Assembly: GCA_947085855.1 (NCBI GenBank)
Contig: CAMTYB010000001.1
Span: 149,788-213,787, forward strand
Source: an uncultured Candidatus Saccharibacteria bacterium
GTDB taxonomy: Bacteria > Patescibacteriota > Saccharimonadia > Saccharimonadales > 2-12-FULL-41-12
DNA: 64,000 nt
Reading direction: 5' to 3'
Made by a program: the position numbers and the translations under genes. Below the pieces are notes generated by a model. That model was not told the origin of the DNA and ran no database searches. It worked only from the letters and a program-made list of their open reading frames with translations. Positions 1 through 64,000 of this stretch are shown in pieces (position 1 is the stretch's first letter; the number at the start of each line of letters is the position of its first letter).

Positions 1-1
1 G

Positions 2-244
2 GAGCAAACATCGTCATTTAACGAAGCTGTGTCTTTAGCGGTCTTCTGCGAAGACCAAGCTGAAATTGACTATCTATGGGAGAAACTTTCGACCGATCCA
101 AAATTTGAGCAATGTGGCTGGTGCAAAGACAAATTTGGGGTCAGCTGGCAAATTGTGCCAAAAAATATTGAAGAACTGATGAAAAAACCAGATGCCTTCG
201 CCAAAATGATGGAGATGAAGAAATTGGTTATTGCCGATTTTTAA
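2..244 (+). CDS. PhnB-like / VOC-superfamily protein (3-demethylubiquinone-9 3-methyltransferase-domain family), C-terminal part; 5' end lies outside the window
   Basis: Frame is open from the window edge. The C-terminal sequence CEDQAEIDYLWEKLS...CGWCKDKFGVSWQIVP is typical of this family. Confidence 0.7.
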   Translation, partial: EQTSSFNEAVSLAVFCEDQAEIDYLWEKLSTDPKFEQCGWCKDKFGVSWQIVPKNIEELMKKPDAFAKMMEMKKLVIADF

Positions 245-248
245 CACA

Positions 249-656
249 ATGACCGTGGACGATAGGCAGTATCTAGAAAAGGCCCTACAACTGGCCACTC
301 AATCGCCCGAACCTATTGGATGTGGAGTGATCATCGTCAGCGACGGCAAAATAGTTGCCAAAGAATACAACTCACAGAGAAAAGATAATATAGCTATTAA
401 TCATGCCGAGCTTAAAGCTGTTGTCAGTGCTAATAAGAAAACAGGCAAGCGAAAATTAGCGAAAGCAACCGCTTACTGCAGTTGTGAACCGTGCGTAATG
501 TGCATAGCTGCGCTTTCGTACGCTGGTGTGGAACGCATTATTTACCACAAATCTATGTACGATCTGTTTCCTGATGATCCTCAGTCTAAGTTCGATACTA
601 CTTCTTTTATATCTGGGCTTAACTATGTGCCAGAGTTTATACAAATTAAAGTCTGA
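249..656 (+). CDS. CMP/dCMP-type zinc deaminase (nucleoside or tRNA-adenosine deaminase-like)
   Basis: Zinc-binding signature HAE (NHAELKAV) plus PCxxC (CEPCVMC). The ATG at 249 is preferred over the TTG at 231 given in the track. Confidence 0.85.
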   Translation: MTVDDRQYLEKALQLATQSPEPIGCGVIIVSDGKIVAKEYNSQRKDNIAINHAELKAVVSANKKTGKRKLAKATAYCSCEPCVMCIAALSYAGVERIIYHKSMYDLFPDDPQSKFDTTSFISGLNYVPEFIQIKV

Positions 657-1065
657 TTAATTTGCCTTTGCGCTTAATAATATTCTTATAGTCCCACTGA
701 ATTGTTTCTGATTTCTTAAGCCAACGCTTGAGAGATTCTACATCTACTTGATCAACAGCGGTGTAGCGTGCTTCAGCTGCCTTAAAGCTACCCTCTGGCT
801 TGAGGTCTTTTTCATCAAAAGATTGTCCACTCCAAAACAACAGACGGACGCAGTCTTTGAGTACATCATAGCCAACAATTGGATTGCCTTCGATAAACCA
901 GACCGGCGCACCATGCCAGATCTTACTTTCGGTTGCGTGGAAGTTTTTATGGATTTCCCGAGCAAGGAGGTCACAAATTTCACGGCGAGATGTTTCTTGA
1001 TCTTGATTGAACGTCTTTATAGCTGGATTCATATCTATATTGTACTCCCGGGGCTGCAGCTTCAC
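646..1065 (-). CDS. DUF1801 (YdhG-like) domain protein
   Basis: 139-aa ORF with the WHGAPVW...GNPIVGY...LLFWSGQSF pattern typical of DUF1801 proteins. Confidence 0.65.
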   Translation of the reverse strand: MKLQPREYNIDMNPAIKTFNQDQETSRREICDLLAREIHKNFHATESKIWHGAPVWFIEGNPIVGYDVLKDCVRLLFWSGQSFDEKDLKPEGSFKAAEARYTAVDQVDVESLKRWLKKSETIQWDYKNIIKRKGKLIRL

Positions 1066-1106
1066 AAAGGTAGCAAGCGCGACACCCCGGTTTTTCTGTC
1101 GATAAT

Positions 1107-2900
1107 TTACGTTGCACGTAGCTCTGCTTGCGCTTGCTGATACGATTGCAGGAATGCTTGCTCGTTGGCTTGAACTTCGATAGCCTCGAGAGCTGATGCT
1201 TCGAGATCGTTTAGCAGCGTGATAAAGCCACCGGTTTCAGCCATGAGATGGCTTGAAGCAAGGGCAGCTCGGCACTTAGCAACATGGCCGATCAGCTGCG
1301 TGCACACTTTTTTTAGTCCATGGTTAAAGAAATGTACTTCCAAGCGAGCTACGAGCTTTGCAAGCTTGTAATTGCCCGGCCCAACGTTGGCATCCCGCAG
1401 CAAGTCAGTCACAACTGTACTGAGCTGGCCGGCTCGCAGATCTTTGCGCCAGTCGTGCAAGTCATCATTCAACTGACGGGCGATTAGGTAGTGCTGTAGG
1501 GCTCGTTCAATTTTGTAGACCTGCTTCTTGGTAACTCTACCTGATAGCCGCGCTAGTAGCATTGCGCCGATGGCATGACCAAAGGCGCGGTCAGCCAAGA
1601 CAACGCGATTACCATAGTAGGGAAGCGAGGCCAGACTGATTGAGTCACTTTTTATGGGCGCGCGGGTATTGGCAATCTCCCAGGCATTTGCACAGTCAAT
1701 CGTTGTGTACATTTTGACAATATAGTCATGGAGCTCTGGGTGGTCTGGCAACGTTTGCCTATAGGTATCAAGTGATAAACGATGCGTCACGTTAGCCAGC
1801 GGCAATAATTCTGGGTCGCCTTCTTCATCAATAAAATCATCATAGATAATTGTCGAGATCCAGCAGAAAAAATTGGCGGCACCAAGTTGCTGCAGACAGT
1901 CTTCAGTTAATTGTGGGCGTTGTTTAAGTGAGGAAGCAAAGAAGCGGGGCATTAACACAATTTCATGATTACGATCAGCTCGCCGCATTTGGTCCCATAC
2001 TTTCAAGCCGGTTATATTGAGCGGAGTCGGCAGGGTAGACAACTGCTTTTTGGTCATCTGCAGCACTGCTTGATGAGCCTGAAGTTCAGTGTCGGCGACA
2101 GTAACATCAATTTTGGTAGACGCCAGCTGTAGACTGAGCGCTTCCAGAATGATAGCTATGGTTAAAATCTGATTCGGCTCAGACTGTAGGTTAACGGCGT
2201 ATAAACGCTCGGCCTTCCAGCTCGATTTGTGAATGAGTATTTCGCGCAATGACGTGACAAGGTCGCACAATGTAAAGGTATTACTAAAGCGATAAATACT
2301 TGTAATACGTAGTGCCGCCTGCTGAGCCGATATACCAGTGTGCGGCTGCTTTTGCAGTTCATCGAGCAACTGTAGCTTGCTGCTGGGCGAAACCGTTGAA
2401 GCTAGCAAATACCGAAATCCGTCTGGCGTAATAGCATCGTTGGGGTAGTCATTTCTTACCACCAAATCATCAAGATATTTATGCAGATTTGGCAATTCAA
2501 CATCGTGCTGAGATAAAAATCGAGCAATAAATATATTGGCTACTGGATCAAGCTGCACTGCCCCGGAAGCATACGGACCACCTGGAGCTATCTCGCTACC
2601 AACAAGTCTGTGCAGCGCATACGCCAGGTACGAGCCAGGAATAAACGTCTTATCGTAGCGCTGCAAAGCATCGAGCACGCAAAAAACTGTCAATAAATCT
2701 TGTGACAAAATCCAGTCTTTGGTGACAATTTTTTGCACGTTAAGCGCCAATTCTTGTCGCAATGACTCAGCGCCGCTAACCGGCTCGAGGGCATTAAGGA
2801 CTTTGGCGGCTAGAACCGGCGGCAGCGACGTGAGGGACGCGCTGGACTGCAGTCGTTTTAGACCGGTCTTTATGAGTTGGTGTGTTTTGTTCGATTGCAT
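1107..2900 (-). CDS. 597-aa two-domain protein; the C-terminal half resembles the class I isoprenoid-synthase fold (polyprenyl synthetase / ComQ-like)
   Basis: Asp-rich motifs IIYDDFIDEEGD (aa 351-362, nt 1815-1841) and QLNDDLHDWRKDLRAGQ (aa 476-492, nt 1452-1469 for NDDLHD) lie about 125 aa apart. AGGAAA sits 4-5 nt upstream of the ATG at 2900. Last gene of the two-component operon. Confidence 0.6.
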   Translation of the reverse strand: MQSNKTHQLIKTGLKRLQSSASLTSLPPVLAAKVLNALEPVSGAESLRQELALNVQKIVTKDWILSQDLLTVFCVLDALQRYDKTFIPGSYLAYALHRLVGSEIAPGGPYASGAVQLDPVANIFIARFLSQHDVELPNLHKYLDDLVVRNDYPNDAITPDGFRYLLASTVSPSSKLQLLDELQKQPHTGISAQQAALRITSIYRFSNTFTLCDLVTSLREILIHKSSWKAERLYAVNLQSEPNQILTIAIILEALSLQLASTKIDVTVADTELQAHQAVLQMTKKQLSTLPTPLNITGLKVWDQMRRADRNHEIVLMPRFFASSLKQRPQLTEDCLQQLGAANFFCWISTIIYDDFIDEEGDPELLPLANVTHRLSLDTYRQTLPDHPELHDYIVKMYTTIDCANAWEIANTRAPIKSDSISLASLPYYGNRVVLADRAFGHAIGAMLLARLSGRVTKKQVYKIERALQHYLIARQLNDDLHDWRKDLRAGQLSTVVTDLLRDANVGPGNYKLAKLVARLEVHFFNHGLKKVCTQLIGHVAKCRAALASSHLMAETGGFITLLNDLEASALEAIEVQANEQAFLQSYQQAQAELRAT

Positions 2901-4353
2901 GTAGTTTCCTGTTGGGGAGGGTGACTGTAAAGGTTGTTGGCTTGGAGTTATTTTCTAGTTGAACCGTACCTTTAAAGTGTGTCTCAATGATCTGTTTAGT
3001 AATAAATAGGCCAATGCCCATACCCGTTTCTTTGGTTGAATAAAACGGCTTGAAAAGTTCTGCTCGCTGCTTCGGAGACAAACCAACACCCCAATCACTG
3101 ATGCGCACGACAATTTCATGAGCGTTGGTGTGTAGCGCGATCCTAACTCGACGCTGGCGCTTTGGGATATCCGCTGGACGAGTAGCATCCAGGGCATTGG
3201 TTAGTAGAATTGTAATAACCTGGCCAAAGCGTGTTTGATCACCCTCATACTGTTGATGTCGTCGTAAGCCTCGCTGTACGAGCGACAGGCGAACATCTGC
3301 TTCGCTAAACTTTGGACGCAGGTGTGCTACTACGGACTCGACGTTTTCGGCGCAATTAAACGATTGTACTTCGCCTTTATCATGCAACTGTCGACTCACG
3401 CGGGCGACCAAGTCATCGAGGTACATCATGCTTTGTTTGGCATTTTTTATTGTAGCCATATTGCGACGCTTTTGACGCAATTCCAGGTCTTCAATATCAA
3501 GCGTCAATGAACTTAGATGGTTCGCCAAGTCGTGAAGCAACGCTGTACTCAGTTGTCCAAGTTCAGCAAAACGATACAGCTGCTGCATTTCGGCTAATTG
3601 AGCAGCTCGCAATTTCTCGGTTCGCTCTTTTAGCCTGACTGCCAATAGATTTCTCTCTTTTTTGAGCGCCATTTCGGCAGCACGGGCTTGATAAAGCGAA
3701 CGCTCTATCTGCCGACCAAACACCCAAGACACCAGAGCCAATATAACGAAAAGTAAGCAGTAGCCAATGGCCTCGCCAAATAGTGAGGGTGCTCCGGTTT
3801 GCCAACTCATATTGGCAATGTGAATTTCGAAAGTTGTCAAAAACTGTAGGACTAAGACGATAGCGCAAAACACACCACCGGTATAGAGAGAGTACCGTGC
3901 GCCCAGCAATATGCCAGCCAAGGTAATCGTCACACACATCAGGAGCGTGGCGAAGGGCATATTTATGCTCCACCACCAAGCTGATGAGCTGGCGATCAAA
4001 GCGTAAAATACCACCAGTAAAACCGAGGCCAAACGAAGCTGGCGACGCTTAAACAGCCAATAGAGACCGCCGAGGTATACAACTGCGCCGGCATTTGTTA
4101 CGAGACGAGCAATAACATACGTGTTGCCAGAAAAATAACTCAGTAGCAACAAAGCACAAAATATACTCGTGATAGATAATGTGCCGATAAGCAACGTTCG
4201 TAGCACGCGTTCACGGGCTTTATTTTCCGGGAGCAGGTGGCGCTTGCTGCGAGCTGTCAGCCGGCTATTTATACTAAACATTCGTTGCCATGGTCTATGC
4301 ACCGAAGTGGTTGAAAATCGGAGTTTTTTATTGGGCTGTCTTGACTGTGTCAT
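2794..4353 (-). CDS. Sensor histidine kinase with a membrane-embedded N-terminal sensor of about six TM helices
   Basis: Six hydrophobic segments in aa ~50-215 with minimal loops. H-box LLHDLANHLSSL, N-box LLTNALDA, G1 DWGVGL, F/G2 FKPFYSTK..GMGIGL. RBS GGAGAAAG lies upstream of the ATG at 4353. Confidence 0.9.
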   Translation of the reverse strand: MTQSRQPNKKLRFSTTSVHRPWQRMFSINSRLTARSKRHLLPENKARERVLRTLLIGTLSITSIFCALLLLSYFSGNTYVIARLVTNAGAVVYLGGLYWLFKRRQLRLASVLLVVFYALIASSSAWWWSINMPFATLLMCVTITLAGILLGARYSLYTGGVFCAIVLVLQFLTTFEIHIANMSWQTGAPSLFGEAIGYCLLFVILALVSWVFGRQIERSLYQARAAEMALKKERNLLAVRLKERTEKLRAAQLAEMQQLYRFAELGQLSTALLHDLANHLSSLTLDIEDLELRQKRRNMATIKNAKQSMMYLDDLVARVSRQLHDKGEVQSFNCAENVESVVAHLRPKFSEADVRLSLVQRGLRRHQQYEGDQTRFGQVITILLTNALDATRPADIPKRQRRVRIALHTNAHEIVVRISDWGVGLSPKQRAELFKPFYSTKETGMGIGLFITKQIIETHFKGTVQLENNSKPTTFTVTLPNRKLHAIEQNTPTHKDRSKTTAVQRVPHVAAAGSSRQSP

Positions 4354-4398
4354 AATCTTTCTCCGATTCTCGACCCACCCTTATCTTTGTGTTCCGAG

Positions 4399-4518
4399 CT
4401 AGTCGGCTACATTCCACCAGGGAATGCCGGCACTCAACTCTTGGACCAACTGTGCTTTTACAGCCTCGTTGGTTCGTGCGTCCACATTTGTGAGCACACT
4501 AGAGATTGTTGACTTCAT
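4399..4518 (-). CDS. Untracked 39-codon ORF (MKSTISSVLTNVDARTNEAVKAQLVQELSAGIPWWNVAD); candidate ComX-like pheromone precursor
   Basis: ATG at 4518 is preceded by AAGGTAGAAAGG with 8-nt spacing. It starts 27 nt after the regulator stop and ends 45 nt before the kinase start. Translated by hand, because it is below the track's length cutoff. Confidence 0.4.
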   Translation of the reverse strand: MKSTISSVLTNVDARTNEAVKAQLVQELSAGIPWWNVAD

Positions 4519-4545
4519 TATAGCAACCTTTCTACCTTATCTTAT

Positions 4546-5229
4546 CTACGGGGTACTTTCGACCATATACCCAATCCCATAAGCCGTTTTAATAATCGAA
4601 CTCTGAAAGGGCCGGTCAATTTTATCGCGGAGGTGCTTTATATGAACGTCAACGGTTCCATTCCAACTCTCTTTACCACTTTCCCAGGCATGGTTAAGGA
4701 TCATTTCCCTCGATACTGCTCTACCACGGTTACTCACAAGATATTGTAAGATATCAAATTCCTTGCGTCGTAAGGGCACCAAAACACCACAACGCCGCAC
4801 CTGTCGCCGACTGGTATCGACTTCGAGGTCACCAACGGTAATAATGCTGCCAATATAAGGCATAGGCTGACGCCGGGCGAGTGCAGTCACGCGAGCAACC
4901 AGCTCGGCTCCATTAAACGGCTTAGCCAAATAATCATCCGCGCCAGTTTCTAGTAACTGCACGCGTGACTGCACATCATCAACACCCGTCAAAATAAGAA
5001 TAGGTGACTTTACGCCATTCTCACGAATGGTCTTGCATATAATCATGCCGTGGATGTCCGGCAGACCAAGATCAAGGATGATAACTCCATAATTTACGAG
5101 GCCAATTTGATGCAGTGCATCCTTGCCGGTGTGTACAACGTCGACAAGATAGCGTTTGCCAAGCACCGACTTGATGCGTTTAGCCAACCCCTTGCTATCT
5201 TCCACTACAAGCAACTTCATCCCAAACAT
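4546..5229 (-). CDS. OmpR-family response regulator (receiver plus winged-helix DNA-binding domain)
   Basis: Receiver MKLLVVEDS...DLGLPD...; C-terminal wHTH (RRKEFDILQYLVSNRGRAVSRE...TVDVHIKHLRDKID...IKTAYGIGY). The likely true start is the ATG at 5220 (MKLLVVED), with AAGGA 9 nt upstream. Confidence 0.9.
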   Translation of the reverse strand: MFGMKLLVVEDSKGLAKRIKSVLGKRYLVDVVHTGKDALHQIGLVNYGVIILDLGLPDIHGMIICKTIRENGVKSPILILTGVDDVQSRVQLLETGADDYLAKPFNGAELVARVTALARRQPMPYIGSIITVGDLEVDTSRRQVRRCGVLVPLRRKEFDILQYLVSNRGRAVSREMILNHAWESGKESWNGTVDVHIKHLRDKIDRPFQSSIIKTAYGIGYMVESTP

Positions 5230-5399
5230 CCTTGTGCTTAATACGTTTACCTAAATCTTATCTTATAAATCTTAAATATTTCTTAACTTTTAATATAATA
5301 TCGCTCGCTTACAATCTGTTTATGGTAATCGGTGTAGAAAGTTAAGATTAATGAGACACACTTCTTTCCTTACGAAGACAGGTGTATTGTATAGAGGAC

Positions 5400-7454
5400 A
5401 TGAAACGTCTGGTGCGAGTAACTCCTCTACAATATATACTTTATGCCATTGTGAGTGCAGGAGTGCTCACAGTAGTACTGCAGACATTTACGGCTATACG
5501 CGTCGATAGTTGGAAGAGTGCTTTAGTCGGCGTATTACTCATCCAAATTGTTCAAATTATCTTACAGCCCTTATTTTCTTTACTGGCACGTGTATTGGGC
5601 ATGCTCGGTATTTTGCTTGTTAGCCTGTTTGGATATGCGCTTGTGGTGTGGGTAACACTCGAGATTGTGCCTGGCATCCACCATGTCAGCTTTTCTGGTA
5701 GCCTCGTCGGCACTTGGATATATGCTGCCGTTATTGCGTTCTTGCAGTGGATTATGCTGGCACAGTCAGACGAGTATTTTTTGCGGCAAGTAGTGCGCGG
5801 GGCAAAAAACAAAAAGCAAATAAAAACTGAGCAGCCAGGCTTTGTATTTGTTCAGCTTGATGGCGTCTCAACCCAAGTCTTAGAGTGGCAACTCAACACC
5901 GGCAACGTGCCAAACATTAAGCGGTTAATCGACTCCGATGCGTATGCGTTGCAAAATTGGCACACTCAGATCCCATCAACCACACCGGCATCTCAAGCAG
6001 GCATCCTATTTGGAACCAACCAAAACATTCCGGCGTTTAGGTGGTACGAGAGAGAAACCAATACATTTATGGTAGCCAACCAACCACGCAGTGCCGCATT
6101 GATAGAGAAGCGTCTAAGTACCGGTACTGGGCTATTGGTCGATGACGGCGTTAGCATTGGCAATCTCTTTTCTGGCGATGCCCCACACAACATTATGGTC
6201 ATGAGTAAGCTGGATGGTAATCGTCAATCACTGCAGGCTATGCGCGCTTATACGAACTATTTCTCAAATCTGTACGGCTTTATGCGTGCCTTCGTTCTGT
6301 CAATCGGTGAAATGGTCAAAGAGATCTATCAAGCACAGCGGCAACGCATACGTAAGATTGAGCCACGAGTGTCACGGCGGGCAAGCTATGTTGTTTTGCG
6401 AGCGGCTACCAATGTTTTGCTACGTGATTTGCAAACTACCATCGTGGCAGACCAGATGATTCAAGGCAAGAATTCAATTTATGTAGACTACTTGGATTAC
6501 GACGAAATCGCCCATCATGCCGGCATAGCCCGACCCGAGTCATTGGCTGCCCTAACAGGACTCGATCACATTGTCGGCATTCTCATGCAAGCCAAGCAGC
6601 ATGCACCACGGCCGTATCACATCGTCTTCGTGTCTGACCATGGCCAAAGTCAGGGAGCAACCTTCAAGCAACTACACCATGGCGTAAGCCTTGAGGATCA
6701 CATCGGGCAGCTACTTGGCACTTCAGCCGTACATGCCTCAACCAAGCCAGTTGAACAACAAAGTATAGTGCGGACATTATTAGCTCAAACTGGCGCTGGA
6801 ACTGGCGCTATAAGTTCCGTAATTGGAGTATTTGGTAAAAAATATAAACTCAAGAGTCAGCAGAACGCGACGCAGCACACAACTAAATCAACGAGCACTA
6901 CTAATGTAATCGTAACGGGGTCAGGCAATCTTGGTAATATTTGGCTGAAGAAGTTTGCTAAGCGTCCAAACAAAGAAGCCATCGACACAGCCTATCCGGG
7001 CTTTATTGATGCCTTGCTCGCTACCAAGGGGATCGGTTTAGTTATTGTTGATACGACTGACTCTGGACCAGTTTGCTACAGCCAGACAGGATCAATCGTA
7101 CTGAAAACAGGGGAGACTACGGGCGTAGATCCACTAGCCCAATATGATGCCATCCGGCCAAAAGATTTACTAAAAGTAGCCACTATGTCGAATACGCCAG
7201 ACGTACAAATACTTTCGAGTTTTCATCCCTCGTCAAAAGAAGTACACGCCTTTGAAGAGTTGGTAGGTAATCATGGTGGCATTGGCGGCTGGCAAACCAA
7301 TGCAATTTTGCTTTATCCAACCAAGCTCAAGATTGCCAGCCGCTTCTACGAAGACGGGGAATTATACGACAGTACAGTAATATATCACATTTTAACAGAT
7401 TGGCTTAAGAAGTCCGGTCACAGACGCGCAGTTGTAAAAAATAACCGTAACTAG
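5400..7454 (+). CDS. Membrane protein: holin-family-IV-like N-terminal TM region fused to an alkaline phosphatase / nucleotide pyrophosphatase-family domain
   Basis: Four N-terminal TM segments. Motifs FVFVQLDGVS, DYDEIAHHAG, FVSDHGQSQG and GNHGGIGG are typical of the type I phosphodiesterase/AP superfamily. ATG at 5400 follows AGAGGA. Confidence 0.8.
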   Translation: MKRLVRVTPLQYILYAIVSAGVLTVVLQTFTAIRVDSWKSALVGVLLIQIVQIILQPLFSLLARVLGMLGILLVSLFGYALVVWVTLEIVPGIHHVSFSGSLVGTWIYAAVIAFLQWIMLAQSDEYFLRQVVRGAKNKKQIKTEQPGFVFVQLDGVSTQVLEWQLNTGNVPNIKRLIDSDAYALQNWHTQIPSTTPASQAGILFGTNQNIPAFRWYERETNTFMVANQPRSAALIEKRLSTGTGLLVDDGVSIGNLFSGDAPHNIMVMSKLDGNRQSLQAMRAYTNYFSNLYGFMRAFVLSIGEMVKEIYQAQRQRIRKIEPRVSRRASYVVLRAATNVLLRDLQTTIVADQMIQGKNSIYVDYLDYDEIAHHAGIARPESLAALTGLDHIVGILMQAKQHAPRPYHIVFVSDHGQSQGATFKQLHHGVSLEDHIGQLLGTSAVHASTKPVEQQSIVRTLLAQTGAGTGAISSVIGVFGKKYKLKSQQNATQHTTKSTSTTNVIVTGSGNLGNIWLKKFAKRPNKEAIDTAYPGFIDALLATKGIGLVIVDTTDSGPVCYSQTGSIVLKTGETTGVDPLAQYDAIRPKDLLKVATMSNTPDVQILSSFHPSSKEVHAFEELVGNHGGIGGWQTNAILLYPTKLKIASRFYEDGELYDSTVIYHILTDWLKKSGHRRAVVKNNRN

Positions 7455-7580
7455 CATCAAATTGTCATTCATGGTAAAAATACCTCTATGTTAGTTTTGG
7501 TGGCGCGACATGCCCCGTATTTTCTTTTGACCAAAACCACTACTGCCGCTTGGAGCGACAGTGCTCAATAGGTCATCGTT

Positions 7581-8468
7581 ATGGAGCGACAACCTTTTCA
7601 CAACCCTGAGCGAATCTATCAGAGCAGAAAAGATATAGTCTACGCAGCTAAGAGACTTGGATTGGTGACGCTGGCTGCTGTCAGTCTCTTACCGGCAGCC
7701 CCGACCTCAAGCAATATAGTAGCCGCCTCCCCGGCGGCAATCAGCCAAGCTACGCTCGATAAATTATCTATTCCAGCCGATTTACCTGATATCCAAAATA
7801 CTCACTGGGATGACTTTCATGGCAGTGGTGCACCTATCAACTTTACGCCCAGCGGCTTTGGCAAGGGTCGAGCTGACGAAGGTGACGAATTTATGCAAGT
7901 TAAGCGCAGTTACTCAGGTGACTGGGGGCTCGGTTTGATTGTTAGCAAAAATCGAGACGAGCCAATTCAGTGCGGCTGGATAGAAACTCTCATTCTAAGT
8001 GATAAAAAAGTATACAACCCAGCCAATAATCCGTGTCTCCCATTTTGGGGCATTATGAAAAACTTTTCTTCTTTTGGTCAAGACCCAAACGGTGCACCGG
8101 GCAAATTCGTTGACGGCTCACCTATAAATATTTCTCCTAAGTGCTCTCACCCATATTTCTACGGTAACTATGCTACACCATATTGGGGTCCAAATAATAT
8201 GTCATATCCAGAAACATCAGGTGGCTTTTACGACAAAATCAGATTTGTCAGCGGCAAAGAAACCGTTTGGTACCGCTATACTGTTAAAAGCCGCGGCGCT
8301 GCCGAAGCTGTTTATGTGCGCATCAAGTCACCGGATGGGAAAGGCGGCTGGGGCTTTATGAAACGAGACTGTTTTGACGAGACACCAAAAGGCAATGCCA
8401 AAGAAAAAACCAGCGAAACTGTGCCTGGCGCTAATCCTGACCCAGATAGCAAACCAAAAGACAAGTAG
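7581..8468 (+). CDS. Hypothetical secreted or anchored protein
   Basis: 295-aa ORF with an N-terminal hydrophobic anchor (LGLVTLAAVSLLPAAP). Cys-containing, with a C-terminal Lys/Pro/Asp-rich tail. No family recognised. Confidence 0.6.
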   Translation: MERQPFHNPERIYQSRKDIVYAAKRLGLVTLAAVSLLPAAPTSSNIVAASPAAISQATLDKLSIPADLPDIQNTHWDDFHGSGAPINFTPSGFGKGRADEGDEFMQVKRSYSGDWGLGLIVSKNRDEPIQCGWIETLILSDKKVYNPANNPCLPFWGIMKNFSSFGQDPNGAPGKFVDGSPINISPKCSHPYFYGNYATPYWGPNNMSYPETSGGFYDKIRFVSGKETVWYRYTVKSRGAAEAVYVRIKSPDGKGGWGFMKRDCFDETPKGNAKEKTSETVPGANPDPDSKPKDK

Positions 8469-8497
8469 CAAACAGTGCGGTCTGCTACACTAAAAAG

Positions 8498-9706
8498 ATG
8501 CTAAAAACCGCTCACCATCATATACAAAAAGCCAGTCAAAAAATTGGTCTCGATGACGCTTCGCTTAAAAAACTCCTTACGCCAGACCAGTCACATGTCT
8601 TCACAATAACTCTCAAGAGCGGTAAACAGTTTCCAGCCTATCGTATTCAGCACAATAATCGACGCGGACCATACAAGGGCGGCACGCGCTTCCATCATGA
8701 AGTCAATCTAGAAGAGGTACAAGCCCTCGCCACACTGATGAGCTTCAAAACTGCTGCCGTTGGTTTGCCGCTTGGTGGTGGCAAGGGTGGCGTAACGGTC
8801 AATCCAAAACACTTGAGCGAAGCCGAGATAGAAGAGTTGAGTCGAGAATACGTCCGCCACCTACATCCACACATTGGACCAGACAAAGATATTCCAGCCC
8901 CGGACGTTAATACGAACGCTGGCATTATCGATTGGATGGTAGACGAGTATGCCGATCTGACGGGCGACCAATCGCGCGCCAGCTTTACAGGCAAAAGTGT
9001 TGGCAAGGGCGGTAGCCTTGGCCGCGAAGCCGCTACTGGACGAGGTGGAGTTATAGCTCTAGCCGAATTACTAAAGTTGCGTGGTGAGGCCGACGAACCA
9101 TTGACCATCGCAGTGCAGGGCTTTGGCAATGTTGGTTCTTTCTTTGCCACCATTGCTGCCAAAGAACATCCAGAATGGCGCTTAGTCGCTGCTGCCGATT
9201 CACGCAGCGGCATCTACAGCAAAGACGGCCTTGATGCCAATGACTTAGCTGCAACCAAGACGGAAGGTCGTCCGTTCAGCGAGTACCAGGCCGAAAATGT
9301 ATCACACATCAGTCACGACGATATCTTGGCAGCCGACGTCGACATCCTTGTGTTGGCGGCTCTCGGCGATACGGTCACCGAAGACAATATGCACACTATC
9401 AAAGCGCGCTACATTGTCGAACTTGCCAATGGCCCGATCGATGCCGTGGCCCATGACTTCCTTATCGAAACTGGGGCAACCATCTTACCGGATATTATTG
9501 CCAACGCCGGTGGCGTAATTGTCAGCTACTTTGAATGGCAACAGAACATGAACCATGAAACCTGGACCGAAGCTGATATTAACCACAAATTAAAGACCAC
9601 TATGTCTCAAGCCGTTCAAACTATCGACAAAGTTGCTAAAGCCCGCAACCTGACCAGTCTGACGCAAGCAGCTTACCATGTAGCGATCGAGCGATTGTCC
9701 TACTAA
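8498..9706 (+). CDS. gdh: Glutamate dehydrogenase (Glu/Leu/Phe/Val dehydrogenase family)
   Basis: Catalytic region GPYKGGTRFH...LPLGGGKGG and a Rossmann motif VQGFGNVGS. Confidence 0.95.
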   Translation: MLKTAHHHIQKASQKIGLDDASLKKLLTPDQSHVFTITLKSGKQFPAYRIQHNNRRGPYKGGTRFHHEVNLEEVQALATLMSFKTAAVGLPLGGGKGGVTVNPKHLSEAEIEELSREYVRHLHPHIGPDKDIPAPDVNTNAGIIDWMVDEYADLTGDQSRASFTGKSVGKGGSLGREAATGRGGVIALAELLKLRGEADEPLTIAVQGFGNVGSFFATIAAKEHPEWRLVAAADSRSGIYSKDGLDANDLAATKTEGRPFSEYQAENVSHISHDDILAADVDILVLAALGDTVTEDNMHTIKARYIVELANGPIDAVAHDFLIETGATILPDIIANAGGVIVSYFEWQQNMNHETWTEADINHKLKTTMSQAVQTIDKVAKARNLTSLTQAAYHVAIERLSY

Positions 9707-10500
9707 ATAGGCTCGTCTTTTATCTCTGCTTCACGATCAATAATACTAATATATTCTTTACCAGCGATGATCAGATGATCAAGCAGGTCAATACCCAGTA
9801 TGCGACTGGCTATCTGCAAGCGTTCGGTGGCATCAATATCGGCATATGTCGGTTCGAGTTTGCCTGACGGGTGATTATGCGCGATGATGACTGCGACCGC
9901 TCCATATTCAATTGCAGGCTGAAAAACCTCGCGTGGATGCACGATATTGGACGTTACACTGCCAATCGAAATAACTTCCTCGTGTACTACTTGATATCGA
10001 CTGTTAAGGTATAGTCCCCTTAGTTGCTCTTTTTTCATGTTGCCCATGTCTACCAAATAATCAAATGCTTGTTGGGCTGTATTCACAAAGACTGCTTTGC
10101 CCGAACGTCGCTCAAAATAACGGCGACCAAGTTCAAAACTAGCCACAATTTGGCACGCCTTAGGCAGAGGAATCTGGAGAGCTTCAGACAAGCGACGAGG
10201 ATTAGTTTCATTTACAAGTGTTCGCTCGCCATATTCTTTTAAAATTCGGGTTGCCATCGTTAATACTTCTTCTTTTTTGGTACCAACACCAAGCAAAATA
10301 GCGACGAGTTCAGATATTGCGAGCGATTCGGGACCGGCTGCCAATAATTTTTCGCGCGGTTTTTGATCTTCCTCGAGGTCTTTAACCCGTAATACGTACT
10401 GCTGAGTAGACTCTGGTCCTTCGCCCATGATTGATTCATTCTCTGAAAACCGATAGCGACTTACGGTTACCGAGCGAGGGGCTGTAGTGCTTGTTGTCAT
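9703..10500 (-). CDS. radC: RadC-like JAB-domain protein
   Basis: JAMM motif HNHPSG, an HhH-like N-terminal part (ELVAILLGVGTK) and RadC-typical length. Confidence 0.9.
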   Translation of the reverse strand: MTTSTTAPRSVTVSRYRFSENESIMGEGPESTQQYVLRVKDLEEDQKPREKLLAAGPESLAISELVAILLGVGTKKEEVLTMATRILKEYGERTLVNETNPRRLSEALQIPLPKACQIVASFELGRRYFERRSGKAVFVNTAQQAFDYLVDMGNMKKEQLRGLYLNSRYQVVHEEVISIGSVTSNIVHPREVFQPAIEYGAVAVIIAHNHPSGKLEPTYADIDATERLQIASRILGIDLLDHLIIAGKEYISIIDREAEIKDEPI

Positions 10501-10648
10501 GCTGGAAACTCCTTGGTGCGTACTGCTTATTACGTGGACTGTACTATTTCTAAATCCTAGATAACAGTATACGCAATAAATGTTAAATTTTTCTTAACTA
10601 TTGTGAGTCCCATTTGGCGCTTCGGCAGTATTAGAGGATAATTTAGAT

Positions 10649-13132
10649 ATGGCTCAGAATTTTCTGGCCGGTGGCGGCAAAATGGGGGAACTCATAGCCA
10701 GCCACAATTGGTCGACACATCAGCTCGGACCCATTGAGCGATGGCCACTTAGTCTAACCTCGTCATTGGGCATGTGCTTGCACTCCCAATTTCCCATGAC
10801 TATTTACTGGGGCAAAGAATTGATGGTGCTCTACAACGATGCCTGGAGCCCAATCTTAGGCGACCGACACCCCTGGGCACTCGGCAAGCCAGCGGGCGTT
10901 GTCTGGAACGATATCTGGGACATCATAGAACCCACCCTAACCAGTGTTCTCGAGCATGGCGAAGGTAGCCTATCTCTCAATAGCTTGTTGCCAATTCGCC
11001 GCCATGGCTTTACAGAAGAAGCCTATTTCGACTACACGTTTAATCCGATCTTTAGTTCCGAAGGAGAAATTCTTGGCATTCTAAACGTTGCCAACGAAAC
11101 GACTCGGCGCATCTTGTCCGAGCGCCGCACCCGCACGCTTCGCAAACTATCACAGCACTCTGTTATTGCCGAATCAGCTGAGGCAGCCTGTATTTTGGTT
11201 GCTAATACACTCAGTGAAGCACCAGCCGATATACCATACGCTCTTATTTATTTACAAAATCAAGACGAAAAGACGCTTCGCCTCGTTGCCACCACGTCAC
11301 TCGATAGCGACTCGAGTATCGCCCAGCGGGTCGTGCGCTCCGATGAAGACGCAGGAATTTTGCCATTTGCTGCCACAATCCAAAGCCGCAAACCCCAAGT
11401 ACTCTATGGCCTAGAAAAGGACTTCACCGACTTGCCGGGTGGTCCGTGGGAAGAATCGGCCCGCGACGCGGTTGTGTTGCCACTCGTGCATACGCGTACA
11501 AATGAGACCTTCGGCGTAATTTTACTAGGTGTTAGTCCGCGACTTGTTTACGACAATGATTACAATGAATACTGTAAACAAATTGCCGAATTAACAGCTA
11601 TCTCAATCAGTAGTGCTTTGAATGTCCGACGTAAGCTCAACCTAGAGGCGCGTGAACACGAAGCCCAGGAACAGCTGCAAACTGCTTTAGCAAGTGGCTC
11701 GATTGGCGTTTGGTCATGGGATATCCAGAGTAATCTTGTTATATCCGATCGTCATCTGGCCCGCATCTTTGGTATCCGGCCGCTGAAAGCTCAGTCGGGG
11801 TTGCCAATGGAGGAGTTCACCAATGCAATTCATCCAGATGACCGTCTTCGTGTCATCAAAGGCATGAAAGCCAGCATCAAAAAGGTTGACGCCTACGAAG
11901 ATGAGTATCGGATCGTCACCAGCGATGGAACTACCCGCTGGGTACTCGCTCGGGGCAAGGTAGCAGTAGATAAAAATAATAAACCAGCTCGCTTTCCGCT
12001 GGTCATTGTAGACATTACTGAGCGAAAAACAGTTGAGGCCGACCTTGTCAGAAGCGAACGCAAGTTCAACGCTTTGTTTGGTTCAAGTATCTTGGGAGTT
12101 GTTGTCGCAAATATAGATGGTTCTGTTGGCGAAGCCAATCAAACCTTTCTGGATATGTTTGGCTATACCAAACGAGACCTCAAGAAAGGCTTAAATTTAC
12201 ACACCTTGTTACCGTCAAATAACAATCGGAGCAACGGTCACCACTTCAAAGATATTGCCTTTAAGGGACAGAGTGAGCCGACCGAACAAGAGTATTCTCG
12301 CAAAGACGGCGTCACCATACCAACCCTTACCGGAGCAGTTATGATCCCAGATTCACCAGGTCGCTTTATTTGCTTTATGCTCGATATTTCACGACAGAAA
12401 GAATTGCTGGCATTAAACAAGGCCAAGGATGAATTCATTTCAATTGCCTCACATCAATTAAGGACTCCGGCTACTGGCGTCAAGCAATACCTCGGCATGC
12501 TACTTGAGGGCTACGCCGGTACAGTCTCGCAATATCAACGAAATATTATCCAGACAGCCTACGATAGTAACGAGCGACAACTAACTGTCGTTAACGACCT
12601 TTTGCGAGTAGCTCAAGCTGATGCTGGCGAGATTAAGCTTCATATTGAAACGGTCGAGATTACCTCGTTGATGCGTGATGTAATAGCCGAACAAGCTCAG
12701 AAGTTTATCGCCAAAAAACAGGAGATCAAATTCCACGCGCCAAAGAAAGCCGTCCTTGGAGACGTTGACCCAATCCTAGTTCGAATGGTCCTTGAAAATC
12801 TAATCGACAACGCCCACAAATATACAGCCAACGGCAAAGCTGTAACGGTTCGCGTTACACAAAGCACCACAACCATCAGAATCCATATCAAAGACCAGGG
12901 TATCGGTATTCGCAAAAAAGATATGTCAAAATTATTCAAAAAATTCTCACGTATAGAAAACCCGATGACACTTAATACCAGTGGCACTGGACTTGGTTTG
13001 TATTGGGTTCACAAAATTGTAGAAGTTCACAAAGGAGAGATAGCGGTTGAGTCACAATATCGGCACGGCACTGAATTTATTTTAAGCTTTCCGGTCAAAG
13101 GCAAGAACAAAGTTAGGCGGAGGAAAACCTAA
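10649..13132 (+). CDS. Multi-domain cytoplasmic sensor histidine kinase (PAS/GAF-like modules plus HisKA plus HATPase)
   Basis: 827 aa with PAS-like repeats (WSWDIQSN...; FNALFGSSILGVVVAN...). H-box SIASHQLRTPATGVKQYLGML; N/G boxes NLIDNAHKYT, DQGIGI, GTGLGL. Confidence 0.9.
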   Translation: MAQNFLAGGGKMGELIASHNWSTHQLGPIERWPLSLTSSLGMCLHSQFPMTIYWGKELMVLYNDAWSPILGDRHPWALGKPAGVVWNDIWDIIEPTLTSVLEHGEGSLSLNSLLPIRRHGFTEEAYFDYTFNPIFSSEGEILGILNVANETTRRILSERRTRTLRKLSQHSVIAESAEAACILVANTLSEAPADIPYALIYLQNQDEKTLRLVATTSLDSDSSIAQRVVRSDEDAGILPFAATIQSRKPQVLYGLEKDFTDLPGGPWEESARDAVVLPLVHTRTNETFGVILLGVSPRLVYDNDYNEYCKQIAELTAISISSALNVRRKLNLEAREHEAQEQLQTALASGSIGVWSWDIQSNLVISDRHLARIFGIRPLKAQSGLPMEEFTNAIHPDDRLRVIKGMKASIKKVDAYEDEYRIVTSDGTTRWVLARGKVAVDKNNKPARFPLVIVDITERKTVEADLVRSERKFNALFGSSILGVVVANIDGSVGEANQTFLDMFGYTKRDLKKGLNLHTLLPSNNNRSNGHHFKDIAFKGQSEPTEQEYSRKDGVTIPTLTGAVMIPDSPGRFICFMLDISRQKELLALNKAKDEFISIASHQLRTPATGVKQYLGMLLEGYAGTVSQYQRNIIQTAYDSNERQLTVVNDLLRVAQADAGEIKLHIETVEITSLMRDVIAEQAQKFIAKKQEIKFHAPKKAVLGDVDPILVRMVLENLIDNAHKYTANGKAVTVRVTQSTTTIRIHIKDQGIGIRKKDMSKLFKKFSRIENPMTLNTSGTGLGLYWVHKIVEVHKGEIAVESQYRHGTEFILSFPVKGKNKVRRRKT

Positions 13133-13500
13133 TGTATACAGTTTTAATAGTTGAGGATGAAGAAATTTTGCGCAACGCCTACCAGCACGTCTTTAGACTT
13201 GAAAAATTTAAAGTTGCCGTAGCGAGTAATGGCCAGGAGGCTCTGGACCAACTCAAAAAAATTACGCCAGACATTATTGTTCTCGATATCTTGATGCCAG
13301 TTATGAGCGGCATCACGTTCCTAGAGCAGGCTAACTTGCAAAAGAAATTCCCTAAGACCAAGGTTCTAGTTCTTAGCAATCTGTCCGATAAACCGACCGT
13401 CGAACGTGTTCTGTCGCTGGGCGCAACCCGTCACGTTATTAAGTCGAGCTTTTCACCTGGCCAGCTCGTTGCCCAGGTACGACGGCTGCTAGAAGCCTAG
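13132..13500 (+). CDS. Single-domain (receiver-only) response regulator
   Basis: 122 aa: VLIVEDEE...DIIVLDILMP...K. No output domain. Its start overlaps the stop of the upstream kinase. Confidence 0.9.
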   Translation: MYTVLIVEDEEILRNAYQHVFRLEKFKVAVASNGQEALDQLKKITPDIIVLDILMPVMSGITFLEQANLQKKFPKTKVLVLSNLSDKPTVERVLSLGATRHVIKSSFSPGQLVAQVRRLLEA

Positions 13501-13606
13501 GCAGATCAACACGTGTTAGATATGGCAAAATTTGTTACAATAACATAAGCAGATTAGCAAAAAACTTCTCAGGCTTAGCTCAGCCAATAAAGATAAAAAC
13601 AATACT

Positions 13607-14512
13607 ATGCCCAACTACTATTACTACAGCAATCGCACTCCGGAGCCACCCAAGCGACCGAAGAAATGGAAAACGCCGCGCCTAAGAATTCCAAAGCTTG
13701 CTGTCTTCGCAGGTTGTCTCGTTGGCCTAGCTATTCTCAGTCAAACCGTTTTTGCATCCAATACGCCAACCAGCCAAACCCACCAAGCCGAAAAGCAGGG
13801 GGCAGAAACACCAAAAATAACAGTCGATACGAGCAAGCTACAAGCTGAGCTTGACGCTATAATCCAACAATACCCATACGACACCGGTATATCAGTGATC
13901 GAGCTTAACTCCGGCAAACGCATTCAAAGTGGCGATAATCACGCATTCTTGGCTGCGAGCACCACCAAAATCTTAACGGCATTGGTTTTCTTGCAGGGGG
14001 CAGAGAAGAATAAATATCAACTGAATCAAACCGTTGGCGACAAAGCTGCCCAGGAGCAACTTCGCTTGATGATTAACCAAAGCGACAATCAAGCCTGGAG
14101 AATACTTAACGACACCGTTGGTCGAGACAATCTGCAAGCATTTGCTCAAAAGAACGGCCTACCGAGCTATAACGTCACCGACAATACCATTACTCCCGAG
14201 GATATGGCTCGCTTGCTGGCTAAATTCTACAAACGTGAGCTCCTGTCCGAAGATAATACCAAGCTACTACTAAGCTGGATGCAAAACACCGATGAAGAAC
14301 GTTTTATACCATCGAGCGTAACAAGCAGCGAGAAATTGTATCACAAGGCCGGCTATCTGCCAGAACGAGCTCATGACGTCGCAATTATTGATAATGGTAC
14401 TACACCATTTGTTATCGTTATTTATTCCAAGACATACTCGGGTGATTATGATTTTGTACGTGGCCAAAAAATGTTCCGCCAGGCAACTAGTGCTGCTTTG
14501 ACAACATTCTAG
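13607..14512 (+). CDS. Class A beta-lactamase-like serine hydrolase (membrane-anchored)
   Basis: SxxK (ASTTK), SDN (NQSDNQ) and a K[ST]G-like motif (HKAG). N-terminal anchor. Confidence 0.8.
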   Translation: MPNYYYYSNRTPEPPKRPKKWKTPRLRIPKLAVFAGCLVGLAILSQTVFASNTPTSQTHQAEKQGAETPKITVDTSKLQAELDAIIQQYPYDTGISVIELNSGKRIQSGDNHAFLAASTTKILTALVFLQGAEKNKYQLNQTVGDKAAQEQLRLMINQSDNQAWRILNDTVGRDNLQAFAQKNGLPSYNVTDNTITPEDMARLLAKFYKRELLSEDNTKLLLSWMQNTDEERFIPSSVTSSEKLYHKAGYLPERAHDVAIIDNGTTPFVIVIYSKTYSGDYDFVRGQKMFRQATSAALTTF

Positions 14513-14543
14513 CCACCGCTGTACAATTACTAGCATAAATACT

Positions 14544-15584
14544 ATGTACCACTTATTCGACAGACACGATTATTTTGCCCGTCTCATCAAGGCCTGTCAG
14601 CAAGCAAATTCCAAAGACAAAATTACGCTCGCTACCATGGAATTCCGACCAGACCAACCCGTGATTGGTGACATTGTTGACGCCATGTGCCAAGCAGCCC
14701 AGCAAGGAGCCGACGTAACCTTCATGGTAGACGCATACTCGTTGATGCTAAAAGACATGCTAGTACCAGGACCGCTGTTCTTCCTCAAGCGTGACCCAAA
14801 AGCAGGCTATGGTACGTTTAAACCAGTAGTGTCGGCCATCCATAAACTGCGCGAAGCTGGCGTTAACTGCTATGTCATCAATAAACCATCTCGTCCGTTT
14901 AAAAATCCGTTCGGTGGTCGATCACACATTAAATATGCCTTAATTAACGACCAGGTGTTCATTGGTGGCTGTAACTTGAGTAATCCTGAGTACGTCGACG
15001 TTATGGTTCAAACGACCAACCAGCGACTTGCCGAGTATCTGAGAGACTTTACTGCCGATGTCATTGCTTGCAAGTCGGTTCGGCGAGCATTAGCCCGCAA
15101 AGACCGGAGCTTTAGCATCGACCCGCACACCGAACTGCTCATTGACGCTGGCGTAAAATACCAATCACTTATATACGAACGGGCATTTAGTCTGATTAAT
15201 AATGCAGCTCATCGAGTTTATATGACATGTCAGTACTTTCCGAACAACTACACACCACGTGCGCTTGCCAAAGCCTATCGGCGAGGCGTAGGTGTGCACC
15301 TCGCTTATAATCATCCGGGGCACCACCGGGCACCAATTCGAGCTATCCAAAAACGAACCGTGTACTTAAAGAAAAAATGGATGCCAGACAGTGTATTCGA
15401 AAATGAACTTCATCGAAACAAAGATTATTTACACGCCAAAATTCTACTGAGCGAAAAAGAAGCTATCGTCGGTAGCCACAACTTTGTAAAAATGGGCGTC
15501 AACCTCGGCACGGCCGAAATCGCACTCCATTCAACTGCTCCGGAATTTATCGCCTCGGCCCGTAAGTGGGTTCAAGCGCTTTAG
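14544..15584 (+). CDS. Phospholipase D-family protein (two HKD motifs)
   Basis: HxK(x)4D-type motifs SHIKYALINDQVFIGGCNLS and LHAKILLSEKEAIVGSHNF. Confidence 0.8.
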   Translation: MYHLFDRHDYFARLIKACQQANSKDKITLATMEFRPDQPVIGDIVDAMCQAAQQGADVTFMVDAYSLMLKDMLVPGPLFFLKRDPKAGYGTFKPVVSAIHKLREAGVNCYVINKPSRPFKNPFGGRSHIKYALINDQVFIGGCNLSNPEYVDVMVQTTNQRLAEYLRDFTADVIACKSVRRALARKDRSFSIDPHTELLIDAGVKYQSLIYERAFSLINNAAHRVYMTCQYFPNNYTPRALAKAYRRGVGVHLAYNHPGHHRAPIRAIQKRTVYLKKKWMPDSVFENELHRNKDYLHAKILLSEKEAIVGSHNFVKMGVNLGTAEIALHSTAPEFIASARKWVQAL

Positions 15585-15652
15585 CTTATCACAAAGCAAA
15601 GACACCTATTTGATTGATGCGTTATCTCGAAATCACGATGAAAGTGCGAGTG

Positions 15653-15772
15653 TCAGCTCTTGCTCTTGTTGGTGGATTCTACCTTTTGGGCCCACTGGCT
15701 GGCCAATTTATCGTACAACTCCATAAGTTTGTCGTCATTAGTTTTGGTACGTTTTTTATTGGCTCGTGTCAT
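15653..15772 (-). CDS. Untracked 39-codon ORF encoding a basic peptide (MTRANKKRTKTNDDKLMELYDKLASQWAQKVESTNKSKS)
   Basis: ATG at 15772 is preceded by the strong SD GAGGGGG (spacer ACGT). Lies in an otherwise empty 318-nt intergenic region. Translated by hand. Confidence 0.3.
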   Translation of the reverse strand: MTRANKKRTKTNDDKLMELYDKLASQWAQKVESTNKSKS

Positions 15773-15902
15773 ACGTCCCCCTCGTTTATGTGTTAAGCAC
15801 TTCACATTGTGCCGTTCTGCACCAGTTAGGGCTGTAAGAATTTACACAGACCGCTACTAGCTGCCGGGCAACTAACATGGTACGCTAATAAGAGTTAGGA
15901 CA

Positions 15903-16571
15903 ATGCTAATGCCGGACGAATTGCTCAGTATATGCCAGCAACAACCTGTCCAGAAACGGACAGCTGGCGAACCCATCCTCTACCAAGGTGAGATTCCGCG
16001 TCAGGCCTACGTTATCAGTAGCGGCATCATAAAAATTTATGATATTGGCGCAGCTGGAAACGAACGCATTGTCAATTTCTTATCAGTCGGTGACTTAATG
16101 CCACCTGCGTGGGTCTTCCAAAAAGCACCGGTCAGCCTATACTATTACGACGCCTTTACCGATTGCGAATTCTATCGCGTACCACGTGAAGAGCTACTAG
16201 AAACCATCCGTAGCAAACCCGCTATTACAAACTATATGTTTGAACACTATGCCAGCTTGTTCGTCGGCTCAATGCTTGAAATTAATGCTCTTGAACAGTC
16301 CAAGGGCGGCGAAAAGATAGTCCACATGCTGCAATATCTGTTATTACGATTTCCAGGCAAAAAAGAAAGTGCTTGGCACACTATTAACTTACGAATCACG
16401 CACCAAGATCTGGCCAACATGACTGGTCTAACCCGCGAGACTACGTCTACCGAATTGAATAAGCTAAGACGAGAAGACATCGTCCGCTATACCTCTCAGC
16501 ACTACGCATTAAACATACCAAAGCTACGTTCACTGCTCAGCTCTGAGGAATTCTTAAATCTAAAATATTAA
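15903..16571 (+). CDS. Crp/Fnr-family transcriptional regulator
   Basis: cNMP-binding-like N-terminal domain and a C-terminal HTH (THQDLANMTGLTRETTSTELNKLRRE). Confidence 0.85.
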   Translation: MLMPDELLSICQQQPVQKRTAGEPILYQGEIPRQAYVISSGIIKIYDIGAAGNERIVNFLSVGDLMPPAWVFQKAPVSLYYYDAFTDCEFYRVPREELLETIRSKPAITNYMFEHYASLFVGSMLEINALEQSKGGEKIVHMLQYLLLRFPGKKESAWHTINLRITHQDLANMTGLTRETTSTELNKLRREDIVRYTSQHYALNIPKLRSLLSSEEFLNLKY

Positions 16572-16572
16572 G

Positions 16573-16953
16573 TTATTCCATTAGGCTGCTTCGAACGATG
16601 CGAGCCAATTCCTTTGGCGAAGCATAGGCTTTGAGCACATAGTGCGTCGCTCCGAGATCAAATGAGCTATCGATATCTTTTTGGACATCATAGTTACTAA
16701 AGACAATAATTTTGTAATTTGGATGGGGCTTTTTCTGGAGCTCAGATAAGAAGGTGAGGCCATCCATCTTTGGCATCCGCAAATCAAGCAAAATCAGGTC
16801 CGGTGTTTCATTCTCTAGGATTGCCAGCGCTTCTTCACCATTGAAGGCGCACAAAGCCTCATAGCCTTCATGTTTCAGCACCGTTTCATAGGCTTCGTTT
16901 AAGAGGACTTCATCTTCTACAATCAGTACTTGGGCTTTTTTTGATTTTGTCAT
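16573..16953 (-). CDS. Single-domain (receiver-only) response regulator
   Basis: 126 aa: VLIVEDE...DLILLDLRMP...K. Lies downstream of the CHASE-type kinase. Confidence 0.9.
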   Translation of the reverse strand: MTKSKKAQVLIVEDEVLLNEAYETVLKHEGYEALCAFNGEEALAILENETPDLILLDLRMPKMDGLTFLSELQKKPHPNYKIIVFSNYDVQKDIDSSFDLGATHYVLKAYASPKELARIVRSSLME

Positions 16954-17011
16954 AGTAGCGTTCCTTTCTTCATTAGTTGCATGGTTGTGGTGAGGTAGGG
17001 CACTTTAATCG

Positions 17012-18886
17012 TCAGGCATTGGTTCTATCTCCGTCTGTAAGATTCTTGTCGATTTTCCGCATACCTGATTTCAGCGGCAAATGGATAGTAAACACAGAAC
17101 CTTTACCTAACTCGGAGCTAACTTCTATAGTACCACCATGTAGCTCAATCAGGACTTTGTCGATGTACAAACCAATACCCGACCCATCAACGTGCAAAGC
17201 CAAGTCATTATCAATGCGTGAGAATTTCTTGAAAAGTTTATCGAAATCAGCCCGGTCAATGCCAACGCCCTGATCTCTAACCTGCACCCAGGCTCTGCGA
17301 GCATCTGAGCCGGTCTTAACTGTTACAGTAGTATTTGCGTGGCTATATTTGCTGGCATTTGAGATAAGGTTTTCAACTACCATACGGATACAGGCTTCAT
17401 CAGCAAATAGTTTTATTTGCTTGCGTGATCGCTCGATTCGTAAATTCTGTTGCTTTGCTTCTAAGCTGTCCGTTACGTCATCGGCAATTTCGTCTACCAG
17501 TAAATTGAGATCAAAGTAGTGCGGGTGGATGCTCAGGCGTCCGGCATCAGCCTTGGCAACGTAGAGGATTTGATTAATCGTTTCGAGCTGTCGTTCATTA
17601 CTTACATACGCCTTCTGAAGGGAAGGTAACTGGCGTTTACTGACCTTACCAGTGTATCCCTCGAGCATCATGCCAAGATACTGCTTTACGGCTGTGGCTG
17701 GCGTACGCAGCTGGTGGGAGGCCAAGGAGAGTAAATCATCTTTAGCTTGCTGTGCCTCATCGCGCTTGGCATAAACAATCGCTCGAGCACGTGTCAACAT
17801 CACCAGGAACAACACCGTGGCAATCGCCAGACTCAGTAACGTACCGCCCGTTAATATAAGAATCGGGCGCTGGCTATCGACCTGAGTAATTGTGGGACCA
17901 CCAGCCAAACGAACCGTCCAAGAGCGGTCAAACACAGGGATGGTAAACGGCTGGGTCCGTGAGTTTTCGCTAAAGTCTTGAAAATTCGCCGATTCATACA
18001 AAATATTTTCCATATTTGTATTCGTGCCGTCGAAGACTTGAATCGCCTGATAGTCACGTGGTTTAGCAAAGTCCATAACTTCAGCAAAAAATTCAGAACT
18101 ACGATAGCCAGCAAAAACAAAACCTTCGATCGTTGCCTGTCTTTCCTGAACAGTTTGCGGTCGATTCTCGCCATAGTTAGCTACATACATAATGAAGCTT
18201 GATTGATTGGCGGTGCCTCGATCGCCAAGTAAGGTAATCTTTTCGGAAATATTGGTCTGGCCAGTATCACGCGCTTTTTCAATCATCTGCCTGCGAGTAG
18301 GATCAGTCATGACATCAAAGCCCAAATTCCGACTTGGTGTGATAGTACCGTCATTGCTTACAGCACTGCTAAAAGTCAGAGGGACATAAACCTCGCGATC
18401 GCCCGCCGGACTAATAGAGAAGGCGGGGGTAGATTTTCGCATTATTGCCAGGTAGCTCGGCAACTTATTATCTGTAACATAGGCCATGTAGCCTACGCCG
18501 CTGATACCCGTGTAACTACTTTGGTAGTCATACTGAGTCACGTATCGTAGCCAAGCTTCTTGATCAATGTTAGGTGAGGCGGCAAAAAAGCCGCGAAAGC
18601 CACGGAGCATTTGTTCGTAAGTTGTTAACCTTGAGGAAATATCGTTCTCAAACGAAGCCACCTGTTCTTTAAGAGCAGCGTCACGCTGCGTTATAATCCG
18701 TTGCTGATCGAGACGCCACGCAACTATGGAAATAATGAGGCCGAACAAGAACACCATACAAGCTGCAAAAACATAGCTCTTGATGCCCGGGATTTGCTTG
18801 AGATAGCGCGAAATAAATGCAGCGAGTCGAGACTTCATAGCGACTAAAATTATGGTGTCATCTGTATTAATGTGAATACACTGCAA
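17012..18886 (-). CDS. Sensor histidine kinase with a large extracytoplasmic (CHASE-like) domain
   Basis: Two TM segments flank a ~300-aa extracellular domain. H-box SLASHQLRTPATAVKQYLGMM is a close paralogue of the 10649 kinase. The track start is a TTG; the ATG at 18838 (MKSRLAAF) is an alternative start. Confidence 0.9.
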   Translation of the reverse strand: MQCIHINTDDTIILVAMKSRLAAFISRYLKQIPGIKSYVFAACMVFLFGLIISIVAWRLDQQRIITQRDAALKEQVASFENDISSRLTTYEQMLRGFRGFFAASPNIDQEAWLRYVTQYDYQSSYTGISGVGYMAYVTDNKLPSYLAIMRKSTPAFSISPAGDREVYVPLTFSSAVSNDGTITPSRNLGFDVMTDPTRRQMIEKARDTGQTNISEKITLLGDRGTANQSSFIMYVANYGENRPQTVQERQATIEGFVFAGYRSSEFFAEVMDFAKPRDYQAIQVFDGTNTNMENILYESANFQDFSENSRTQPFTIPVFDRSWTVRLAGGPTITQVDSQRPILILTGGTLLSLAIATVLFLVMLTRARAIVYAKRDEAQQAKDDLLSLASHQLRTPATAVKQYLGMMLEGYTGKVSKRQLPSLQKAYVSNERQLETINQILYVAKADAGRLSIHPHYFDLNLLVDEIADDVTDSLEAKQQNLRIERSRKQIKLFADEACIRMVVENLISNASKYSHANTTVTVKTGSDARRAWVQVRDQGVGIDRADFDKLFKKFSRIDNDLALHVDGSGIGLYIDKVLIELHGGTIEVSSELGKGSVFTIHLPLKSGMRKIDKNLTDGDRTNA

Positions 18887-18995
18887 GAGCGCAGATCAAG
18901 TTGGGTCAGGAAAGTCACCATCATATAGACAATATAGTAAGCCTGTGCGCAAGAATATCTTGTAAGATTTCTTACAGTGGTATGATAAGGTACTG

Positions 18996-20189
18996 ATGAA
19001 ATCATTTAATTTTAAAATTAATTCGCGGCTCGGCTTAGCCCGGAGTGGCACTATGCAGACGCCGCACGGCACTATTGAAACACCAGCTTTCATTCCAGTT
19101 GGCACCCAAGCGACGCTCAAAGCACTAACTCCAGAACAGCTCGCCCAGACCGGTGCTCAGGCAGTCCTAGCAAATGCATATCATCTGTATTTGCGGCCCG
19201 GCCCAGACATTATTGAAGCCGCTGGCGGCTTAGCCAAATTTATGAACTGGGCCGGGCCCACCTTCACCGACAGTGGCGGCTTCCAGGTCATGTCACTTGG
19301 CACTGGCTTCAAGAAAGTAATCGATATGAGTGGCGAGGTTACTCAACCAGACCCCAAGCCCAAAGACCGCCTCGCCTCTATAGATAACGACGGGGTGACC
19401 TTTAAGTCTCACTTGGATGGATCACGTCATCGTTTTACGCCAGAAATTTCGATGCAAATTCAGCACAAAATTGGTGCTGACATTACCTTTGCCTTTGACG
19501 AACTAACGACGCTCCATGACAGTCGGCAATACCAAGAAGAGTCACTTGAACAGCGGACGCATCCATGGGCCGAACAATCGTTAGCAGCTCACCAGCGTCT
19601 AACGAAAGAAAATCCGGATAAGCCTTACCAAGCTTTGTTTGGAGTAATTCAAGGCGCTCAGTACGAAGACTTACGACGACAGTCAGCACGCTTTATGGCC
19701 GACCTTGACTTTGATGGCTTTGGCCTCGGCGGTGCTTTGACAAAAGAAAACTTGGGCGAGATTGTTCGTTGGATGGTCGAAGAATTGCCGGAGGAAAAGC
19801 CACGTCACATGCTCGGCATTAGTGAACCGGAGGATATCTTTGACTGCATTGAAAACGGTGCCGATACCTTTGACTGCGTATCGCCGGCCCGCATTGGGCG
19901 TAACGCGGCACTGTATTTGCCGACAGGTCGTGTCAATATCACCAATGCAAAATATAAGGCCGACTTTGCGCCGCTGGATGAAACGTGCGATTGCTATACC
20001 TGCACACATTACTCACGGGCCTATCTACATCATCTATTTAAAGCTGGCGAACTGTTATCTAACACACTCGCCACTATTCACAATGAGCACTTCATCGTTC
20101 ATCTCGTCGACCAGATCCGCCACCACATAGACGCCGGTTCACTTGCAGAATTCAAAAAAGACTGGCTCACAACCTACCGCCAGCTGTAA
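18996..20189 (+). CDS. tgt: tRNA-guanine transglycosylase (queuine tRNA-ribosyltransferase)
   Basis: TPAFIPVGT, DSGGFQV and the zinc site CDCYTCTHYSRAYLHHL. Confidence 0.95.
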   Translation: MKSFNFKINSRLGLARSGTMQTPHGTIETPAFIPVGTQATLKALTPEQLAQTGAQAVLANAYHLYLRPGPDIIEAAGGLAKFMNWAGPTFTDSGGFQVMSLGTGFKKVIDMSGEVTQPDPKPKDRLASIDNDGVTFKSHLDGSRHRFTPEISMQIQHKIGADITFAFDELTTLHDSRQYQEESLEQRTHPWAEQSLAAHQRLTKENPDKPYQALFGVIQGAQYEDLRRQSARFMADLDFDGFGLGGALTKENLGEIVRWMVEELPEEKPRHMLGISEPEDIFDCIENGADTFDCVSPARIGRNAALYLPTGRVNITNAKYKADFAPLDETCDCYTCTHYSRAYLHHLFKAGELLSNTLATIHNEHFIVHLVDQIRHHIDAGSLAEFKKDWLTTYRQL

Positions 20190-20282
20190 TTGGTCTTGGC
20201 GATTCTCCAGGCCATTTCATCCAAAATATTTTGGATGTAAGCTTTCAGAGCGGCCGGCCTTGAGAATCGCCAAGACCAATTA
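20187..20282. repeat. 96-nt palindromic element: perfect 21-nt terminal inverted repeats around an internal 20-nt palindrome
   Basis: TAATTGGTCTTGGCGATTCTC (20187-20207) pairs with GAGAATCGCCAAGACCAATTA (20262-20282). The inner palindrome is CATCCAAAATATTTTGGATG (20218-20237). The element includes the tgt stop codon. Confidence 0.7.
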
Positions 20283-20283
20283 A

Positions 20284-20313
20284 TTGACACTATCAAGTAA
20301 TCCTTACTATACT
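20284..20313 (+). promoter_or_regulatory. Candidate sigma-70-type promoter of the RND-like permease gene
   Basis: TTGACA (20284-20289), an 18-nt spacer, then TATACT (20308-20313). RBS AGAGGGAG precedes the ATG at 20339. Confidence 0.4.
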
Positions 20314-20338
20314 CAAGACAAACAGAGGGAGTAAATCT

Positions 20339-23194
20339 ATGCCTGCCAAAGCGCGCACTAAACAGAAAGCATCAACTACAACAGAGAAGAAGACGTTGTT
20401 TCAAAAAATTAGTCTTTACTTCTTTCGACGACCGCGCAAGACAGCACTTATCTGGCTAATTGTTACTATTTTTGGTGCTGTTAGTTATGGCACGCTTCTC
20501 AAGCGAGAAGGCTTCCCGAGTATCGAAACTCCTTTTGCTCTTATGAGGGGCACCTACCTTGTTAATGATCCTGCCAAAGTGGATAATGACGTCGCCAAGC
20601 CAGCCAGTGAGTATATCCTCAAGCAAAGTGGTGTTAAAGCCGTCCAGACGCAAAGTTTCGATAACTTCTACGTTGCCCAGGTTTCGTATGAAGAGTCAGT
20701 AAATGCCGAGGCAAAAAGTGCCGAGATTCAAAAGGGACTTGAAGAGAAAAATATTCTACCCGATCAAGCAACCGGCAAACTCGAAGCCTTCAAGTTCGGC
20801 TTTACCGAACGAGGCGATAACCTGGTTATCTCTTTCTACGATCCAACCAACAGTACAGATACGGCTACCTTGGCTGCAAAAGCGCGCGATGCTGCCAGGT
20901 CACTCCAAGCACAAAATCTTTCACTAGTAGAGAGCGTCTCGATCATTGAGCCATATGAAACTGCCGTTAATCCGGCCACCGGCCAACAAGAGCAAGCTCA
21001 AAAATTATTTGACCGCTATGCCAAGCGGGAAGGTGACAATAACAAGTTCTACAATTCAGTCGTTATTGGCGTCAAATCCAAACCCGGCAGCGATGAACTA
21101 GAGCTCGACAAGCAAGTCCAAGCCGCCGTCGCAACCCTTAACGATACCGGTGAATTTAAAGAATTCAAGGCCACAGTCAGTGCCAGCAATGCACCATCAA
21201 TTAACAGTCAGATAGGCGAACTACAACGCACCTTGCTGGAAGGCCTATTAGCAGTATTGATTATTGGTTCAATTGTGATTGCTATCCGTGCCTCGTTTAT
21301 TACCGTCTTATCGATGGTGACAGTTCTTGCTATCGTGAACGGCTTACTGTATGCCATCGGCTATTCTCTGAACACGATTACCTTATTTGCCTTGATTCTT
21401 GGCCTGTCCCTCATTGTCGACGACACCATCATCATGGTCGAAGCCATCGATGCCCAGCGGCGGAAACGCAAGAACCCAGAGGAAGTAGTGAAAGTTGCAA
21501 CTGGCAAAGTTGGCCGAGCCATGATTGCTGCTACTTCTACGGCTGCGCTCAGCTTCGCGCCACTCTTATTTGTAGGCGGTATTCTGGGCAGCTTTATTAG
21601 GGCTATTCCAATTACAATAATTTCAGCGCTGGTTATCAGTTTGATTGTTGCATTACTATTTATTCCATTATTTGCTCGTTACCTGCTGTTGGGCAAAAAG
21701 CAGCTCGGTAAGGAAAATGTGCATGAAGCTTCTGCTGGAGTTGAAGCTGCCATTGCTCGCTTCTTATCGTATCCAATGCTCTGGGCAAAACACTCAAAGA
21801 AAAAGTTGTTTGCGGTTGGCACAACTGCATTGATAATTGGCTTTGGCTTTATTGCAGCCGGTGGTTATATATTTAAAGAAGTCAAATTCAGCATTTTCCC
21901 GACCGATAAAGACAGTAACCAATTGAGCCTGACCTTAACGTTTGCCCCGAATACTGACATCCAGCAAGCCGAAACAGTTACCGACAAAGCCAATAAAGTT
22001 TTGACTGATTCTATCGGCAGCGACTTCAAGCAAGCGTCATACTACGGTCAAGCAGGAGTCCAAACTGCCACACTGTATGTAGAAATGAGCGACTACAAGG
22101 AGCGCGAGATCACCGCTCCTCAGATCGTCGAAAAAGCAACTGCCGCCTTCAATAATTTTGAAGGTGCTACTGTCAAAGTTGGACAGGTCGGCGCTGGACC
22201 ACCGGCTTCAGCTTTTAGCGCTCGTGTCGATTCTAGCCAAAACCGAGAAGGCGCCACCAAGCTAGGGAATGACATCACTGAATTCCTTAAAACCGTTGAA
22301 CTCAAACGAGCTGATGGCTCAATTGCTAAAATCTCAAGCGTTACACCGCCAAATCCGGCTATCTATAATCGTGATGGCAACAAAGCCTATGTGGATACCA
22401 AAGCCGAATTTGAAGACACTGACACCAGTACTCTCGTAACGTTGACTCAGCAAGCAGTTGAAAAAGAATTCCCAAAGAACAAAGTTGCTTCTTATGGCAT
22501 TGACCAAAACGCGCTGAGCTTTAACTTTGGCCAAGAAGACGAAAACCAAGACAGCTTTAAGACACTGGCGATTGCGTTCCCACTACTGCTTGTTGTGATC
22601 TACGTATTGCTAGCTGCTCAGTTCCGCAGCTTACTACAGCCACTACTCATATTTATGGCTATACCGTTCAGCTTATTCGGTATCGCCCTTGGCCTGTACC
22701 TGACCAATAATCCGTTCAGCTTCTTTACGATGCTTGGCTTCTTTGCCCTGATTGGCTTGAGTATTAAAAATACAATCCTGCTGACAGACTACGCAAACCA
22801 ATCCAGACGAGCTGGCATGGGCGCTGTTGATGCGGCTCACGAGGCCCTAGCAGAGCGCTTCCGCCCATTGATTGCCACCAGCTTAACTGCAGTGGTCTCG
22901 CTCATACCATTGGCTCTGACGAGCCCATTCTGGGAAGGTCTCGCTGTAGTCTTGATCTGCGGTCTACTGTCGAGCACATTCCTCGTTATTACCGTCTTCC
23001 CATACTATTACTTGGGTAGTGAATACTTGCGAAGCCGCTTTAGCCGCAAAATTGCTCTGCTGTGGATTATCGCCAGCATTGCGCTCATAGTCTTACTTGC
23101 TCAGGCAGGTTTTGGGGGCGCCACAGCTCTAGCGCCACTTGTAGTAGCCATCGTACTCTACGTTTTCAAGCGACGTAAATTCATCCTGAATTAG
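20339..23194 (+). CDS. RND-superfamily (AcrB/MMPL-like) transporter permease
   Basis: 951 aa with two 6-TM bundles separated by large extracytoplasmic domains. No adjacent adaptor or outer-membrane partner. Confidence 0.85.
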   Translation: MPAKARTKQKASTTTEKKTLFQKISLYFFRRPRKTALIWLIVTIFGAVSYGTLLKREGFPSIETPFALMRGTYLVNDPAKVDNDVAKPASEYILKQSGVKAVQTQSFDNFYVAQVSYEESVNAEAKSAEIQKGLEEKNILPDQATGKLEAFKFGFTERGDNLVISFYDPTNSTDTATLAAKARDAARSLQAQNLSLVESVSIIEPYETAVNPATGQQEQAQKLFDRYAKREGDNNKFYNSVVIGVKSKPGSDELELDKQVQAAVATLNDTGEFKEFKATVSASNAPSINSQIGELQRTLLEGLLAVLIIGSIVIAIRASFITVLSMVTVLAIVNGLLYAIGYSLNTITLFALILGLSLIVDDTIIMVEAIDAQRRKRKNPEEVVKVATGKVGRAMIAATSTAALSFAPLLFVGGILGSFIRAIPITIISALVISLIVALLFIPLFARYLLLGKKQLGKENVHEASAGVEAAIARFLSYPMLWAKHSKKKLFAVGTTALIIGFGFIAAGGYIFKEVKFSIFPTDKDSNQLSLTLTFAPNTDIQQAETVTDKANKVLTDSIGSDFKQASYYGQAGVQTATLYVEMSDYKEREITAPQIVEKATAAFNNFEGATVKVGQVGAGPPASAFSARVDSSQNREGATKLGNDITEFLKTVELKRADGSIAKISSVTPPNPAIYNRDGNKAYVDTKAEFEDTDTSTLVTLTQQAVEKEFPKNKVASYGIDQNALSFNFGQEDENQDSFKTLAIAFPLLLVVIYVLLAAQFRSLLQPLLIFMAIPFSLFGIALGLYLTNNPFSFFTMLGFFALIGLSIKNTILLTDYANQSRRAGMGAVDAAHEALAERFRPLIATSLTAVVSLIPLALTSPFWEGLAVVLICGLLSSTFLVITVFPYYYLGSEYLRSRFSRKIALLWIIASIALIVLLAQAGFGGATALAPLVVAIVLYVFKRRKFILN

Positions 23195-23197
23195 TAC

Positions 23198-23641
23198 TTA
23201 TTCGTGATGGTACTTGCCGCCGGCAAGCAAATTATAGCTGCGGTATAGTTGCTCCATTAAAATCAGTCGCACCAATTGATGGGGGAAGACAAGATTAGAC
23301 AGACTAATCATGGCGTCGCTTCGCGCCTTAACTTGGTCAGTCACCCCATAAGCACCACCGATAATCATAATCATATTTTTGACACCGCTGGTTTGCGCTG
23401 TATCAAGTAGACGGGCAAGAGCTTGATTGTTTACCAGCTCACCTGTTTCATCAAGCAGTACGACGTAGTCGGTCGACTTCAGGCGCTGGAGGATGCGCTG
23501 GGATTCCACTTCTTTACTCCCAGTCGGCACGAACTCAAAACGCAGCTGAGCATAGGCCTGAAGTCGTGTCTCATAAACTTTGATGGCCTGGGCGATCGTT
23601 TTGTCGTGCTTTTTACCAGCGCACAGACACGTGATATTCAT
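23198..23641 (-). CDS. rlmH: 23S rRNA (pseudouridine1915-N3)-methyltransferase RlmH (SPOUT family)
   Basis: 147 aa with RlmH-typical LLDETGE, IIGGAYG and SLSNLVFPHQLVRLILMEQLYRSY. Confidence 0.9.
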   Translation of the reverse strand: MNITCLCAGKKHDKTIAQAIKVYETRLQAYAQLRFEFVPTGSKEVESQRILQRLKSTDYVVLLDETGELVNNQALARLLDTAQTSGVKNMIMIIGGAYGVTDQVKARSDAMISLSNLVFPHQLVRLILMEQLYRSYNLLAGGKYHHE

Positions 23642-23678
23642 GCTCTTACTCTAGCGTATGCGGTCGTCAGGGGCCACT

Positions 23679-24908
23679 CTATTGCGATCGCAGTGATTCG
23701 ATCGGATCTTTGCGAGCGGCCTTAATGGCCGGTATGGTACCAAAAATAACACCGACAATCACCGCTGCTACGGCCGATATCAACACAATCGGCCAGGTAA
23801 TAGTCGGTTGGAAGTTCGTGAAAATAAGCAACACAATATTAATCATAAAGGCAAAGAAGATGCCTGCCACGGCACCCCAGACCGATAGCACCACGGCCTC
23901 CACCATAAACTGGTTATAGATTTGTCGATTGGTCGCGCCAACTGCTTTGCGAATACCAATTTCTCTAGTTCTCTCTGTTACCGATACCAGCATGACATTC
24001 ATAATACCGATACCGCCCACAAAGAGCGTGATCAAAGCCATGATGCTCACTGTATTGGTAATAACCCTAAGAAGACTATCGGTTACTGCCACAATGTCAG
24101 ATTGTCGCAAGACAGTGAAATCCTCTTGGCCACCGTGATTTTCTTTCAACGAAGTCGTCAACTGACCAATCACTGCGTCGGTCTTATTTTGGTCTTTTGG
24201 CAGAGCTAAGACTTCGTAGATCTTGAGGTCTTCGTTAACGAGAATTCGGCCAGTTTCATACGGAATAAATACGCCATTATTAAAGTTAACGTCTGGATTC
24301 AGCGGACTAACTTTGAATCGGGGCAGGACACCACGCACCACAAATTCCTGACCACGAATTTGCATAGATTTACCAATCGGAACGTTTTCCTTGAATAAAT
24401 TTTCGGCCACACCCTGACCTATAACTGCTACTCGTTTTTGGCTATCTTCGGAGTCAAAAAAGTTGCCAAATTCGATTTCTTTACCAAGCACCTGCGGCAT
24501 CTTGTGATCGGTCGCTACAATGAAACCTTCATTCATTTGACTGTCGCCAATTGCTGGCACACCGTTGATAAGACTGAAAGGCACCACACTTTCAAGTTCA
24601 GGATTTTGTTTAATTGTTTCAACGTCTTTGCTTGAGATATTGTTTGAAGACAAGAAAGAAAGCAAGTTAATACTGGTGGCTTTGCCACTGTCGTCGCGAT
24701 TCACAAGCTTACCTGGTCTGACTGTGATGAGATCGTTGCGGACTTGTTGATCAGGGCTCGCAATTTGGCGCTTGATACCTTCACCTAAACTAGCAGTTGT
24801 AATAACGCTCACAACACCAATGATGATACCGAGCATGGTCAAAAAGCTACGAAAGCGGGCAGCCCGAATTGAAGCAAGAGCAACTTTGACATATTCAGAA
24901 AATATCAT
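23679..24908 (-). CDS. MacB/FtsX-type ABC transporter permease
   Basis: N-terminal TM, a large extracytoplasmic domain and a C-terminal FtsX-like 3-TM bundle (TERTREIGIRKAVGA). Confidence 0.9.
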   Translation of the reverse strand: MIFSEYVKVALASIRAARFRSFLTMLGIIIGVVSVITTASLGEGIKRQIASPDQQVRNDLITVRPGKLVNRDDSGKATSINLLSFLSSNNISSKDVETIKQNPELESVVPFSLINGVPAIGDSQMNEGFIVATDHKMPQVLGKEIEFGNFFDSEDSQKRVAVIGQGVAENLFKENVPIGKSMQIRGQEFVVRGVLPRFKVSPLNPDVNFNNGVFIPYETGRILVNEDLKIYEVLALPKDQNKTDAVIGQLTTSLKENHGGQEDFTVLRQSDIVAVTDSLLRVITNTVSIMALITLFVGGIGIMNVMLVSVTERTREIGIRKAVGATNRQIYNQFMVEAVVLSVWGAVAGIFFAFMINIVLLIFTNFQPTITWPIVLISAVAAVIVGVIFGTIPAIKAARKDPIESLRSQ

Positions 24909-25798
24909 TTCTTTGCCCTCCGCGCCTTGGTACGTTTTGGCAGTCGGGGAGTAGTCTTCTTCTTGGCAGGCGTACGTTTGCGTGGCTTGTCATCGCCTTC
25001 TTTTGGTATGGCGCTTATCAGGGCAGAGACACTAGCCAGCTCTTCTTCCTCGATATCGGCCGGATCTTTTGGCACAAACACAACCGTCTGCTTGGCGTGT
25101 TTGGCAATTTGACCAACTTTGGTTTTCTCGTCGCGCACAACCATACCATCGTACATATACAACACACGGGTAGCATACCGAGTCAGTTCCGGATTATGAG
25201 TCACCATCAAAATCGTATTACCCATGCGGTGAACTTCGTTTAGCAATTCCATGACCAATCTGGATGATCCGCTGTCAAGGTTGCCGGTCGGCTCATCAGC
25301 AATTAAAATCTTTGGGTCGTTTACCAGTGCACGGGCGATGGTAACTCGTTGGACTTGGCCACCACTCAGCTGGTGTGGCTGGTAAAAGGCTCGGTGACCC
25401 AGTCCAACCCGTTCCAGCAACTCGTGCGCCATCTTGAGGCGGCGACCGACGCGCTTGCCCTTGTAGGCAAGAGGAAGCGCCACGTTCTCGACAGCGTTCA
25501 TTTTTGGAATCAAGCTTGAAGACTGAAATACAAAACCAATTTTGTCACGACGATTTTTGGCACGGGCGTTAGTGCGCAACTTTTCAACTGACCGACCATC
25601 GAGTCGGTACATGCCGTGCGTCGGTCGATCAAGCAAACCAATCACGTTCAGTAGCGTTGACTTGCCAGAACCGCTCGGACCCATAATGGCCACGAATTCA
25701 CCCTTTTCAATTGACAGGCTGACTTCTTCGAGGGCTACAGTTGTAGCGTCGCCAAAGCCATACAGTTTGCTGACGTCTTGTAGTTCTATAATTGGCAT
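24905..25798 (-). CDS. ABC transporter ATP-binding protein (MacB/LolD-like) with a ~60-aa Lys/Arg-rich C-terminal tail
   Basis: Walker A GPSGSGKST, signature LSGGQ, Walker B ILIADEPT. Overlaps the permease gene by 4 nt. Confidence 0.95.
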   Translation of the reverse strand: MPIIELQDVSKLYGFGDATTVALEEVSLSIEKGEFVAIMGPSGSGKSTLLNVIGLLDRPTHGMYRLDGRSVEKLRTNARAKNRRDKIGFVFQSSSLIPKMNAVENVALPLAYKGKRVGRRLKMAHELLERVGLGHRAFYQPHQLSGGQVQRVTIARALVNDPKILIADEPTGNLDSGSSRLVMELLNEVHRMGNTILMVTHNPELTRYATRVLYMYDGMVVRDEKTKVGQIAKHAKQTVVFVPKDPADIEEEELASVSALISAIPKEGDDKPRKRTPAKKKTTPRLPKRTKARRAKK

Positions 25799-25924
25799 TA
25801 GTATCTATTCTACGCCGAATAGCCACTCTATAACAGGGGTTTTTGTAGTAAAATTTTCGTAAATATGTCAAAAGATGCTGTAGAATCATAACAGCGTGCA
25901 TTTTTAATGGCGTTCTGCATCCAC

Positions 25925-26014
25925 GGAGGGGTCGCCTAGTGGCCTATGGCGCACGCTTGGAAAGCGTGTTGGGCTGAGAAGTCCTCGAGGGTTCGAATCC
26001 CTCTCCCTCCGCCA
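25925..26014 (+). tRNA. tRNA-Ser (anticodon GGA), long variable arm, encoded CCA
   Basis: Acceptor GGAGGGG/TCCCTCC. Anticodon stem CACGC/GCGTG with loop TTGGAAA. T-arm GAGGG-TTCGAAT-CCCTC. Discriminator G followed by CCA. Confidence 0.95.
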
Positions 26015-26180
26015 GCCTCAAGCAAGGAGCTTTAGCTTGTTGATTGAGGCTGTTGAAAGAGACGGGATGAGAACCGAAGGTTCGGCGAATGAGCCGCGCA
26101 GGTAAAATCGTGTTCACATGATTTTATCGAGCAGCGAAGGAGAAGTGCGAGCCAGGCGAGCACGCTATCCCTCTCCCTCC
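26015..26180 (+). other. tRNA-Ser-distal cassette ending in a 14-nt direct copy of the tRNA 3' end
   Basis: ATCCCTCTCCCTCC occurs at 25997-26010 (in the tRNA) and again at 26167-26180. Between them lie a hairpin (26015-26050) and the blocks GAACCGAAGGTTCGG, ATGAG, CGCGCAGG and TCGAGCA. Confidence 0.6.
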
Positions 26181-26264
26181 CTGTTATGCAATTGCCTTAA
26201 CAGTATTTCTTGTGCTTAAATAAAAGACAACTAACATAGAGGTGACACAAAAAAGAAGTAGGAT

Positions 26265-29114
26265 ATGCCAAGGCTACCGGTTCCAGGCTCTGATGATGGG
26301 CAATGGGGAGATCTTCTCAATGCCTTTTTGCGCGTTGAACATAATGACGACGGTTCCTTAAAGACCCCTCCGGCTCCACTCAGCACTAAAGGTCAGCCCG
26401 GCGGCCTCGCCGAGCTTGATGGCAGCGGAAAAGTACCTACGAGCCAGCTGCCTGCTGCTGCGCTAGCCGGAGACGCTACTACGAGCGACAAAGGCGTAAT
26501 CCGGCTGACAGGAGATCTAGGCGGCACTGCAGACAGCCCGACAGTACCAGACTTAGCCGGCAAAGCTAACAGTGCAGACATTCTCGTCAAGACAAGCAAC
26601 TTAAGCGATCTCAACAACTTTACTACAGCCCGGGAGAACCTTGGCGTTGAAATTGGTGTTGATGTGCAAGCCTGGGACGCAGAACTGGATACGTGGTCTA
26701 CAAAGACAGCACCGAGCGGGGTAGTAGTAGGTACTTCTGATACGCAGACACTGACTAACAAGACTCTGACGAGTCCTGCGATTACCAGTCCAACCGGCAT
26801 TACTAAGAGTGATGTAGGACTTGGTAGCGCAGACAATACCTCTGATACTAACAAACCTATCTCAACAGCCACCCAAACAGCTCTCGACCTCAAGGAAAAT
26901 ACAGCTAACAAATCTACGAGTACCAGTCTTGGCAACAGTGACACTCTTTACCCGACACAGAATGCAGTCAAGAGCTATGTTGATGGTTTGACAGGCAGTT
27001 ATCTATCGCTCTCTGGCGGGATAATGACAGGCACGCTGAATCTTGCCAACACCGCCACTGATGGAGTCGTCCTGTATAACACCTCAGATCAAACGACTGA
27101 TTATGAGCGTTTTGCCGCCAGATATACTTCAAATGCATTTTACTTAGGTCACGAGTGGGCTGGAACTGGAACCTCGAGGACAACACATATAGGCGTAGCT
27201 TCAACCGCTGGAGTCCAACTAGGTACAAACGCGGGCCGATTCATAACAATCAAGCCAGCTATGCCATTTTTCACCATAAACAGCGGTGCAACCGGTCTCA
27301 CAGGCAACCTTCTTGACTACAGTCTGTCAACCCTTAGTGCGTCTAGCAGCACCCAGACAGCCCTTGCCATCAATCCAACAATCAACCAGAGCAGTACAGC
27401 CAGCTATACTATGCTGTCAATTAACCCGAGTATTACTGCGACTGGCTCGGGTACAAACTATCTGATCGATGCGCAAACTTCATCAAGTCCGCGCTTCCAA
27501 ATTAATGCCAGTGTGGGCGCAATCAATCAGGCACTGGTATCTGCACCGAATGGCGCAGGTGATGTGGCACTGGCTATACAAAACAATGCCACCACCGCTA
27601 ACGAGACCGCTAGCCTACTGTTCTATACCACGACCAATGCTGCAGCTCCGTTTGGGCGCATTCGAACCTTGCGAGTTGATGGCGGCAATAGTCGAGTTTC
27701 TATAGCAGCAATGAACACTTCTACCTTGGTGAACCATATTCAAATGTACGGCGACACAGGGTTAATGAGCCTAGGAGCAAACAGTACCCCAGCAAATGGC
27801 CTTGTCACCATAGGATCAAACACCACAACTTCGGCTGGCGGCTTATGGTTTGGTACAGATGCAAGTCTGTACAGAAGTGGTGCAGATACTTTGCGAACGG
27901 ATGATCGATTAATCTTAAGGCCTGTTTTAAGTACGGGTGGGTATCTGTCTGGTCTTGACGTTGACAACAATCCTTCTGCTCCAACTTTACGGACAATTGG
28001 TCTCATTTCATTTGCGACCATCGGCGATGATGCAATACCGTCAAGCTGGGCAGCTGGAGTTGAGGGTAGAGTAATATCCAATGTAACAACTGGCGGCACC
28101 GTGCCTCTGGCGTATGGACTAAACTTCAGTGTAGAAAATCGCTCCAGCGGCATCATGACTGATGCACGTGGTGTAAATGTAGCGGTCGGCAACTACTCAA
28201 CAGGAACAGGTACGATAGCAAACGCATACGGAGTATATGTTGACGTCAATCAAACAGGTGCGGGCAGTGGTGCCATCACAACAGGCCATGGAGTGTACAT
28301 ACGGGATGTAAACGCTGGAACCTCTTGGGGACTTTACCAAGTTGGAACAAACGACTTTAACTATTTTGGAGGTTATGTCGGTCTTGGCGTAAATACCACA
28401 GGGAATATAGTGTCTAGGCTTACCCTTGGAGCAGCAACAGATGCTGCCGGAGGCATAGCGTTTGGCACCGACACTAACCTGTACCGGAGTGCTGCCAACG
28501 CACTCCGGACGGATGACTCATTTTGGGCAAATTATATTTACTCAGTCACTGATCTTGTGACGCGTCAGGGCGGTGGTAGCCAAGCCAAGCTGGGTTATGC
28601 TGGTCCTTCCAACGAGGCGGGCATTGCGCTCGGACAAACCGGCGACACTAACCTGTACCGAAGCGCTGCCGATACGCTCAAGACCGATGATGCACTTGTA
28701 GTAGCAGGCGGCATTGATGCAAGCTCTCAGGTGATAGCAAATGTCGCCTCACCAGCCAACCCGACAGACGCCGCTAACAAGTCATACGTTGACTCCATTC
28801 TAAACACTCAGAGTATTAGTGCGCAGACAGGCACCACCTACACGCTAGTGCTAAGCGATGCCGGCAAACTAATCACACTCGCAAATGCAGCTGCAATCAC
28901 GCTCACAGTGCCGCCCAATTCAAGCGAGGCATTTCCGGTCGGCATCCGAATTGATCTTGCACAAGTCGACGTTGGGCAAGTCACGATAGCACCGGGAGGA
29001 GGCGTGACCATCAATGCAACCCCGGGGCTTAAACTGAGCGCACAATATGCTGGCGCAACACTTATTAAAACCGCCACTGACAGTTGGCTATTATTTGGAA
29101 GTTTGGCAGCCTAA
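26265..29114 (+). CDS. Phage-tail-fibre-like / surface fibre protein, paralogue 1 (949 aa)
   Basis: N-terminus MPRLPVPGSDDGQWGDLLNAFL...GKVPTSQLPAAA. Gly/Thr/Ser/Ala-rich. Repeated DTNLYRSAA(D/N)TL(K/R)TDD motifs. PANPTDAANKSYVDS collar-like motif near the C-terminal domain. Confidence 0.8.
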   Translation: MPRLPVPGSDDGQWGDLLNAFLRVEHNDDGSLKTPPAPLSTKGQPGGLAELDGSGKVPTSQLPAAALAGDATTSDKGVIRLTGDLGGTADSPTVPDLAGKANSADILVKTSNLSDLNNFTTARENLGVEIGVDVQAWDAELDTWSTKTAPSGVVVGTSDTQTLTNKTLTSPAITSPTGITKSDVGLGSADNTSDTNKPISTATQTALDLKENTANKSTSTSLGNSDTLYPTQNAVKSYVDGLTGSYLSLSGGIMTGTLNLANTATDGVVLYNTSDQTTDYERFAARYTSNAFYLGHEWAGTGTSRTTHIGVASTAGVQLGTNAGRFITIKPAMPFFTINSGATGLTGNLLDYSLSTLSASSSTQTALAINPTINQSSTASYTMLSINPSITATGSGTNYLIDAQTSSSPRFQINASVGAINQALVSAPNGAGDVALAIQNNATTANETASLLFYTTTNAAAPFGRIRTLRVDGGNSRVSIAAMNTSTLVNHIQMYGDTGLMSLGANSTPANGLVTIGSNTTTSAGGLWFGTDASLYRSGADTLRTDDRLILRPVLSTGGYLSGLDVDNNPSAPTLRTIGLISFATIGDDAIPSSWAAGVEGRVISNVTTGGTVPLAYGLNFSVENRSSGIMTDARGVNVAVGNYSTGTGTIANAYGVYVDVNQTGAGSGAITTGHGVYIRDVNAGTSWGLYQVGTNDFNYFGGYVGLGVNTTGNIVSRLTLGAATDAAGGIAFGTDTNLYRSAANALRTDDSFWANYIYSVTDLVTRQGGGSQAKLGYAGPSNEAGIALGQTGDTNLYRSAADTLKTDDALVVAGGIDASSQVIANVASPANPTDAANKSYVDSILNTQSISAQTGTTYTLVLSDAGKLITLANAAAITLTVPPNSSEAFPVGIRIDLAQVDVGQVTIAPGGGVTINATPGLKLSAQYAGATLIKTATDSWLLFGSLAA

Positions 29115-29116
29115 GC

Positions 29117-29800
29117 ATGTTTCATATTGGCATACAGGCAGCTGCTCAGCCTCTTCTTCACGGTCTTGTAGGTCACTGGAAATTTACTGGCAACGCGTTC
29201 GACTCATCTGGTAGCGGAAATAACTTATCGGTTGTAGGCGCAACCTTAGGAGCTAATAGATTTGGTACGAGTAGCGCGTCTTACTTCTTTAACGGTAGCG
29301 GTGCGTACCTTATAAAATCCACCCCCGTAACTGGCTTAAGTTTCACCGATAATTTCTCAATTAGCTTGTGGTGCAACATAGCTTCATTCTCTGAATCCTC
29401 GTACTTTGGACTAAAGAATGTCTTGGTACAGAAAGGTCCAGCGAGTACATATAATTTTGCTATCCAAGCTTCAAGTTCAACATCGATTAGCTTTATCAAG
29501 AGAACCACTCCTGAATCCCTCATTTTTCGAACGTTTACCGGACTATCTGACTATACGAATGCATGGACTCATATTGTCTGTGTTGTAACTGGCGGTTTTG
29601 TGAATTTGTACTTCAATGGTGTGTATATTTCTCAACTATCGGTCAGCAATATAGCCCCAGGACCAAGTGATAGTTTGCTTATTGGGAACATTGGCAGTAT
29701 AACGCCTTTTCAAGGCTCAATCGATGACATCAGAATATACAACCGACCCCTTAGCGCCCTAGAAGTAACTACGCTTCACGAGACAAGTCAAGATATCTAG
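29117..29800 (+). CDS. LamG / concanavalin-A-like lectin domain protein
   Basis: GHWKFTGNAFDSSGSGNN...SISLWCN...WTHIVCVV...NLYFNGV...GSIDDIRIYNRPLSALEV is a typical LamG-domain pattern. The ATG at 29117 lies 2 nt after the upstream stop. Confidence 0.8.
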   Translation: MFHIGIQAAAQPLLHGLVGHWKFTGNAFDSSGSGNNLSVVGATLGANRFGTSSASYFFNGSGAYLIKSTPVTGLSFTDNFSISLWCNIASFSESSYFGLKNVLVQKGPASTYNFAIQASSSTSISFIKRTTPESLIFRTFTGLSDYTNAWTHIVCVVTGGFVNLYFNGVYISQLSVSNIAPGPSDSLLIGNIGSITPFQGSIDDIRIYNRPLSALEVTTLHETSQDI

Positions 29801-29893
29801 ACAAATGAACCTTCGCACTTCGGTTGCTACCACTATAGTTTTTATGATTAAATACATGGTAAATAACATTGAGGTAACAAAAAAGAAGAAAAT

Positions 29894-32557
29894 ATGCCGC
29901 GCTTACCGGTTCCAGGCTCTGATGATGGGCAATGGGGAGATCTTCTCAATGCCTTCTTACGCGTTGAACATAATGACGACGGTTCCTTAAAGACCCTTTA
30001 TATTCCAGCGACAGAGAAGGGACAGGTCGATGGCATAGCCACGCTGGACAGTGGCGGAAAAGTGCCAACCAGTCAGCTGCCTGCCGCAGCTATCGCAGGT
30101 GACGCCACCGCTATCCAGAAGGGCATCCTCCAGTTATCGGGCGACTTAGGTGGCACAGCCAGTAGCCCAACCGTACCGGGCTTAGCCGGCAAAGCCGACA
30201 CCAGCGCTGTCCTCCTTAAGGGCAGTAACCTTTCTGACCTTAATAACTTCTCAACCGCTCGCTCTAACCTGGGACTAGCTATTGGCAGTGATGTCCAAGC
30301 CTGGGACGCCGACCTCGATACCTGGGCTACCAAAGTTGCACCAAGCGGTACTGTAGTAGGTACAAGCGACTCTCAAATCCTCACCAACAAAACGCTTACC
30401 AGCCCAGCCATCACGAGCCCTACGGGCATCACCAAGTCAGATGTTAGCCTCGGTAATGTCGACAATACAAGCGATCTTAGCAAGCCGATCTCAACCGCCG
30501 CCCAAACTGCTTTAGACCTCAAAGAAAATTCAGCTAACAAATCTACCCTTACTTCTCTCGGCACGTCAGATACACTATTTCCAACTCAAAACGCCGTTAA
30601 AGCCTACGTAGATACCCAAGTTGGCAGTTATATACCTTTGGCCGGCGGTACCGTAACAGGCAGCCTGACAATGTCCGGTGCTTCGACACAAATACTATTC
30701 CCAGACAACGGCACAACATCGGGAGGGCTTAGCTTTGGCGGTGACACAACATTCACTCGGACAAACACGGGAACTCTAAGAATAACTGCTGCTGCGCCAA
30801 TCTTGGAATTCACTTCAACCAACAACACATCAGGCATACGACTCAACGTAACGAGCGCTGCTACGACCGCTTTTAGGTTCCAATACTCCGGGACCTCACT
30901 GATAACTGTTAACCCCACTGGTACCACACTGATAAGTCCTAACAATAACACTGTAAGAACAATTAATACGATCGTCCCGCAACTCCAGGTGGAGGGCACG
31001 GATGCCGCGACGTCATCCTTCTCAATTACCAGAAATTCCGCTGACGCCAATGCGCCTGGCATATATCTATCTAAGTCTCGCGGTGCTGCCAATGGATCAA
31101 CGACTATCGTCCAATCTGGCGATAACCTTGGCCAGATAAGCTTCATGGGTGCAAATGGCACCAATACAAATGCATTTGGTGCTGCCATTAAAGCCGAAGT
31201 TGATGGAGCACCTGGCACGTCCGACATGCCGGGCCGTCTGGTTTTCATGACGACCCTAGACGGTGCTATTGCAGCTACCGAGCGCATGAGAATAGACAAC
31301 ACCGGTCAGGTTGGAATAGGTGTTACGCCAACTGCCTCAAATGGATACCTTCAACTACCGGCTGGCACCACCCTCGCTACTGGTGGTATTTCCTGGGGAA
31401 CTGATACGGCGTTGTACCGAACCAGCGCAGCCGTTATTAACGCCACCGGCGCACTAGTATCAAGCAGTTACGTAGTAGCCTATAATTCAAGTGCTTTCCA
31501 GGTTACACTCGGCCGTATCTCTGCCGGCGTGCCTGCCGCTGGCATTACACTCGGCTCTACACAAGATGTGAATATATATCGAGGTGCGGCCGACCAACTT
31601 AACACCGACGACAATATGGTCATTGCCCAGAAGTTAACAATCGGTAGCTCTACGTTGCAGCCGTATCTTTTCGATGTATCAGAAACATCGACTACTTTGA
31701 GCGGTACTTTACGAAGTATGTACTTCCACCCGAGCTATGTGCCTGCTAGTGATGATGGTAACGGCCTTTATTTACTTGCAGCTGTCATGGGCCCGACCTA
31801 TGGAGGTGCGATCAACAAAACAGCAAGCGGATCTTTTATGGGCGGCATTTACATCAACCCAATCATCAGTAGTACGGGTGGTATACCAATTAAAGGTATT
31901 GATATCAATGTCAGTAATAACTCAACTGCTACTATCCCTTATTACCGTGGTGTTGATGTCAGAGCTGCCGCTCCTGGTTCCGGAGCTATAACCACTGCCT
32001 ACGGAGTCTACATTGGAGATATGCAGCCTGCTGGTGTAACAACTGGCTACGGAGTCTATCTAGCTGGCACAGGGGTCGGTAACTCTATTAACTGGAACGG
32101 AGACACTAACTTATATCGAAGTGCGGCTAATACTCTTAAAACCGACGACAACCTGATTGTGGCTGGGGCAGGTAGTGCGGCTGGTTCAGTCGTAACCGTC
32201 GATAGCACGCAAAGCCTATCTAATAAGCGTCTGACGCCTCGCGTTACAACCATCACATCATCTGCAACTCCGACAGTTAATACCGACAATTGTGATGCAG
32301 TAACTATTACTGCTCTAGCTACAGCCATCACCTCTATGAGCAGTGGGCTCACCGGTACTCCGGTCGACTTCCAAAAACTCGTGATTCGCATCAAGGACGA
32401 TGGCACGGCTCGTGGTATCACATGGGGTGCTTCATTTGCGTCACGGGGTGTAACGCTGCCGACTACAACAGTCCTGTCTAAAGTCTTGACTGTTGGCCTT
32501 ATCTATAACACCGTATCGAGCACCTGGGACTGTGTAGCCGTGGCTCAGGAGTCCTAA
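29894..32557 (+). CDS. Phage-tail-fibre-like / surface fibre protein, paralogue 2 (887 aa)
   Basis: The first ~240 aa are collinear with paralogue 1 and the first 33 aa are identical. It carries the same NLYRSAANTLKTDD repeats but a different C-terminal domain. Confidence 0.8.
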   Translation: MPRLPVPGSDDGQWGDLLNAFLRVEHNDDGSLKTLYIPATEKGQVDGIATLDSGGKVPTSQLPAAAIAGDATAIQKGILQLSGDLGGTASSPTVPGLAGKADTSAVLLKGSNLSDLNNFSTARSNLGLAIGSDVQAWDADLDTWATKVAPSGTVVGTSDSQILTNKTLTSPAITSPTGITKSDVSLGNVDNTSDLSKPISTAAQTALDLKENSANKSTLTSLGTSDTLFPTQNAVKAYVDTQVGSYIPLAGGTVTGSLTMSGASTQILFPDNGTTSGGLSFGGDTTFTRTNTGTLRITAAAPILEFTSTNNTSGIRLNVTSAATTAFRFQYSGTSLITVNPTGTTLISPNNNTVRTINTIVPQLQVEGTDAATSSFSITRNSADANAPGIYLSKSRGAANGSTTIVQSGDNLGQISFMGANGTNTNAFGAAIKAEVDGAPGTSDMPGRLVFMTTLDGAIAATERMRIDNTGQVGIGVTPTASNGYLQLPAGTTLATGGISWGTDTALYRTSAAVINATGALVSSSYVVAYNSSAFQVTLGRISAGVPAAGITLGSTQDVNIYRGAADQLNTDDNMVIAQKLTIGSSTLQPYLFDVSETSTTLSGTLRSMYFHPSYVPASDDGNGLYLLAAVMGPTYGGAINKTASGSFMGGIYINPIISSTGGIPIKGIDINVSNNSTATIPYYRGVDVRAAAPGSGAITTAYGVYIGDMQPAGVTTGYGVYLAGTGVGNSINWNGDTNLYRSAANTLKTDDNLIVAGAGSAAGSVVTVDSTQSLSNKRLTPRVTTITSSATPTVNTDNCDAVTITALATAITSMSSGLTGTPVDFQKLVIRIKDDGTARGITWGASFASRGVTLPTTTVLSKVLTVGLIYNTVSSTWDCVAVAQES

Positions 32558-32560
32558 AAG

Positions 32561-34654
32561 ATGGCAAACAGATATTGGGTCGGTGGTACAGCAACATGGA
32601 ATGGCGTGGCCGCTTCAAAATGGTCGACTACTTCCGGTGGAGCAAGCGGAGCATCAACACCGACCGCAGCCGATGATGTCTTTTTTGACGCCGCTTCAGG
32701 TGCAGCTATCGTGACGCTTGCCTCTACTGGCAGTGTAGCCCGCTCTGTTAATTGCACTGGCTTTACTGGGGAGATTATACACACTGCAACCGTACCCCTT
32801 ACGCTCGGCGACAGTACGGCCGGGGCAGGCAACGTAGCTCTTCTACTGAGCGCCACGATGACATATACCGTTAACGTTGCTGCCACCTCAACCATTGCTT
32901 TTGTGTCAACCTCTGCAACTCAGCAAACAATCACCACAAACGGCAAGACTCTTGGAAGTTGGTCTATTAATGGGGCAGGCAGCAACTATCTGCTTGCCGA
33001 TAGTAATAGCGTTAGTTCGACTGCAACGGTTACGCTTACTCAAGGCACATTGAATACAAATAGCCAGACATGTTCATGGGGATTCTTTAGTTCAACAAAC
33101 TCAAACACCAGGACGCTAACCATGGGTAGTTCCGCTATAACCCTAACTGCTACCGGCACAGCATGGAACACGAGCACCTTCACAAACCTGACCGTTACAG
33201 CTAACACCTCAGTTGTCACTCTAACTGGCGCAGCCTCTACTTGGTTTGGCGGCTCCGGATTCAACACCAACGGTGGTTCTATTGTAATGGCTGGCTCTGG
33301 GCTAGCCACCGTCGCCAATAGCTTTACTTGTGCCAATCTTACGCGAACTGGCACAGCCTCCAGAACTGACAGCATGCAATTTAACGGCGGCAGTACTGTC
33401 GTAACTGGCACGCTCACTATAACTGGTAATAGTGCCGTAAATCGTGTACTCGTGACATCCCTTACGATAGGCACAGCCTGTAATGTAACTGCGGCAGCCG
33501 TATCGCTAGCCAATGTTGATTTTAGAGATATAAATGCCATTGGGGCAGCCATACCATTCACCGGCACATCGCTTGGCGACTGCCTTGGCAACACTAATAT
33601 TACTTTTGACACACCAACAACGCGTTACTGGGTAGGAGGAGGGGGTGAGTGGAGCAGTACCAATAGGTGGTCAACAACGTCTGGCGGTTCGAGTGGTGCC
33701 AGCGTGCCGCTACCACAAGATGATGTTATTATCGACGACAATTCGGGCTCGGGCTTTACTTTCACAATGGGGATGCCAAGAATTGGTAAGAACGTCACCT
33801 TTTCAATAACAAACCCTTGTACATACGCAAGCGCTGGCAACACTCTTACGGTCTACGGCTCAATAACACTACCTGCTGCGCTCACAAACAGCTGGCTTAA
33901 CACGACCACATTTGCAGGCAGAAGTTCGCACACCGTCACTTCTAACAGTAAGTCCTTTTTCACCCTCGTGATTGCAGCTCCTACCGGTACGTATACGCTA
34001 ACCGATGCAATAGTCATACCTAACAACTTCACGCTCAACGGAGGCACATTTGCTTCTGCTGGATTCGGTGTAACAGCAGCCGCATTCCTTGGTTCAAGCA
34101 CGGCCGGTGCAATTACATTAAATATGGGGAGTAGTACGTGGACCATGACAAGTACGGCAGTCATCACCGTCTTTGGCATGGGTGCTGGTACCGTTACGAA
34201 TTCAAGCGCGTCAACTATTGTAGTAGCCAACGCCAGTGCAAATACACGAACATTTACTGGCACCAGTCAGACATTCGGCACATTAACTTACATCGTTGCA
34301 GGCTCCACCGGTCAGCTCAACATTACTGGCTCAAATACGTTTAGTACTATTAATTTTTCAGATGTTAGTAATTCCAGAACGCTACGATTTACCAGTGGCA
34401 CCACAACCACGATTACCAGCAACTTTAACGTCAATGGCACCGCCGGCAAGCCTATGATAATAAGTTCGAGTACGGGTGGCTCAGCCGCCATACTTTCCAA
34501 GTCGAGCGGTATTATTATGTGCGACTATTTATCAATTCAGGACTCCACAGCAACCGGCGGTGCCAGCTGGTATGCGGGTTCCAATTCAACGAGTGTGTCA
34601 GGTAATTCTGGTTGGATTTTTAATAATCCGAGTGACTTTTTGCAAATGTTCTAA
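32561..34654 (+). CDS. Beta-helix-like surface protein with a duplicated RYWVGG...WSTTSGG...DDV module (697 aa)
   Basis: MANRYWVGGTATWNGVAASKWSTTSGGASGASTPTAADDVFFD recurs internally as TRYWVGGGGEWSSTNRWSTTSGGSSGASVPLPQDDVIID. Thr/Ser/Gly/Asn-rich short-strand repeats. Confidence 0.8.
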   Translation: MANRYWVGGTATWNGVAASKWSTTSGGASGASTPTAADDVFFDAASGAAIVTLASTGSVARSVNCTGFTGEIIHTATVPLTLGDSTAGAGNVALLLSATMTYTVNVAATSTIAFVSTSATQQTITTNGKTLGSWSINGAGSNYLLADSNSVSSTATVTLTQGTLNTNSQTCSWGFFSSTNSNTRTLTMGSSAITLTATGTAWNTSTFTNLTVTANTSVVTLTGAASTWFGGSGFNTNGGSIVMAGSGLATVANSFTCANLTRTGTASRTDSMQFNGGSTVVTGTLTITGNSAVNRVLVTSLTIGTACNVTAAAVSLANVDFRDINAIGAAIPFTGTSLGDCLGNTNITFDTPTTRYWVGGGGEWSSTNRWSTTSGGSSGASVPLPQDDVIIDDNSGSGFTFTMGMPRIGKNVTFSITNPCTYASAGNTLTVYGSITLPAALTNSWLNTTTFAGRSSHTVTSNSKSFFTLVIAAPTGTYTLTDAIVIPNNFTLNGGTFASAGFGVTAAAFLGSSTAGAITLNMGSSTWTMTSTAVITVFGMGAGTVTNSSASTIVVANASANTRTFTGTSQTFGTLTYIVAGSTGQLNITGSNTFSTINFSDVSNSRTLRFTSGTTTTITSNFNVNGTAGKPMIISSSTGGSAAILSKSSGIIMCDYLSIQDSTATGGASWYAGSNSTSVSGNSGWIFNNPSDFLQMF

Positions 34655-34662
34655 ATTGTCTA

Positions 34663-35370
34663 TCAGCTGATTTTAGTGCCGATGTTTTTGCCTGAAGCAG
34701 CAGACGCGATAGCATCTTCTTGCATTGGATTGAAGATAACTAGTTGCATGCCTTGCTCCATAGCAAGACCCATAGCAGCCTTGTCCATCACTTTGATGTG
34801 AGCGTTTTCAACGGCGTGCTGAAAGTCTAGGCTTTCGAAAATCTTAGCTTCCGGGTGTTTGGCCGGATCTTTATCATAAACACCATCAACCTTGGTGGCT
34901 TTCAGTACAATATCGCAGTCCATTTCTAAGCCGAGGGAAACAGCTGCCGTATCAGTCGTAAGATAGGGTCGACCAAGACCGCCGGCCGCAACTACAATTC
35001 GACCTTTTTCAAGGTGTTTATTTGCCAAACGATAGACGAATTTTTCGGCTACTTGTTCGGCAAAAATATTGCTAAGGCAGCGGGTTTTAACATTATTAGC
35101 TTCAAAAATGTCAGTTAATGCCAGGGCGTTGATCATAGTAGCCAACATGCCCATATGGTCGCCGGTAACGCGACGGATGCCATGGCCGGCAATTTGGGCG
35201 CCACGGACAAAGTTGCCACCACCAACCATAATAACCACTTCAGTGCCAGTGTCAGAGACTTTTTTCACTTCTTGAGCAAACCAAGCTGCCAGCTCAGGAT
35301 CTATACCGTTATCAAATTTGCCGGCCAACATCTCGCCGGAGAGTTTGAGGAGAACTCGTTTATAAGCCAT
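34663..35370 (-). CDS. pyrH: UMP kinase
   Basis: YKRVLLKLSGE, MVGGGNFVRG and the typical 235-aa length. Confidence 0.95.
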   Translation of the reverse strand: MAYKRVLLKLSGEMLAGKFDNGIDPELAAWFAQEVKKVSDTGTEVVIMVGGGNFVRGAQIAGHGIRRVTGDHMGMLATMINALALTDIFEANNVKTRCLSNIFAEQVAEKFVYRLANKHLEKGRIVVAAGGLGRPYLTTDTAAVSLGLEMDCDIVLKATKVDGVYDKDPAKHPEAKIFESLDFQHAVENAHIKVMDKAAMGLAMEQGMQLVIFNPMQEDAIASAASGKNIGTKIS

Positions 35371-35472
35371 TAAGGGTTGATTATAGCAAGGTTTTGTATA
35401 CTCTACAATATTTTCACCATAAGCACCAAGCTGCTGTCCTCTCTAACGCTGGGACACTGGTATACTGGAGTT

Positions 35473-36276
35473 ATGAAGATATACTCATGGAACGTAAATG
35501 GCATCCGAGCTGTCTGGAACAAAGGTGCCTTCCAAAAATTCATCGAAGAACACAACCCTGATATTTTATGCCTCCAAGAAACCAAGGCCGAACAAGGCCA
35601 AAGCGAAGTAGACTTACCGGATTATGAAGAATACTGGAACTCAGCCCGCAAAAAAGGCTACTCTGGCACAGCCATCTTCACCAAGACCAAGCCACTGGCT
35701 GTCCGCAATGATTTTCCAGAAGAAATCACGAGAAAGTACGATGCTATGGTCGACAACTATGGCGACCCGCTACACGAGGGCAGAGTACTGACTGCTGAGT
35801 TTGAAAAATTCTATCTGGTAACTGTCTATACACCAAACTCCAAAGGCGACCTCACGCGTTTGAGCTTGCGCCACAAACTGTGGGATAAAGTTTTCCTGGA
35901 GTATATGAAGCACCTGGAAGAGAAGAAGCCAGTCGTTTTTTGTGGCGACCTTAATGTTGCGCATACTGAAGATGATCTGGCTAATCCCAAGCCCAATGTT
36001 GGCAAGCATGGCTTTACCGATGAAGAACGCGAAGGTTTTGGCAATTTTTTGAAGGCTGGCTTTATAGATACGCTCCGACTTTTCCATAAAGGCAACGGCT
36101 TTTACACCTGGTGGACACACTGGGCCAACGCCCGCGCCAGGAACGTAGGTTGGCGCATCGACTACTTTTTGGTCTCCGGCAGCCTACAAGACTCGGTCAA
36201 AGCCGCTGAAATCCATCCAGACGTCATGGGGTCTGACCACTGTCCAATCAGCCTCGAACTCAACATATCAAAGTAG
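35473..36276 (+). CDS. xth: Exodeoxyribonuclease III (AP endonuclease family)
   Basis: MKIYSWNVNGIRA...LCLQETK...GDLNVAH...SDHCP. The ATG at 35473 is preferred over the track's upstream TTG. Confidence 0.9.
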   Translation: MKIYSWNVNGIRAVWNKGAFQKFIEEHNPDILCLQETKAEQGQSEVDLPDYEEYWNSARKKGYSGTAIFTKTKPLAVRNDFPEEITRKYDAMVDNYGDPLHEGRVLTAEFEKFYLVTVYTPNSKGDLTRLSLRHKLWDKVFLEYMKHLEEKKPVVFCGDLNVAHTEDDLANPKPNVGKHGFTDEEREGFGNFLKAGFIDTLRLFHKGNGFYTWWTHWANARARNVGWRIDYFLVSGSLQDSVKAAEIHPDVMGSDHCPISLELNISK

Positions 36277-36284
36277 AAAACTGC

Positions 36285-36917
36285 ATGAAATTATACTTGT
36301 CTTCCTACAGAATTCCCGACAGCCAAGCGCTGATTGCACTAACCGACAAAACTGCCGAAGACATCCGGGTGGCTCTTATACCGAATGCCAAGGATTACTA
36401 CGCGGAACGTGCTCGAAATGTAAAGCTACAAGAGAGCATTGAATATTTCCGCTCACGGGGACTGGCGAGCGAGGTTGTCGACTTACGAGAATATCGCAAC
36501 CCAGACGAACTCCGCCGAACACTACAAGCATATGACGTTATCTGGGCGGTCGGCGGCAACACATTTTGCTTACGTCACGAAATGCAAGCCAGCGGTTTTG
36601 ACATTGTTGTCAAAGATTTGCTGGAGCAGGGAATTGTATATGGCGGCGATAGTGCGGGCGCCTGTGTGGTCGGCACAACACTAAAGGGACTCGAAGGCGC
36701 CGATGATCCAGCATTTAGCGAATCTGTTATCTGGGAAGGTCTCGCTTTGGTGCCGCATTTTATTTTGCCCCATGTTGATAATCTGCTGTTTGCCGAGGAC
36801 ACAACTGCAGTACGCGCCCTCTACAAAGATGACCCGAGCTTGCTGGAACTAACCGATAGCCAAGCCTTCGTCGTCGGTGGAGATAAGACGCAATTAATCA
36901 CAGGGACGCGTCAATGA
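36285..36917 (+). CDS. Peptidase S51 (dipeptidase E-like) / type 1 glutamine amidotransferase-like protein
   Basis: GGNTFCL and the nucleophile elbow GGDSAGA. Confidence 0.8.
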   Translation: MKLYLSSYRIPDSQALIALTDKTAEDIRVALIPNAKDYYAERARNVKLQESIEYFRSRGLASEVVDLREYRNPDELRRTLQAYDVIWAVGGNTFCLRHEMQASGFDIVVKDLLEQGIVYGGDSAGACVVGTTLKGLEGADDPAFSESVIWEGLALVPHFILPHVDNLLFAEDTTAVRALYKDDPSLLELTDSQAFVVGGDKTQLITGTRQ

Positions 36918-37690
36918 ACACGGAGTGGTGGCAGCAACAGGCCACAAAGCCTCTCTATCCAGATATTTTGTGGAGTCGTCCACAGACGCGCGCCGGCGCC
37001 GGCAAATTCTTGATTATTGGCGGTCAAGCTCAAGAATTCAGTCATGTCGCCAGCACCTACGCCCATGCCGAAGCTGCCGGCGCCGGCACAGTCCGCGTCT
37101 TCTTACCTGAGAGTACCAAAAAATTAACCGGTAGCCTGGTTCATGTAGAATATGCGACAGCTAATCAAAGCGGTAGTTTTGCAAGCACTGCCTTAGCTGA
37201 CTTACTCGAAGCCGCCCAGTGGGCCGATGGCGCCCTACTGGCGGGTGATCTTGGTAAAAATAGTGAAACCAGCCTTATGCTGGAGCGCTTTATACACAAA
37301 TACGATGGCCTGGCAGCCATAGCAACGCATGCCTTGCCAAGTATTATGCACAGTATGAATCGAACTGTTGTACGACCCAATACGTTGTTAATCCTTGATT
37401 TTCATGATGTACAAAAATTACTAACGGATTTGCAATTTGAAATAGCTATTACTTCAGATATGCCAGCTTCTCATTTTGCACGAGCACTCCATGAATTCAC
37501 TAAAATATATCCGATCCATTTTGTAATCACACACGGCCTGCAAATCTGGACTAGTTCAGCAGGAAAGGTCGTGACTACCCAACGTACAGACAAGCTTTCT
37601 ATTGAGCAGCTGGCAAGTGTAGCTACAATTTGGGCGCTTCAGCAGCCAAACAAAATCTTTGAGTCAATTACAACTGCAGTTGTTGCCTGA
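36914..37690 (+). CDS. Divergent YjeF-C / carbohydrate-kinase-like protein (tentative)
   Basis: GAGKFLIIGGQ...AAGAGTVRVFLP...LLAGDLG resembles the N-terminal half of NAD(P)HX dehydratase-type proteins. The C-terminal GGxGD motif was not seen. Confidence 0.5.
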   Translation: MNTEWWQQQATKPLYPDILWSRPQTRAGAGKFLIIGGQAQEFSHVASTYAHAEAAGAGTVRVFLPESTKKLTGSLVHVEYATANQSGSFASTALADLLEAAQWADGALLAGDLGKNSETSLMLERFIHKYDGLAAIATHALPSIMHSMNRTVVRPNTLLILDFHDVQKLLTDLQFEIAITSDMPASHFARALHEFTKIYPIHFVITHGLQIWTSSAGKVVTTQRTDKLSIEQLASVATIWALQQPNKIFESITTAVVA

Positions 37691-37710
37691 CATACCACTT
37701 GTTACCATAG

Positions 37711-38373
37711 TTATTCGCTTTTTCCGAGCACGTGGCCGGCGACAAGTGCATATGCTTCATTTGATTCATGCAGATAGTTGAGCGCTACAGAGCCGGCCTG
37801 TCGCGCCAGATGATCAACAAACTCATCTCGGTTCAATTCACCGCCTTGGAGCCACGCCATTACCGGGTCATATTGCTCTGAACTGGAAACTACAATACTG
37901 CCGCCTTGAGCAGCAGCCAGCAATAGGCCGGCGCCATCTCGGTCTTCGATTCTGTGTGTCTGTGCCAACGAAGATGGCTCTTCGGGCAGAGGCTGCATAC
38001 CAACACATACCAGATCAATCTGGGGAAGTTCAGTCCTTTTCGGGGCTTCAGATGGTATATTTTTCTGATAGGCTTCAGCGTCATCAAGCAGGCGAGCCAT
38101 CAACAAACCAGCCACAGTGCGACGAGTTAGGATTCGACTCTTTGGATCCACGCCTAAAGCATCAGCTACCAGTGCGTTGATGTTTCTAAGCCGAGACTTT
38201 CCTCGAACTTCTTCGTCGCCTCGAATCGTGCGCAACGTTCCTGAGGTAGCATACACATTCCAGCCAGCTTGCGTTAATTCGCTCGCGAAGCGCGGGATAC
38301 CGACTTTGTCATGGACAGCCAGAAATGCATTCCGCTGTTTTTCTGGTGAATTTCTACGAAGAATATTATTCAT
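37711..38373 (-). CDS. MGS-like domain protein (tentative)
   Basis: AFLAVHDKVGIPRFASELTQAGWNVYATSGTLRTI matches the MGS-like fold signature. The rest is unrecognised. Confidence 0.5.
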   Translation of the reverse strand: MNNILRRNSPEKQRNAFLAVHDKVGIPRFASELTQAGWNVYATSGTLRTIRGDEEVRGKSRLRNINALVADALGVDPKSRILTRRTVAGLLMARLLDDAEAYQKNIPSEAPKRTELPQIDLVCVGMQPLPEEPSSLAQTHRIEDRDGAGLLLAAAQGGSIVVSSSEQYDPVMAWLQGGELNRDEFVDHLARQAGSVALNYLHESNEAYALVAGHVLGKSE

Positions 38374-38674
38374 GATTCCTTCTATCTTTCAGGCTTTTAT
38401 ATTTAGATTCTATAGGGCAGGTTAGGTACGTAATCTGAATCATGTTGTCCTCATGATAGCCTTTTTGTACACAACTGCAAGCATGAGCAAGCTACCCTAA
38501 TCAGATAGTCCAGACTCGCTCCTCAGTTGTGAATTTAACCATAGTTGCAGCCACAGCCTGCAAGTCGGCACAGCCATGGTCTGTCGGTCCATAACCACAC
38601 CTCAGTAAAGCAACTACTTACCTTGGTCTTACTTATGCTTGCAAATCTTCATACCATCTCTATGATGATAAGAT

Positions 38675-39163
38675 ATGACGGATATACTAACTGGCTATAC
38701 CCACGAGCAGTACGAAGAAGCCTTAACCATCTTCGAGAGAGCGCAGACAATAGCACTCAACGCCGGCAATATTGCAGAAGGTGCGCGGTTAGCTAACGCT
38801 TTCGCGAATGTCGCCCACGGCATGGGCAACCTGTCTACGGCAGAGAGATGTCACCGTGACGCTATCTATAACTATCAACTAGAAGACGAGACCGAACGAC
38901 TTGGGCGTCCGGCGGAAGAGATCGTGCCAGCCAGAAAAGAAATCTTTGGCCAGTACGCTTTGTTAGGTACTGTGTTCGGCAGTCGACCGAGAGGACTCAA
39001 AACAGAATCCAAGCTACGCAGTCTTAAACGCGAAATCTTGGACACAGATCCAGTCGCCAGGGAAGATGTCGTTGCCGGCCTATGGGCACTCCATGTTACA
39101 CACGATAGCCTCGGCAAGGTAGGCCTCGGTTACCGCGGCATCAACATCCGACCGACGAGCTAA
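38675..39163 (+). CDS. Hypothetical protein (helical, TPR-like N-terminus)
   Basis: 162-aa ORF with no recognised motif. Confidence 0.5.
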   Translation: MTDILTGYTHEQYEEALTIFERAQTIALNAGNIAEGARLANAFANVAHGMGNLSTAERCHRDAIYNYQLEDETERLGRPAEEIVPARKEIFGQYALLGTVFGSRPRGLKTESKLRSLKREILDTDPVAREDVVAGLWALHVTHDSLGKVGLGYRGINIRPTS

Positions 39164-39320
39164 GCACCTTGCAACACTGTGCGAACTAGCCGCATATATG
39201 GACGGACTTGGTATTCGAGCACTGCTCATCCACGATAAAGACCCGACACCACGTCCAATGAAGACATGGCTCGCTGCCATTCAGAAAAACCGCTAGTAAT
39301 ACACAGGTAGTTTAGACCAA

Positions 39321-39343
39321 GGTTCAAGTCCGTCTCCCTGCCA
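39321..39343 (+). other. Orphan tRNA 3'-end fragment (T-loop to CCA), no upstream tRNA body
   Basis: GGTTCAAGTCCGTCTCCCTGCCA. The sequence upstream cannot form the T-stem, D-arm or anticodon arm. It resembles the tRNA-Ser 3' end (GGTTCGAATCCCTCTCCCTCCGCCA) with substitutions and a 2-nt gap. Confidence 0.6.
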
Positions 39344-39345
39344 AT

Positions 39346-39378
39346 AAAAATACCCCACACAAGGTGAGGTATTTTTAT
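39346..39378. terminator. Bidirectional rho-independent terminator-like hairpin
   Basis: AAAAATACCCCAC-ACAA-GGTGAGGTATTTTTATTT has an A-run and a T-run on opposite sides. It lies between the tRNA fragment (+) and tRNA-Leu (-). Confidence 0.6.
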
Positions 39379-39379
39379 T

Positions 39380-39467
39380 TGGTACCGCGGGCCGGACTTG
39401 AACCGGCACGAGCGTAATGCTCACAAGATTTTGAGTCTAGCGTGTCTACCAATTCCACCACCGCGGC
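39380..39467 (-). tRNA. tRNA-Leu (anticodon CAA), long variable arm, encoded CCA
   Basis: Minus-strand read: GCCGCGGTGGTGGAATTGGTAGACACGCTAGACTCAAAATCTTG...GGTTCAAGTCCGGCCCGCGGTACCA. The anticodon loop is CTCAAAA. The anticodon stem has one U-U mismatch. Confidence 0.9.
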
Positions 39468-39527
39468 AAAAGTTGCTATTCTGGGCTAGAACCCTGGGTA
39501 AGACCGAGTAATTGTACTATACTTGTA

Positions 39528-40778
39528 ATGGAATTACCACTGTTATCAATGAATAATACTATCGAACCAAAGCCCTCAAACAGCGATGATGTTAAGCGCC
39601 AACAAGAAACGGCGGTTGGCTTAATTCGCAGTAAACTGGATACGCTCTACGAACAAGAACCCAGTGCCAGCGAAGAACTGAGTGAAGTAGAAGTCGTTCC
39701 GGCCAAGCAGCAGTCAAAGCACCAGCACTATATGCAACAACTCAGTGGCTCTGGCCGCAGCTTAGCTGAAATCCAGGTCGCCTGGCACGACTACTACGCC
39801 AAACTATCAGATAAAGAGAAACACGAAGTTTGGCACGAATTCTACAGTGAACATGCTCGTGCTCGCACCACTCGTGAATCTAAAAAACCTGAACAGTCGC
39901 CACAACCGGAAGCTCCACAGCCAAGCCGGCCGCACGTGCCAATCAGCAATAATACAGCGGCTAGTCGTAAACGTTCACGGCGCGGCAAGCGTAGTGGAGG
40001 TGCTGCCAGTGATATTAAAAACCATGTTCTCTCGCAAGTGGAAGCCCGTGGCAAAGTCACCAAAAACCCTCATGTTCGTTCGCTGATATTCGGTGCCAGT
40101 ATGGGACTATTGACGGTGCTCATACTATTATTCGGCTTTTTCAATGAACGCTTTATCACTCCGTTCATTCGACCGAATACCAATGTCAGTGCTACACCAA
40201 TCATTGTTGACCCACAAGCTAATGGCCCGGTAGGCCCCGAAGCAAAGATTATTATCCCCAAGATTAATGTCGAAGCACCAGTCGTATATGATGTGCCTTC
40301 TATTTCAGAAAGTGATGTTCAGAAGGGCCTCGAACGTGGAGTGGTTCACTACATTACCACACCAAACCCAGGCGAAAAGGGGAATGCCGTAATTTTTGGG
40401 CACTCCAGTAGTAATATCTTGAACAAGGGTAAATACAAATTTGCCTTTATTATGCTCAAGAGCCTCGACAAGGATGACACATTTATCGTCCAAAAAGATG
40501 GCAAACGATATGTCTACAAAATTTATGAAAAGTTTGTCGTAAAGCCAGATGACTTAAGTGTGCTCGGGCCTACCGACAAAACGTCTACTGTCACCTTGAT
40601 TACCTGTGACCCACCCGGCACATCGACAAATCGCTTGATTATTCGGGCTGAACAAATTTTTCCAGACCCATCTGCCAACAAGGAAAGCAGCATTCAGCAA
40701 AACGCCAACACGCAACAGCCAAACCAGCTACCAAGCAACTCAGTCAGCATGTGGCAGCGCATAACCGGCGGCCTCTAG
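39528..40778 (+). CDS. Sortase (class E-like) with a long basic or disordered N-terminal extension and a TM anchor
   Basis: Catalytic region FGHSS...TLITCDPPGTSTNRLIIRAE (TLxTC motif). Confidence 0.85.
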   Translation: MELPLLSMNNTIEPKPSNSDDVKRQQETAVGLIRSKLDTLYEQEPSASEELSEVEVVPAKQQSKHQHYMQQLSGSGRSLAEIQVAWHDYYAKLSDKEKHEVWHEFYSEHARARTTRESKKPEQSPQPEAPQPSRPHVPISNNTAASRKRSRRGKRSGGAASDIKNHVLSQVEARGKVTKNPHVRSLIFGASMGLLTVLILLFGFFNERFITPFIRPNTNVSATPIIVDPQANGPVGPEAKIIIPKINVEAPVVYDVPSISESDVQKGLERGVVHYITTPNPGEKGNAVIFGHSSSNILNKGKYKFAFIMLKSLDKDDTFIVQKDGKRYVYKIYEKFVVKPDDLSVLGPTDKTSTVTLITCDPPGTSTNRLIIRAEQIFPDPSANKESSIQQNANTQQPNQLPSNSVSMWQRITGGL

Positions 40779-40785
40779 CTCGCAG

Positions 40786-42303
40786 TTATATATCTTCATC
40801 AAGCCGTAGCTTGGTAGAGAAGAGACCAGTCTTACTACTTGCCACGTTATCGATTGAGTAGATGATGGTGTAATCGCGATTAAAGATAAGTGGGGAACCG
40901 GTCAGATTGGTAACGAGCTCTTGTTTGTTTAAACCATCGTAATCAAACATCATAGCCTTATCCTTTGAACGGGCCTGCAAACGATGTCCATCCATCCACA
41001 CAAGCTTGATGCTCGGATCGAGCGGGGTTGATACGTCATAGCCGTAGTTGCGATTGTATTCAGCATCATGGACTTCAATGTGCTGACCACTCTGCGTCAT
41101 GATGAAGCGAGTGTTCTTAGAGAAGGAAACTTGCGTCATGGCACCCGTTGCTTTTTGGATAGTGCGAGGGGCTGGCTTAGTGCCGTCTTTGCGCTGCAAT
41201 ACAGCTAGAGGCTCACGATATACATACGTTCTGTGCTCAGCATCAGAACCAATTACCACGTACCAGCTGCCATCATAACGAGCAATATCCAGGAACACTG
41301 CACCCGGCGCCACATCCTTGACGACATACGGTTCTTTACCATCTTGAATGAGCGAGACGCGCTGGTACTTACCGTCGGCTGTTGGTTGAGAGTAAATAAT
41401 AGTATCGTCATCATGCGTCTTGTAGTTCGTGACATTTGTCAGCAACGGGGCAATGACCCGTTTGGCGTCCGCTAACTGCAGTACGCCGCCAGCTTCCGTA
41501 TACAAATGCCATTGATCAAACTTTTTATCACGCAGGGTAATCTTGGTCGGATTCTGACCAAGTAGTCGATTAATATTGATTGATGTAGCTGGATTCTCAC
41601 GGGCAACTACCACAAACTCATTACCACCTTGGTACGTGTGTTTAATGAGTATGTGCTTGTTGTCGTTAGCCCATTCAATAGTCTCAAAGACGTGCGTGCC
41701 GTCTGCTTGAGCAAATAAGTCAGCCGCTACCTTAAACTGTCGCGACTGAGGCTGATCATTGTCGTTTAAAGTATTGAGGTCAAGTTCGGTAAAATCAATG
41801 ATGCTACTACCGCTCGCCACAATCAGCCAGCGTCGATCAGGACTTTCAGTTACCATACGCGGTGACACATCATACGTCTGAAATTGCTGTGGCTTTAGGT
41901 CGTTTACAATCAGCATTGGGTAGGTAAACCGCTCTACCGCGCCGCCTTTGAGTTCAAAGTTCCGTTGCCATGTCCGATACTGATTTTTTTCAATTTTTAG
42001 ATCATATTGACCAGATGGCAGGGCATAGCGACTATTCGTCTGATCTTTTTGCTCGCTGTCATTAAATCGTACTTTGGCTTTGTCGGGCGCACTATCTACA
42101 AACACTAAACCGTTCTGAATAACTTGGCCTGTCTTGCGATCGACATCAAAGCCATAGGCTGAATACACCAAAATAAATGTGGCAATAGCAATAAGAACTG
42201 CCATCAGTCCGTATCCGATGATCAGTGTTATAAGATGTCGTCGTTTTGCTTTTGGGTCAAGAAAATCCATAGGCTGTACGCTACATTTTACACCATACAC
42301 CAT
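40786..42303 (-). CDS. Membrane-anchored PEGA-domain protein with a beta-propeller-like C-terminal region
   Basis: TM anchor, then a PEGA-like segment VFVDSAPDKAKVRFNDSE...GQYDLKIEKNQYRTWQRNFEL. The likely start is the internal M (MDFLDPKAKRR, nt 42270). Confidence 0.65.
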   Translation of the reverse strand: MVYGVKCSVQPMDFLDPKAKRRHLITLIIGYGLMAVLIAIATFILVYSAYGFDVDRKTGQVIQNGLVFVDSAPDKAKVRFNDSEQKDQTNSRYALPSGQYDLKIEKNQYRTWQRNFELKGGAVERFTYPMLIVNDLKPQQFQTYDVSPRMVTESPDRRWLIVASGSSIIDFTELDLNTLNDNDQPQSRQFKVAADLFAQADGTHVFETIEWANDNKHILIKHTYQGGNEFVVVARENPATSININRLLGQNPTKITLRDKKFDQWHLYTEAGGVLQLADAKRVIAPLLTNVTNYKTHDDDTIIYSQPTADGKYQRVSLIQDGKEPYVVKDVAPGAVFLDIARYDGSWYVVIGSDAEHRTYVYREPLAVLQRKDGTKPAPRTIQKATGAMTQVSFSKNTRFIMTQSGQHIEVHDAEYNRNYGYDVSTPLDPSIKLVWMDGHRLQARSKDKAMMFDYDGLNKQELVTNLTGSPLIFNRDYTIIYSIDNVASSKTGLFSTKLRLDEDI

Positions 42304-42428
42304 AATTTTCGGCCAAAGACTTACAAAAGAAAAAGGTGAAAAAGCTTTACGATTTCATGTTTTAAATCTAAACTTATTGGAAAGGATCTACCGCAATCGC
42401 GACATCAGCAACGAATAGAGGGTAACCG

Positions 42429-43598
42429 TTGGCTAACACAACACCATCAAAAGCAAAAACTACCATCGAGCTTAACGGCAAGCTATACGATGCTCGTACC
42501 GGTAAAATAATCAGCGACACTGTGCCGAATACATCTGTTGTTACGCCTCAAACCGTGACAGCTCAGCCACATGCAAAATCCATAGCCAGTACGCCACCAG
42601 CTGCTGCCAAGCCCAAGAAGGCCACCGGCATGGTTCTGGATGGCTTTGTGCGTGGAGCCCGTACCCACACTACAGCTCGCACGCAACCAAAATATCAAAA
42701 GACTGCTTTGCAAAAATCACAGACTCTTATGCGCCCGGCCGTCAAAAAGCCACAGCCCGTTAGTAAGACAGCTGCCCAAGGCACTGTACCGGCCAAGAAA
42801 CTCCAGTTCAAAAAGAAGGACACCGGTCGTGAGGCTCGAGCTGCTAGCACACCTAAAAGCTCAGCAATCCGTCGTTTTAAAGCCCCGGCTCAACCAGCCA
42901 CGTTAGTCAAGAAGCAAGCCGTCGTACCAGTAGCTACACAGTCTGCCGTAGCGCCACGCCACGCGGCTGTAGCCTATGCGCCGGCCGCTCAACGAGCTGC
43001 TCAGTTGGCAACAACAACCGAAGCACATGTAAAGCAATCAGTTGATGCCATCGAAGCCAGCCTACGTAGCGCCACCTCACATTTACAGCACTTTGATGAT
43101 TCACTTATGAAGCGTAGTTTCTTTAGTCGTTTTGGCCTCTTCAAAAGCCGAGCCGCCAATTTGGCCACATTGAGCGTAGCCGGCTTACTGCTTATGGGAT
43201 TTTTCGCATATCAGAATGCGCCAAACATCGAAATGCGGGTTGCAGCTGCTCAATCTGGCGTCTCGGCTCAAATGCCTGGTTATAAACCAACTGGCTTTAG
43301 CGCGAGCCGTGGCATCAAAGCCGAACCAGGCAAGGTGACCGTCGCGTTTCAATCTAACACCAACAACAAAGAGTTCACTGTCACCCAACAAGCAAGTAAT
43401 TGGTCAAGTGATGCACTGCTAGCCAATCACGTCCTCGCTAACAAACAGCCCTACCAAACCTATCAAAACGAAGGTAAAACTGTCTTTATCTACGACAACT
43501 CCAACGCCACTTGGGTAAACGGGGGCATCTGGTACCAAGTAAACGGTGATGCCAGCCTTACGAGCGACCAGCTTTTGCGCCTTGCTAACAGCTTCTAG
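42429..43598 (+). CDS. Hypothetical single-pass membrane protein (basic disordered N-terminus, extracytoplasmic C-terminal domain)
   Basis: TTG start with AGAGGG upstream. TM segment LATLSVAGLLLMGFFAY. Function unknown. Confidence 0.6.
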   Translation: MANTTPSKAKTTIELNGKLYDARTGKIISDTVPNTSVVTPQTVTAQPHAKSIASTPPAAAKPKKATGMVLDGFVRGARTHTTARTQPKYQKTALQKSQTLMRPAVKKPQPVSKTAAQGTVPAKKLQFKKKDTGREARAASTPKSSAIRRFKAPAQPATLVKKQAVVPVATQSAVAPRHAAVAYAPAAQRAAQLATTTEAHVKQSVDAIEASLRSATSHLQHFDDSLMKRSFFSRFGLFKSRAANLATLSVAGLLLMGFFAYQNAPNIEMRVAAAQSGVSAQMPGYKPTGFSASRGIKAEPGKVTVAFQSNTNNKEFTVTQQASNWSSDALLANHVLANKQPYQTYQNEGKTVFIYDNSNATWVNGGIWYQVNGDASLTSDQLLRLANSF

Positions 43599-43623
43599 GA
43601 CCTAACCTGATATACTGGAACAG

Positions 43624-45063
43624 ATGAATCAATCTGTAAGAACTCGGTTCGCGCCGAGCCCAACTGGTTTTCTACATGTCGGCGGCATTCGCACGGCTTT
43701 ATTTGCCTGGCTGGTAGCCCAGCAAGCAAATGGAGCTTTTATTTTGCGGCTAGAAGATACCGATAAGAAGCGGGAAGTACCGGGCTCAGATAAACACCTT
43801 ATGGAAAGCCTTCGTGTGCTTGGTCTTGAATACGACGAAGGACCAGACAAGCCAGGTGAATATGGACCATATTTACAGAGTGAACGCCTTGATAGCTATA
43901 AAGTCTGGGCCGAAAAACTGATCGCCGCTGGCCGCGCCTACGCCGACCCGTACTCGCCCGAAGAACTTCAAAAGCTCCGCGAAGCTGCCCAAAAGAACAA
44001 GCAGCCATTTCTTTATCGTAACCATCGCCCAGCACACCCTCCTAAGTGGGATGGAAGTCAACCATTACGCTTTAAATCAGACCCAAAACCATACACGTGG
44101 CACGACGAGGTTATGGGCGAGCTTAAAGCCATACCAGAAGTGATCGATGATTTCATTCTTATAAAATCTGATGGCTATCCAACCTACAACTTTGCACACA
44201 TCATCGATGACCACGAAATGAAGATTAGCCACATCATCCGCGGTCAAGAATTCATTGCCAGCATGCCAAATTACCTTAACTTGTATGAGGCTCTGGACAT
44301 AACACCACCAATTTTTGCCACCATGCCACACATCTTAGGACCAGATGGCAATAAAAAGCTCAGCAAGCGAGATAATGCCAAAGACGTACTAGATTACATT
44401 CGACAAGGCTTCTTGCCGGAAGCATTGGTTAACTTTATCGCCACGCTTGGCTGGAACGACGGTACTGAGCAAGAAATTTACAGCGTAGCAGAATTAATAG
44501 AGAAGTTCAGCCTGAGCCGCGTTCAGCGCAGCGGTGCGCGTTTCGACGAACGACGCCTGCTGTGGACCAACGGCGCACATATTCGTGAACTCAACCTCGA
44601 AGACCTCTACGAAAAAGTTGCTGACTACTGGCCAGAATCAGCTCAATCATATGACGATACCTACAAGAAAGCCGTCCTCGACATCACCCAGGAGCGCCTC
44701 AAATACTTCGCTGAGTTACCTGAGCTCACTGAATTTTTCTTTACCGATCTGCCAATAAACCCGACTCTAATCACCGATCATAAGCAACTCAAGAAGCTGA
44801 CCGGCGAAGAGTTACGTCGGCTACTCCTCGACAGCCACGAAGCATTGGGGGAGCTCACTGAATGGGACACCGTACACCTACAAGACACTCTGAATGAACT
44901 ATTAGAGAAGCTCGGCCAGAAGCCGGCTGTATTATTGAGTTTGATTCGAATAGCCAGCACTCAGGCGCCATCGAGTCCCGGTCTGGCAGAAAGTCTAGCC
45001 GTCCTCGGCAAAGAGCGAAGCTTGGCGCGCATTGACCGCCAAATTAAAGCATTAGCTCAATAA
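43624..45063 (+). CDS. gltX: Glutamate--tRNA ligase
   Basis: RFAPSPTGFLHVGGIRTALF (HIGH-type motif) and KLSKR (KMSKS-type motif). Confidence 0.95.
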   Translation: MNQSVRTRFAPSPTGFLHVGGIRTALFAWLVAQQANGAFILRLEDTDKKREVPGSDKHLMESLRVLGLEYDEGPDKPGEYGPYLQSERLDSYKVWAEKLIAAGRAYADPYSPEELQKLREAAQKNKQPFLYRNHRPAHPPKWDGSQPLRFKSDPKPYTWHDEVMGELKAIPEVIDDFILIKSDGYPTYNFAHIIDDHEMKISHIIRGQEFIASMPNYLNLYEALDITPPIFATMPHILGPDGNKKLSKRDNAKDVLDYIRQGFLPEALVNFIATLGWNDGTEQEIYSVAELIEKFSLSRVQRSGARFDERRLLWTNGAHIRELNLEDLYEKVADYWPESAQSYDDTYKKAVLDITQERLKYFAELPELTEFFFTDLPINPTLITDHKQLKKLTGEELRRLLLDSHEALGELTEWDTVHLQDTLNELLEKLGQKPAVLLSLIRIASTQAPSSPGLAESLAVLGKERSLARIDRQIKALAQ

Positions 45064-45090
45064 TTGTCATACGCTTAAGAACCCTGTATA

Positions 45091-46323
45091 GTGATTACCA
45101 TTATGGTTGACGTCGTTCGTCGTCCTCAGTCGCCAGAAGATGAGGATCAAAAAAATCAAGATTCAACAGAAGAAAAACCGAGCATCCCCGTGGAGGCTCC
45201 TCATTTGTATGACACCGAAAAAGGCTTCGCTGCTACAAGTGCTGCAGTCAAGCTCAAAGGCAGCCACCGCCTCAGTTTCATCAAGAATGCTACCAAGAAA
45301 CAAAAGATCATCGGCGGCATTATTGCTGCCGTCCTAATACTTGGTGGTGCGGTTGGCGTTTATGCGCTCAACAATAGCTTTAAGCCAGAGCCACAAGCGG
45401 CGGCACCAGTTGCTAAGCAAGCCGAGCCGGCAAAGCCAACCACTGAGGCGTCAAAGCTCACCGGTGTCCAGATTAGTCCAGAGCTCAATAAGCGTCCGGT
45501 GACCGGCATTATGATAGAAAACAGCCCTGACGCCCGACCACAATCTGGCATCAAGGATGCTGGAGCTATCTTTGAAGCAATTGCCGAGGGTGGCATTACT
45601 CGTTTTCTCGTCCTGCATCAAGAAAGTCAACCCGACTACATTGGTCCTGTTCGCTCGGTCAGACCATACTATGTTGAAATGTTGCTGCCGTATGACGCCT
45701 CGATTGTCCATGCCGGTGGCAGCGCCGATGGGCTAGCCAAAGTCCGTGATAGTAAAGCCAAAGATATCGACCATGGCGCTAATGGTGGTGCCTTCAGGCG
45801 TGTCAACGATCGCTACGCACCCCACAACCTCTATACCAGCATGGCAGAACTCGACAAAGTTAACAGCCAACGTGGCTTTACCACGAGCAACGTAAAGAGT
45901 ATCCTGCGCAAAGCTGAAAAACCGGGACAACCAGTGACTGCGGGACAGATTGATATCAGCATGTCAGGCCCACTCTATAATTCACATTACGATTACGATG
46001 CGGCATCTAACACATACAAGCGTAGTCAGGCCGGCAAACCACACACCGATCATCGCAGTGGCCAACAACTAACACCTAAAGTCGTTGTGGCCTTGGTGAT
46101 GAACTATTCCCAGCGTGGTATTTATTCGGTTTACACTACTACCGGCAGCGGTAAGGTTGTTGTCTTCCAGGATGGTCAGATACAAAGCGGCACCTGGTCA
46201 CGCGCCAACGATCGTGATCAATTTGTACTCAAAGATGATACTGGCAAGGAATTACCCCTCAACGCTGGTCAAACCTGGTTCGCTCTGGTTAAGGGCCCGG
46301 ATTCAGTTAGCGCCAAGCCGTAA
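45091..46323 (+). CDS. DUF3048 (YerB-like) domain protein, membrane-anchored
   Basis: PVTGIMIENSPDARPQSGIKDAGAIFEAIAEGGITRFLVL...VRSVRPYY is typical of DUF3048. The alternative start is the ATG at 45103. Confidence 0.8.
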   Translation: MITIMVDVVRRPQSPEDEDQKNQDSTEEKPSIPVEAPHLYDTEKGFAATSAAVKLKGSHRLSFIKNATKKQKIIGGIIAAVLILGGAVGVYALNNSFKPEPQAAAPVAKQAEPAKPTTEASKLTGVQISPELNKRPVTGIMIENSPDARPQSGIKDAGAIFEAIAEGGITRFLVLHQESQPDYIGPVRSVRPYYVEMLLPYDASIVHAGGSADGLAKVRDSKAKDIDHGANGGAFRRVNDRYAPHNLYTSMAELDKVNSQRGFTTSNVKSILRKAEKPGQPVTAGQIDISMSGPLYNSHYDYDAASNTYKRSQAGKPHTDHRSGQQLTPKVVVALVMNYSQRGIYSVYTTTGSGKVVVFQDGQIQSGTWSRANDRDQFVLKDDTGKELPLNAGQTWFALVKGPDSVSAKP

Positions 46324-46341
46324 CCCCTAGGTAGATGACGC

Positions 46342-47877
46342 ATGGGGGAGGGCCACATTCAGAAATTCATCAAGAGTCTCCAGTCCCAACTGGTACTCTG
46401 GTTTATCCTGAGTGGCCTCAGCCTGGTACTTGCTGGCAGCCTCATACACTTTTTCCTTGATATCCCAGAATGGATGGTTGCTGCCGGACTGGCAACCGCT
46501 TGGCTGATCAGCGCTGTCGTTATTGGCATGCTGCTTGGTCGCAAGCTCGCCAAACCAACCGAATACATTGCGCAGACAATCTTGCACATTTCGCCGACCG
46601 AGCACCTTGTACCAGCTCCAAATCTGGAGACGCTCAAGTTCGGCCACGAGCTCGTCGAATCGCTCAGCCGCCAAGTCTACGCCTATGCCACTGCCGCCAA
46701 TCAGTCTGGTGGTCAACAACAAGTCTTTTCTGACATCCAAGCACTCGTCAACCAAGTACCCATCGCTCTGCTCGGTATAGATCAGGATGGCGTAATTGCC
46801 ATGGTCAACCCAGCAGCCACCACTGCTTTTCCCATCGAGAACCTAAATGGTCGTCCTCTGGATGGCACTTTTCAATTTATTTCCGAAGCTGAGCCATCAA
46901 TTCGTGCCTGGCTGAGCCAAATCAACGAAAGCAGCCTGCACGAAATGAAGCGCTGGCCAAAGATAGAGCTGAAAACCGCCGAAGACACTTCGCTCGGCTA
47001 TTTTGATATCGCAATCAGCTTCAACAAACACAGCGCCAGTGGTGTTGACACTGTCATTGCATTCTACGACCACACCGACGCCTATAACGAGGAGGATGCC
47101 TCGATGAGCCTGATCGCCCTAGCCGTGCACGAACTGCGTACACCACTCACAATCTTGCGCGGCTACATAGAAGCCTTCGAAGATGAGCTCGGCAAGACTG
47201 CCTCACCCCAGATAGCTGATGATTTACGTAAAATGAACGCTTCAGCCGAAAGCCTCAGCTCCTTTGTTGGCAACATCCTCAATGTTGCCCGAGTTAATCA
47301 AGGTCAGCTCACGCTCAGCTTGCGCGAAGAAAGCTGGAACAAAGTTCTGCCACAAATCGTAAACAGCCTGCGCAACCGGGCAGGCGTACAGGGCAAGGAA
47401 CTTGAATTGCGCATGCAAGCAGACCTGCCAGCGGCGGCTATTGATCGGATGACTATTGGCGAAGTTGTAACCAATCTGGTAGAAAATGCCGTAAAGTATA
47501 GCCCCGACACAACTGCCAAGAAAATCATGATCGTCAGCCGTCTTAACAATGAAGGCCTCATCGAAACAACAGTAGTAGATCAAGGCATTGGCATTCCAGA
47601 ATCAGTTATGCCGCATCTCTTTAGCAAATTCTACCGCAATCACCGGAGCAGGGCAGCTATCCGCGGCACCGGCCTGGGATTATTCCTCTGCAAGGCCATC
47701 GTTACTGCGCACCATGGCAATATCTGGGCAAACTCAAAAGAGGGGCAGGGTAGCACCTTTGGCTTCACACTTTTACCGTACGCCCAGCTTGCAGCCGATC
47801 AGCAAACCAGTAATAATGAAGCCATCACCCAGGGTTCACATGGCTGGATCAAAAATCATTCTATGCAACGGAGATAA
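46342..47877 (+). CDS. Sensor histidine kinase (2 TM, PAS-like, HisKA, HATPase)
   Basis: H-box LAVHELRTPLTILRGY; NLVENAVKYS; DQGIGI; GTGLGLFLC. Confidence 0.9.
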   Translation: MGEGHIQKFIKSLQSQLVLWFILSGLSLVLAGSLIHFFLDIPEWMVAAGLATAWLISAVVIGMLLGRKLAKPTEYIAQTILHISPTEHLVPAPNLETLKFGHELVESLSRQVYAYATAANQSGGQQQVFSDIQALVNQVPIALLGIDQDGVIAMVNPAATTAFPIENLNGRPLDGTFQFISEAEPSIRAWLSQINESSLHEMKRWPKIELKTAEDTSLGYFDIAISFNKHSASGVDTVIAFYDHTDAYNEEDASMSLIALAVHELRTPLTILRGYIEAFEDELGKTASPQIADDLRKMNASAESLSSFVGNILNVARVNQGQLTLSLREESWNKVLPQIVNSLRNRAGVQGKELELRMQADLPAAAIDRMTIGEVVTNLVENAVKYSPDTTAKKIMIVSRLNNEGLIETTVVDQGIGIPESVMPHLFSKFYRNHRSRAAIRGTGLGLFLCKAIVTAHHGNIWANSKEGQGSTFGFTLLPYAQLAADQQTSNNEAITQGSHGWIKNHSMQRR

Positions 47878-47882
47878 AGACT

Positions 47883-48263
47883 ATGGACGAAACGACTATC
47901 GCAAAACACGTTCTCTGTATCGAAGATGAGCGCTTTATTGGCGAGCTTTACAAGCGAGCTCTCGAAAACGCCGGCTACGCGGTTGATGTAGTTGGAGATG
48001 GCGAACATGGCCTCCAGGCTGTACTGACAGACAAGTACGATATTGTACTGCTCGACATCATGATACCGCAGCTCTTGGGCATCGACCTGCTACACGAAGT
48101 GCGCACCAAAAAGCCAGATTTGCGAGCCAAAATTATTATTACTACCAACCTCGAACAAGACCAAAAAGCCCGCGCCAAAATCGAACAAGAGGCCGATGGC
48201 TACCTCATTAAAGCCGACATCACACCACGCCAACTAGTTAGCTTCCTCGACCAACTTAACTAG
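47883..48263 (+). CDS. Single-domain (receiver-only) response regulator
   Basis: 126 aa: VLCIEDE...DIVLLDIMIP...K. Confidence 0.9.
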   Translation: MDETTIAKHVLCIEDERFIGELYKRALENAGYAVDVVGDGEHGLQAVLTDKYDIVLLDIMIPQLLGIDLLHEVRTKKPDLRAKIIITTNLEQDQKARAKIEQEADGYLIKADITPRQLVSFLDQLN

Positions 48264-48286
48264 GTCAGGCTTGAACTAGTTATTGA

Positions 48287-48385
48287 GCCACATCCAAAAG
48301 GGCACATATCGTGTGTCTCGTGCGCATCTTCAACACCTTGCAGTTTCCGCCCAGGGCACACGGCGTGTGCCCTTTTGAATGTGGC
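48287..48385. repeat. 99-nt element bounded by near-perfect 20-nt inverted repeats; contains the terminator hairpin below
   Basis: GCCACATCCAAAAGGGCACA (48287-48306) pairs with TGTGCCCTTTTGAATGTGGC (48366-48385), with one mismatch. Confidence 0.6.
48354..48376 (+). terminator. Rho-independent terminator-like hairpin downstream of the response-regulator gene
   Basis: GGGCACAC-GGC-GTGTGCCC followed by TTTT. Confidence 0.6.
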
Positions 48386-48658
48386 CGGACACACACTAAG
48401 CAATTAAGCACAAAGGGCTTGCGCACAGGGACTAACCGGGCGTATAGTAGTTAGTATTGGCAACCATACTTCGGTCCCTGTGCGCCGTAATGACATACAA
48501 GCATTAGCTTCCTGTCACGAGAGTTCAAAACTGAACGGTTTGATCTTTTTACCAGGCAGCTCCTTGAGACAACAGCGTCTCGCAAAATCCGTTCACTAAC
48601 CACTTTATTAAGTTGTTGGTGCGTTTTTTGCACCCTCATCATCCACAAGGAGCTTGTT

Positions 48659-48901
48659 ATGTCACTTATCAACGAAACTATCACTGTTAATGCGTTCTAC
48701 TTTGCCCACAGTCTCGGCCAGCTTAAAACTTTTCCACGTCAGGTAGAACTGCAAAACAAACAAATCAACTTTACCGACGGTCTTCAATATCTCGTCCACA
48801 AGGGCAGCCATGTCGTACGACTGTTCGATATGCAAGACGGCGAGCAAACCTACCGCCTACGCTACGAAGACAACACCTGGACCCTAGTTGGAACCCGGTA
48901 A
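48659..48901 (+). CDS. Hypothetical 80-aa protein, first gene of the umuDC-like operon
   Basis: Strong SD AAGGAG 7 nt upstream of the ATG. The next gene starts 5 nt after its stop. No family recognised. Confidence 0.6.
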   Translation: MSLINETITVNAFYFAHSLGQLKTFPRQVELQNKQINFTDGLQYLVHKGSHVVRLFDMQDGEQTYRLRYEDNTWTLVGTR

Positions 48902-48906
48902 CAGAT

Positions 48907-49266
48907 ATGGCCCTCGACGAACAACAACTTGGTGATCTAGGTGTTTCGATTCACGCTGGCTTTCCAAATGCCGCCGTTGGCTCACATACTCAGTCCCTCA
49001 GCCTCGATCGCCTTCTTATTCGCCATCCGGCTACCACGTTCCTGATGCGCCTCGATAACGACATGTGGTCAGACTATGGCATGAATTCAGATGACATTCT
49101 GATTGTTGACCGCTCGGCTCGGCCGCAGCCAGCCGACATTGTCATTTGGGTTGATGCCGAAGCCTTTACCGTATCGTATTTCCGTGACGTACCACTCGAT
49201 ACACCAATCTGGGGCACTCTCACTGCCAGCGTTCGCCAGTACAAATACCGGAACCTGCCCTCATGA
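48907..49266 (+). CDS. UmuD-like (S24-fold) protein lacking the Ser-Lys catalytic dyad
   Basis: HAGFPNAA...LLIRHPATTFLMRL.NDMW...DDILIVD...DIVIW...AFTVSYF is collinear with E. coli UmuD. The GDSM serine position is Met53 and the catalytic Lys position is Ser90. Confidence 0.75.
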   Translation: MALDEQQLGDLGVSIHAGFPNAAVGSHTQSLSLDRLLIRHPATTFLMRLDNDMWSDYGMNSDDILIVDRSARPQPADIVIWVDAEAFTVSYFRDVPLDTPIWGTLTASVRQYKYRNLPS

Positions 49267-50555
49267 ATCAACCGTTATTTGCTTTGATCGACTGTAATAA
49301 TTTCTTTGCCTCGTGCGAACAAGTGTTTCGCCCAGACCTGCAGGGCAAACCGTTGGTTGTACTCAGCAGCAACGATGGCTGCGTAGTAGCCCGCAGCACC
49401 GAAGCCCGCGCCCTCGGCATTCCCATGGGTGCACCGGCATTTAAATATAAGCCCCTTTTCAAGGAATATGGCGTCATCGAGTTTTCAGCCAATTTTCACC
49501 TATACGGCGACATCTCACGACGTATTACCGAGTTACTTACCAGTATCACACCACGCCTGGAAGTGTACTCAATAGATGAATCCTTTTTAGATATTAGCCA
49601 GCTCGTCATCGAGGACCCGACCGCCTGGGGAAAAATGTTGCGCGACAAGATTAATCAGTGGGTCGGCATACCAATTAGCATTGGCATTGGCCCTAGTAAA
49701 ACCTTGGTCAAGCTAGCCAGCGAACACGCCAAACGTACGCCAGCTTTGGGTGGGGTTGTGGAGTTGAGCTCAAAGGAGAAGGTTCAAGAATTTCTAGCGT
49801 TAACGCCGGTGGAAGACATCTGGGGAATCGGCCGTAAGTTTGCGCCCCGTTTGCGAGCCCGCGGCATAGCCACCGCTGCAGCTTTGGCTCAGCTCGAACC
49901 ATGGCAGGGCAGGCAGCTACTTGGCTCTGTGCACGGAGAACGCCTCATCCGTGAGCTCCGCGGCCAAAGCTGCTGGCCGCTCCAAAAACCTCACACCGAG
50001 CAAAAGATGATTAGCGTTACACGCACCTTTGGCCACGATGTTACTAAGCAACACGCCGTAGAGGCAGCGCTGGCTCACTTTGCTGCTCGAGCCAGCCAGC
50101 GCCTGCGAGCCAGCGGTCAGCACGCTACCAGATTGTCAATTTTTGCGACCACCGACCGCCATAAGCCAAATTATCGCTATTGGCACCGCGAGATTAAGCT
50201 CGGCCAGCCCACTGCCGACACCGGCTATCTGATCAATCGGGCCTGCGAGCTATTCCAATCAATCTATGAAACTGGGGTCACGTATCATCGAGGTGGTGTG
50301 CTATTAAGCGGTTTTAAACCTCAAGATCATCTGCAGACCGATTATTTCGGCCAACAAAGTGTTGAGACATTTGACCGCTCACGATCGCGTATGGCCGCCG
50401 TAGACACGCTACGGTCCCGATACGGAGACTCGGCAGTACAATATGCCACTGAGCAGTTAGCACGCAGCTGGCAGCCTCGTATCAATCAACGTAGTCCGCG
50501 CTATACCACGGCCTGGGAAGAATTGCCGACCGTCACCAAGCGACGCGCTGTTTAA
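49263..50555 (+). CDS. Y-family DNA polymerase (UmuC/DinB-like)
   Basis: LIDCNNFFASCE, YSIDESFLD and GIGPSKTLVKLAS. Overlaps the UmuD-like gene by 4 nt. Confidence 0.9.
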   Translation: MNQPLFALIDCNNFFASCEQVFRPDLQGKPLVVLSSNDGCVVARSTEARALGIPMGAPAFKYKPLFKEYGVIEFSANFHLYGDISRRITELLTSITPRLEVYSIDESFLDISQLVIEDPTAWGKMLRDKINQWVGIPISIGIGPSKTLVKLASEHAKRTPALGGVVELSSKEKVQEFLALTPVEDIWGIGRKFAPRLRARGIATAAALAQLEPWQGRQLLGSVHGERLIRELRGQSCWPLQKPHTEQKMISVTRTFGHDVTKQHAVEAALAHFAARASQRLRASGQHATRLSIFATTDRHKPNYRYWHREIKLGQPTADTGYLINRACELFQSIYETGVTYHRGGVLLSGFKPQDHLQTDYFGQQSVETFDRSRSRMAAVDTLRSRYGDSAVQYATEQLARSWQPRINQRSPRYTTAWEELPTVTKRRAV

Positions 50556-51478
50556 GGCTCGACTGTTACCGTACCAGAGGTGGTCTTGCTCGACGTAAAT
50601 AAGTCACCGCCAGCGTATTCGGCCGATACGGTATAGGTACCCGGCTCTTTGACAATGCCAAAGTTAAATTTGGTCACACAATAGGCAGGCATACCGCCTT
50701 TTTTCTTTTCCAAGGAAGAGCTGACAAATTTGAGCGGTACCTCAGTTGTTTCGACTATTTTGCCGTTGTTATCGAGCAGTGTAACTATAAGTTGACCAGT
50801 ACAATGGGCTCGGTCTACGCTACGACCAGGGATCGACAGTTCACCCGTGCCGCTGATTTTGTTCTTCTTGACAGTCGGCAAGAGGCGCATGCTTGGCTCA
50901 ACTGGCTCAATGACATCATTTTCGGCATCACTCGGACATTCACCGTTCTCGGCAAATACCTTACGGACTTTGGTAGAGTCGGCGTGAATATACGTACAAT
51001 GGCCGCCATCAATATCTCCAGTCAGGGTAGTGGAGTATTCACACTCCTGGCCATGACAGTCGCCGAGCAAGGTAATTTTATACTGAGCGTCACCAGCGAT
51101 GGCGGCACAGAGGAATTGCTTTTCTTTTTTAGCCAAATTAACAGTAGTAGAACGCTGATCTTTGCTGAATTCTTTGCCAGCACATTTATAGCCCTCATTA
51201 TCGAAAGCTGAGCCAGTGACTTCAATCTTAGCCTTTTCATACTGACCCTTCTGGCTGTAGATCACGAGGTAGCCATTGGGCGCATTGGCGCCAGTGGCAG
51301 TCTGCTTTTCGGCATTACCAAGGCCAGTGCCAGCCAAGAAAGTAAGCAAAAACAAGGCCACACCACCACCAACATAACGCAAAACATGCCGCTGAATATG
51401 GTGGTTCACCTTGTGGTGCAATTTGCGCGGTTTGGTTTTAGCACGAGTTGTCGTTCGTGTTCGTGAGGATTTTGGCAT
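50552..51478 (-). CDS. Hypothetical membrane-anchored, Cys-rich extracytoplasmic protein
   Basis: Basic N-terminus, one TM segment, then a 250-aa beta-rich region with several Cys residues. No family recognised. Confidence 0.6.
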   Translation of the reverse strand: MPKSSRTRTTTRAKTKPRKLHHKVNHHIQRHVLRYVGGGVALFLLTFLAGTGLGNAEKQTATGANAPNGYLVIYSQKGQYEKAKIEVTGSAFDNEGYKCAGKEFSKDQRSTTVNLAKKEKQFLCAAIAGDAQYKITLLGDCHGQECEYSTTLTGDIDGGHCTYIHADSTKVRKVFAENGECPSDAENDVIEPVEPSMRLLPTVKKNKISGTGELSIPGRSVDRAHCTGQLIVTLLDNNGKIVETTEVPLKFVSSSLEKKKGGMPAYCVTKFNFGIVKEPGTYTVSAEYAGGDLFTSSKTTSGTVTVEP

Positions 51479-51551
51479 AGCCTACATTAATTGATGTTAT
51501 TTTTGTTTTAGGAAAGGATACCTACATTATCCAATGAGCATAACCAGTTTG

Positions 51552-52211
51552 TCAATGTCTACCGTCCCATTCATCGTAGAACTCTTCAAGGAACGTTTCC
51601 ATGTATTTATGGCGACGCTGGGCTAACTTTTTTGCTTCATCTGTATAGAGTCGATCTTTCAGGAGTAATAGTTTCTCATAAAAGTGATTGACAGTGTTTC
51701 CGCCACGACTATTTTTGTAAGCTTCGAAATCGACGTGTAGCTCGGGCTTCACATTTGGGTCGTACATGGGTCGTTGCTTGGAGCCACCGTAGGCAAACGC
51801 CCGGCCAATACCAACTGCACCAAGAGCATCCAGCTTATCGGCATCGGATACAATCTTGCCTTCTAAAGTAGTCATGGCGGGTGGAACACCGGCCCCTTTG
51901 AAGGAAACCGTTCGGATAATCTCTTCAACGTGCGCTATATCAGTCTCATCGGCAGATTGACTTTTCAGCCACTGGCGGGCAGCTCGTGGCCCGGCCTCTT
52001 CATCGCCCTTATGAAATTTCCAGTCAGCAATATCATGAAGCAGAGCGGCTAGCTCAGTCAGCGCTGTGTTAGCTTTGGGTTCGGTAGCTGCAATCTGCTG
52101 GGCAAGTCTCCAGACTCGATACATATGCCAATAGTCATGGCCAGTTGCATCATCTGCAAATTTTTCTTCGATGAAGGCGCGCGTACGCTCTATAAGCTCT
52201 CGAGATACCAT
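51552..52211 (-). CDS. HD-domain phosphohydrolase (YpgQ-like)
   Basis: GHDYWHMYRVWRLAQQIA, ALLHDIADWK and SDADKLDALGAVGIGRAFAYGG. Confidence 0.85.
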   Translation of the reverse strand: MVSRELIERTRAFIEEKFADDATGHDYWHMYRVWRLAQQIAATEPKANTALTELAALLHDIADWKFHKGDEEAGPRAARQWLKSQSADETDIAHVEEIIRTVSFKGAGVPPAMTTLEGKIVSDADKLDALGAVGIGRAFAYGGSKQRPMYDPNVKPELHVDFEAYKNSRGGNTVNHFYEKLLLLKDRLYTDEAKKLAQRRHKYMETFLEEFYDEWDGRH

Positions 52212-52228
52212 GCCATTATAATAGCAGG

Positions 52229-52777
52229 CTATCTTGTAGACTGGAGTTCATGTACCGTACAGTTGAATGCTGTCGGAACAGTTGGCAGCTGCAGTAACAA
52301 TTGAGCAAAATGCCGTGTCGGTGGATTTTCTTTCCAGAGTGAGATGCGAGCAGCGTCCCGTGGGGTAGTCACTGTCATTATGCTACCTTCAGCTATAGGA
52401 TCTTGATTAAAAGCGAGGCTGCCGAGACGAGCCGCTATCGGGGGCGTTAATCGATGACGACGATAGATCGCGCCTTCAACCACGCTAAGACCAACCATAC
52501 CACTTGAACTTTCCATGGTAACTTCACGACGATTATAAGAAAACAGAACGTGCTCACTTTTCGTGATCAGCGTAGACACAGTAGGCAAAACAAGTTGAGC
52601 GTCGTACTGACTAACGGCATCTTCGAGGTTAGGATGTGCAAAATAAGCCTCGGTTAAATCGCGAAGATGATCTGGTGCAACGTAACGAAAAGCATCTGGA
52701 TTTGCTAAGTCACCACGGATATTTTCTTTGGCTAACTCAATAGAAAGCGTGGATTGAGCTGGGTATATCATAGGCAT
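52229..52777 (-). CDS. Hypothetical protein
   Basis: 182-aa ORF immediately upstream of the HD gene on the same strand. No motif recognised. Confidence 0.55.
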   Translation of the reverse strand: MPMIYPAQSTLSIELAKENIRGDLANPDAFRYVAPDHLRDLTEAYFAHPNLEDAVSQYDAQLVLPTVSTLITKSEHVLFSYNRREVTMESSSGMVGLSVVEGAIYRRHRLTPPIAARLGSLAFNQDPIAEGSIMTVTTPRDAARISLWKENPPTRHFAQLLLQLPTVPTAFNCTVHELQSTR

Positions 52778-52874
52778 AGAGGTCCTTGTTCTGGAATTTA
52801 GGAATTAGAGAAGTATACGTTCTATACATATACCCGATACATGTAACGTAGTCAATATGGTGTACTGGCTATGT

Positions 52875-55004
52875 TTACGGATTAAAGAGACGGCGGGCAG
52901 TGGTACTGAGTTCACCTTTGTCGGAGCCATCAGCTTTGGTTAGTCCAAAGAAGTACTCGCGTTCGTCAGAAGAACCCGGACTGCGATAGTCTGTACCCAT
53001 ATAGAGAATGATGCGCTTTATGCCCTGTAGTTGAAGATCGCTTGTGACCTTCGTAATAACCTGGCTGGCCTCAGCATAGCTCATAGACGTATTCCAGCCG
53101 TAGTTATTGGCAGCGCCACCTTGGCGCACGGTACGACCATTATCGGTCGATAGACCAACTTCGGTCACCCAAATTTCTACTTGGTTAGTCCAGCCAACGT
53201 CTGCGAGGTCGCGACGAGCATCTTGCAAACGATTAATATAATTTGGTCCATAGGGGTGGATTTGAATTGCTTTTGGCTTGACGCCAACTGCTTTCATGGC
53301 TTGCATAACTCGTAAGCCCGGCCGGTGGCTACGATTGGCTGAATCACCAACTGCAATCAAGGTCATATTTGGATTAACCACGTTAACAGCCTGTTGAGCT
53401 GCCTTAAATGAACGAGCGTACTGCGCATAATCCCAGGCTTCATTTTGCAACCATGGCTCGTTGCCAAATTCGATAGCTTCTACGCCAGGCACATTAGCCC
53501 AGGTACCTACGTTACGACTGACAGCCTCGCTTGGAGCAGCGCCATTGAAGTCTACGAGAGCAATGATGCGAGTATTAGTCTTGGCGTACTCTTTGGCGAT
53601 GGTGTCAATCTGGGCGCGCGGCATGTCGGCGCTCAAGCCACCAACCCGCACCAAGCGTGGGCGCAAGCTCTGGGTCGCACGATAGTCAATGTCGCGCGCC
53701 CCGGTATGCAGACCAATCACATTACCAGTTAATTGTGGGCCTGGTCCAGGGCCGGGGATAGGTACCACGCCTGGGACAATATAGGAAAGGGCGGCACTCT
53801 CAGGGCCAACGCCAGCTGCATTTTTGCCGGCTACCTTCATGACGACGGTTGAGCTGGGCTCTATATTTGGAATTGAGAAGGTAACGACTCCATTGGCGTT
53901 TGAAGGATCAGGAATTGGCGGGCCAGACTTACCGTTTATTGTATAGCCGACTCCAGCCGTAACTGTCGTACTGCTTACTTGAGCTTGCAAGGTAATAGTC
54001 TTGTTTTCATAGCGCACGACTTGCAGGGCAGTCGGGGCAACTGGAACTCTTACAACAGGCTGTTGTGGTGGCATAGGGCTTTCAAAGACAATCTTGTCAA
54101 CGTAGAGATTACGGTCACAGGTCAGGCGACCATATTTGTAGCGCACATAATCATTCGTGAAGCTAACTGTGACTCGGTGCTCACCAGGTGCTAAATCTTT
54201 TAGATTAGCCGAGATTTGTCCCCAGTTCGAGAATCCCACTCCCTTATTGATAACGTCCTTGCCGTCAACCTGAACTCGTAACTTCGGCTTACCACCGCAC
54301 TGCGATCCCTTCACATGAGCAACAAGCTGAGTGGCTGGCCGCGGCAATACGACGCTACCATTAGCGGTGCTGTTGGTCCAAAATGTCAGCGCCCGATCGT
54401 TTTGAACTTGACCGTCCGAAAGGGCAATCAAGTTGCCGCGCGACATATCCTCAGCCTCCAAGGCAGTTGGAGTGGTCGGAGTCTTGTCGTTACCTACGAA
54501 CACGAGTTTGTCGAGAAACAGATTGCGATCACACGTTATGCGCTTATGATCATTTGGATCAGCTTTGGCAAAATCATTTGTAAAGGCCACAGTCACCACG
54601 TAGGTACCACGCTGCAAATTAACCGGAATGGAGTAGGCCTGCCAGGACTCTTGTGAAATTACAGCATCAAAGACTGTCTGACCATCAATCTGAACCAGCA
54701 TTTTTGGCGAACCTTCGCAGCTCTGAGCGCGGGCATCAACCACCAATTTGGTAGTTGTAGTCGGCACCGTAACATTTGTCGATCCACTTGTGCCCCAGTA
54801 CAAAGCAGCGATTTTGCCCTTGGAGCTGTCCTGCTGAACGGCTTTACGACTAAACATAATATCTTCGGCCTGGGCAGTAGTATAGGTGGCGGCAAACGAT
54901 CGAATTACAAAGATAGCGCCAATGATACAAAATGCAAGGATAACAAGTAGTAAATGGTTACGTTTTGGTTTTTTAGAAGAGGTAAGTATATTTGCGTACT
55001 GCAT
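52875..55004 (-). CDS. Secreted or anchored glycoside hydrolase (clan GH-A TIM-barrel-like) with two tandem carbohydrate-binding-like modules and an Ig/FN3-like domain
   Basis: Signal anchor. Duplicated modules end in ITCDRNLFLDKLVF and LTCDRNLYVDKIVF. PGPGPGP linker. Catalytic-type motifs EFGNEPW and IWVTEVGL. Confidence 0.75.
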   Translation of the reverse strand: MQYANILTSSKKPKRNHLLLVILAFCIIGAIFVIRSFAATYTTAQAEDIMFSRKAVQQDSSKGKIAALYWGTSGSTNVTVPTTTTKLVVDARAQSCEGSPKMLVQIDGQTVFDAVISQESWQAYSIPVNLQRGTYVVTVAFTNDFAKADPNDHKRITCDRNLFLDKLVFVGNDKTPTTPTALEAEDMSRGNLIALSDGQVQNDRALTFWTNSTANGSVVLPRPATQLVAHVKGSQCGGKPKLRVQVDGKDVINKGVGFSNWGQISANLKDLAPGEHRVTVSFTNDYVRYKYGRLTCDRNLYVDKIVFESPMPPQQPVVRVPVAPTALQVVRYENKTITLQAQVSSTTVTAGVGYTINGKSGPPIPDPSNANGVVTFSIPNIEPSSTVVMKVAGKNAAGVGPESAALSYIVPGVVPIPGPGPGPQLTGNVIGLHTGARDIDYRATQSLRPRLVRVGGLSADMPRAQIDTIAKEYAKTNTRIIALVDFNGAAPSEAVSRNVGTWANVPGVEAIEFGNEPWLQNEAWDYAQYARSFKAAQQAVNVVNPNMTLIAVGDSANRSHRPGLRVMQAMKAVGVKPKAIQIHPYGPNYINRLQDARRDLADVGWTNQVEIWVTEVGLSTDNGRTVRQGGAANNYGWNTSMSYAEASQVITKVTSDLQLQGIKRIILYMGTDYRSPGSSDEREYFFGLTKADGSDKGELSTTARRLFNP

Positions 55005-55221
55005 CGTACTGGTAGCCTATAGTTACTCTCAGCATAGCACGCACCCAAAAAAGCACAAGCTCTCGTGCTCTTGACCTCATATCCTGACCGTGGTTAGATA
55101 GACAGAAGCATAAGTAACATTGTGAAGTTAAGACATCAGGGGTCGCAAGGATAATTTCGCTGAGTGTGGTAGTTATGAAAAAAGCAAATATAAGTAAAAA
55201 TCAGTTGGAGATTATGTAGCC

Positions 55222-55659
55222 ATGCCGCGACTACCAATTCCAGGCAGCGACACTGGCGATTGGGGAGACATCCTCAATGATTTTTTGAGCCAGTCACTCA
55301 CATCTAGTGGCGAGTTACAAGATAATACAGTCGGTACAGACCAAGTTCAAAACTCATCAGTTACAAAAACCAAACTAGCTGGCGCAGTTCAAACCTCCTT
55401 AGATAAGGCTGACGCCGCCATACCGGCCACCGAAAAAGGTGCCGTTTCTGGCGTAGCTACACTTGACGGATCAAGTCGACTAAACAGCGGCCAATTACCA
55501 ACGACTGTCGGGACTAAGAGCGAAACAAAAGCTGTTGTCCAGCATGGCGCAACCGCGAGTACAGCCCGCCCGTCTGGCTATGGTTCGGTTGAGTGGATTG
55601 GTTCAGTTGAGCCACTTAACGCTATCGATGGTGACACCTGGATAGACACTAGTACATAG
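55222..55659 (+). CDS. Fibre-like protein, short paralogue 3 (N-terminal module only, 145 aa)
   Basis: MPRLPIPGSDTGDWGDILNDFL...LNSGQLPTTV is homologous to the N-termini of the 26265 and 29894 products. Confidence 0.7.
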   Translation: MPRLPIPGSDTGDWGDILNDFLSQSLTSSGELQDNTVGTDQVQNSSVTKTKLAGAVQTSLDKADAAIPATEKGAVSGVATLDGSSRLNSGQLPTTVGTKSETKAVVQHGATASTARPSGYGSVEWIGSVEPLNAIDGDTWIDTST

Positions 55660-55662
55660 ACT

Positions 55663-56421
55663 ATGGCTACACGACTTTACTTTGCAGATTCGGCTCCGGC
55701 AGTAACCCCCACACCACATTCTCAATGGTCGGGAAGCAGCCCATTTAACTATGGCAGCCTCGGCTTAGCTGCTGCGAATACTAGTTACGCCGAAAAAAGC
55801 AAGAATAGAGGGAGCGGCACTACCGTGCAAATCCCTGCAGTATCTTTAGTCAGCCCACCTTTAGCTATTGGCACTAACTTTACGACAACCGACACGTTTA
55901 AAATTGTCGCCCGCTCCCGCGAAAATACCACGGCTAACGATGGCAGTTCATGTGTCTCAATTCGAATCGTTGATAGCGCTGGCGCCCCCAAGGCCGTCCT
56001 ATACACCGAGAACATTATTGGCTCAGGTAACATAAGCGAGTGGACAACCGTTCTAAGAAATCAAAAGTTCCCCCGCAGTGCAGCAGACAACGGAGATACG
56101 GCTCTACAAGCTAACTACACGACAGTGGCCGATGATAGGCTAGAAATAACACTTGGAGCCCGCCTGGGTGGCGACTTTGCTATTTGCTATGTCGAAATCG
56201 GCGATTTAACTTCCAGCACCGACCTAGCGCACAACGCTACCAGTACAACTGCCGGACGTCCGTGGGCCGAGTTCAGCAATAACTTTGCATTTTACGTAGC
56301 GCCGGGCACTATCAAATCAAAAAGTAGCGGCAGTTTTGATGAACACAACATCAAGCTCCGCAGTGGCGGGGTTTGGCAAGCTCACACCGTAAAAAATCGC
56401 AGTGGCGGCACGTTCTCTTAA
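55663..56421 (+). CDS. Hypothetical beta-rich protein coupled to fibre paralogue 3
   Basis: Starts 3 nt after the upstream stop. MATRLYFADSAPAVTPTP... is Ser/Thr/Ala/Gly-rich. No family recognised with confidence. Confidence 0.65.
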   Translation: MATRLYFADSAPAVTPTPHSQWSGSSPFNYGSLGLAAANTSYAEKSKNRGSGTTVQIPAVSLVSPPLAIGTNFTTTDTFKIVARSRENTTANDGSSCVSIRIVDSAGAPKAVLYTENIIGSGNISEWTTVLRNQKFPRSAADNGDTALQANYTTVADDRLEITLGARLGGDFAICYVEIGDLTSSTDLAHNATSTTAGRPWAEFSNNFAFYVAPGTIKSKSSGSFDEHNIKLRSGGVWQAHTVKNRSGGTFS

Positions 56422-56493
56422 TCTTTTCTCGCAGAACTATCTTCTAAAACATGCTACGGTTAATTTAACAGGGATTTAATCGGAGGTAACAGT

Positions 56494-56880
56494 ATGATTC
56501 AAATAAAATCAGCCTTTAGCGGCTTTTCAGTCGACGACCAAAAGGCGGCCAAGCAATTTTACAGCGAAACGCTTGGCCTAAAAGTAAGTGAAGATGAAAA
56601 AATGGGCCTGGAAATCGACCTTCCTGGCGGCGTCGGAGTCTTCATATATGAGAAATCTGATCACCAGCCAGCTGGCTACACCATGCTCAATCTTATAGTT
56701 GATAATATCGATGAAACTGTCAAAGCCTTAAGCGAGCAGGGAATAGTCTTTGAGCGCTATGACACTATGCAGCAAGACGAACTAGGCATCGCCCGCGGTC
56801 GCTCACAGGGCATGGGGCCAGACATAGCTTGGTTTACCGACCCAGCCAAAAACATAATTGCTATCTTACAAATTGACTAA
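56494..56880 (+). CDS. VOC-family (glyoxalase/bleomycin-resistance fold) protein
   Basis: 128 aa: FSVDDQKAAKQFYSETLGLKV...FTDPAKNIIAILQ. Confidence 0.8.
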   Translation: MIQIKSAFSGFSVDDQKAAKQFYSETLGLKVSEDEKMGLEIDLPGGVGVFIYEKSDHQPAGYTMLNLIVDNIDETVKALSEQGIVFERYDTMQQDELGIARGRSQGMGPDIAWFTDPAKNIIAILQID

Positions 56881-57150
56881 CGGTTCGTAGTTTTTACCGG
56901 GACGAATCAGGTGATCATCTGGGTGCTGCTCAAGTACATCTTCTTCGATGAGTTCAACCAGTCCTAGCCCATATGCGCCATGATCATCGCCAGCTCGAAG
57001 AGCGTAAGTCTTTAAGTCAAAGGCACGCCAAGCATGTTCAGGATGTTCAGCTACGGCATCTAGCATATTCCTTCTAGCATCGCCAATTTCATCTTTTGGA
57101 TTGAAAATCTCTTGATCTGGTAGTATCTCGTATTCTGATGGATTACTCAT
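56866..57150 (-). CDS. Hypothetical acidic protein (94 aa)
   Basis: ORF only. Its 3' end overlaps the VOC gene convergently by 15 nt. Confidence 0.5.
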   Translation of the reverse strand: MSNPSEYEILPDQEIFNPKDEIGDARRNMLDAVAEHPEHAWRAFDLKTYALRAGDDHGAYGLGLVELIEEDVLEQHPDDHLIRPGKNYEPLVNL

Positions 57151-57260
57151 GGTTTAATTTTATACTCTTTATTACTTGAAGATCAAGGTGTGCACTTCTT
57201 GAATATTAAGAGAGCACAGTTAGTAAAACAATAAATTTACCTGGGTTATAATTCTAGGCG

Positions 57261-57629
57261 ATGAAAAAATTATTAGGACTATCTTATATCTACTCTGCGG
57301 CTTCAATATTTATTGGCCCAGCGCTAGTTTTCTTTAGCTCTAGTAGACACCCGAGTGGGTGGGATTGCTCGGACCCATCGTGGGGTCAAGATGGAACAGC
57401 ATTTATACCTCTTGAAGCTCGAGAGGTTATATATGATAAGAATGCTCAGTTTATGGTCATGGGTGCATATATCATGCTGGCTATAGGAATTGGTATTGCG
57501 AGCTATATAATCTATGTAGCGGTAGTAAATAAACAGTTTAAGTCAGTTATATTGCCGTTATTTTTAATGACTCTTATGTTCTTGGGTTACTTTGCGATTA
57601 TCGCGATCGGTTCTTTGCCGTGGTGCTGA
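57261..57629 (+). CDS. Hypothetical membrane protein (3-4 TM)
   Basis: 122-aa hydrophobic ORF preceded by an AT-rich upstream region. Confidence 0.6.
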   Translation: MKKLLGLSYIYSAASIFIGPALVFFSSSRHPSGWDCSDPSWGQDGTAFIPLEAREVIYDKNAQFMVMGAYIMLAIGIGIASYIIYVAVVNKQFKSVILPLFLMTLMFLGYFAIIAIGSLPWC

Positions 57630-57655
57630 ACTCAGCACAATGATAACCTCACGGG

Positions 57656-57790
57656 GAAGACAACATTTCGTCACATGCTCGAAGCAAGACTCCTGCGCGT
57701 GTTCCTCATGAACGAACCCCTGCGGGCTTCGCGGTTCGCTTGTGCGAACTAACCAAGCAAAAAGCCCTCCATATCGGAGAGCCTTTTGCT
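57656..57790 (-). other. tRNA-Glu-distal cassette ending in a direct copy of the tRNA 3' end; homologous to the tRNA-Ser cassette
   Basis: Plus-strand ACCTCACGGGGAA occurs at 57796-57808 (in the tRNA) and at 57656-57668. It extends to 18 nt with 2 mismatches, covering a degenerate CCA. Read on the minus strand, the cassette runs hairpin, GAACCG...GGTTCG hairpin, ATGAG, CGCGCAGG, TCGAGCA, then the repeat. Confidence 0.6.
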
Positions 57791-57865
57791 TGGTGACCTC
57801 ACGGGGAATCGAACCCCGATTGCCAGGATGAGAACCTGGTGTCCTAACCGTTAGACGATAAGGCC
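57791..57865 (-). tRNA. tRNA-Glu (anticodon CUC), encoded CCA
   Basis: Minus-strand read: GGCCTTATCGTCTAACGGTTAGGACACCAGGTTCTCATCCTGGCAATCGGGGTTCGATTCCCCGTGAGGTCACCA. The anticodon loop is TTCTCAT. Confidence 0.95.
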
Positions 57866-58038
57866 ATGAGCGAGGAGGGAAGATGAGTGCTTGCACATAT
57901 CTTCGTGACGAGCGATTGGTCTAATCTCGAAGAGATGAGGCCGAGTGCTTTATTACCACCTGACGCAACAGATCAAAATTATACTACAGAGGGGGAGTAT
58001 CGTCTATTACCCCCATCTACGGTATACTGAAATCAACA

Positions 58039-59346
58039 ATGCTTGAGCTTACAATTGCAATTATTTCTGGGCTTATTATCGTCGCGCTCTCAGCGTACTT
58101 TGGCGGAAAGTATTGGCGGAAAAAACGGGCTCTAAACAAGAGCGGTCAAGTGTCTCAGCTCAGTGGCGCACTTTTGAGCAAGGAGATCCAGTCGGCAACT
58201 TTGATTGAATCTATTACCGATGGCATTATTGTGACCGATATCGAAAATAAAATTAATCTTTTCAATAAAGCTGCTGCTGCCATGAGTGGCTGGCCGGTAG
58301 AAGAAGCCATGGGGATTGATGCCCAAACCGTTATTACGTTGCTGGCAGACGAAAAGACCAACGCAACTGTCGAAGCTGCTAATCATCCGTTTACCAAAGC
58401 CTTACAAACTCACGAGCCGCTACGCGAAACCGTACAATTGATTACGCGTAAAAACGAGCGTGTGTTTATCTCTCTCTCAATTTCTCCAGTCATCATACCT
58501 AAAGACAATAAGTTGGTCGGAATGGTGGCCGTGCTGCGAGACGTCAGCAAAGAGAAGAGCGAAGAGCAACAGCGCGCCGAATTTGTGAGCACAGCCAGTC
58601 ACGAAATGCGCACGCCGGTGGCAGCCATAGAAGGCTACCTGGCACTTGCTATGAATGATCGCGTCAGCAAAATCGACTCCAAGGCTCGCGACTACCTAGA
58701 AAAAGCCCACGCCAGCACGCAGCACTTAGGGCAGCTCTTTCAGGACTTGCTCACCAGCGCCAAAGCCGAAGACGGCCGCCTTACGAGCCACCCGGTCGTC
58801 AGTGAAATGGGTGCCTTTGTCGAGCAGCTCGTCGAAGACTTGCGCTTTAGCGCCGAAAAGAAAGGCCTGCAATTGGAATTTATTACCAGCCCAGCCAGTC
58901 CAGAAGCCGGCAACATCGTCGACGCCCGCGGCAAAACAATTCGACCATTTTACTTTGCTCACGTAGACCCAGATCGCATGCGCGAGGTCATTACCAACCT
59001 GTTTGATAATGCCGTCAAGTATACCGATGAAGGCAAGATTTCAGTCGCCATAACCGGCAATGATGACGTTGTGCAAGTTCGCATCAGCGACACCGGTCCA
59101 GGCATACCAGCTAGTGACCTACCGCATTTATTCCAGAAATTCTATCGTGTTGATAACTCCGCCACTCGGTCGATCGGTGGCACCGGACTCGGATTGTTTA
59201 TATGTAAGAAAATTGTGGAATTGTATAACGGCACAATTTGGGCCGAAAGCGAAGTCGATAAAGGTAGTACATTTTATATAAATGTGCCGCGACTTTCTAC
59301 ACAACGTGCACACCAACTTCAAGAGGCCGAAAAAGCACAAGTGTGA
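58039..59346 (+). CDS. Sensor histidine kinase (1 TM, PAS, HisKA, HATPase)
   Basis: PAS-like IESITDGIIVTD...; H-box STASHEMRTPVAAIEGY; NLFDNAVKYT; DTGPGI; GTGLGLFIC. Confidence 0.9.
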   Translation: MLELTIAIISGLIIVALSAYFGGKYWRKKRALNKSGQVSQLSGALLSKEIQSATLIESITDGIIVTDIENKINLFNKAAAAMSGWPVEEAMGIDAQTVITLLADEKTNATVEAANHPFTKALQTHEPLRETVQLITRKNERVFISLSISPVIIPKDNKLVGMVAVLRDVSKEKSEEQQRAEFVSTASHEMRTPVAAIEGYLALAMNDRVSKIDSKARDYLEKAHASTQHLGQLFQDLLTSAKAEDGRLTSHPVVSEMGAFVEQLVEDLRFSAEKKGLQLEFITSPASPEAGNIVDARGKTIRPFYFAHVDPDRMREVITNLFDNAVKYTDEGKISVAITGNDDVVQVRISDTGPGIPASDLPHLFQKFYRVDNSATRSIGGTGLGLFICKKIVELYNGTIWAESEVDKGSTFYINVPRLSTQRAHQLQEAEKAQV

Positions 59347-59379
59347 TATACTTTTCCCTTAGAAATAAGGATAACCAGT

Positions 59380-60924
59380 ATGCCAAAAATAATGCTCGTC
59401 GAGGACGATAATAATTTACGTGAAATCTACGGAGCCCGCCTCCAAGCAGAGGGCTACGATATCGTATCTGCCAAAGACGGCGAAGAAGCCTTGGCCATGG
59501 CCGTCAAGGAAAAACCAGACCTGATTATCTCTGACGTCATGATGCCACGCATTAGTGGCTTTGACATGCTTGATATCTTGCGCAATGCGCCAGAGACCAA
59601 GGAAACCAAAGTCATTATGATGACCGCGCTCTCCCAAGCCGAAGACAAAGCTCGGGCCGACAAACTCGGTGCCGACCGCTACCTCGTCAAATCACAAGTC
59701 ACCCTCGAGGACGTCGCTAACGTTGTCAAAGAAGTAATCGGTGGCGATGCCGCTGCATCGACTGATGCCGCCGTAGCTGCTCCCGACGCAACTACACCAG
59801 CGCCTACTACCGAAACACCCCCAGCTGAGCCAGTGCCTGCCGCAGAAACACCAGCACCAGTGCCTGAACCTGCACTAGAAATACCGGTCGAGCAACCAGC
59901 TGCAGCCGACGTTACCCCAACTCCAGTCACTCCAGCTGACCCTGTCGTCATTACACCAACCACACCAGCACCAGCAGACGACGATACCGCTTCTACAACA
60001 TCTACAGATGACGCTACTACCGCTACATCCGACGAAACACCAGCGATTGAGCCTGTGCCCGGTCCTAAAATTCCTCCTGTAGAGGTAAAGGCCGAAGCTC
60101 CGGCCGTCGAAACACCGGCTGAACCTATCAAGGTAGAATTACCAGCCGCTGCCACCGAGACGCCATCCATGGAAACCAACGATGCTGCCACGACTGCAGC
60201 AGACAAGCCAGCAGAAACTCTTGCACCAGCCGCACCAGCACCAGCCGATGACAAACCAGCCGGTAGCGATATCGGTCCAAACGTAACAGAAGCGCTAGCA
60301 GCCGAAGCTAAAGAAGAGTCCTCGGGAACTTCTGAAGCGCCAGCACCTGAACCCGCACCAGAAATACCGACCGTACCGGTTAAAGAAGAGGCCGCGCCTG
60401 TGATACCAGACTTGCCGCCAATTGTGCCACCAGAAACGAGCGAGCCAACTCCAGCCGAAACACCACCGGCCGAAGCTCCTGTAGCTGAGCCGACTGCCAC
60501 CAAGATCCCGGTTACTATGGTTGATACCCCGGAAACTACGCCACCATCGATTGCTAACGGTACACAGACCCACACGATGGTTCAACCAACCCAACCAACA
60601 CCTGGCACACCAGACGAACCAGCCGGCACCCCCACAGAGTCATACCTCGAAGACAAGCCGGTTAACATCAGCGGCAAAAAAGTAATCTCACCGATTAACG
60701 ACCTGACGAGCAAACCAGACCTTAACGCCTTATTGGCTGCTGAGGAGCATAAGGCAGCCGTGCCAAATCCAGCCATTAATACGATTATCACACCAGGCCA
60801 AGCACCTCAGGTTGCCAACCCGCAGCCAGGTGAAACTATTACCACGGTCCAAGTTGACGCCGCTCCAGAAACACCTCCAGCCGGCACCGCTAAAAAAGAC
60901 GAACTCAACAATATATCGCTGTAG
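59380..60924 (+). CDS. Response regulator: receiver domain fused to a ~390-aa Pro/Ala/Thr/Glu-rich low-complexity tail
   Basis: Receiver KIMLVEDD...DLIISDVMMP...K spans aa 1-~120. The rest is a PA/PT/PE-rich sequence with no recognisable output domain. Confidence 0.85.
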   Translation: MPKIMLVEDDNNLREIYGARLQAEGYDIVSAKDGEEALAMAVKEKPDLIISDVMMPRISGFDMLDILRNAPETKETKVIMMTALSQAEDKARADKLGADRYLVKSQVTLEDVANVVKEVIGGDAAASTDAAVAAPDATTPAPTTETPPAEPVPAAETPAPVPEPALEIPVEQPAAADVTPTPVTPADPVVITPTTPAPADDDTASTTSTDDATTATSDETPAIEPVPGPKIPPVEVKAEAPAVETPAEPIKVELPAAATETPSMETNDAATTAADKPAETLAPAAPAPADDKPAGSDIGPNVTEALAAEAKEESSGTSEAPAPEPAPEIPTVPVKEEAAPVIPDLPPIVPPETSEPTPAETPPAEAPVAEPTATKIPVTMVDTPETTPPSIANGTQTHTMVQPTQPTPGTPDEPAGTPTESYLEDKPVNISGKKVISPINDLTSKPDLNALLAAEEHKAAVPNPAINTIITPGQAPQVANPQPGETITTVQVDAAPETPPAGTAKKDELNNISL

Positions 60925-60938
60925 CTCCTAGCTTCATT

Positions 60939-61607
60939 ATGGAACCGCTACGGCTCAACAAATTTATCGCCCAAAGCACCGCCCACTCGCGCCGTGGCGC
61001 CGATAGTTTAATTGCCAATGGGCGAGTGATGGTCAATGATGTTCCTGCCGAAGCTGGGCAGACGGTCACCTCCAAAGATACCGTAACTATTGACGGCAAG
61101 ACGCTTGCCAAAAAGAACCCTATCATAACCATCTTACTCAACAAACCACGCGGTTACGTATGTAGTCGCGACGGGCAGGGCAGTCAGACAATTTATGAGT
61201 TGTTGCCCGAGGACTTACAGATACTGAATCCAGTAGGGCGGCTTGACAAGGAATCATCTGGGCTACTGCTAATGACTACCGACGGACAGCTCGCCTATGA
61301 GCTATCTCATCCGAGTTTTGCCAAAGTTAAGCGCTATATAGTTACGTTCAGCCGGCCACTGGAACCAATACACCAGCAAATGATCAATGATCGCGGCATC
61401 ATGCTCTCGGACGGCGTCAGCCAGCTGACGCTCACCAAAAAAGACGAGGCGGGCAAAGAATTTGAAGTCACTATGTCGGAGGGTCGCAATCGCCAGATTC
61501 GCCGTACGTTTGCTGCGCTCGGCTATCAAGTAGGGTCGTTGCACCGGACTGATTTTGGTCCATATCACCTGGGTGATGTTGCAACAGGTCAGTATGTATT
61601 ATTATAG
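60939..61607 (+). CDS. Pseudouridine synthase, RsuA/RluB family (S4 domain plus catalytic domain)
   Basis: S4-like LRLNKFIAQSTAHSRRGADSLIANGRVMVN. Catalytic GRLDKESSGLLLMTTDG. Also RNRQIRR. Confidence 0.9.
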   Translation: MEPLRLNKFIAQSTAHSRRGADSLIANGRVMVNDVPAEAGQTVTSKDTVTIDGKTLAKKNPIITILLNKPRGYVCSRDGQGSQTIYELLPEDLQILNPVGRLDKESSGLLLMTTDGQLAYELSHPSFAKVKRYIVTFSRPLEPIHQQMINDRGIMLSDGVSQLTLTKKDEAGKEFEVTMSEGRNRQIRRTFAALGYQVGSLHRTDFGPYHLGDVATGQYVLL

Positions 61608-61659
61608 CATACAATTGTGCCTCTTGTCAATATCTCAGAATCACGTATAATAAGAGGTA

Positions 61660-63039
61660 ATGAGTAAGTACGCTGCACCGATTGTAGCCATCGTTGGCCG
61701 AGCCAATGTTGGCAAGTCGAGTCTATTCAACGCTATTCTAGCGCGTCGCGAAGCCATCGTTGCCGATGAGCCCGGTACAACACGCGACAGCATTATGGCA
61801 CGCGCCAGCATCGAGACCGGCAAGGGAAGTCAGGACTTTTGGATTGTTGATACCGCCGGCATGAAAGACCCAGCTGATGACTTTGAATTTACAATTCAAG
61901 AGCAGATCCTCCAGGCGACCGACAGCGCCAACATCATCATCGTCATGATCGAGGCCCATGTCGGTATTACAGAAGAAGACCGCCGCGTTGCCAAACTAGC
62001 CCTTAAGTCAAAGAAACCCGTCATTCTTATCGCCAACAAAGCCGATAAAGCCCGTGGCGCGTCAGCCGCAGACTATCAGCGCCTAGGCATCAAACCAATC
62101 TTCGCTACCAGTGTCACCCAGCAGAAGGGTATCGCCGAACTCATGGAGCATCTAGCAGACCAGCTGCCAAAGGCTCGCATCAAGATTGCCGACGACCGAA
62201 TTCGCATTGCTTTACTCGGTCGTCCAAACGTCGGCAAGTCAGCTCTTTTTAACGCCCTCAGCAAGAAGCAGCAGGCTATCGTGGCCGATCGAGCGGGCAC
62301 CACCCGCGACGTCAACCGCTCAGTCGTCCGCTACAACCAGCGCGAAATCGAACTGCTCGACACCGCCGGCATCCGTCGGAGCGGCAAGATAGGTACTGGC
62401 ATTGAGCGTTTTAGCGTCATTCGCAGCCTGTCTGCCATCGAGCAAGCCGACGTCTGCCTCCTCCTTATGGACGTCAACGAACTTAACGTCCAGCTTGACC
62501 AAAAGATTGCCGGTATGATCAAAGAAGCTGGTAAGGGTCTCATCCTCGTTGTCAGCAAATGGGACAGCCTGGAAGAAAAGGACGCCTTCACTCGCGACGC
62601 CCTGGCACCGAAAATTGCCTACGAATACGCTTTTGTACCATGGGCGCCGCTCGTCTTCACCAGCAGTGTCTCCGGCCAGAATGTCACCAAAATCTACGAC
62701 CTTGTATTTGACATCATGGAACAACGCGGTAAGCGCATCAAAACTACCGAACTCAACCGTTGGCTACGCAAGGTAACCGACCGCCATCCACCAGCCGGCC
62801 TCAAGAATCGCACGCCAAAACTCAACTACATCACTCAAGAAACTGACAATCCTATCCCAAGTTTCAAAGTTTTCGGTGCACACACAAAATTCCTCCACTG
62901 GAGCTACAAGCGCCACATGGACCGCAAAATCCGTGAAGCCTACGGTTACGAAGGCACACCGGTCCAATTCTGGTTCATCGAAAAACACGTCACCCACAAA
63001 CACGGCCAAAGCCCAACTAAAGACACGCCAGCCTCATAA
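61660..63039 (+). CDS. der: Ribosome-biogenesis GTPase Der (EngA), tandem GTPase domains plus KH-like domain
   Basis: Two G1 motifs (GRANVGKSSLFN, GRPNVGKSALFN), DTAG twice and NKAD/SKWD. Confidence 0.95.
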   Translation: MSKYAAPIVAIVGRANVGKSSLFNAILARREAIVADEPGTTRDSIMARASIETGKGSQDFWIVDTAGMKDPADDFEFTIQEQILQATDSANIIIVMIEAHVGITEEDRRVAKLALKSKKPVILIANKADKARGASAADYQRLGIKPIFATSVTQQKGIAELMEHLADQLPKARIKIADDRIRIALLGRPNVGKSALFNALSKKQQAIVADRAGTTRDVNRSVVRYNQREIELLDTAGIRRSGKIGTGIERFSVIRSLSAIEQADVCLLLMDVNELNVQLDQKIAGMIKEAGKGLILVVSKWDSLEEKDAFTRDALAPKIAYEYAFVPWAPLVFTSSVSGQNVTKIYDLVFDIMEQRGKRIKTTELNRWLRKVTDRHPPAGLKNRTPKLNYITQETDNPIPSFKVFGAHTKFLHWSYKRHMDRKIREAYGYEGTPVQFWFIEKHVTHKHGQSPTKDTPAS

Positions 63040-63084
63040 ATTCAGTTGTCATAATTCAGGCTGTGCTAGATACTAGTAGTACCT

Positions 63085-63726
63085 ATGTCGCTACTCACAA
63101 AACGTCCGATCCTGAATGAAATGGCTCCGCTCTACGATGTCGGCCTCAACACCACCATCCTAATTGTCGGCCTCGGCAACCCGGGCAAAGAATATGCTGG
63201 CACGCGCCATAACATCGGCTTTGCCACCATTGATAATTTTGCAGAACATCATGAATTTCCAGCGTGGCAGCAAAAAAAAGACCTCCACTGCTGGTACACC
63301 AGTAAAACGCTCGGCGCTACACGCGTCATCTTGAGTAAGCCGACCACCTTCATGAACGATAGCGGCAAAGCCGTGCAAGCCGTGCAGCACTTTTATAGAG
63401 TTCCTAACGACAAAACTCTAGTTGCATATGACGAACTCGATATTGATTTCGGTCTCATCCGCACCCGTATGGGCGGTAGCAGTGCCGGACATAACGGCAT
63501 CAAGTCTATCTCGCAAGCCTGCGGCGAAGAATATGGCCGCGTCCGTATTGGCATTGGCCCTAAAAAACCCAAACAGATAAAATCCGAAGATTTTGTCCTG
63601 GCTGCATTTTCTAAGACCCAACAAAAGAATCTACCGGCTCTCCTGACTGAAAGCAATGCTATCCTCAGCGAATACGCCTATGGCGCTGGCCAACTGAACG
63701 CCGAAACTCGCACCTTTATTGTCTGA
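63085..63726 (+). CDS. pth: Peptidyl-tRNA hydrolase
   Basis: IVGLGNPGKEYAGTRHNIGF, MNDSG and GHNG. The start may be the internal M at 63121. Confidence 0.9.
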   Translation: MSLLTKRPILNEMAPLYDVGLNTTILIVGLGNPGKEYAGTRHNIGFATIDNFAEHHEFPAWQQKKDLHCWYTSKTLGATRVILSKPTTFMNDSGKAVQAVQHFYRVPNDKTLVAYDELDIDFGLIRTRMGGSSAGHNGIKSISQACGEEYGRVRIGIGPKKPKQIKSEDFVLAAFSKTQQKNLPALLTESNAILSEYAYGAGQLNAETRTFIV

Positions 63727-63729
63727 GTA

Positions 63730-64000
63730 TTACTCAGCCGGAGCTTGGTCGCAAACAGTCAACTCACCGACCGCTAAATACGCCATAGCTTCGTGCGCTA
63801 AGATTTCGCCAGCTATGCCGCCCAGAATCTCAGCCCGCTCCTCAAGCCTCGGCAGCGTAAGCGACGCCGTCGCATACTGAAAGCCTATATCGCGAACGGT
63901 GGGCGCTTCAATCTTCTGGCGACACCTATCAATAGAATTCATTGTTTTGGCGAGCATATCGTACACCATATGCAGTTCTAGGGCAGGGCGATAGAAGTTA
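63730..64000 (-). CDS. Hypothetical protein, C-terminal part; the frame stays open to the window edge
   Basis: No stop between the tracked ATG (63969) and nt 64000 in this frame. Product not recognised. Confidence 0.4.
   Translation of the reverse strand, partial: NFYRPALELHMVYDMLAKTMNSIDRCRQKIEAPTVRDIGFQYATASLTLPRLEERAEILGGIAGEILAHEAMAYLAVGELTVCDQAPAE

Follow-up and report, generated by a model that had tools for sequence, protein, structure and literature searches.

Cassettes behind tRNA genes of a Saccharibacteria genome look more like RtT elements than scars of integrated viruses

The tRNA-Glu and tRNA-Ser genes of an uncultured Candidatus Saccharibacteria bacterium are followed by non-coding cassettes of about 150 nt, which resemble E. 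coli RtT elements more than they do the scars of virus integration. We describe the anatomy of these cassettes in a 64,000-nt stretch of contig CAMTYB010000001.1 (GCA_947085855.1; hereafter the window), together with their distribution, their conservation, their co-variation with the adjoining tRNA and the architecture they have in common with RtT. The reading we favour, tentatively and at a little under even confidence, is that they are RtT-like non-coding tRNA-trailer modules, assembled largely from the T arm and 3′ end of their own tRNA. RtT, on record for 35 years and known mainly from Gammaproteobacteria, still lacks a mechanism, and a tRNA-derived design of the same kind now appears in the ultra-small genomes of Patescibacteria. 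Because spacer DNA is scarce in such a genome and the design is found at every one of the three tRNAs of the window, it is likely that selection or an active copying process maintains it.

Anatomy of the tRNA trailers in the window

Downstream of tRNA-Glu, the original prediction had listed a hairpin after the CCA, then GAACCG...GGTTCG, ATGAG, CGCGCAGG and TCGAGCA, and every one of these is present (Table 1). It had also reported a copy of the tRNA end matching at 16 of 18 positions. That replica is real, but it occupies a site reaching 15 nt beyond the reported start of the cassette (57656), which therefore cuts through it. Thirteen of its nucleotides match without interruption; an exact match this long arose in 0 of 3000 shuffles, and no shuffle contained two such sites. 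Between the replica and the hairpin that abuts the CCA lies a non-coding stretch of about 100 nt. The hairpin itself has a GC core and a U run within its 3′ strand, a terminator-like sequence to which a simple scan gave no terminator call, and in the minimum free energy (MFE) fold its base is closed by the ACCA of the tRNA pairing with the TGGT (UGGU) that follows.

Much of the interior of the Glu cassette can be traced to the T arm. The CGAACC strand of the hairpin designated P1 comes from a reverse-complement copy of the T arm, and the opposite strand, GGGGTTCG, equals the T-arm 5′ half. A small hairpin stands just before the distal copy in eight of nine cassettes, each time with a different sequence. 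The trailer of tRNA-Leu, the third tRNA of the window, has the same architecture, inverted T arm included. Its direct match to the tRNA 3′ end was not significant, nor was a comparison of this trailer, as a possible sequence relative, with the Glu and Ser cassettes or with RtT.

Table 1. Features of the three tRNA loci and their trailers in the window.
Feature	Position	Strand	Basis
tRNA-Glu(CTC), complete, CCA encoded	57791-57865	minus	ARAGORN; Rfam tRNA 59.4 bits
Long hairpin AGCAAAAGGCTCTCC-GATA-TGGAGGGCTTTTTGCT abutting CCA	57756-57790	minus	sequence; 19-bp stem in MFE fold
Alternative hairpin GTTCGC-ACAA-GCGAAC, CGAAC strand common to P1	57734-57749	minus	
Reverse-complement copy of own T arm, CGCACAAGCGAACCGCG vs CGGGGAATCGAACCCCG, 12/17	57724-57740 (approximate), +44 from tRNA-Glu end	minus	
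CGAACC...GGTTCG hairpin (P1)	57713-57738	minus	sequence, fold; 7 pairs kept in 5 Glu orthologues
ATGAG	within 57700-57712	minus	sequence
Conserved block CGCGCAGG, family form CGCGCARR	57692-57699	minus	
Conserved block TCGAGCA, family form YGAGCA, 8-24 nt past CGCGCARR	57676-57682	minus	
Small hairpin abutting distal copy	57659-57672	minus	sequences, fold
Distal replica TTCCCCGTGAGGTTATCA of tRNA-Glu 3′ end, T-loop position 59 to CCA	57641-57658	minus	16/18 identical
tRNA-Ser(GGA)	25925-26014	plus	ARAGORN; Rfam
Whole tRNA-Ser cassette	26015-26180	plus	
Long imperfect hairpin after tRNA-Ser, no U run behind	26015-26050	plus	
Ser cassette interior	26051-26166	plus	
5′ strand GAGACGGGAT, able to pair with distal copy as in RtT consensus	26059-26068	plus	
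Inverted T-arm-like segment GGGATGAGAACC	about 26062-26078	plus	
GAACC-GAA-GGTTC	26071-26083	plus	
CGCGCAGG, Ser cassette	26095-26102	plus	
Variable hairpin, Ser cassette	26103-26126	plus	
TCGAGCA, Ser cassette	26127-26133	plus	
Pre-copy hairpin, Ser cassette	26145-26163	plus	
Distal replica ATCCCTCTCCCTCC of tRNA-Ser 3′ end, 14 nt exact, CCA end lost	26167-26180	plus	
tRNA-Leu trailer: reverse-complement copy of tRNA-Leu T arm, 13/17, 12 nt exact, at +45	39321-39331	minus	
tRNA-Leu trailer: hairpin preceding T-arm copy	39343-39380	minus	

Several other identities were considered for the cassettes and set aside. Coding sequence was rejected, as the short ORFs are unconserved and frame-shifted and indel lengths between orthologues are not divisible by 3; the flanking gene does not keep its orientation, and an antisense reading (3′-UTR or PBS-like) was therefore dismissed. 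A pseudo-tRNA colinear with the gene fared no better: local alignment of the cassettes to their own tRNA gave p = 0.08 to 0.7, and the T-arm pieces alone stand out. Comparison by eye with dif/Xer sites, attC, IS200/IS605 ends and group II intron domain V found neither the defining motifs nor Rfam matches, and a group I intron is contradicted by intact tRNAs and the absence of an Rfam intron match. Rfam searches of both cassettes and six related loci, at the gathering threshold and at E <= 10, returned tRNAs only.

Family relationships and distribution in Saccharimonadales

Within the window, the pattern ATGAG..CGCGCAGG..TCGAGCA matches at the Glu and Ser cassettes only, against 0 expected, a count that is post hoc because the pattern was built from those same two sites. 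A formal alignment of the two gave a divided result, with an ordinary local score at shuffle level (reached by 491 of 1000 shuffles) and a gap-tolerant score above it (z = 3.3; 0 of 500 shuffles). A covariance model (CM) of the Glu cassettes put the Ser cassette at the right place with an E-value of only 1.7. The tRNA-Ser cassette of a related locus, L216, is matched by models built from Glu cassettes alone (nhmmer, E = 3e-5; CM, E = 1e-5), and it aligns with the window Ser cassette at z = 8.2. Its centre is identical at 28 of 30 positions to that of L337, the tRNA-Glu cassette of the same genome (z = 14.3). By these alignments and models, the Glu and Ser cassettes of the window form one family, whose direct link is weak and which is secured through intermediates, the relatives' cassettes. 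The claim that the two inserts are related and that each ends in a repeat of its own tRNA has thus held up, and relatives carry them at the same tRNAs. Orthologous cassettes align far more closely (z = 27) than the paralogous pair of the window (z = 3.3), which points to old, vertically inherited elements.

A core of about 70 nt (CGAACC..GGTTCG, CGCGCAGG, GAGCA) was found seven times in about 0.8 Mb of Saccharimonadales DNA. All seven copies lie on the tRNA strand, directly behind the hairpin that follows tRNA-Glu or tRNA-Ser, and where the core was found the cassettes measured 115-175 nt only. A search of the genome collection with the exact three-block pattern gave 120 matches, all of them chance occurrences in GC-rich genomes and none near a tRNA. 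Glu cassettes are present in the window and at L126, L127, L132, L337, L134 and L155/156 and absent from at least 16 other loci; Ser cassettes are present in the window and at L216 and absent from L215 and L338. Occupied and empty sites at orthologous tRNAs therefore occur side by side among related genomes, the presence/absence polymorphism that the original prediction had proposed to look for at both tRNAs. Breaks in Logan contigs at tRNAs were not taken as evidence of polymorphism, because tRNA sequence common to co-occurring species explains them.

The distal replica follows the tRNA beside it. Replicas in the relatives are exact over 17-21 nt and reproduce lineage-specific tRNA substitutions, with two changes at L126, one at L127, and further cases at L134 and L155. 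This makes them comparative material for testing the purpose of a tRNA-end mimic. The inverted T arm is equally regular: in every cassette-bearing trailer, including tRNA-Leu of the window and the L134 and L155 cassettes, which are unrelated in sequence, the best inverted match to the trailer's own T arm falls at +42 to +50, whereas 18 trailers with no cassette have weaker best matches at scattered positions.

Integration into tRNA genes classically leaves a direct repeat from the T loop to the CCA, and its sublocation logic is said to have been set out by Williams in 2002. The cassettes carry just such a repeat, and the original prediction had taken the repeats for target duplications left by an integrative element. 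They would then be miniature non-autonomous elements or attL/attR scars, inserted and excised at the T loop and 3′ end by a remote tyrosine recombinase, with the distal copy as the displaced host end and the core as binding sites for the recombinase or accessory proteins. We consider this unlikely, if far from negligible. None of the results shows the repeats to be target duplications that an integrase or mobile element produced. The presence/absence polymorphism speaks for integration, and events of different ages would account for a repeat that is exact in some lineages but eroded in others. Repeated excision and reintegration would explain a replica that matches each host's present tRNA, and mobility would explain the near-identical Ser and Glu centres in one genome. 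Synteny also breaks just past the distal copy, and an 8.4-kb island follows the Ser cassette in the window.

The machinery that integration would need did not come to light. As the original prediction had said of the window, there is no integrase among the 20 ORFs around its three tRNAs, and Pfam lists and scans revealed no recombinase in or beside about 45 related loci. The original prediction had proposed looking for a full-length relative with a recombinase between tRNA-derived repeats, but no larger core-carrying relative was found in the roughly 0.8 Mb of related DNA or in pattern scans of IMG/VR, which gave either no match or chance matches in coding DNA and phage tRNA arrays; nor does a third repeat close the islands beside the cassettes. 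Integration stays a rival for want of such an integrase or relative. The greater closeness of orthologues, a core that outlives the repeat, and the recurrence of the design at all three tRNAs of the window also count against it, and L132 and L337, whose near-identical cassettes follow unrelated post-tRNA hairpins, misfit a single inserted block. The interior, finally, is built from inverted and direct T-arm pieces as in RtT, with the inverted T arm at a fixed offset and hairpins of free loop length and sequence; this is unlike att arms, which do not predict it. The finding of such a design in Patescibacteria is also a warning that a tRNA 3′-end repeat alone is not evidence of an integrated element, which matters for island-finding software and for CPR annotation.

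Comparison with RtT and other known systems

RtT denotes the 178-nt tyrT-distal repeats of E. coli (Bosl & Kersten 1991, as cited in PMC4986893 and PMC2965389). Its members are expressed and adjoin more than one kind of tRNA (Asn, Lys; PMC4986893), and their number and position vary among strains (PMC7542023); the cassettes likewise occur at more than one tRNA and vary among genomes. Like RtT, the cassettes are elements of a tRNA operon on the tRNA strand, as all seven core copies are. The E. coli units end in an exact 19-nt tRNA-Tyr end starting from the T loop (19/19, three times). In E. coli tyrT/tyrV an inverted T arm, GAAGGATGAGAAGCTTC, matches at 14 of 17 positions at +62, and behind it comes the direct 5′ half of the T arm, AAGGTTCGA; these are the counterparts of the inverted copy at +42 to +50 and the GGTTCG of the cassettes. 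The Rfam consensus (RF00391) also pairs a 5′ strand with the terminal replica, as is possible in the window Ser cassette.

This Ser cassette has the blocks GGATGAGAACC, AAGGTTCG, TCGAGC and GCGA.GAGAAG in common with RtT, and a gap-tolerant pairwise alignment gave z = 5.4 (0 of 1000 shuffles), a score reached by 2 of 3000 genomic controls. Against this, the cassettes have no match to RF00391 at gathering (45 bits) or at E <= 10, the nhmmer profile and CM of E. coli RtT miss the cassettes, and the cassette models miss E. coli RtT. Because the models fail in both directions, homology is unproven, and the common blocks may just reflect universal T-arm sequence. The two systems differ in other ways as well. 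E. coli tyrT carries 3.14 tandem units, whereas each cassette locus has a single unit with two tRNA-end copies and no tandem array, which also counts against the RtT-like reading. Between tRNA and cassette stands a long hairpin that tyrT lacks, the cassettes have their own conserved insert (CGCGCARR...YGAGCA) and no embedded ORF such as tpr, and their hosts are Patescibacteria rather than Gammaproteobacteria. Further RtT copies were not found in the E. coli asn-tRNA region.

Other systems are more distant. Small RNAs from the 3′ external transcribed spacers (3′ETS) of tRNA operons, such as 3′ETS-leuZ, are by-products of the operon transcripts and can act in their own right. These RNAs and REP/BIME sequences resemble the cassettes in being short, hairpin-rich, non-coding and downstream of genes; however, 3′ETS RNAs do not copy the tRNA, and REP/BIME sequences occur in hundreds of copies beside many kinds of gene with no tRNA-end replica. 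A similarity between BIMEs and rtT has been noted (PMC2965389). The integrase-less, att-flanked CIMEs and the remnants of tRNA islands (reviewed in PMC5704250) likewise consist of a gene-less insert bounded by a direct repeat of a tRNA 3′ portion, with presence/absence polymorphism and a position where synteny breaks, beside genes for variable surface proteins. Those elements extend over kilobases, the cassettes over 115-175 nt; the loci searched yielded neither a cognate integrase nor an autonomous relative, and the cassette interior is tRNA-derived and better conserved than the repeat. The group I introns of Patescibacteria tRNAs are extra RNA elements tied to tRNA genes in the same phylum, but they are self-splicing and lie in the anticodon loop (positions 35/36), whereas the cassettes lie downstream of an intact tRNA.

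Conservation, a possible mechanism and remaining alternatives

The replica is decayed in the window and at L337 and gone from the L216 Ser cassette, while the interior is conserved in all three, so the interior and not the repeat is the constrained part. Histidine kinases neighbouring the cassettes are only about 71-73% identical between these genomes, and the flanking intergenic DNA is not alignable, yet CGCGCARR and YGAGCA are kept. Paired changes preserve the hairpins, for example GCGAC/GTCGC versus GCAC/GTGC in L132 and L337.

In an RtT-like module the order would run from the long post-CCA hairpin to a reverse-complement T arm 42-50 nt from the tRNA and a direct GGTTCG, then through an insert of about 50 nt (CGCGCARR, variable hairpin, YGAGCA) and a small hairpin to the tRNA-end replica of about 18 nt. 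Transcription, processing and any cellular role are inferred, with the cassette as a part of the tRNA transcription unit. A promoter-like site lies upstream of tRNA-Glu and none inside the cassettes, so they would presumably be transcribed by read-through from the tRNA promoter. The folded RNA would imitate the T-stem, acceptor and CCA end of a tRNA at its 3′ end and might for this reason be trimmed by the tRNA-processing machinery and released as a stable by-product, the fate described for rtT RNA in the tyrT operon of E. coli. Identity between replica and tRNA could be maintained by a need for both to be recognised by one set of enzymes or partners, or by recombination with the adjacent gene, and two direct repeats in the DNA would permit precise loss and hence a patchy distribution.

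Some observations sit uneasily with this RtT-like reading. The hairpin after tRNA-Glu resembles an efficient intrinsic terminator and would curb read-through. Since several lineages have a decayed replica, no role of it can be universal. Support from RNA structure is weak: folding z-scores of the cassettes range only from -0.7 to -2.8, no better than those of the opposite strand, and RNAalifold found no net covariation bonus. Replica decay and weak structure statistics would suit functionless relics, that is, partial tRNA duplications that arose by slippage or by unequal or illegitimate recombination at the 3′ half, persisted, and were at times evened out by gene conversion with the adjacent tRNA. 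It is indeed possible to read much of the cassette as T-arm-derived pieces, and the tyrT repeats of E. coli, classically ascribed to unequal recombination, are a precedent. We nonetheless judge such an origin rather improbable. CGCGCARR and YGAGCA are not tRNA-derived and persist across genomes in a lineage with about 0.8 Mb of genome and little spacer DNA, the surrounding intergenic sequence has diverged beyond alignment, paired changes keep the hairpins, and one architecture recurs at three tRNA types and in the sequence-unrelated L134 and L155 cassettes.

The layouts of omega-RNA and crRNA and the homing spacers of CAST systems offer a precedent for a scaffold with a guide. By analogy, a structured scaffold that ends in a hairpin of variable sequence, followed by a 3′ guide of 17-21 nt equal to the tRNA gene end, could steer a TnpB/Cas12-like or similar protein to tRNA genes, for instance in homing. 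The likelihood of this is very slight: no such protein was found near any locus examined, the would-be guide is decayed or absent while the scaffold is kept, the cassettes lack a promoter, and Rfam gave no match to known guide scaffolds.

More speculatively, and with small probability, the cassettes and enterobacterial RtT could together represent one widespread, unrecognised class of non-autonomous, tRNA-templated elements whose ends are rebuilt from the host T arm and 3′ end. These would be spread or maintained between tRNA genes by T-loop recombination, or retained as tRNA-end mimics acting on tRNA-binding machinery, for example RNase P, the CCA-adding enzyme or the stringent-response sensor. 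If so, the loop of the inverted T-arm hairpin, being complementary to the T loop, would bring the hairpin into direct contact with the tRNA.

The original interpretation is partly supported overall. It had also placed a locus with a fibre-like paralogue opposite the Glu cassette (55222-56421). There the N-terminus of ORF 55222-55659 matches that of the 949-aa DUF5907 protein (E = 2e-12), and ORF 55663-56421 shows no such match.

Cassettes at tRNA-Glu and tRNA-Ser

The non-coding stretches that follow tRNA-Glu and tRNA-Ser (the Glu cassette and, at 26015-26180, the Ser cassette) each close with a replica, a copy of the last ~18 nt of the adjacent tRNA from T loop to CCA. We found in the sequence every feature that the original prediction listed for the Glu cassette; its start at 57656 was misplaced, because the replica spans 57641-57658 and is cut short there. 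Exact 13-14-nt matches to a tRNA end arose in 0 of 3000 shuffles.

Features of the tRNA-linked cassettes (window positions)
Feature	Position	Strand	Remark
tRNA-Ser-GGA	25925-26014	+	one of three window tRNAs
Ser replica, distal end of Ser cassette	26167-26180	+	14 nt exact
tRNA-Leu-CAA	39380-39467	-	one of three window tRNAs
tRNA-Glu-CTC	57791-57865	-	one of three window tRNAs
35-nt hairpin directly 3′ of the tRNA-Glu CCA	57756-57790	-	
CGAACC...GGTTCG hairpin, Glu cassette	57713-57738	-	
ATGAG, then CGCGCAGG block, Glu cassette	57692-57699 (CGCGCAGG)	-	
TCGAGCA block, Glu cassette	57676-57682	-	
Glu replica TTCCCCGTGAGGTTATCA	57641-57658	-	16/18 identical to tRNA end

Compared directly, the two cassettes give only a weak indication of kinship: standard local alignment does not rise above shuffles, gap-tolerant alignment yields z=3.3 (0/500 shuffles), and a covariance model (CM) from Glu cassettes places the Ser cassette in the correct register at only E=1.7. 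A three-block pattern matches the window twice, at the same two sites from which it was derived. The relatedness originally proposed from this pair is settled, at the level of sequence, by relatives' cassettes: models built from Glu cassettes alone recover the Ser cassette of a related locus, L216 (nhmmer E=3e-5, CM E=1e-5), which aligns with the window Ser cassette at z=8.2. Loose-pattern matches in IMG/VR (L231, L238, L261, L308, L319, L331) were rejected as chance occurrences in phage tRNA arrays, where GGTTCGA (T loop), a CGCGCA-containing acceptor end and the D-arm GAGCA of the next tRNA meet the pattern; tRNA-derived motifs alone can therefore yield such collinear blocks.

Two neighbouring genes, for a histidine kinase and an ABC ATPase, have their closest relatives in Saccharimonadales/Saccharibacteria (CPR) assemblies and served as anchors to retrieve ~45 orthologous loci. 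Clearly homologous cassettes lie 3′ of tRNA-Glu at L126, L127, L132 and L337 (pairwise z = 7-27 against the window, reaching 30 between L132 and L337) and 3′ of tRNA-Ser at L216. Across ~0.8 Mb of related DNA, the ~70-nt core (CGAACC..GGTTCG hairpin, CGCGCARR block, GAGCA) is confined to the Glu and Ser cassettes of the window and these five loci, always on the tRNA strand and immediately 3′ of the post-tRNA hairpin. The tRNA-Glu cassettes of L134 and L155/156 (115 and 174 nt) have perfect 21-nt terminal replicas and interiors without sequence relation to the window family. A cassette is missing from at least 16 further tRNA-Glu loci and from two at tRNA-Ser (L215, L338), so that both tRNAs have occupied and empty sites among relatives, the polymorphism that the original prediction envisaged.

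Replica, core and descent

Five tRNA columns vary among genomes, and in the window, L126, L127, L134 and L155 the replica carries its own genome's state; the replica tracks its genome's tRNA. It is also dispensable: it differs from the tRNA by two changes in the window Glu cassette and five in L337, lacks the CCA end in the window Ser cassette and is absent from the L216 Ser locus, and the core is intact at all four despite this. The view that the cassettes are neutral duplication relics fits poorly with such conservation in such compact genomes, and we regard it as improbable.

Elements targeting tRNA 3′ ends, or remnants of integrative elements, as originally proposed, are a serious rival, unlikely on balance but less so than neutral relics. 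Integration accounts for the repeat, for the polymorphism and for a replica that tracks the tRNA, but it lacks a recombinase and an autonomous relative, and predicts neither the tRNA-derived interior nor its better conservation. Pfam-annotated neighbours of all retrieved loci and the 20 scanned window ORFs comprise housekeeping and surface-protein genes only, with no recombinase among them; for these 20 ORFs, the earlier statement that the window has no integrase stands. The full-length relative that the original prediction envisaged, with a recombinase between tRNA-derived repeats, did not occur among the retrieved loci, nor did we find there any larger relative or a third repeat closing an island.

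Orthologous cassettes are far more similar than the window's own Glu/Ser pair, a sign of old elements passed down vertically. The Ser and Glu cassettes of the L216/L337 genome, however, have a centre identical at 28 of 30 positions (z=14.3), exceeding the similarity of the window and L216 Ser cassettes, which indicates intragenomic homogenisation; the overall evolutionary pattern is mixed. Post-tRNA hairpins appear to have been exchanged independently of cassettes: both arms of the hairpin 3′ of the window tRNA-Leu (AAATAAAAATACCTCA...TGGGGTATTTTTATT, 39343-39380) match near-exactly those 3′ of the L337 tRNA-Glu (ATAAAAATACCCCA...TGGGGTATTTTTAT, ~5695-5731), and L337 and L132 have near-identical cassettes with unrelated hairpins.

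A partly tRNA-derived interior and its likeness to RtT

The 3′ strand of the cassette hairpin is identical to the T arm's 5′ half (GGGGTTCG in Glu, GAAGGTTCG in Ser). In all cassette-bearing trailers (window Glu, Ser and Leu; L126, L127, L132, L337, L216-Ser, L134, L155), the tRNA's own T arm, reverse-complemented, finds its best match +42 to +50 nt from the tRNA end (10-13/17), compared with weaker matches spread over +3 to +173 in 18 cassette-less trailers. Judged from these matches, the cassette is partly assembled from its tRNA. The inverted T arm after tRNA-Leu (13/17, 12 nt exact; 16/5000 shuffles) has the common offset, so this trailer has the cassette design, although it contains no significant direct 3′-end copy and no sequence similarity to other cassettes. 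The ~1 kb 3′ of tRNA-Leu (38374-39379, minus strand) has no convincing gene, its sole candidate being an opposite-strand ORF of 162 aa that matches TPR weakly; the region contains the inverted T-arm copy (39321-39331), GGCTAGTTCGCACA (39178-39191; 13/14 match to the Glu cassette start) and CAAGTCCGTCC (39200-39210). In L216, a glycosyltransferase gene directly follows the orthologous tRNA-Leu.

Among known systems, the E. coli tyrT locus comes closest in design: 178-nt units follow tyrV, and each closes with an exact copy of the last 19 nt of tRNA-Tyr (+159, +337, +515). Rfam assigns these units to the tyrT-distal repeat RNA RtT (RF00391; 133-138 bits). RtT has an inverted tRNA-Tyr T arm (GAAGGATGAGAAGCTTC, 14/17) at +62 with a direct AAGGTTCGA after it, and its 5′ strand pairs with the terminal replica in the Rfam consensus, as GAGACGGGAU pairs with AUCCCUCUC in the window Ser cassette. 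The Ser cassette and RtT have in common GGATGAGAACC, an inverted T arm that carries an identical TC-to-GA change in each, as well as AAGGTTCG, TCGAGC and GCGA.GAGAAG; their pairwise alignment gives z=5.4 (0/1000 shuffles), a score reached by 2 of 3000 random window segments.

Homology to RtT is not demonstrable from sequence: an RF00391 search gave no match at E<=10, neither a profile nor a covariance model of E. coli RtT recovered the cassettes, and cassette models did not recover E. coli RtT. Convergence is possible because T arms are near-universal in sequence. Membership of RF00391 was considered and rejected for want of demonstrable homology, and we therefore file the cassettes as a variant of a known design outside that family. 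Earlier work describes RtT as a by-product that tRNA operon transcripts release; its members adjoin Asn and Lys tRNAs, with expression in Actinobacillus (PMC4986893), differ in number and position between Erwinia strains (PMC7542023) and resemble BIME-type repeats (PMC2965389), and no role has yet been established for it (bioRxiv 10.1101/2024.07.17.603846).

The most economical reading, which we favour tentatively, is an RtT-like tRNA-trailer element. The cassette would belong to the tRNA transcription unit as a module made of inverted and direct T-arm pieces and a conserved insert; its 3′ end would imitate a tRNA end and so may be handled by the tRNA-processing machinery, and its direct repeats could permit precise loss.

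Transcription and neighbouring sequence

The case for the cassettes as RNA is suggestive but weak. In its favour are the invariable sense orientation with the tRNA, hairpins that keep their position while loop length and sequence vary freely, two-sided changes in some stems (for example GCGAC/GTCGC vs GCAC/GTGC between L132 and L337) and G-T pairs on the tRNA strand in several stems. Also in its favour, no promoter-like sites were found inside the cassettes; one lies at 58006-57978, upstream of the tRNA-Glu leader. Against it, the cassettes alone fold with z-scores of only -0.7 to -2.8, no better than the opposite strand, the RNAalifold consensus of five Glu cassettes earns no net covariation bonus and leaves many pairs broken, and the hairpin 3′ of tRNA-Glu resembles an efficient intrinsic terminator, although that 3′ of tRNA-Ser has no U run.

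This ~77-nt leader (57866-57942, minus strand), between promoter-like site and tRNA, is conserved across Saccharimonadales, cassette-less genomes included (noted in the window, L125, L126, L132, L136, L139, L144 and L337). At its start is an acceptor-stem-like minihelix whose first 7-9 nt copy and co-vary with the tRNA 5′ end (GGCCTCATC in the window, GGTCGCATC in L126, GGCCCCTT in L136), followed by a CTCGG motif and a GYAARCAC-loop hairpin with compensatory changes; it has no Rfam match.

At L156 3075-3272 (= L155 366-560, minus strand), a 52-nt 5′ tRNA-Glu fragment lies ~195 nt upstream of the intact tRNA-Glu; it has a -10-like box of its own and runs from the acceptor through the D and anticodon arms as far as the T stem. 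The ~118 nt after it end in GGTCGATTCC and an inverted T-arm copy. Taken with the downstream 21-nt replica, this arrangement resembles an older tRNA-Glu gene interrupted in its T arm by a segment that contains the functional tRNA. A comparable 5′ fragment is present in L157 (tRNA-Glu TTC; ~4650-4830), and GCAAGRCCGGAAGC occurs in both; there was no Rfam match.

Between the Ser cassette and an AA_kinase gene (34663-35370), four genes (26265-34654) encode two DUF5907 fibre-like proteins (949 and 887 aa), a Laminin_G_3 protein and a 697-aa protein. AA_kinase adjoins tRNA-Ser in L216 and L338, which makes these genes an 8.4-kb lineage-specific insertion at the window tRNA-Ser, with neither flanking repeat nor recombinase. 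The fibre-like paralogue predicted at 55222-56421 holds for its first part: in a comparison of 55222-55659 with 26265-29114 / 29894-32557, the 145-aa ORF (55222-55659) and the 949-aa protein have the N-terminal module MPRLP.PGSD.G.WGD.LN.FL in common (E=2e-12), which the adjacent 252-aa ORF (55663-56421) lacks.

Several Logan contigs (L121, L122, L124, L125, L212-L214), from short-read metagenomes of the source organism and close relatives, break off within tRNA-Glu or tRNA-Ser or at the very 3′ end of the tRNA, L124 at window 26014. These ends likely reflect tRNA sequence common to co-occurring species, and are also compatible with strain variation downstream of the tRNAs.
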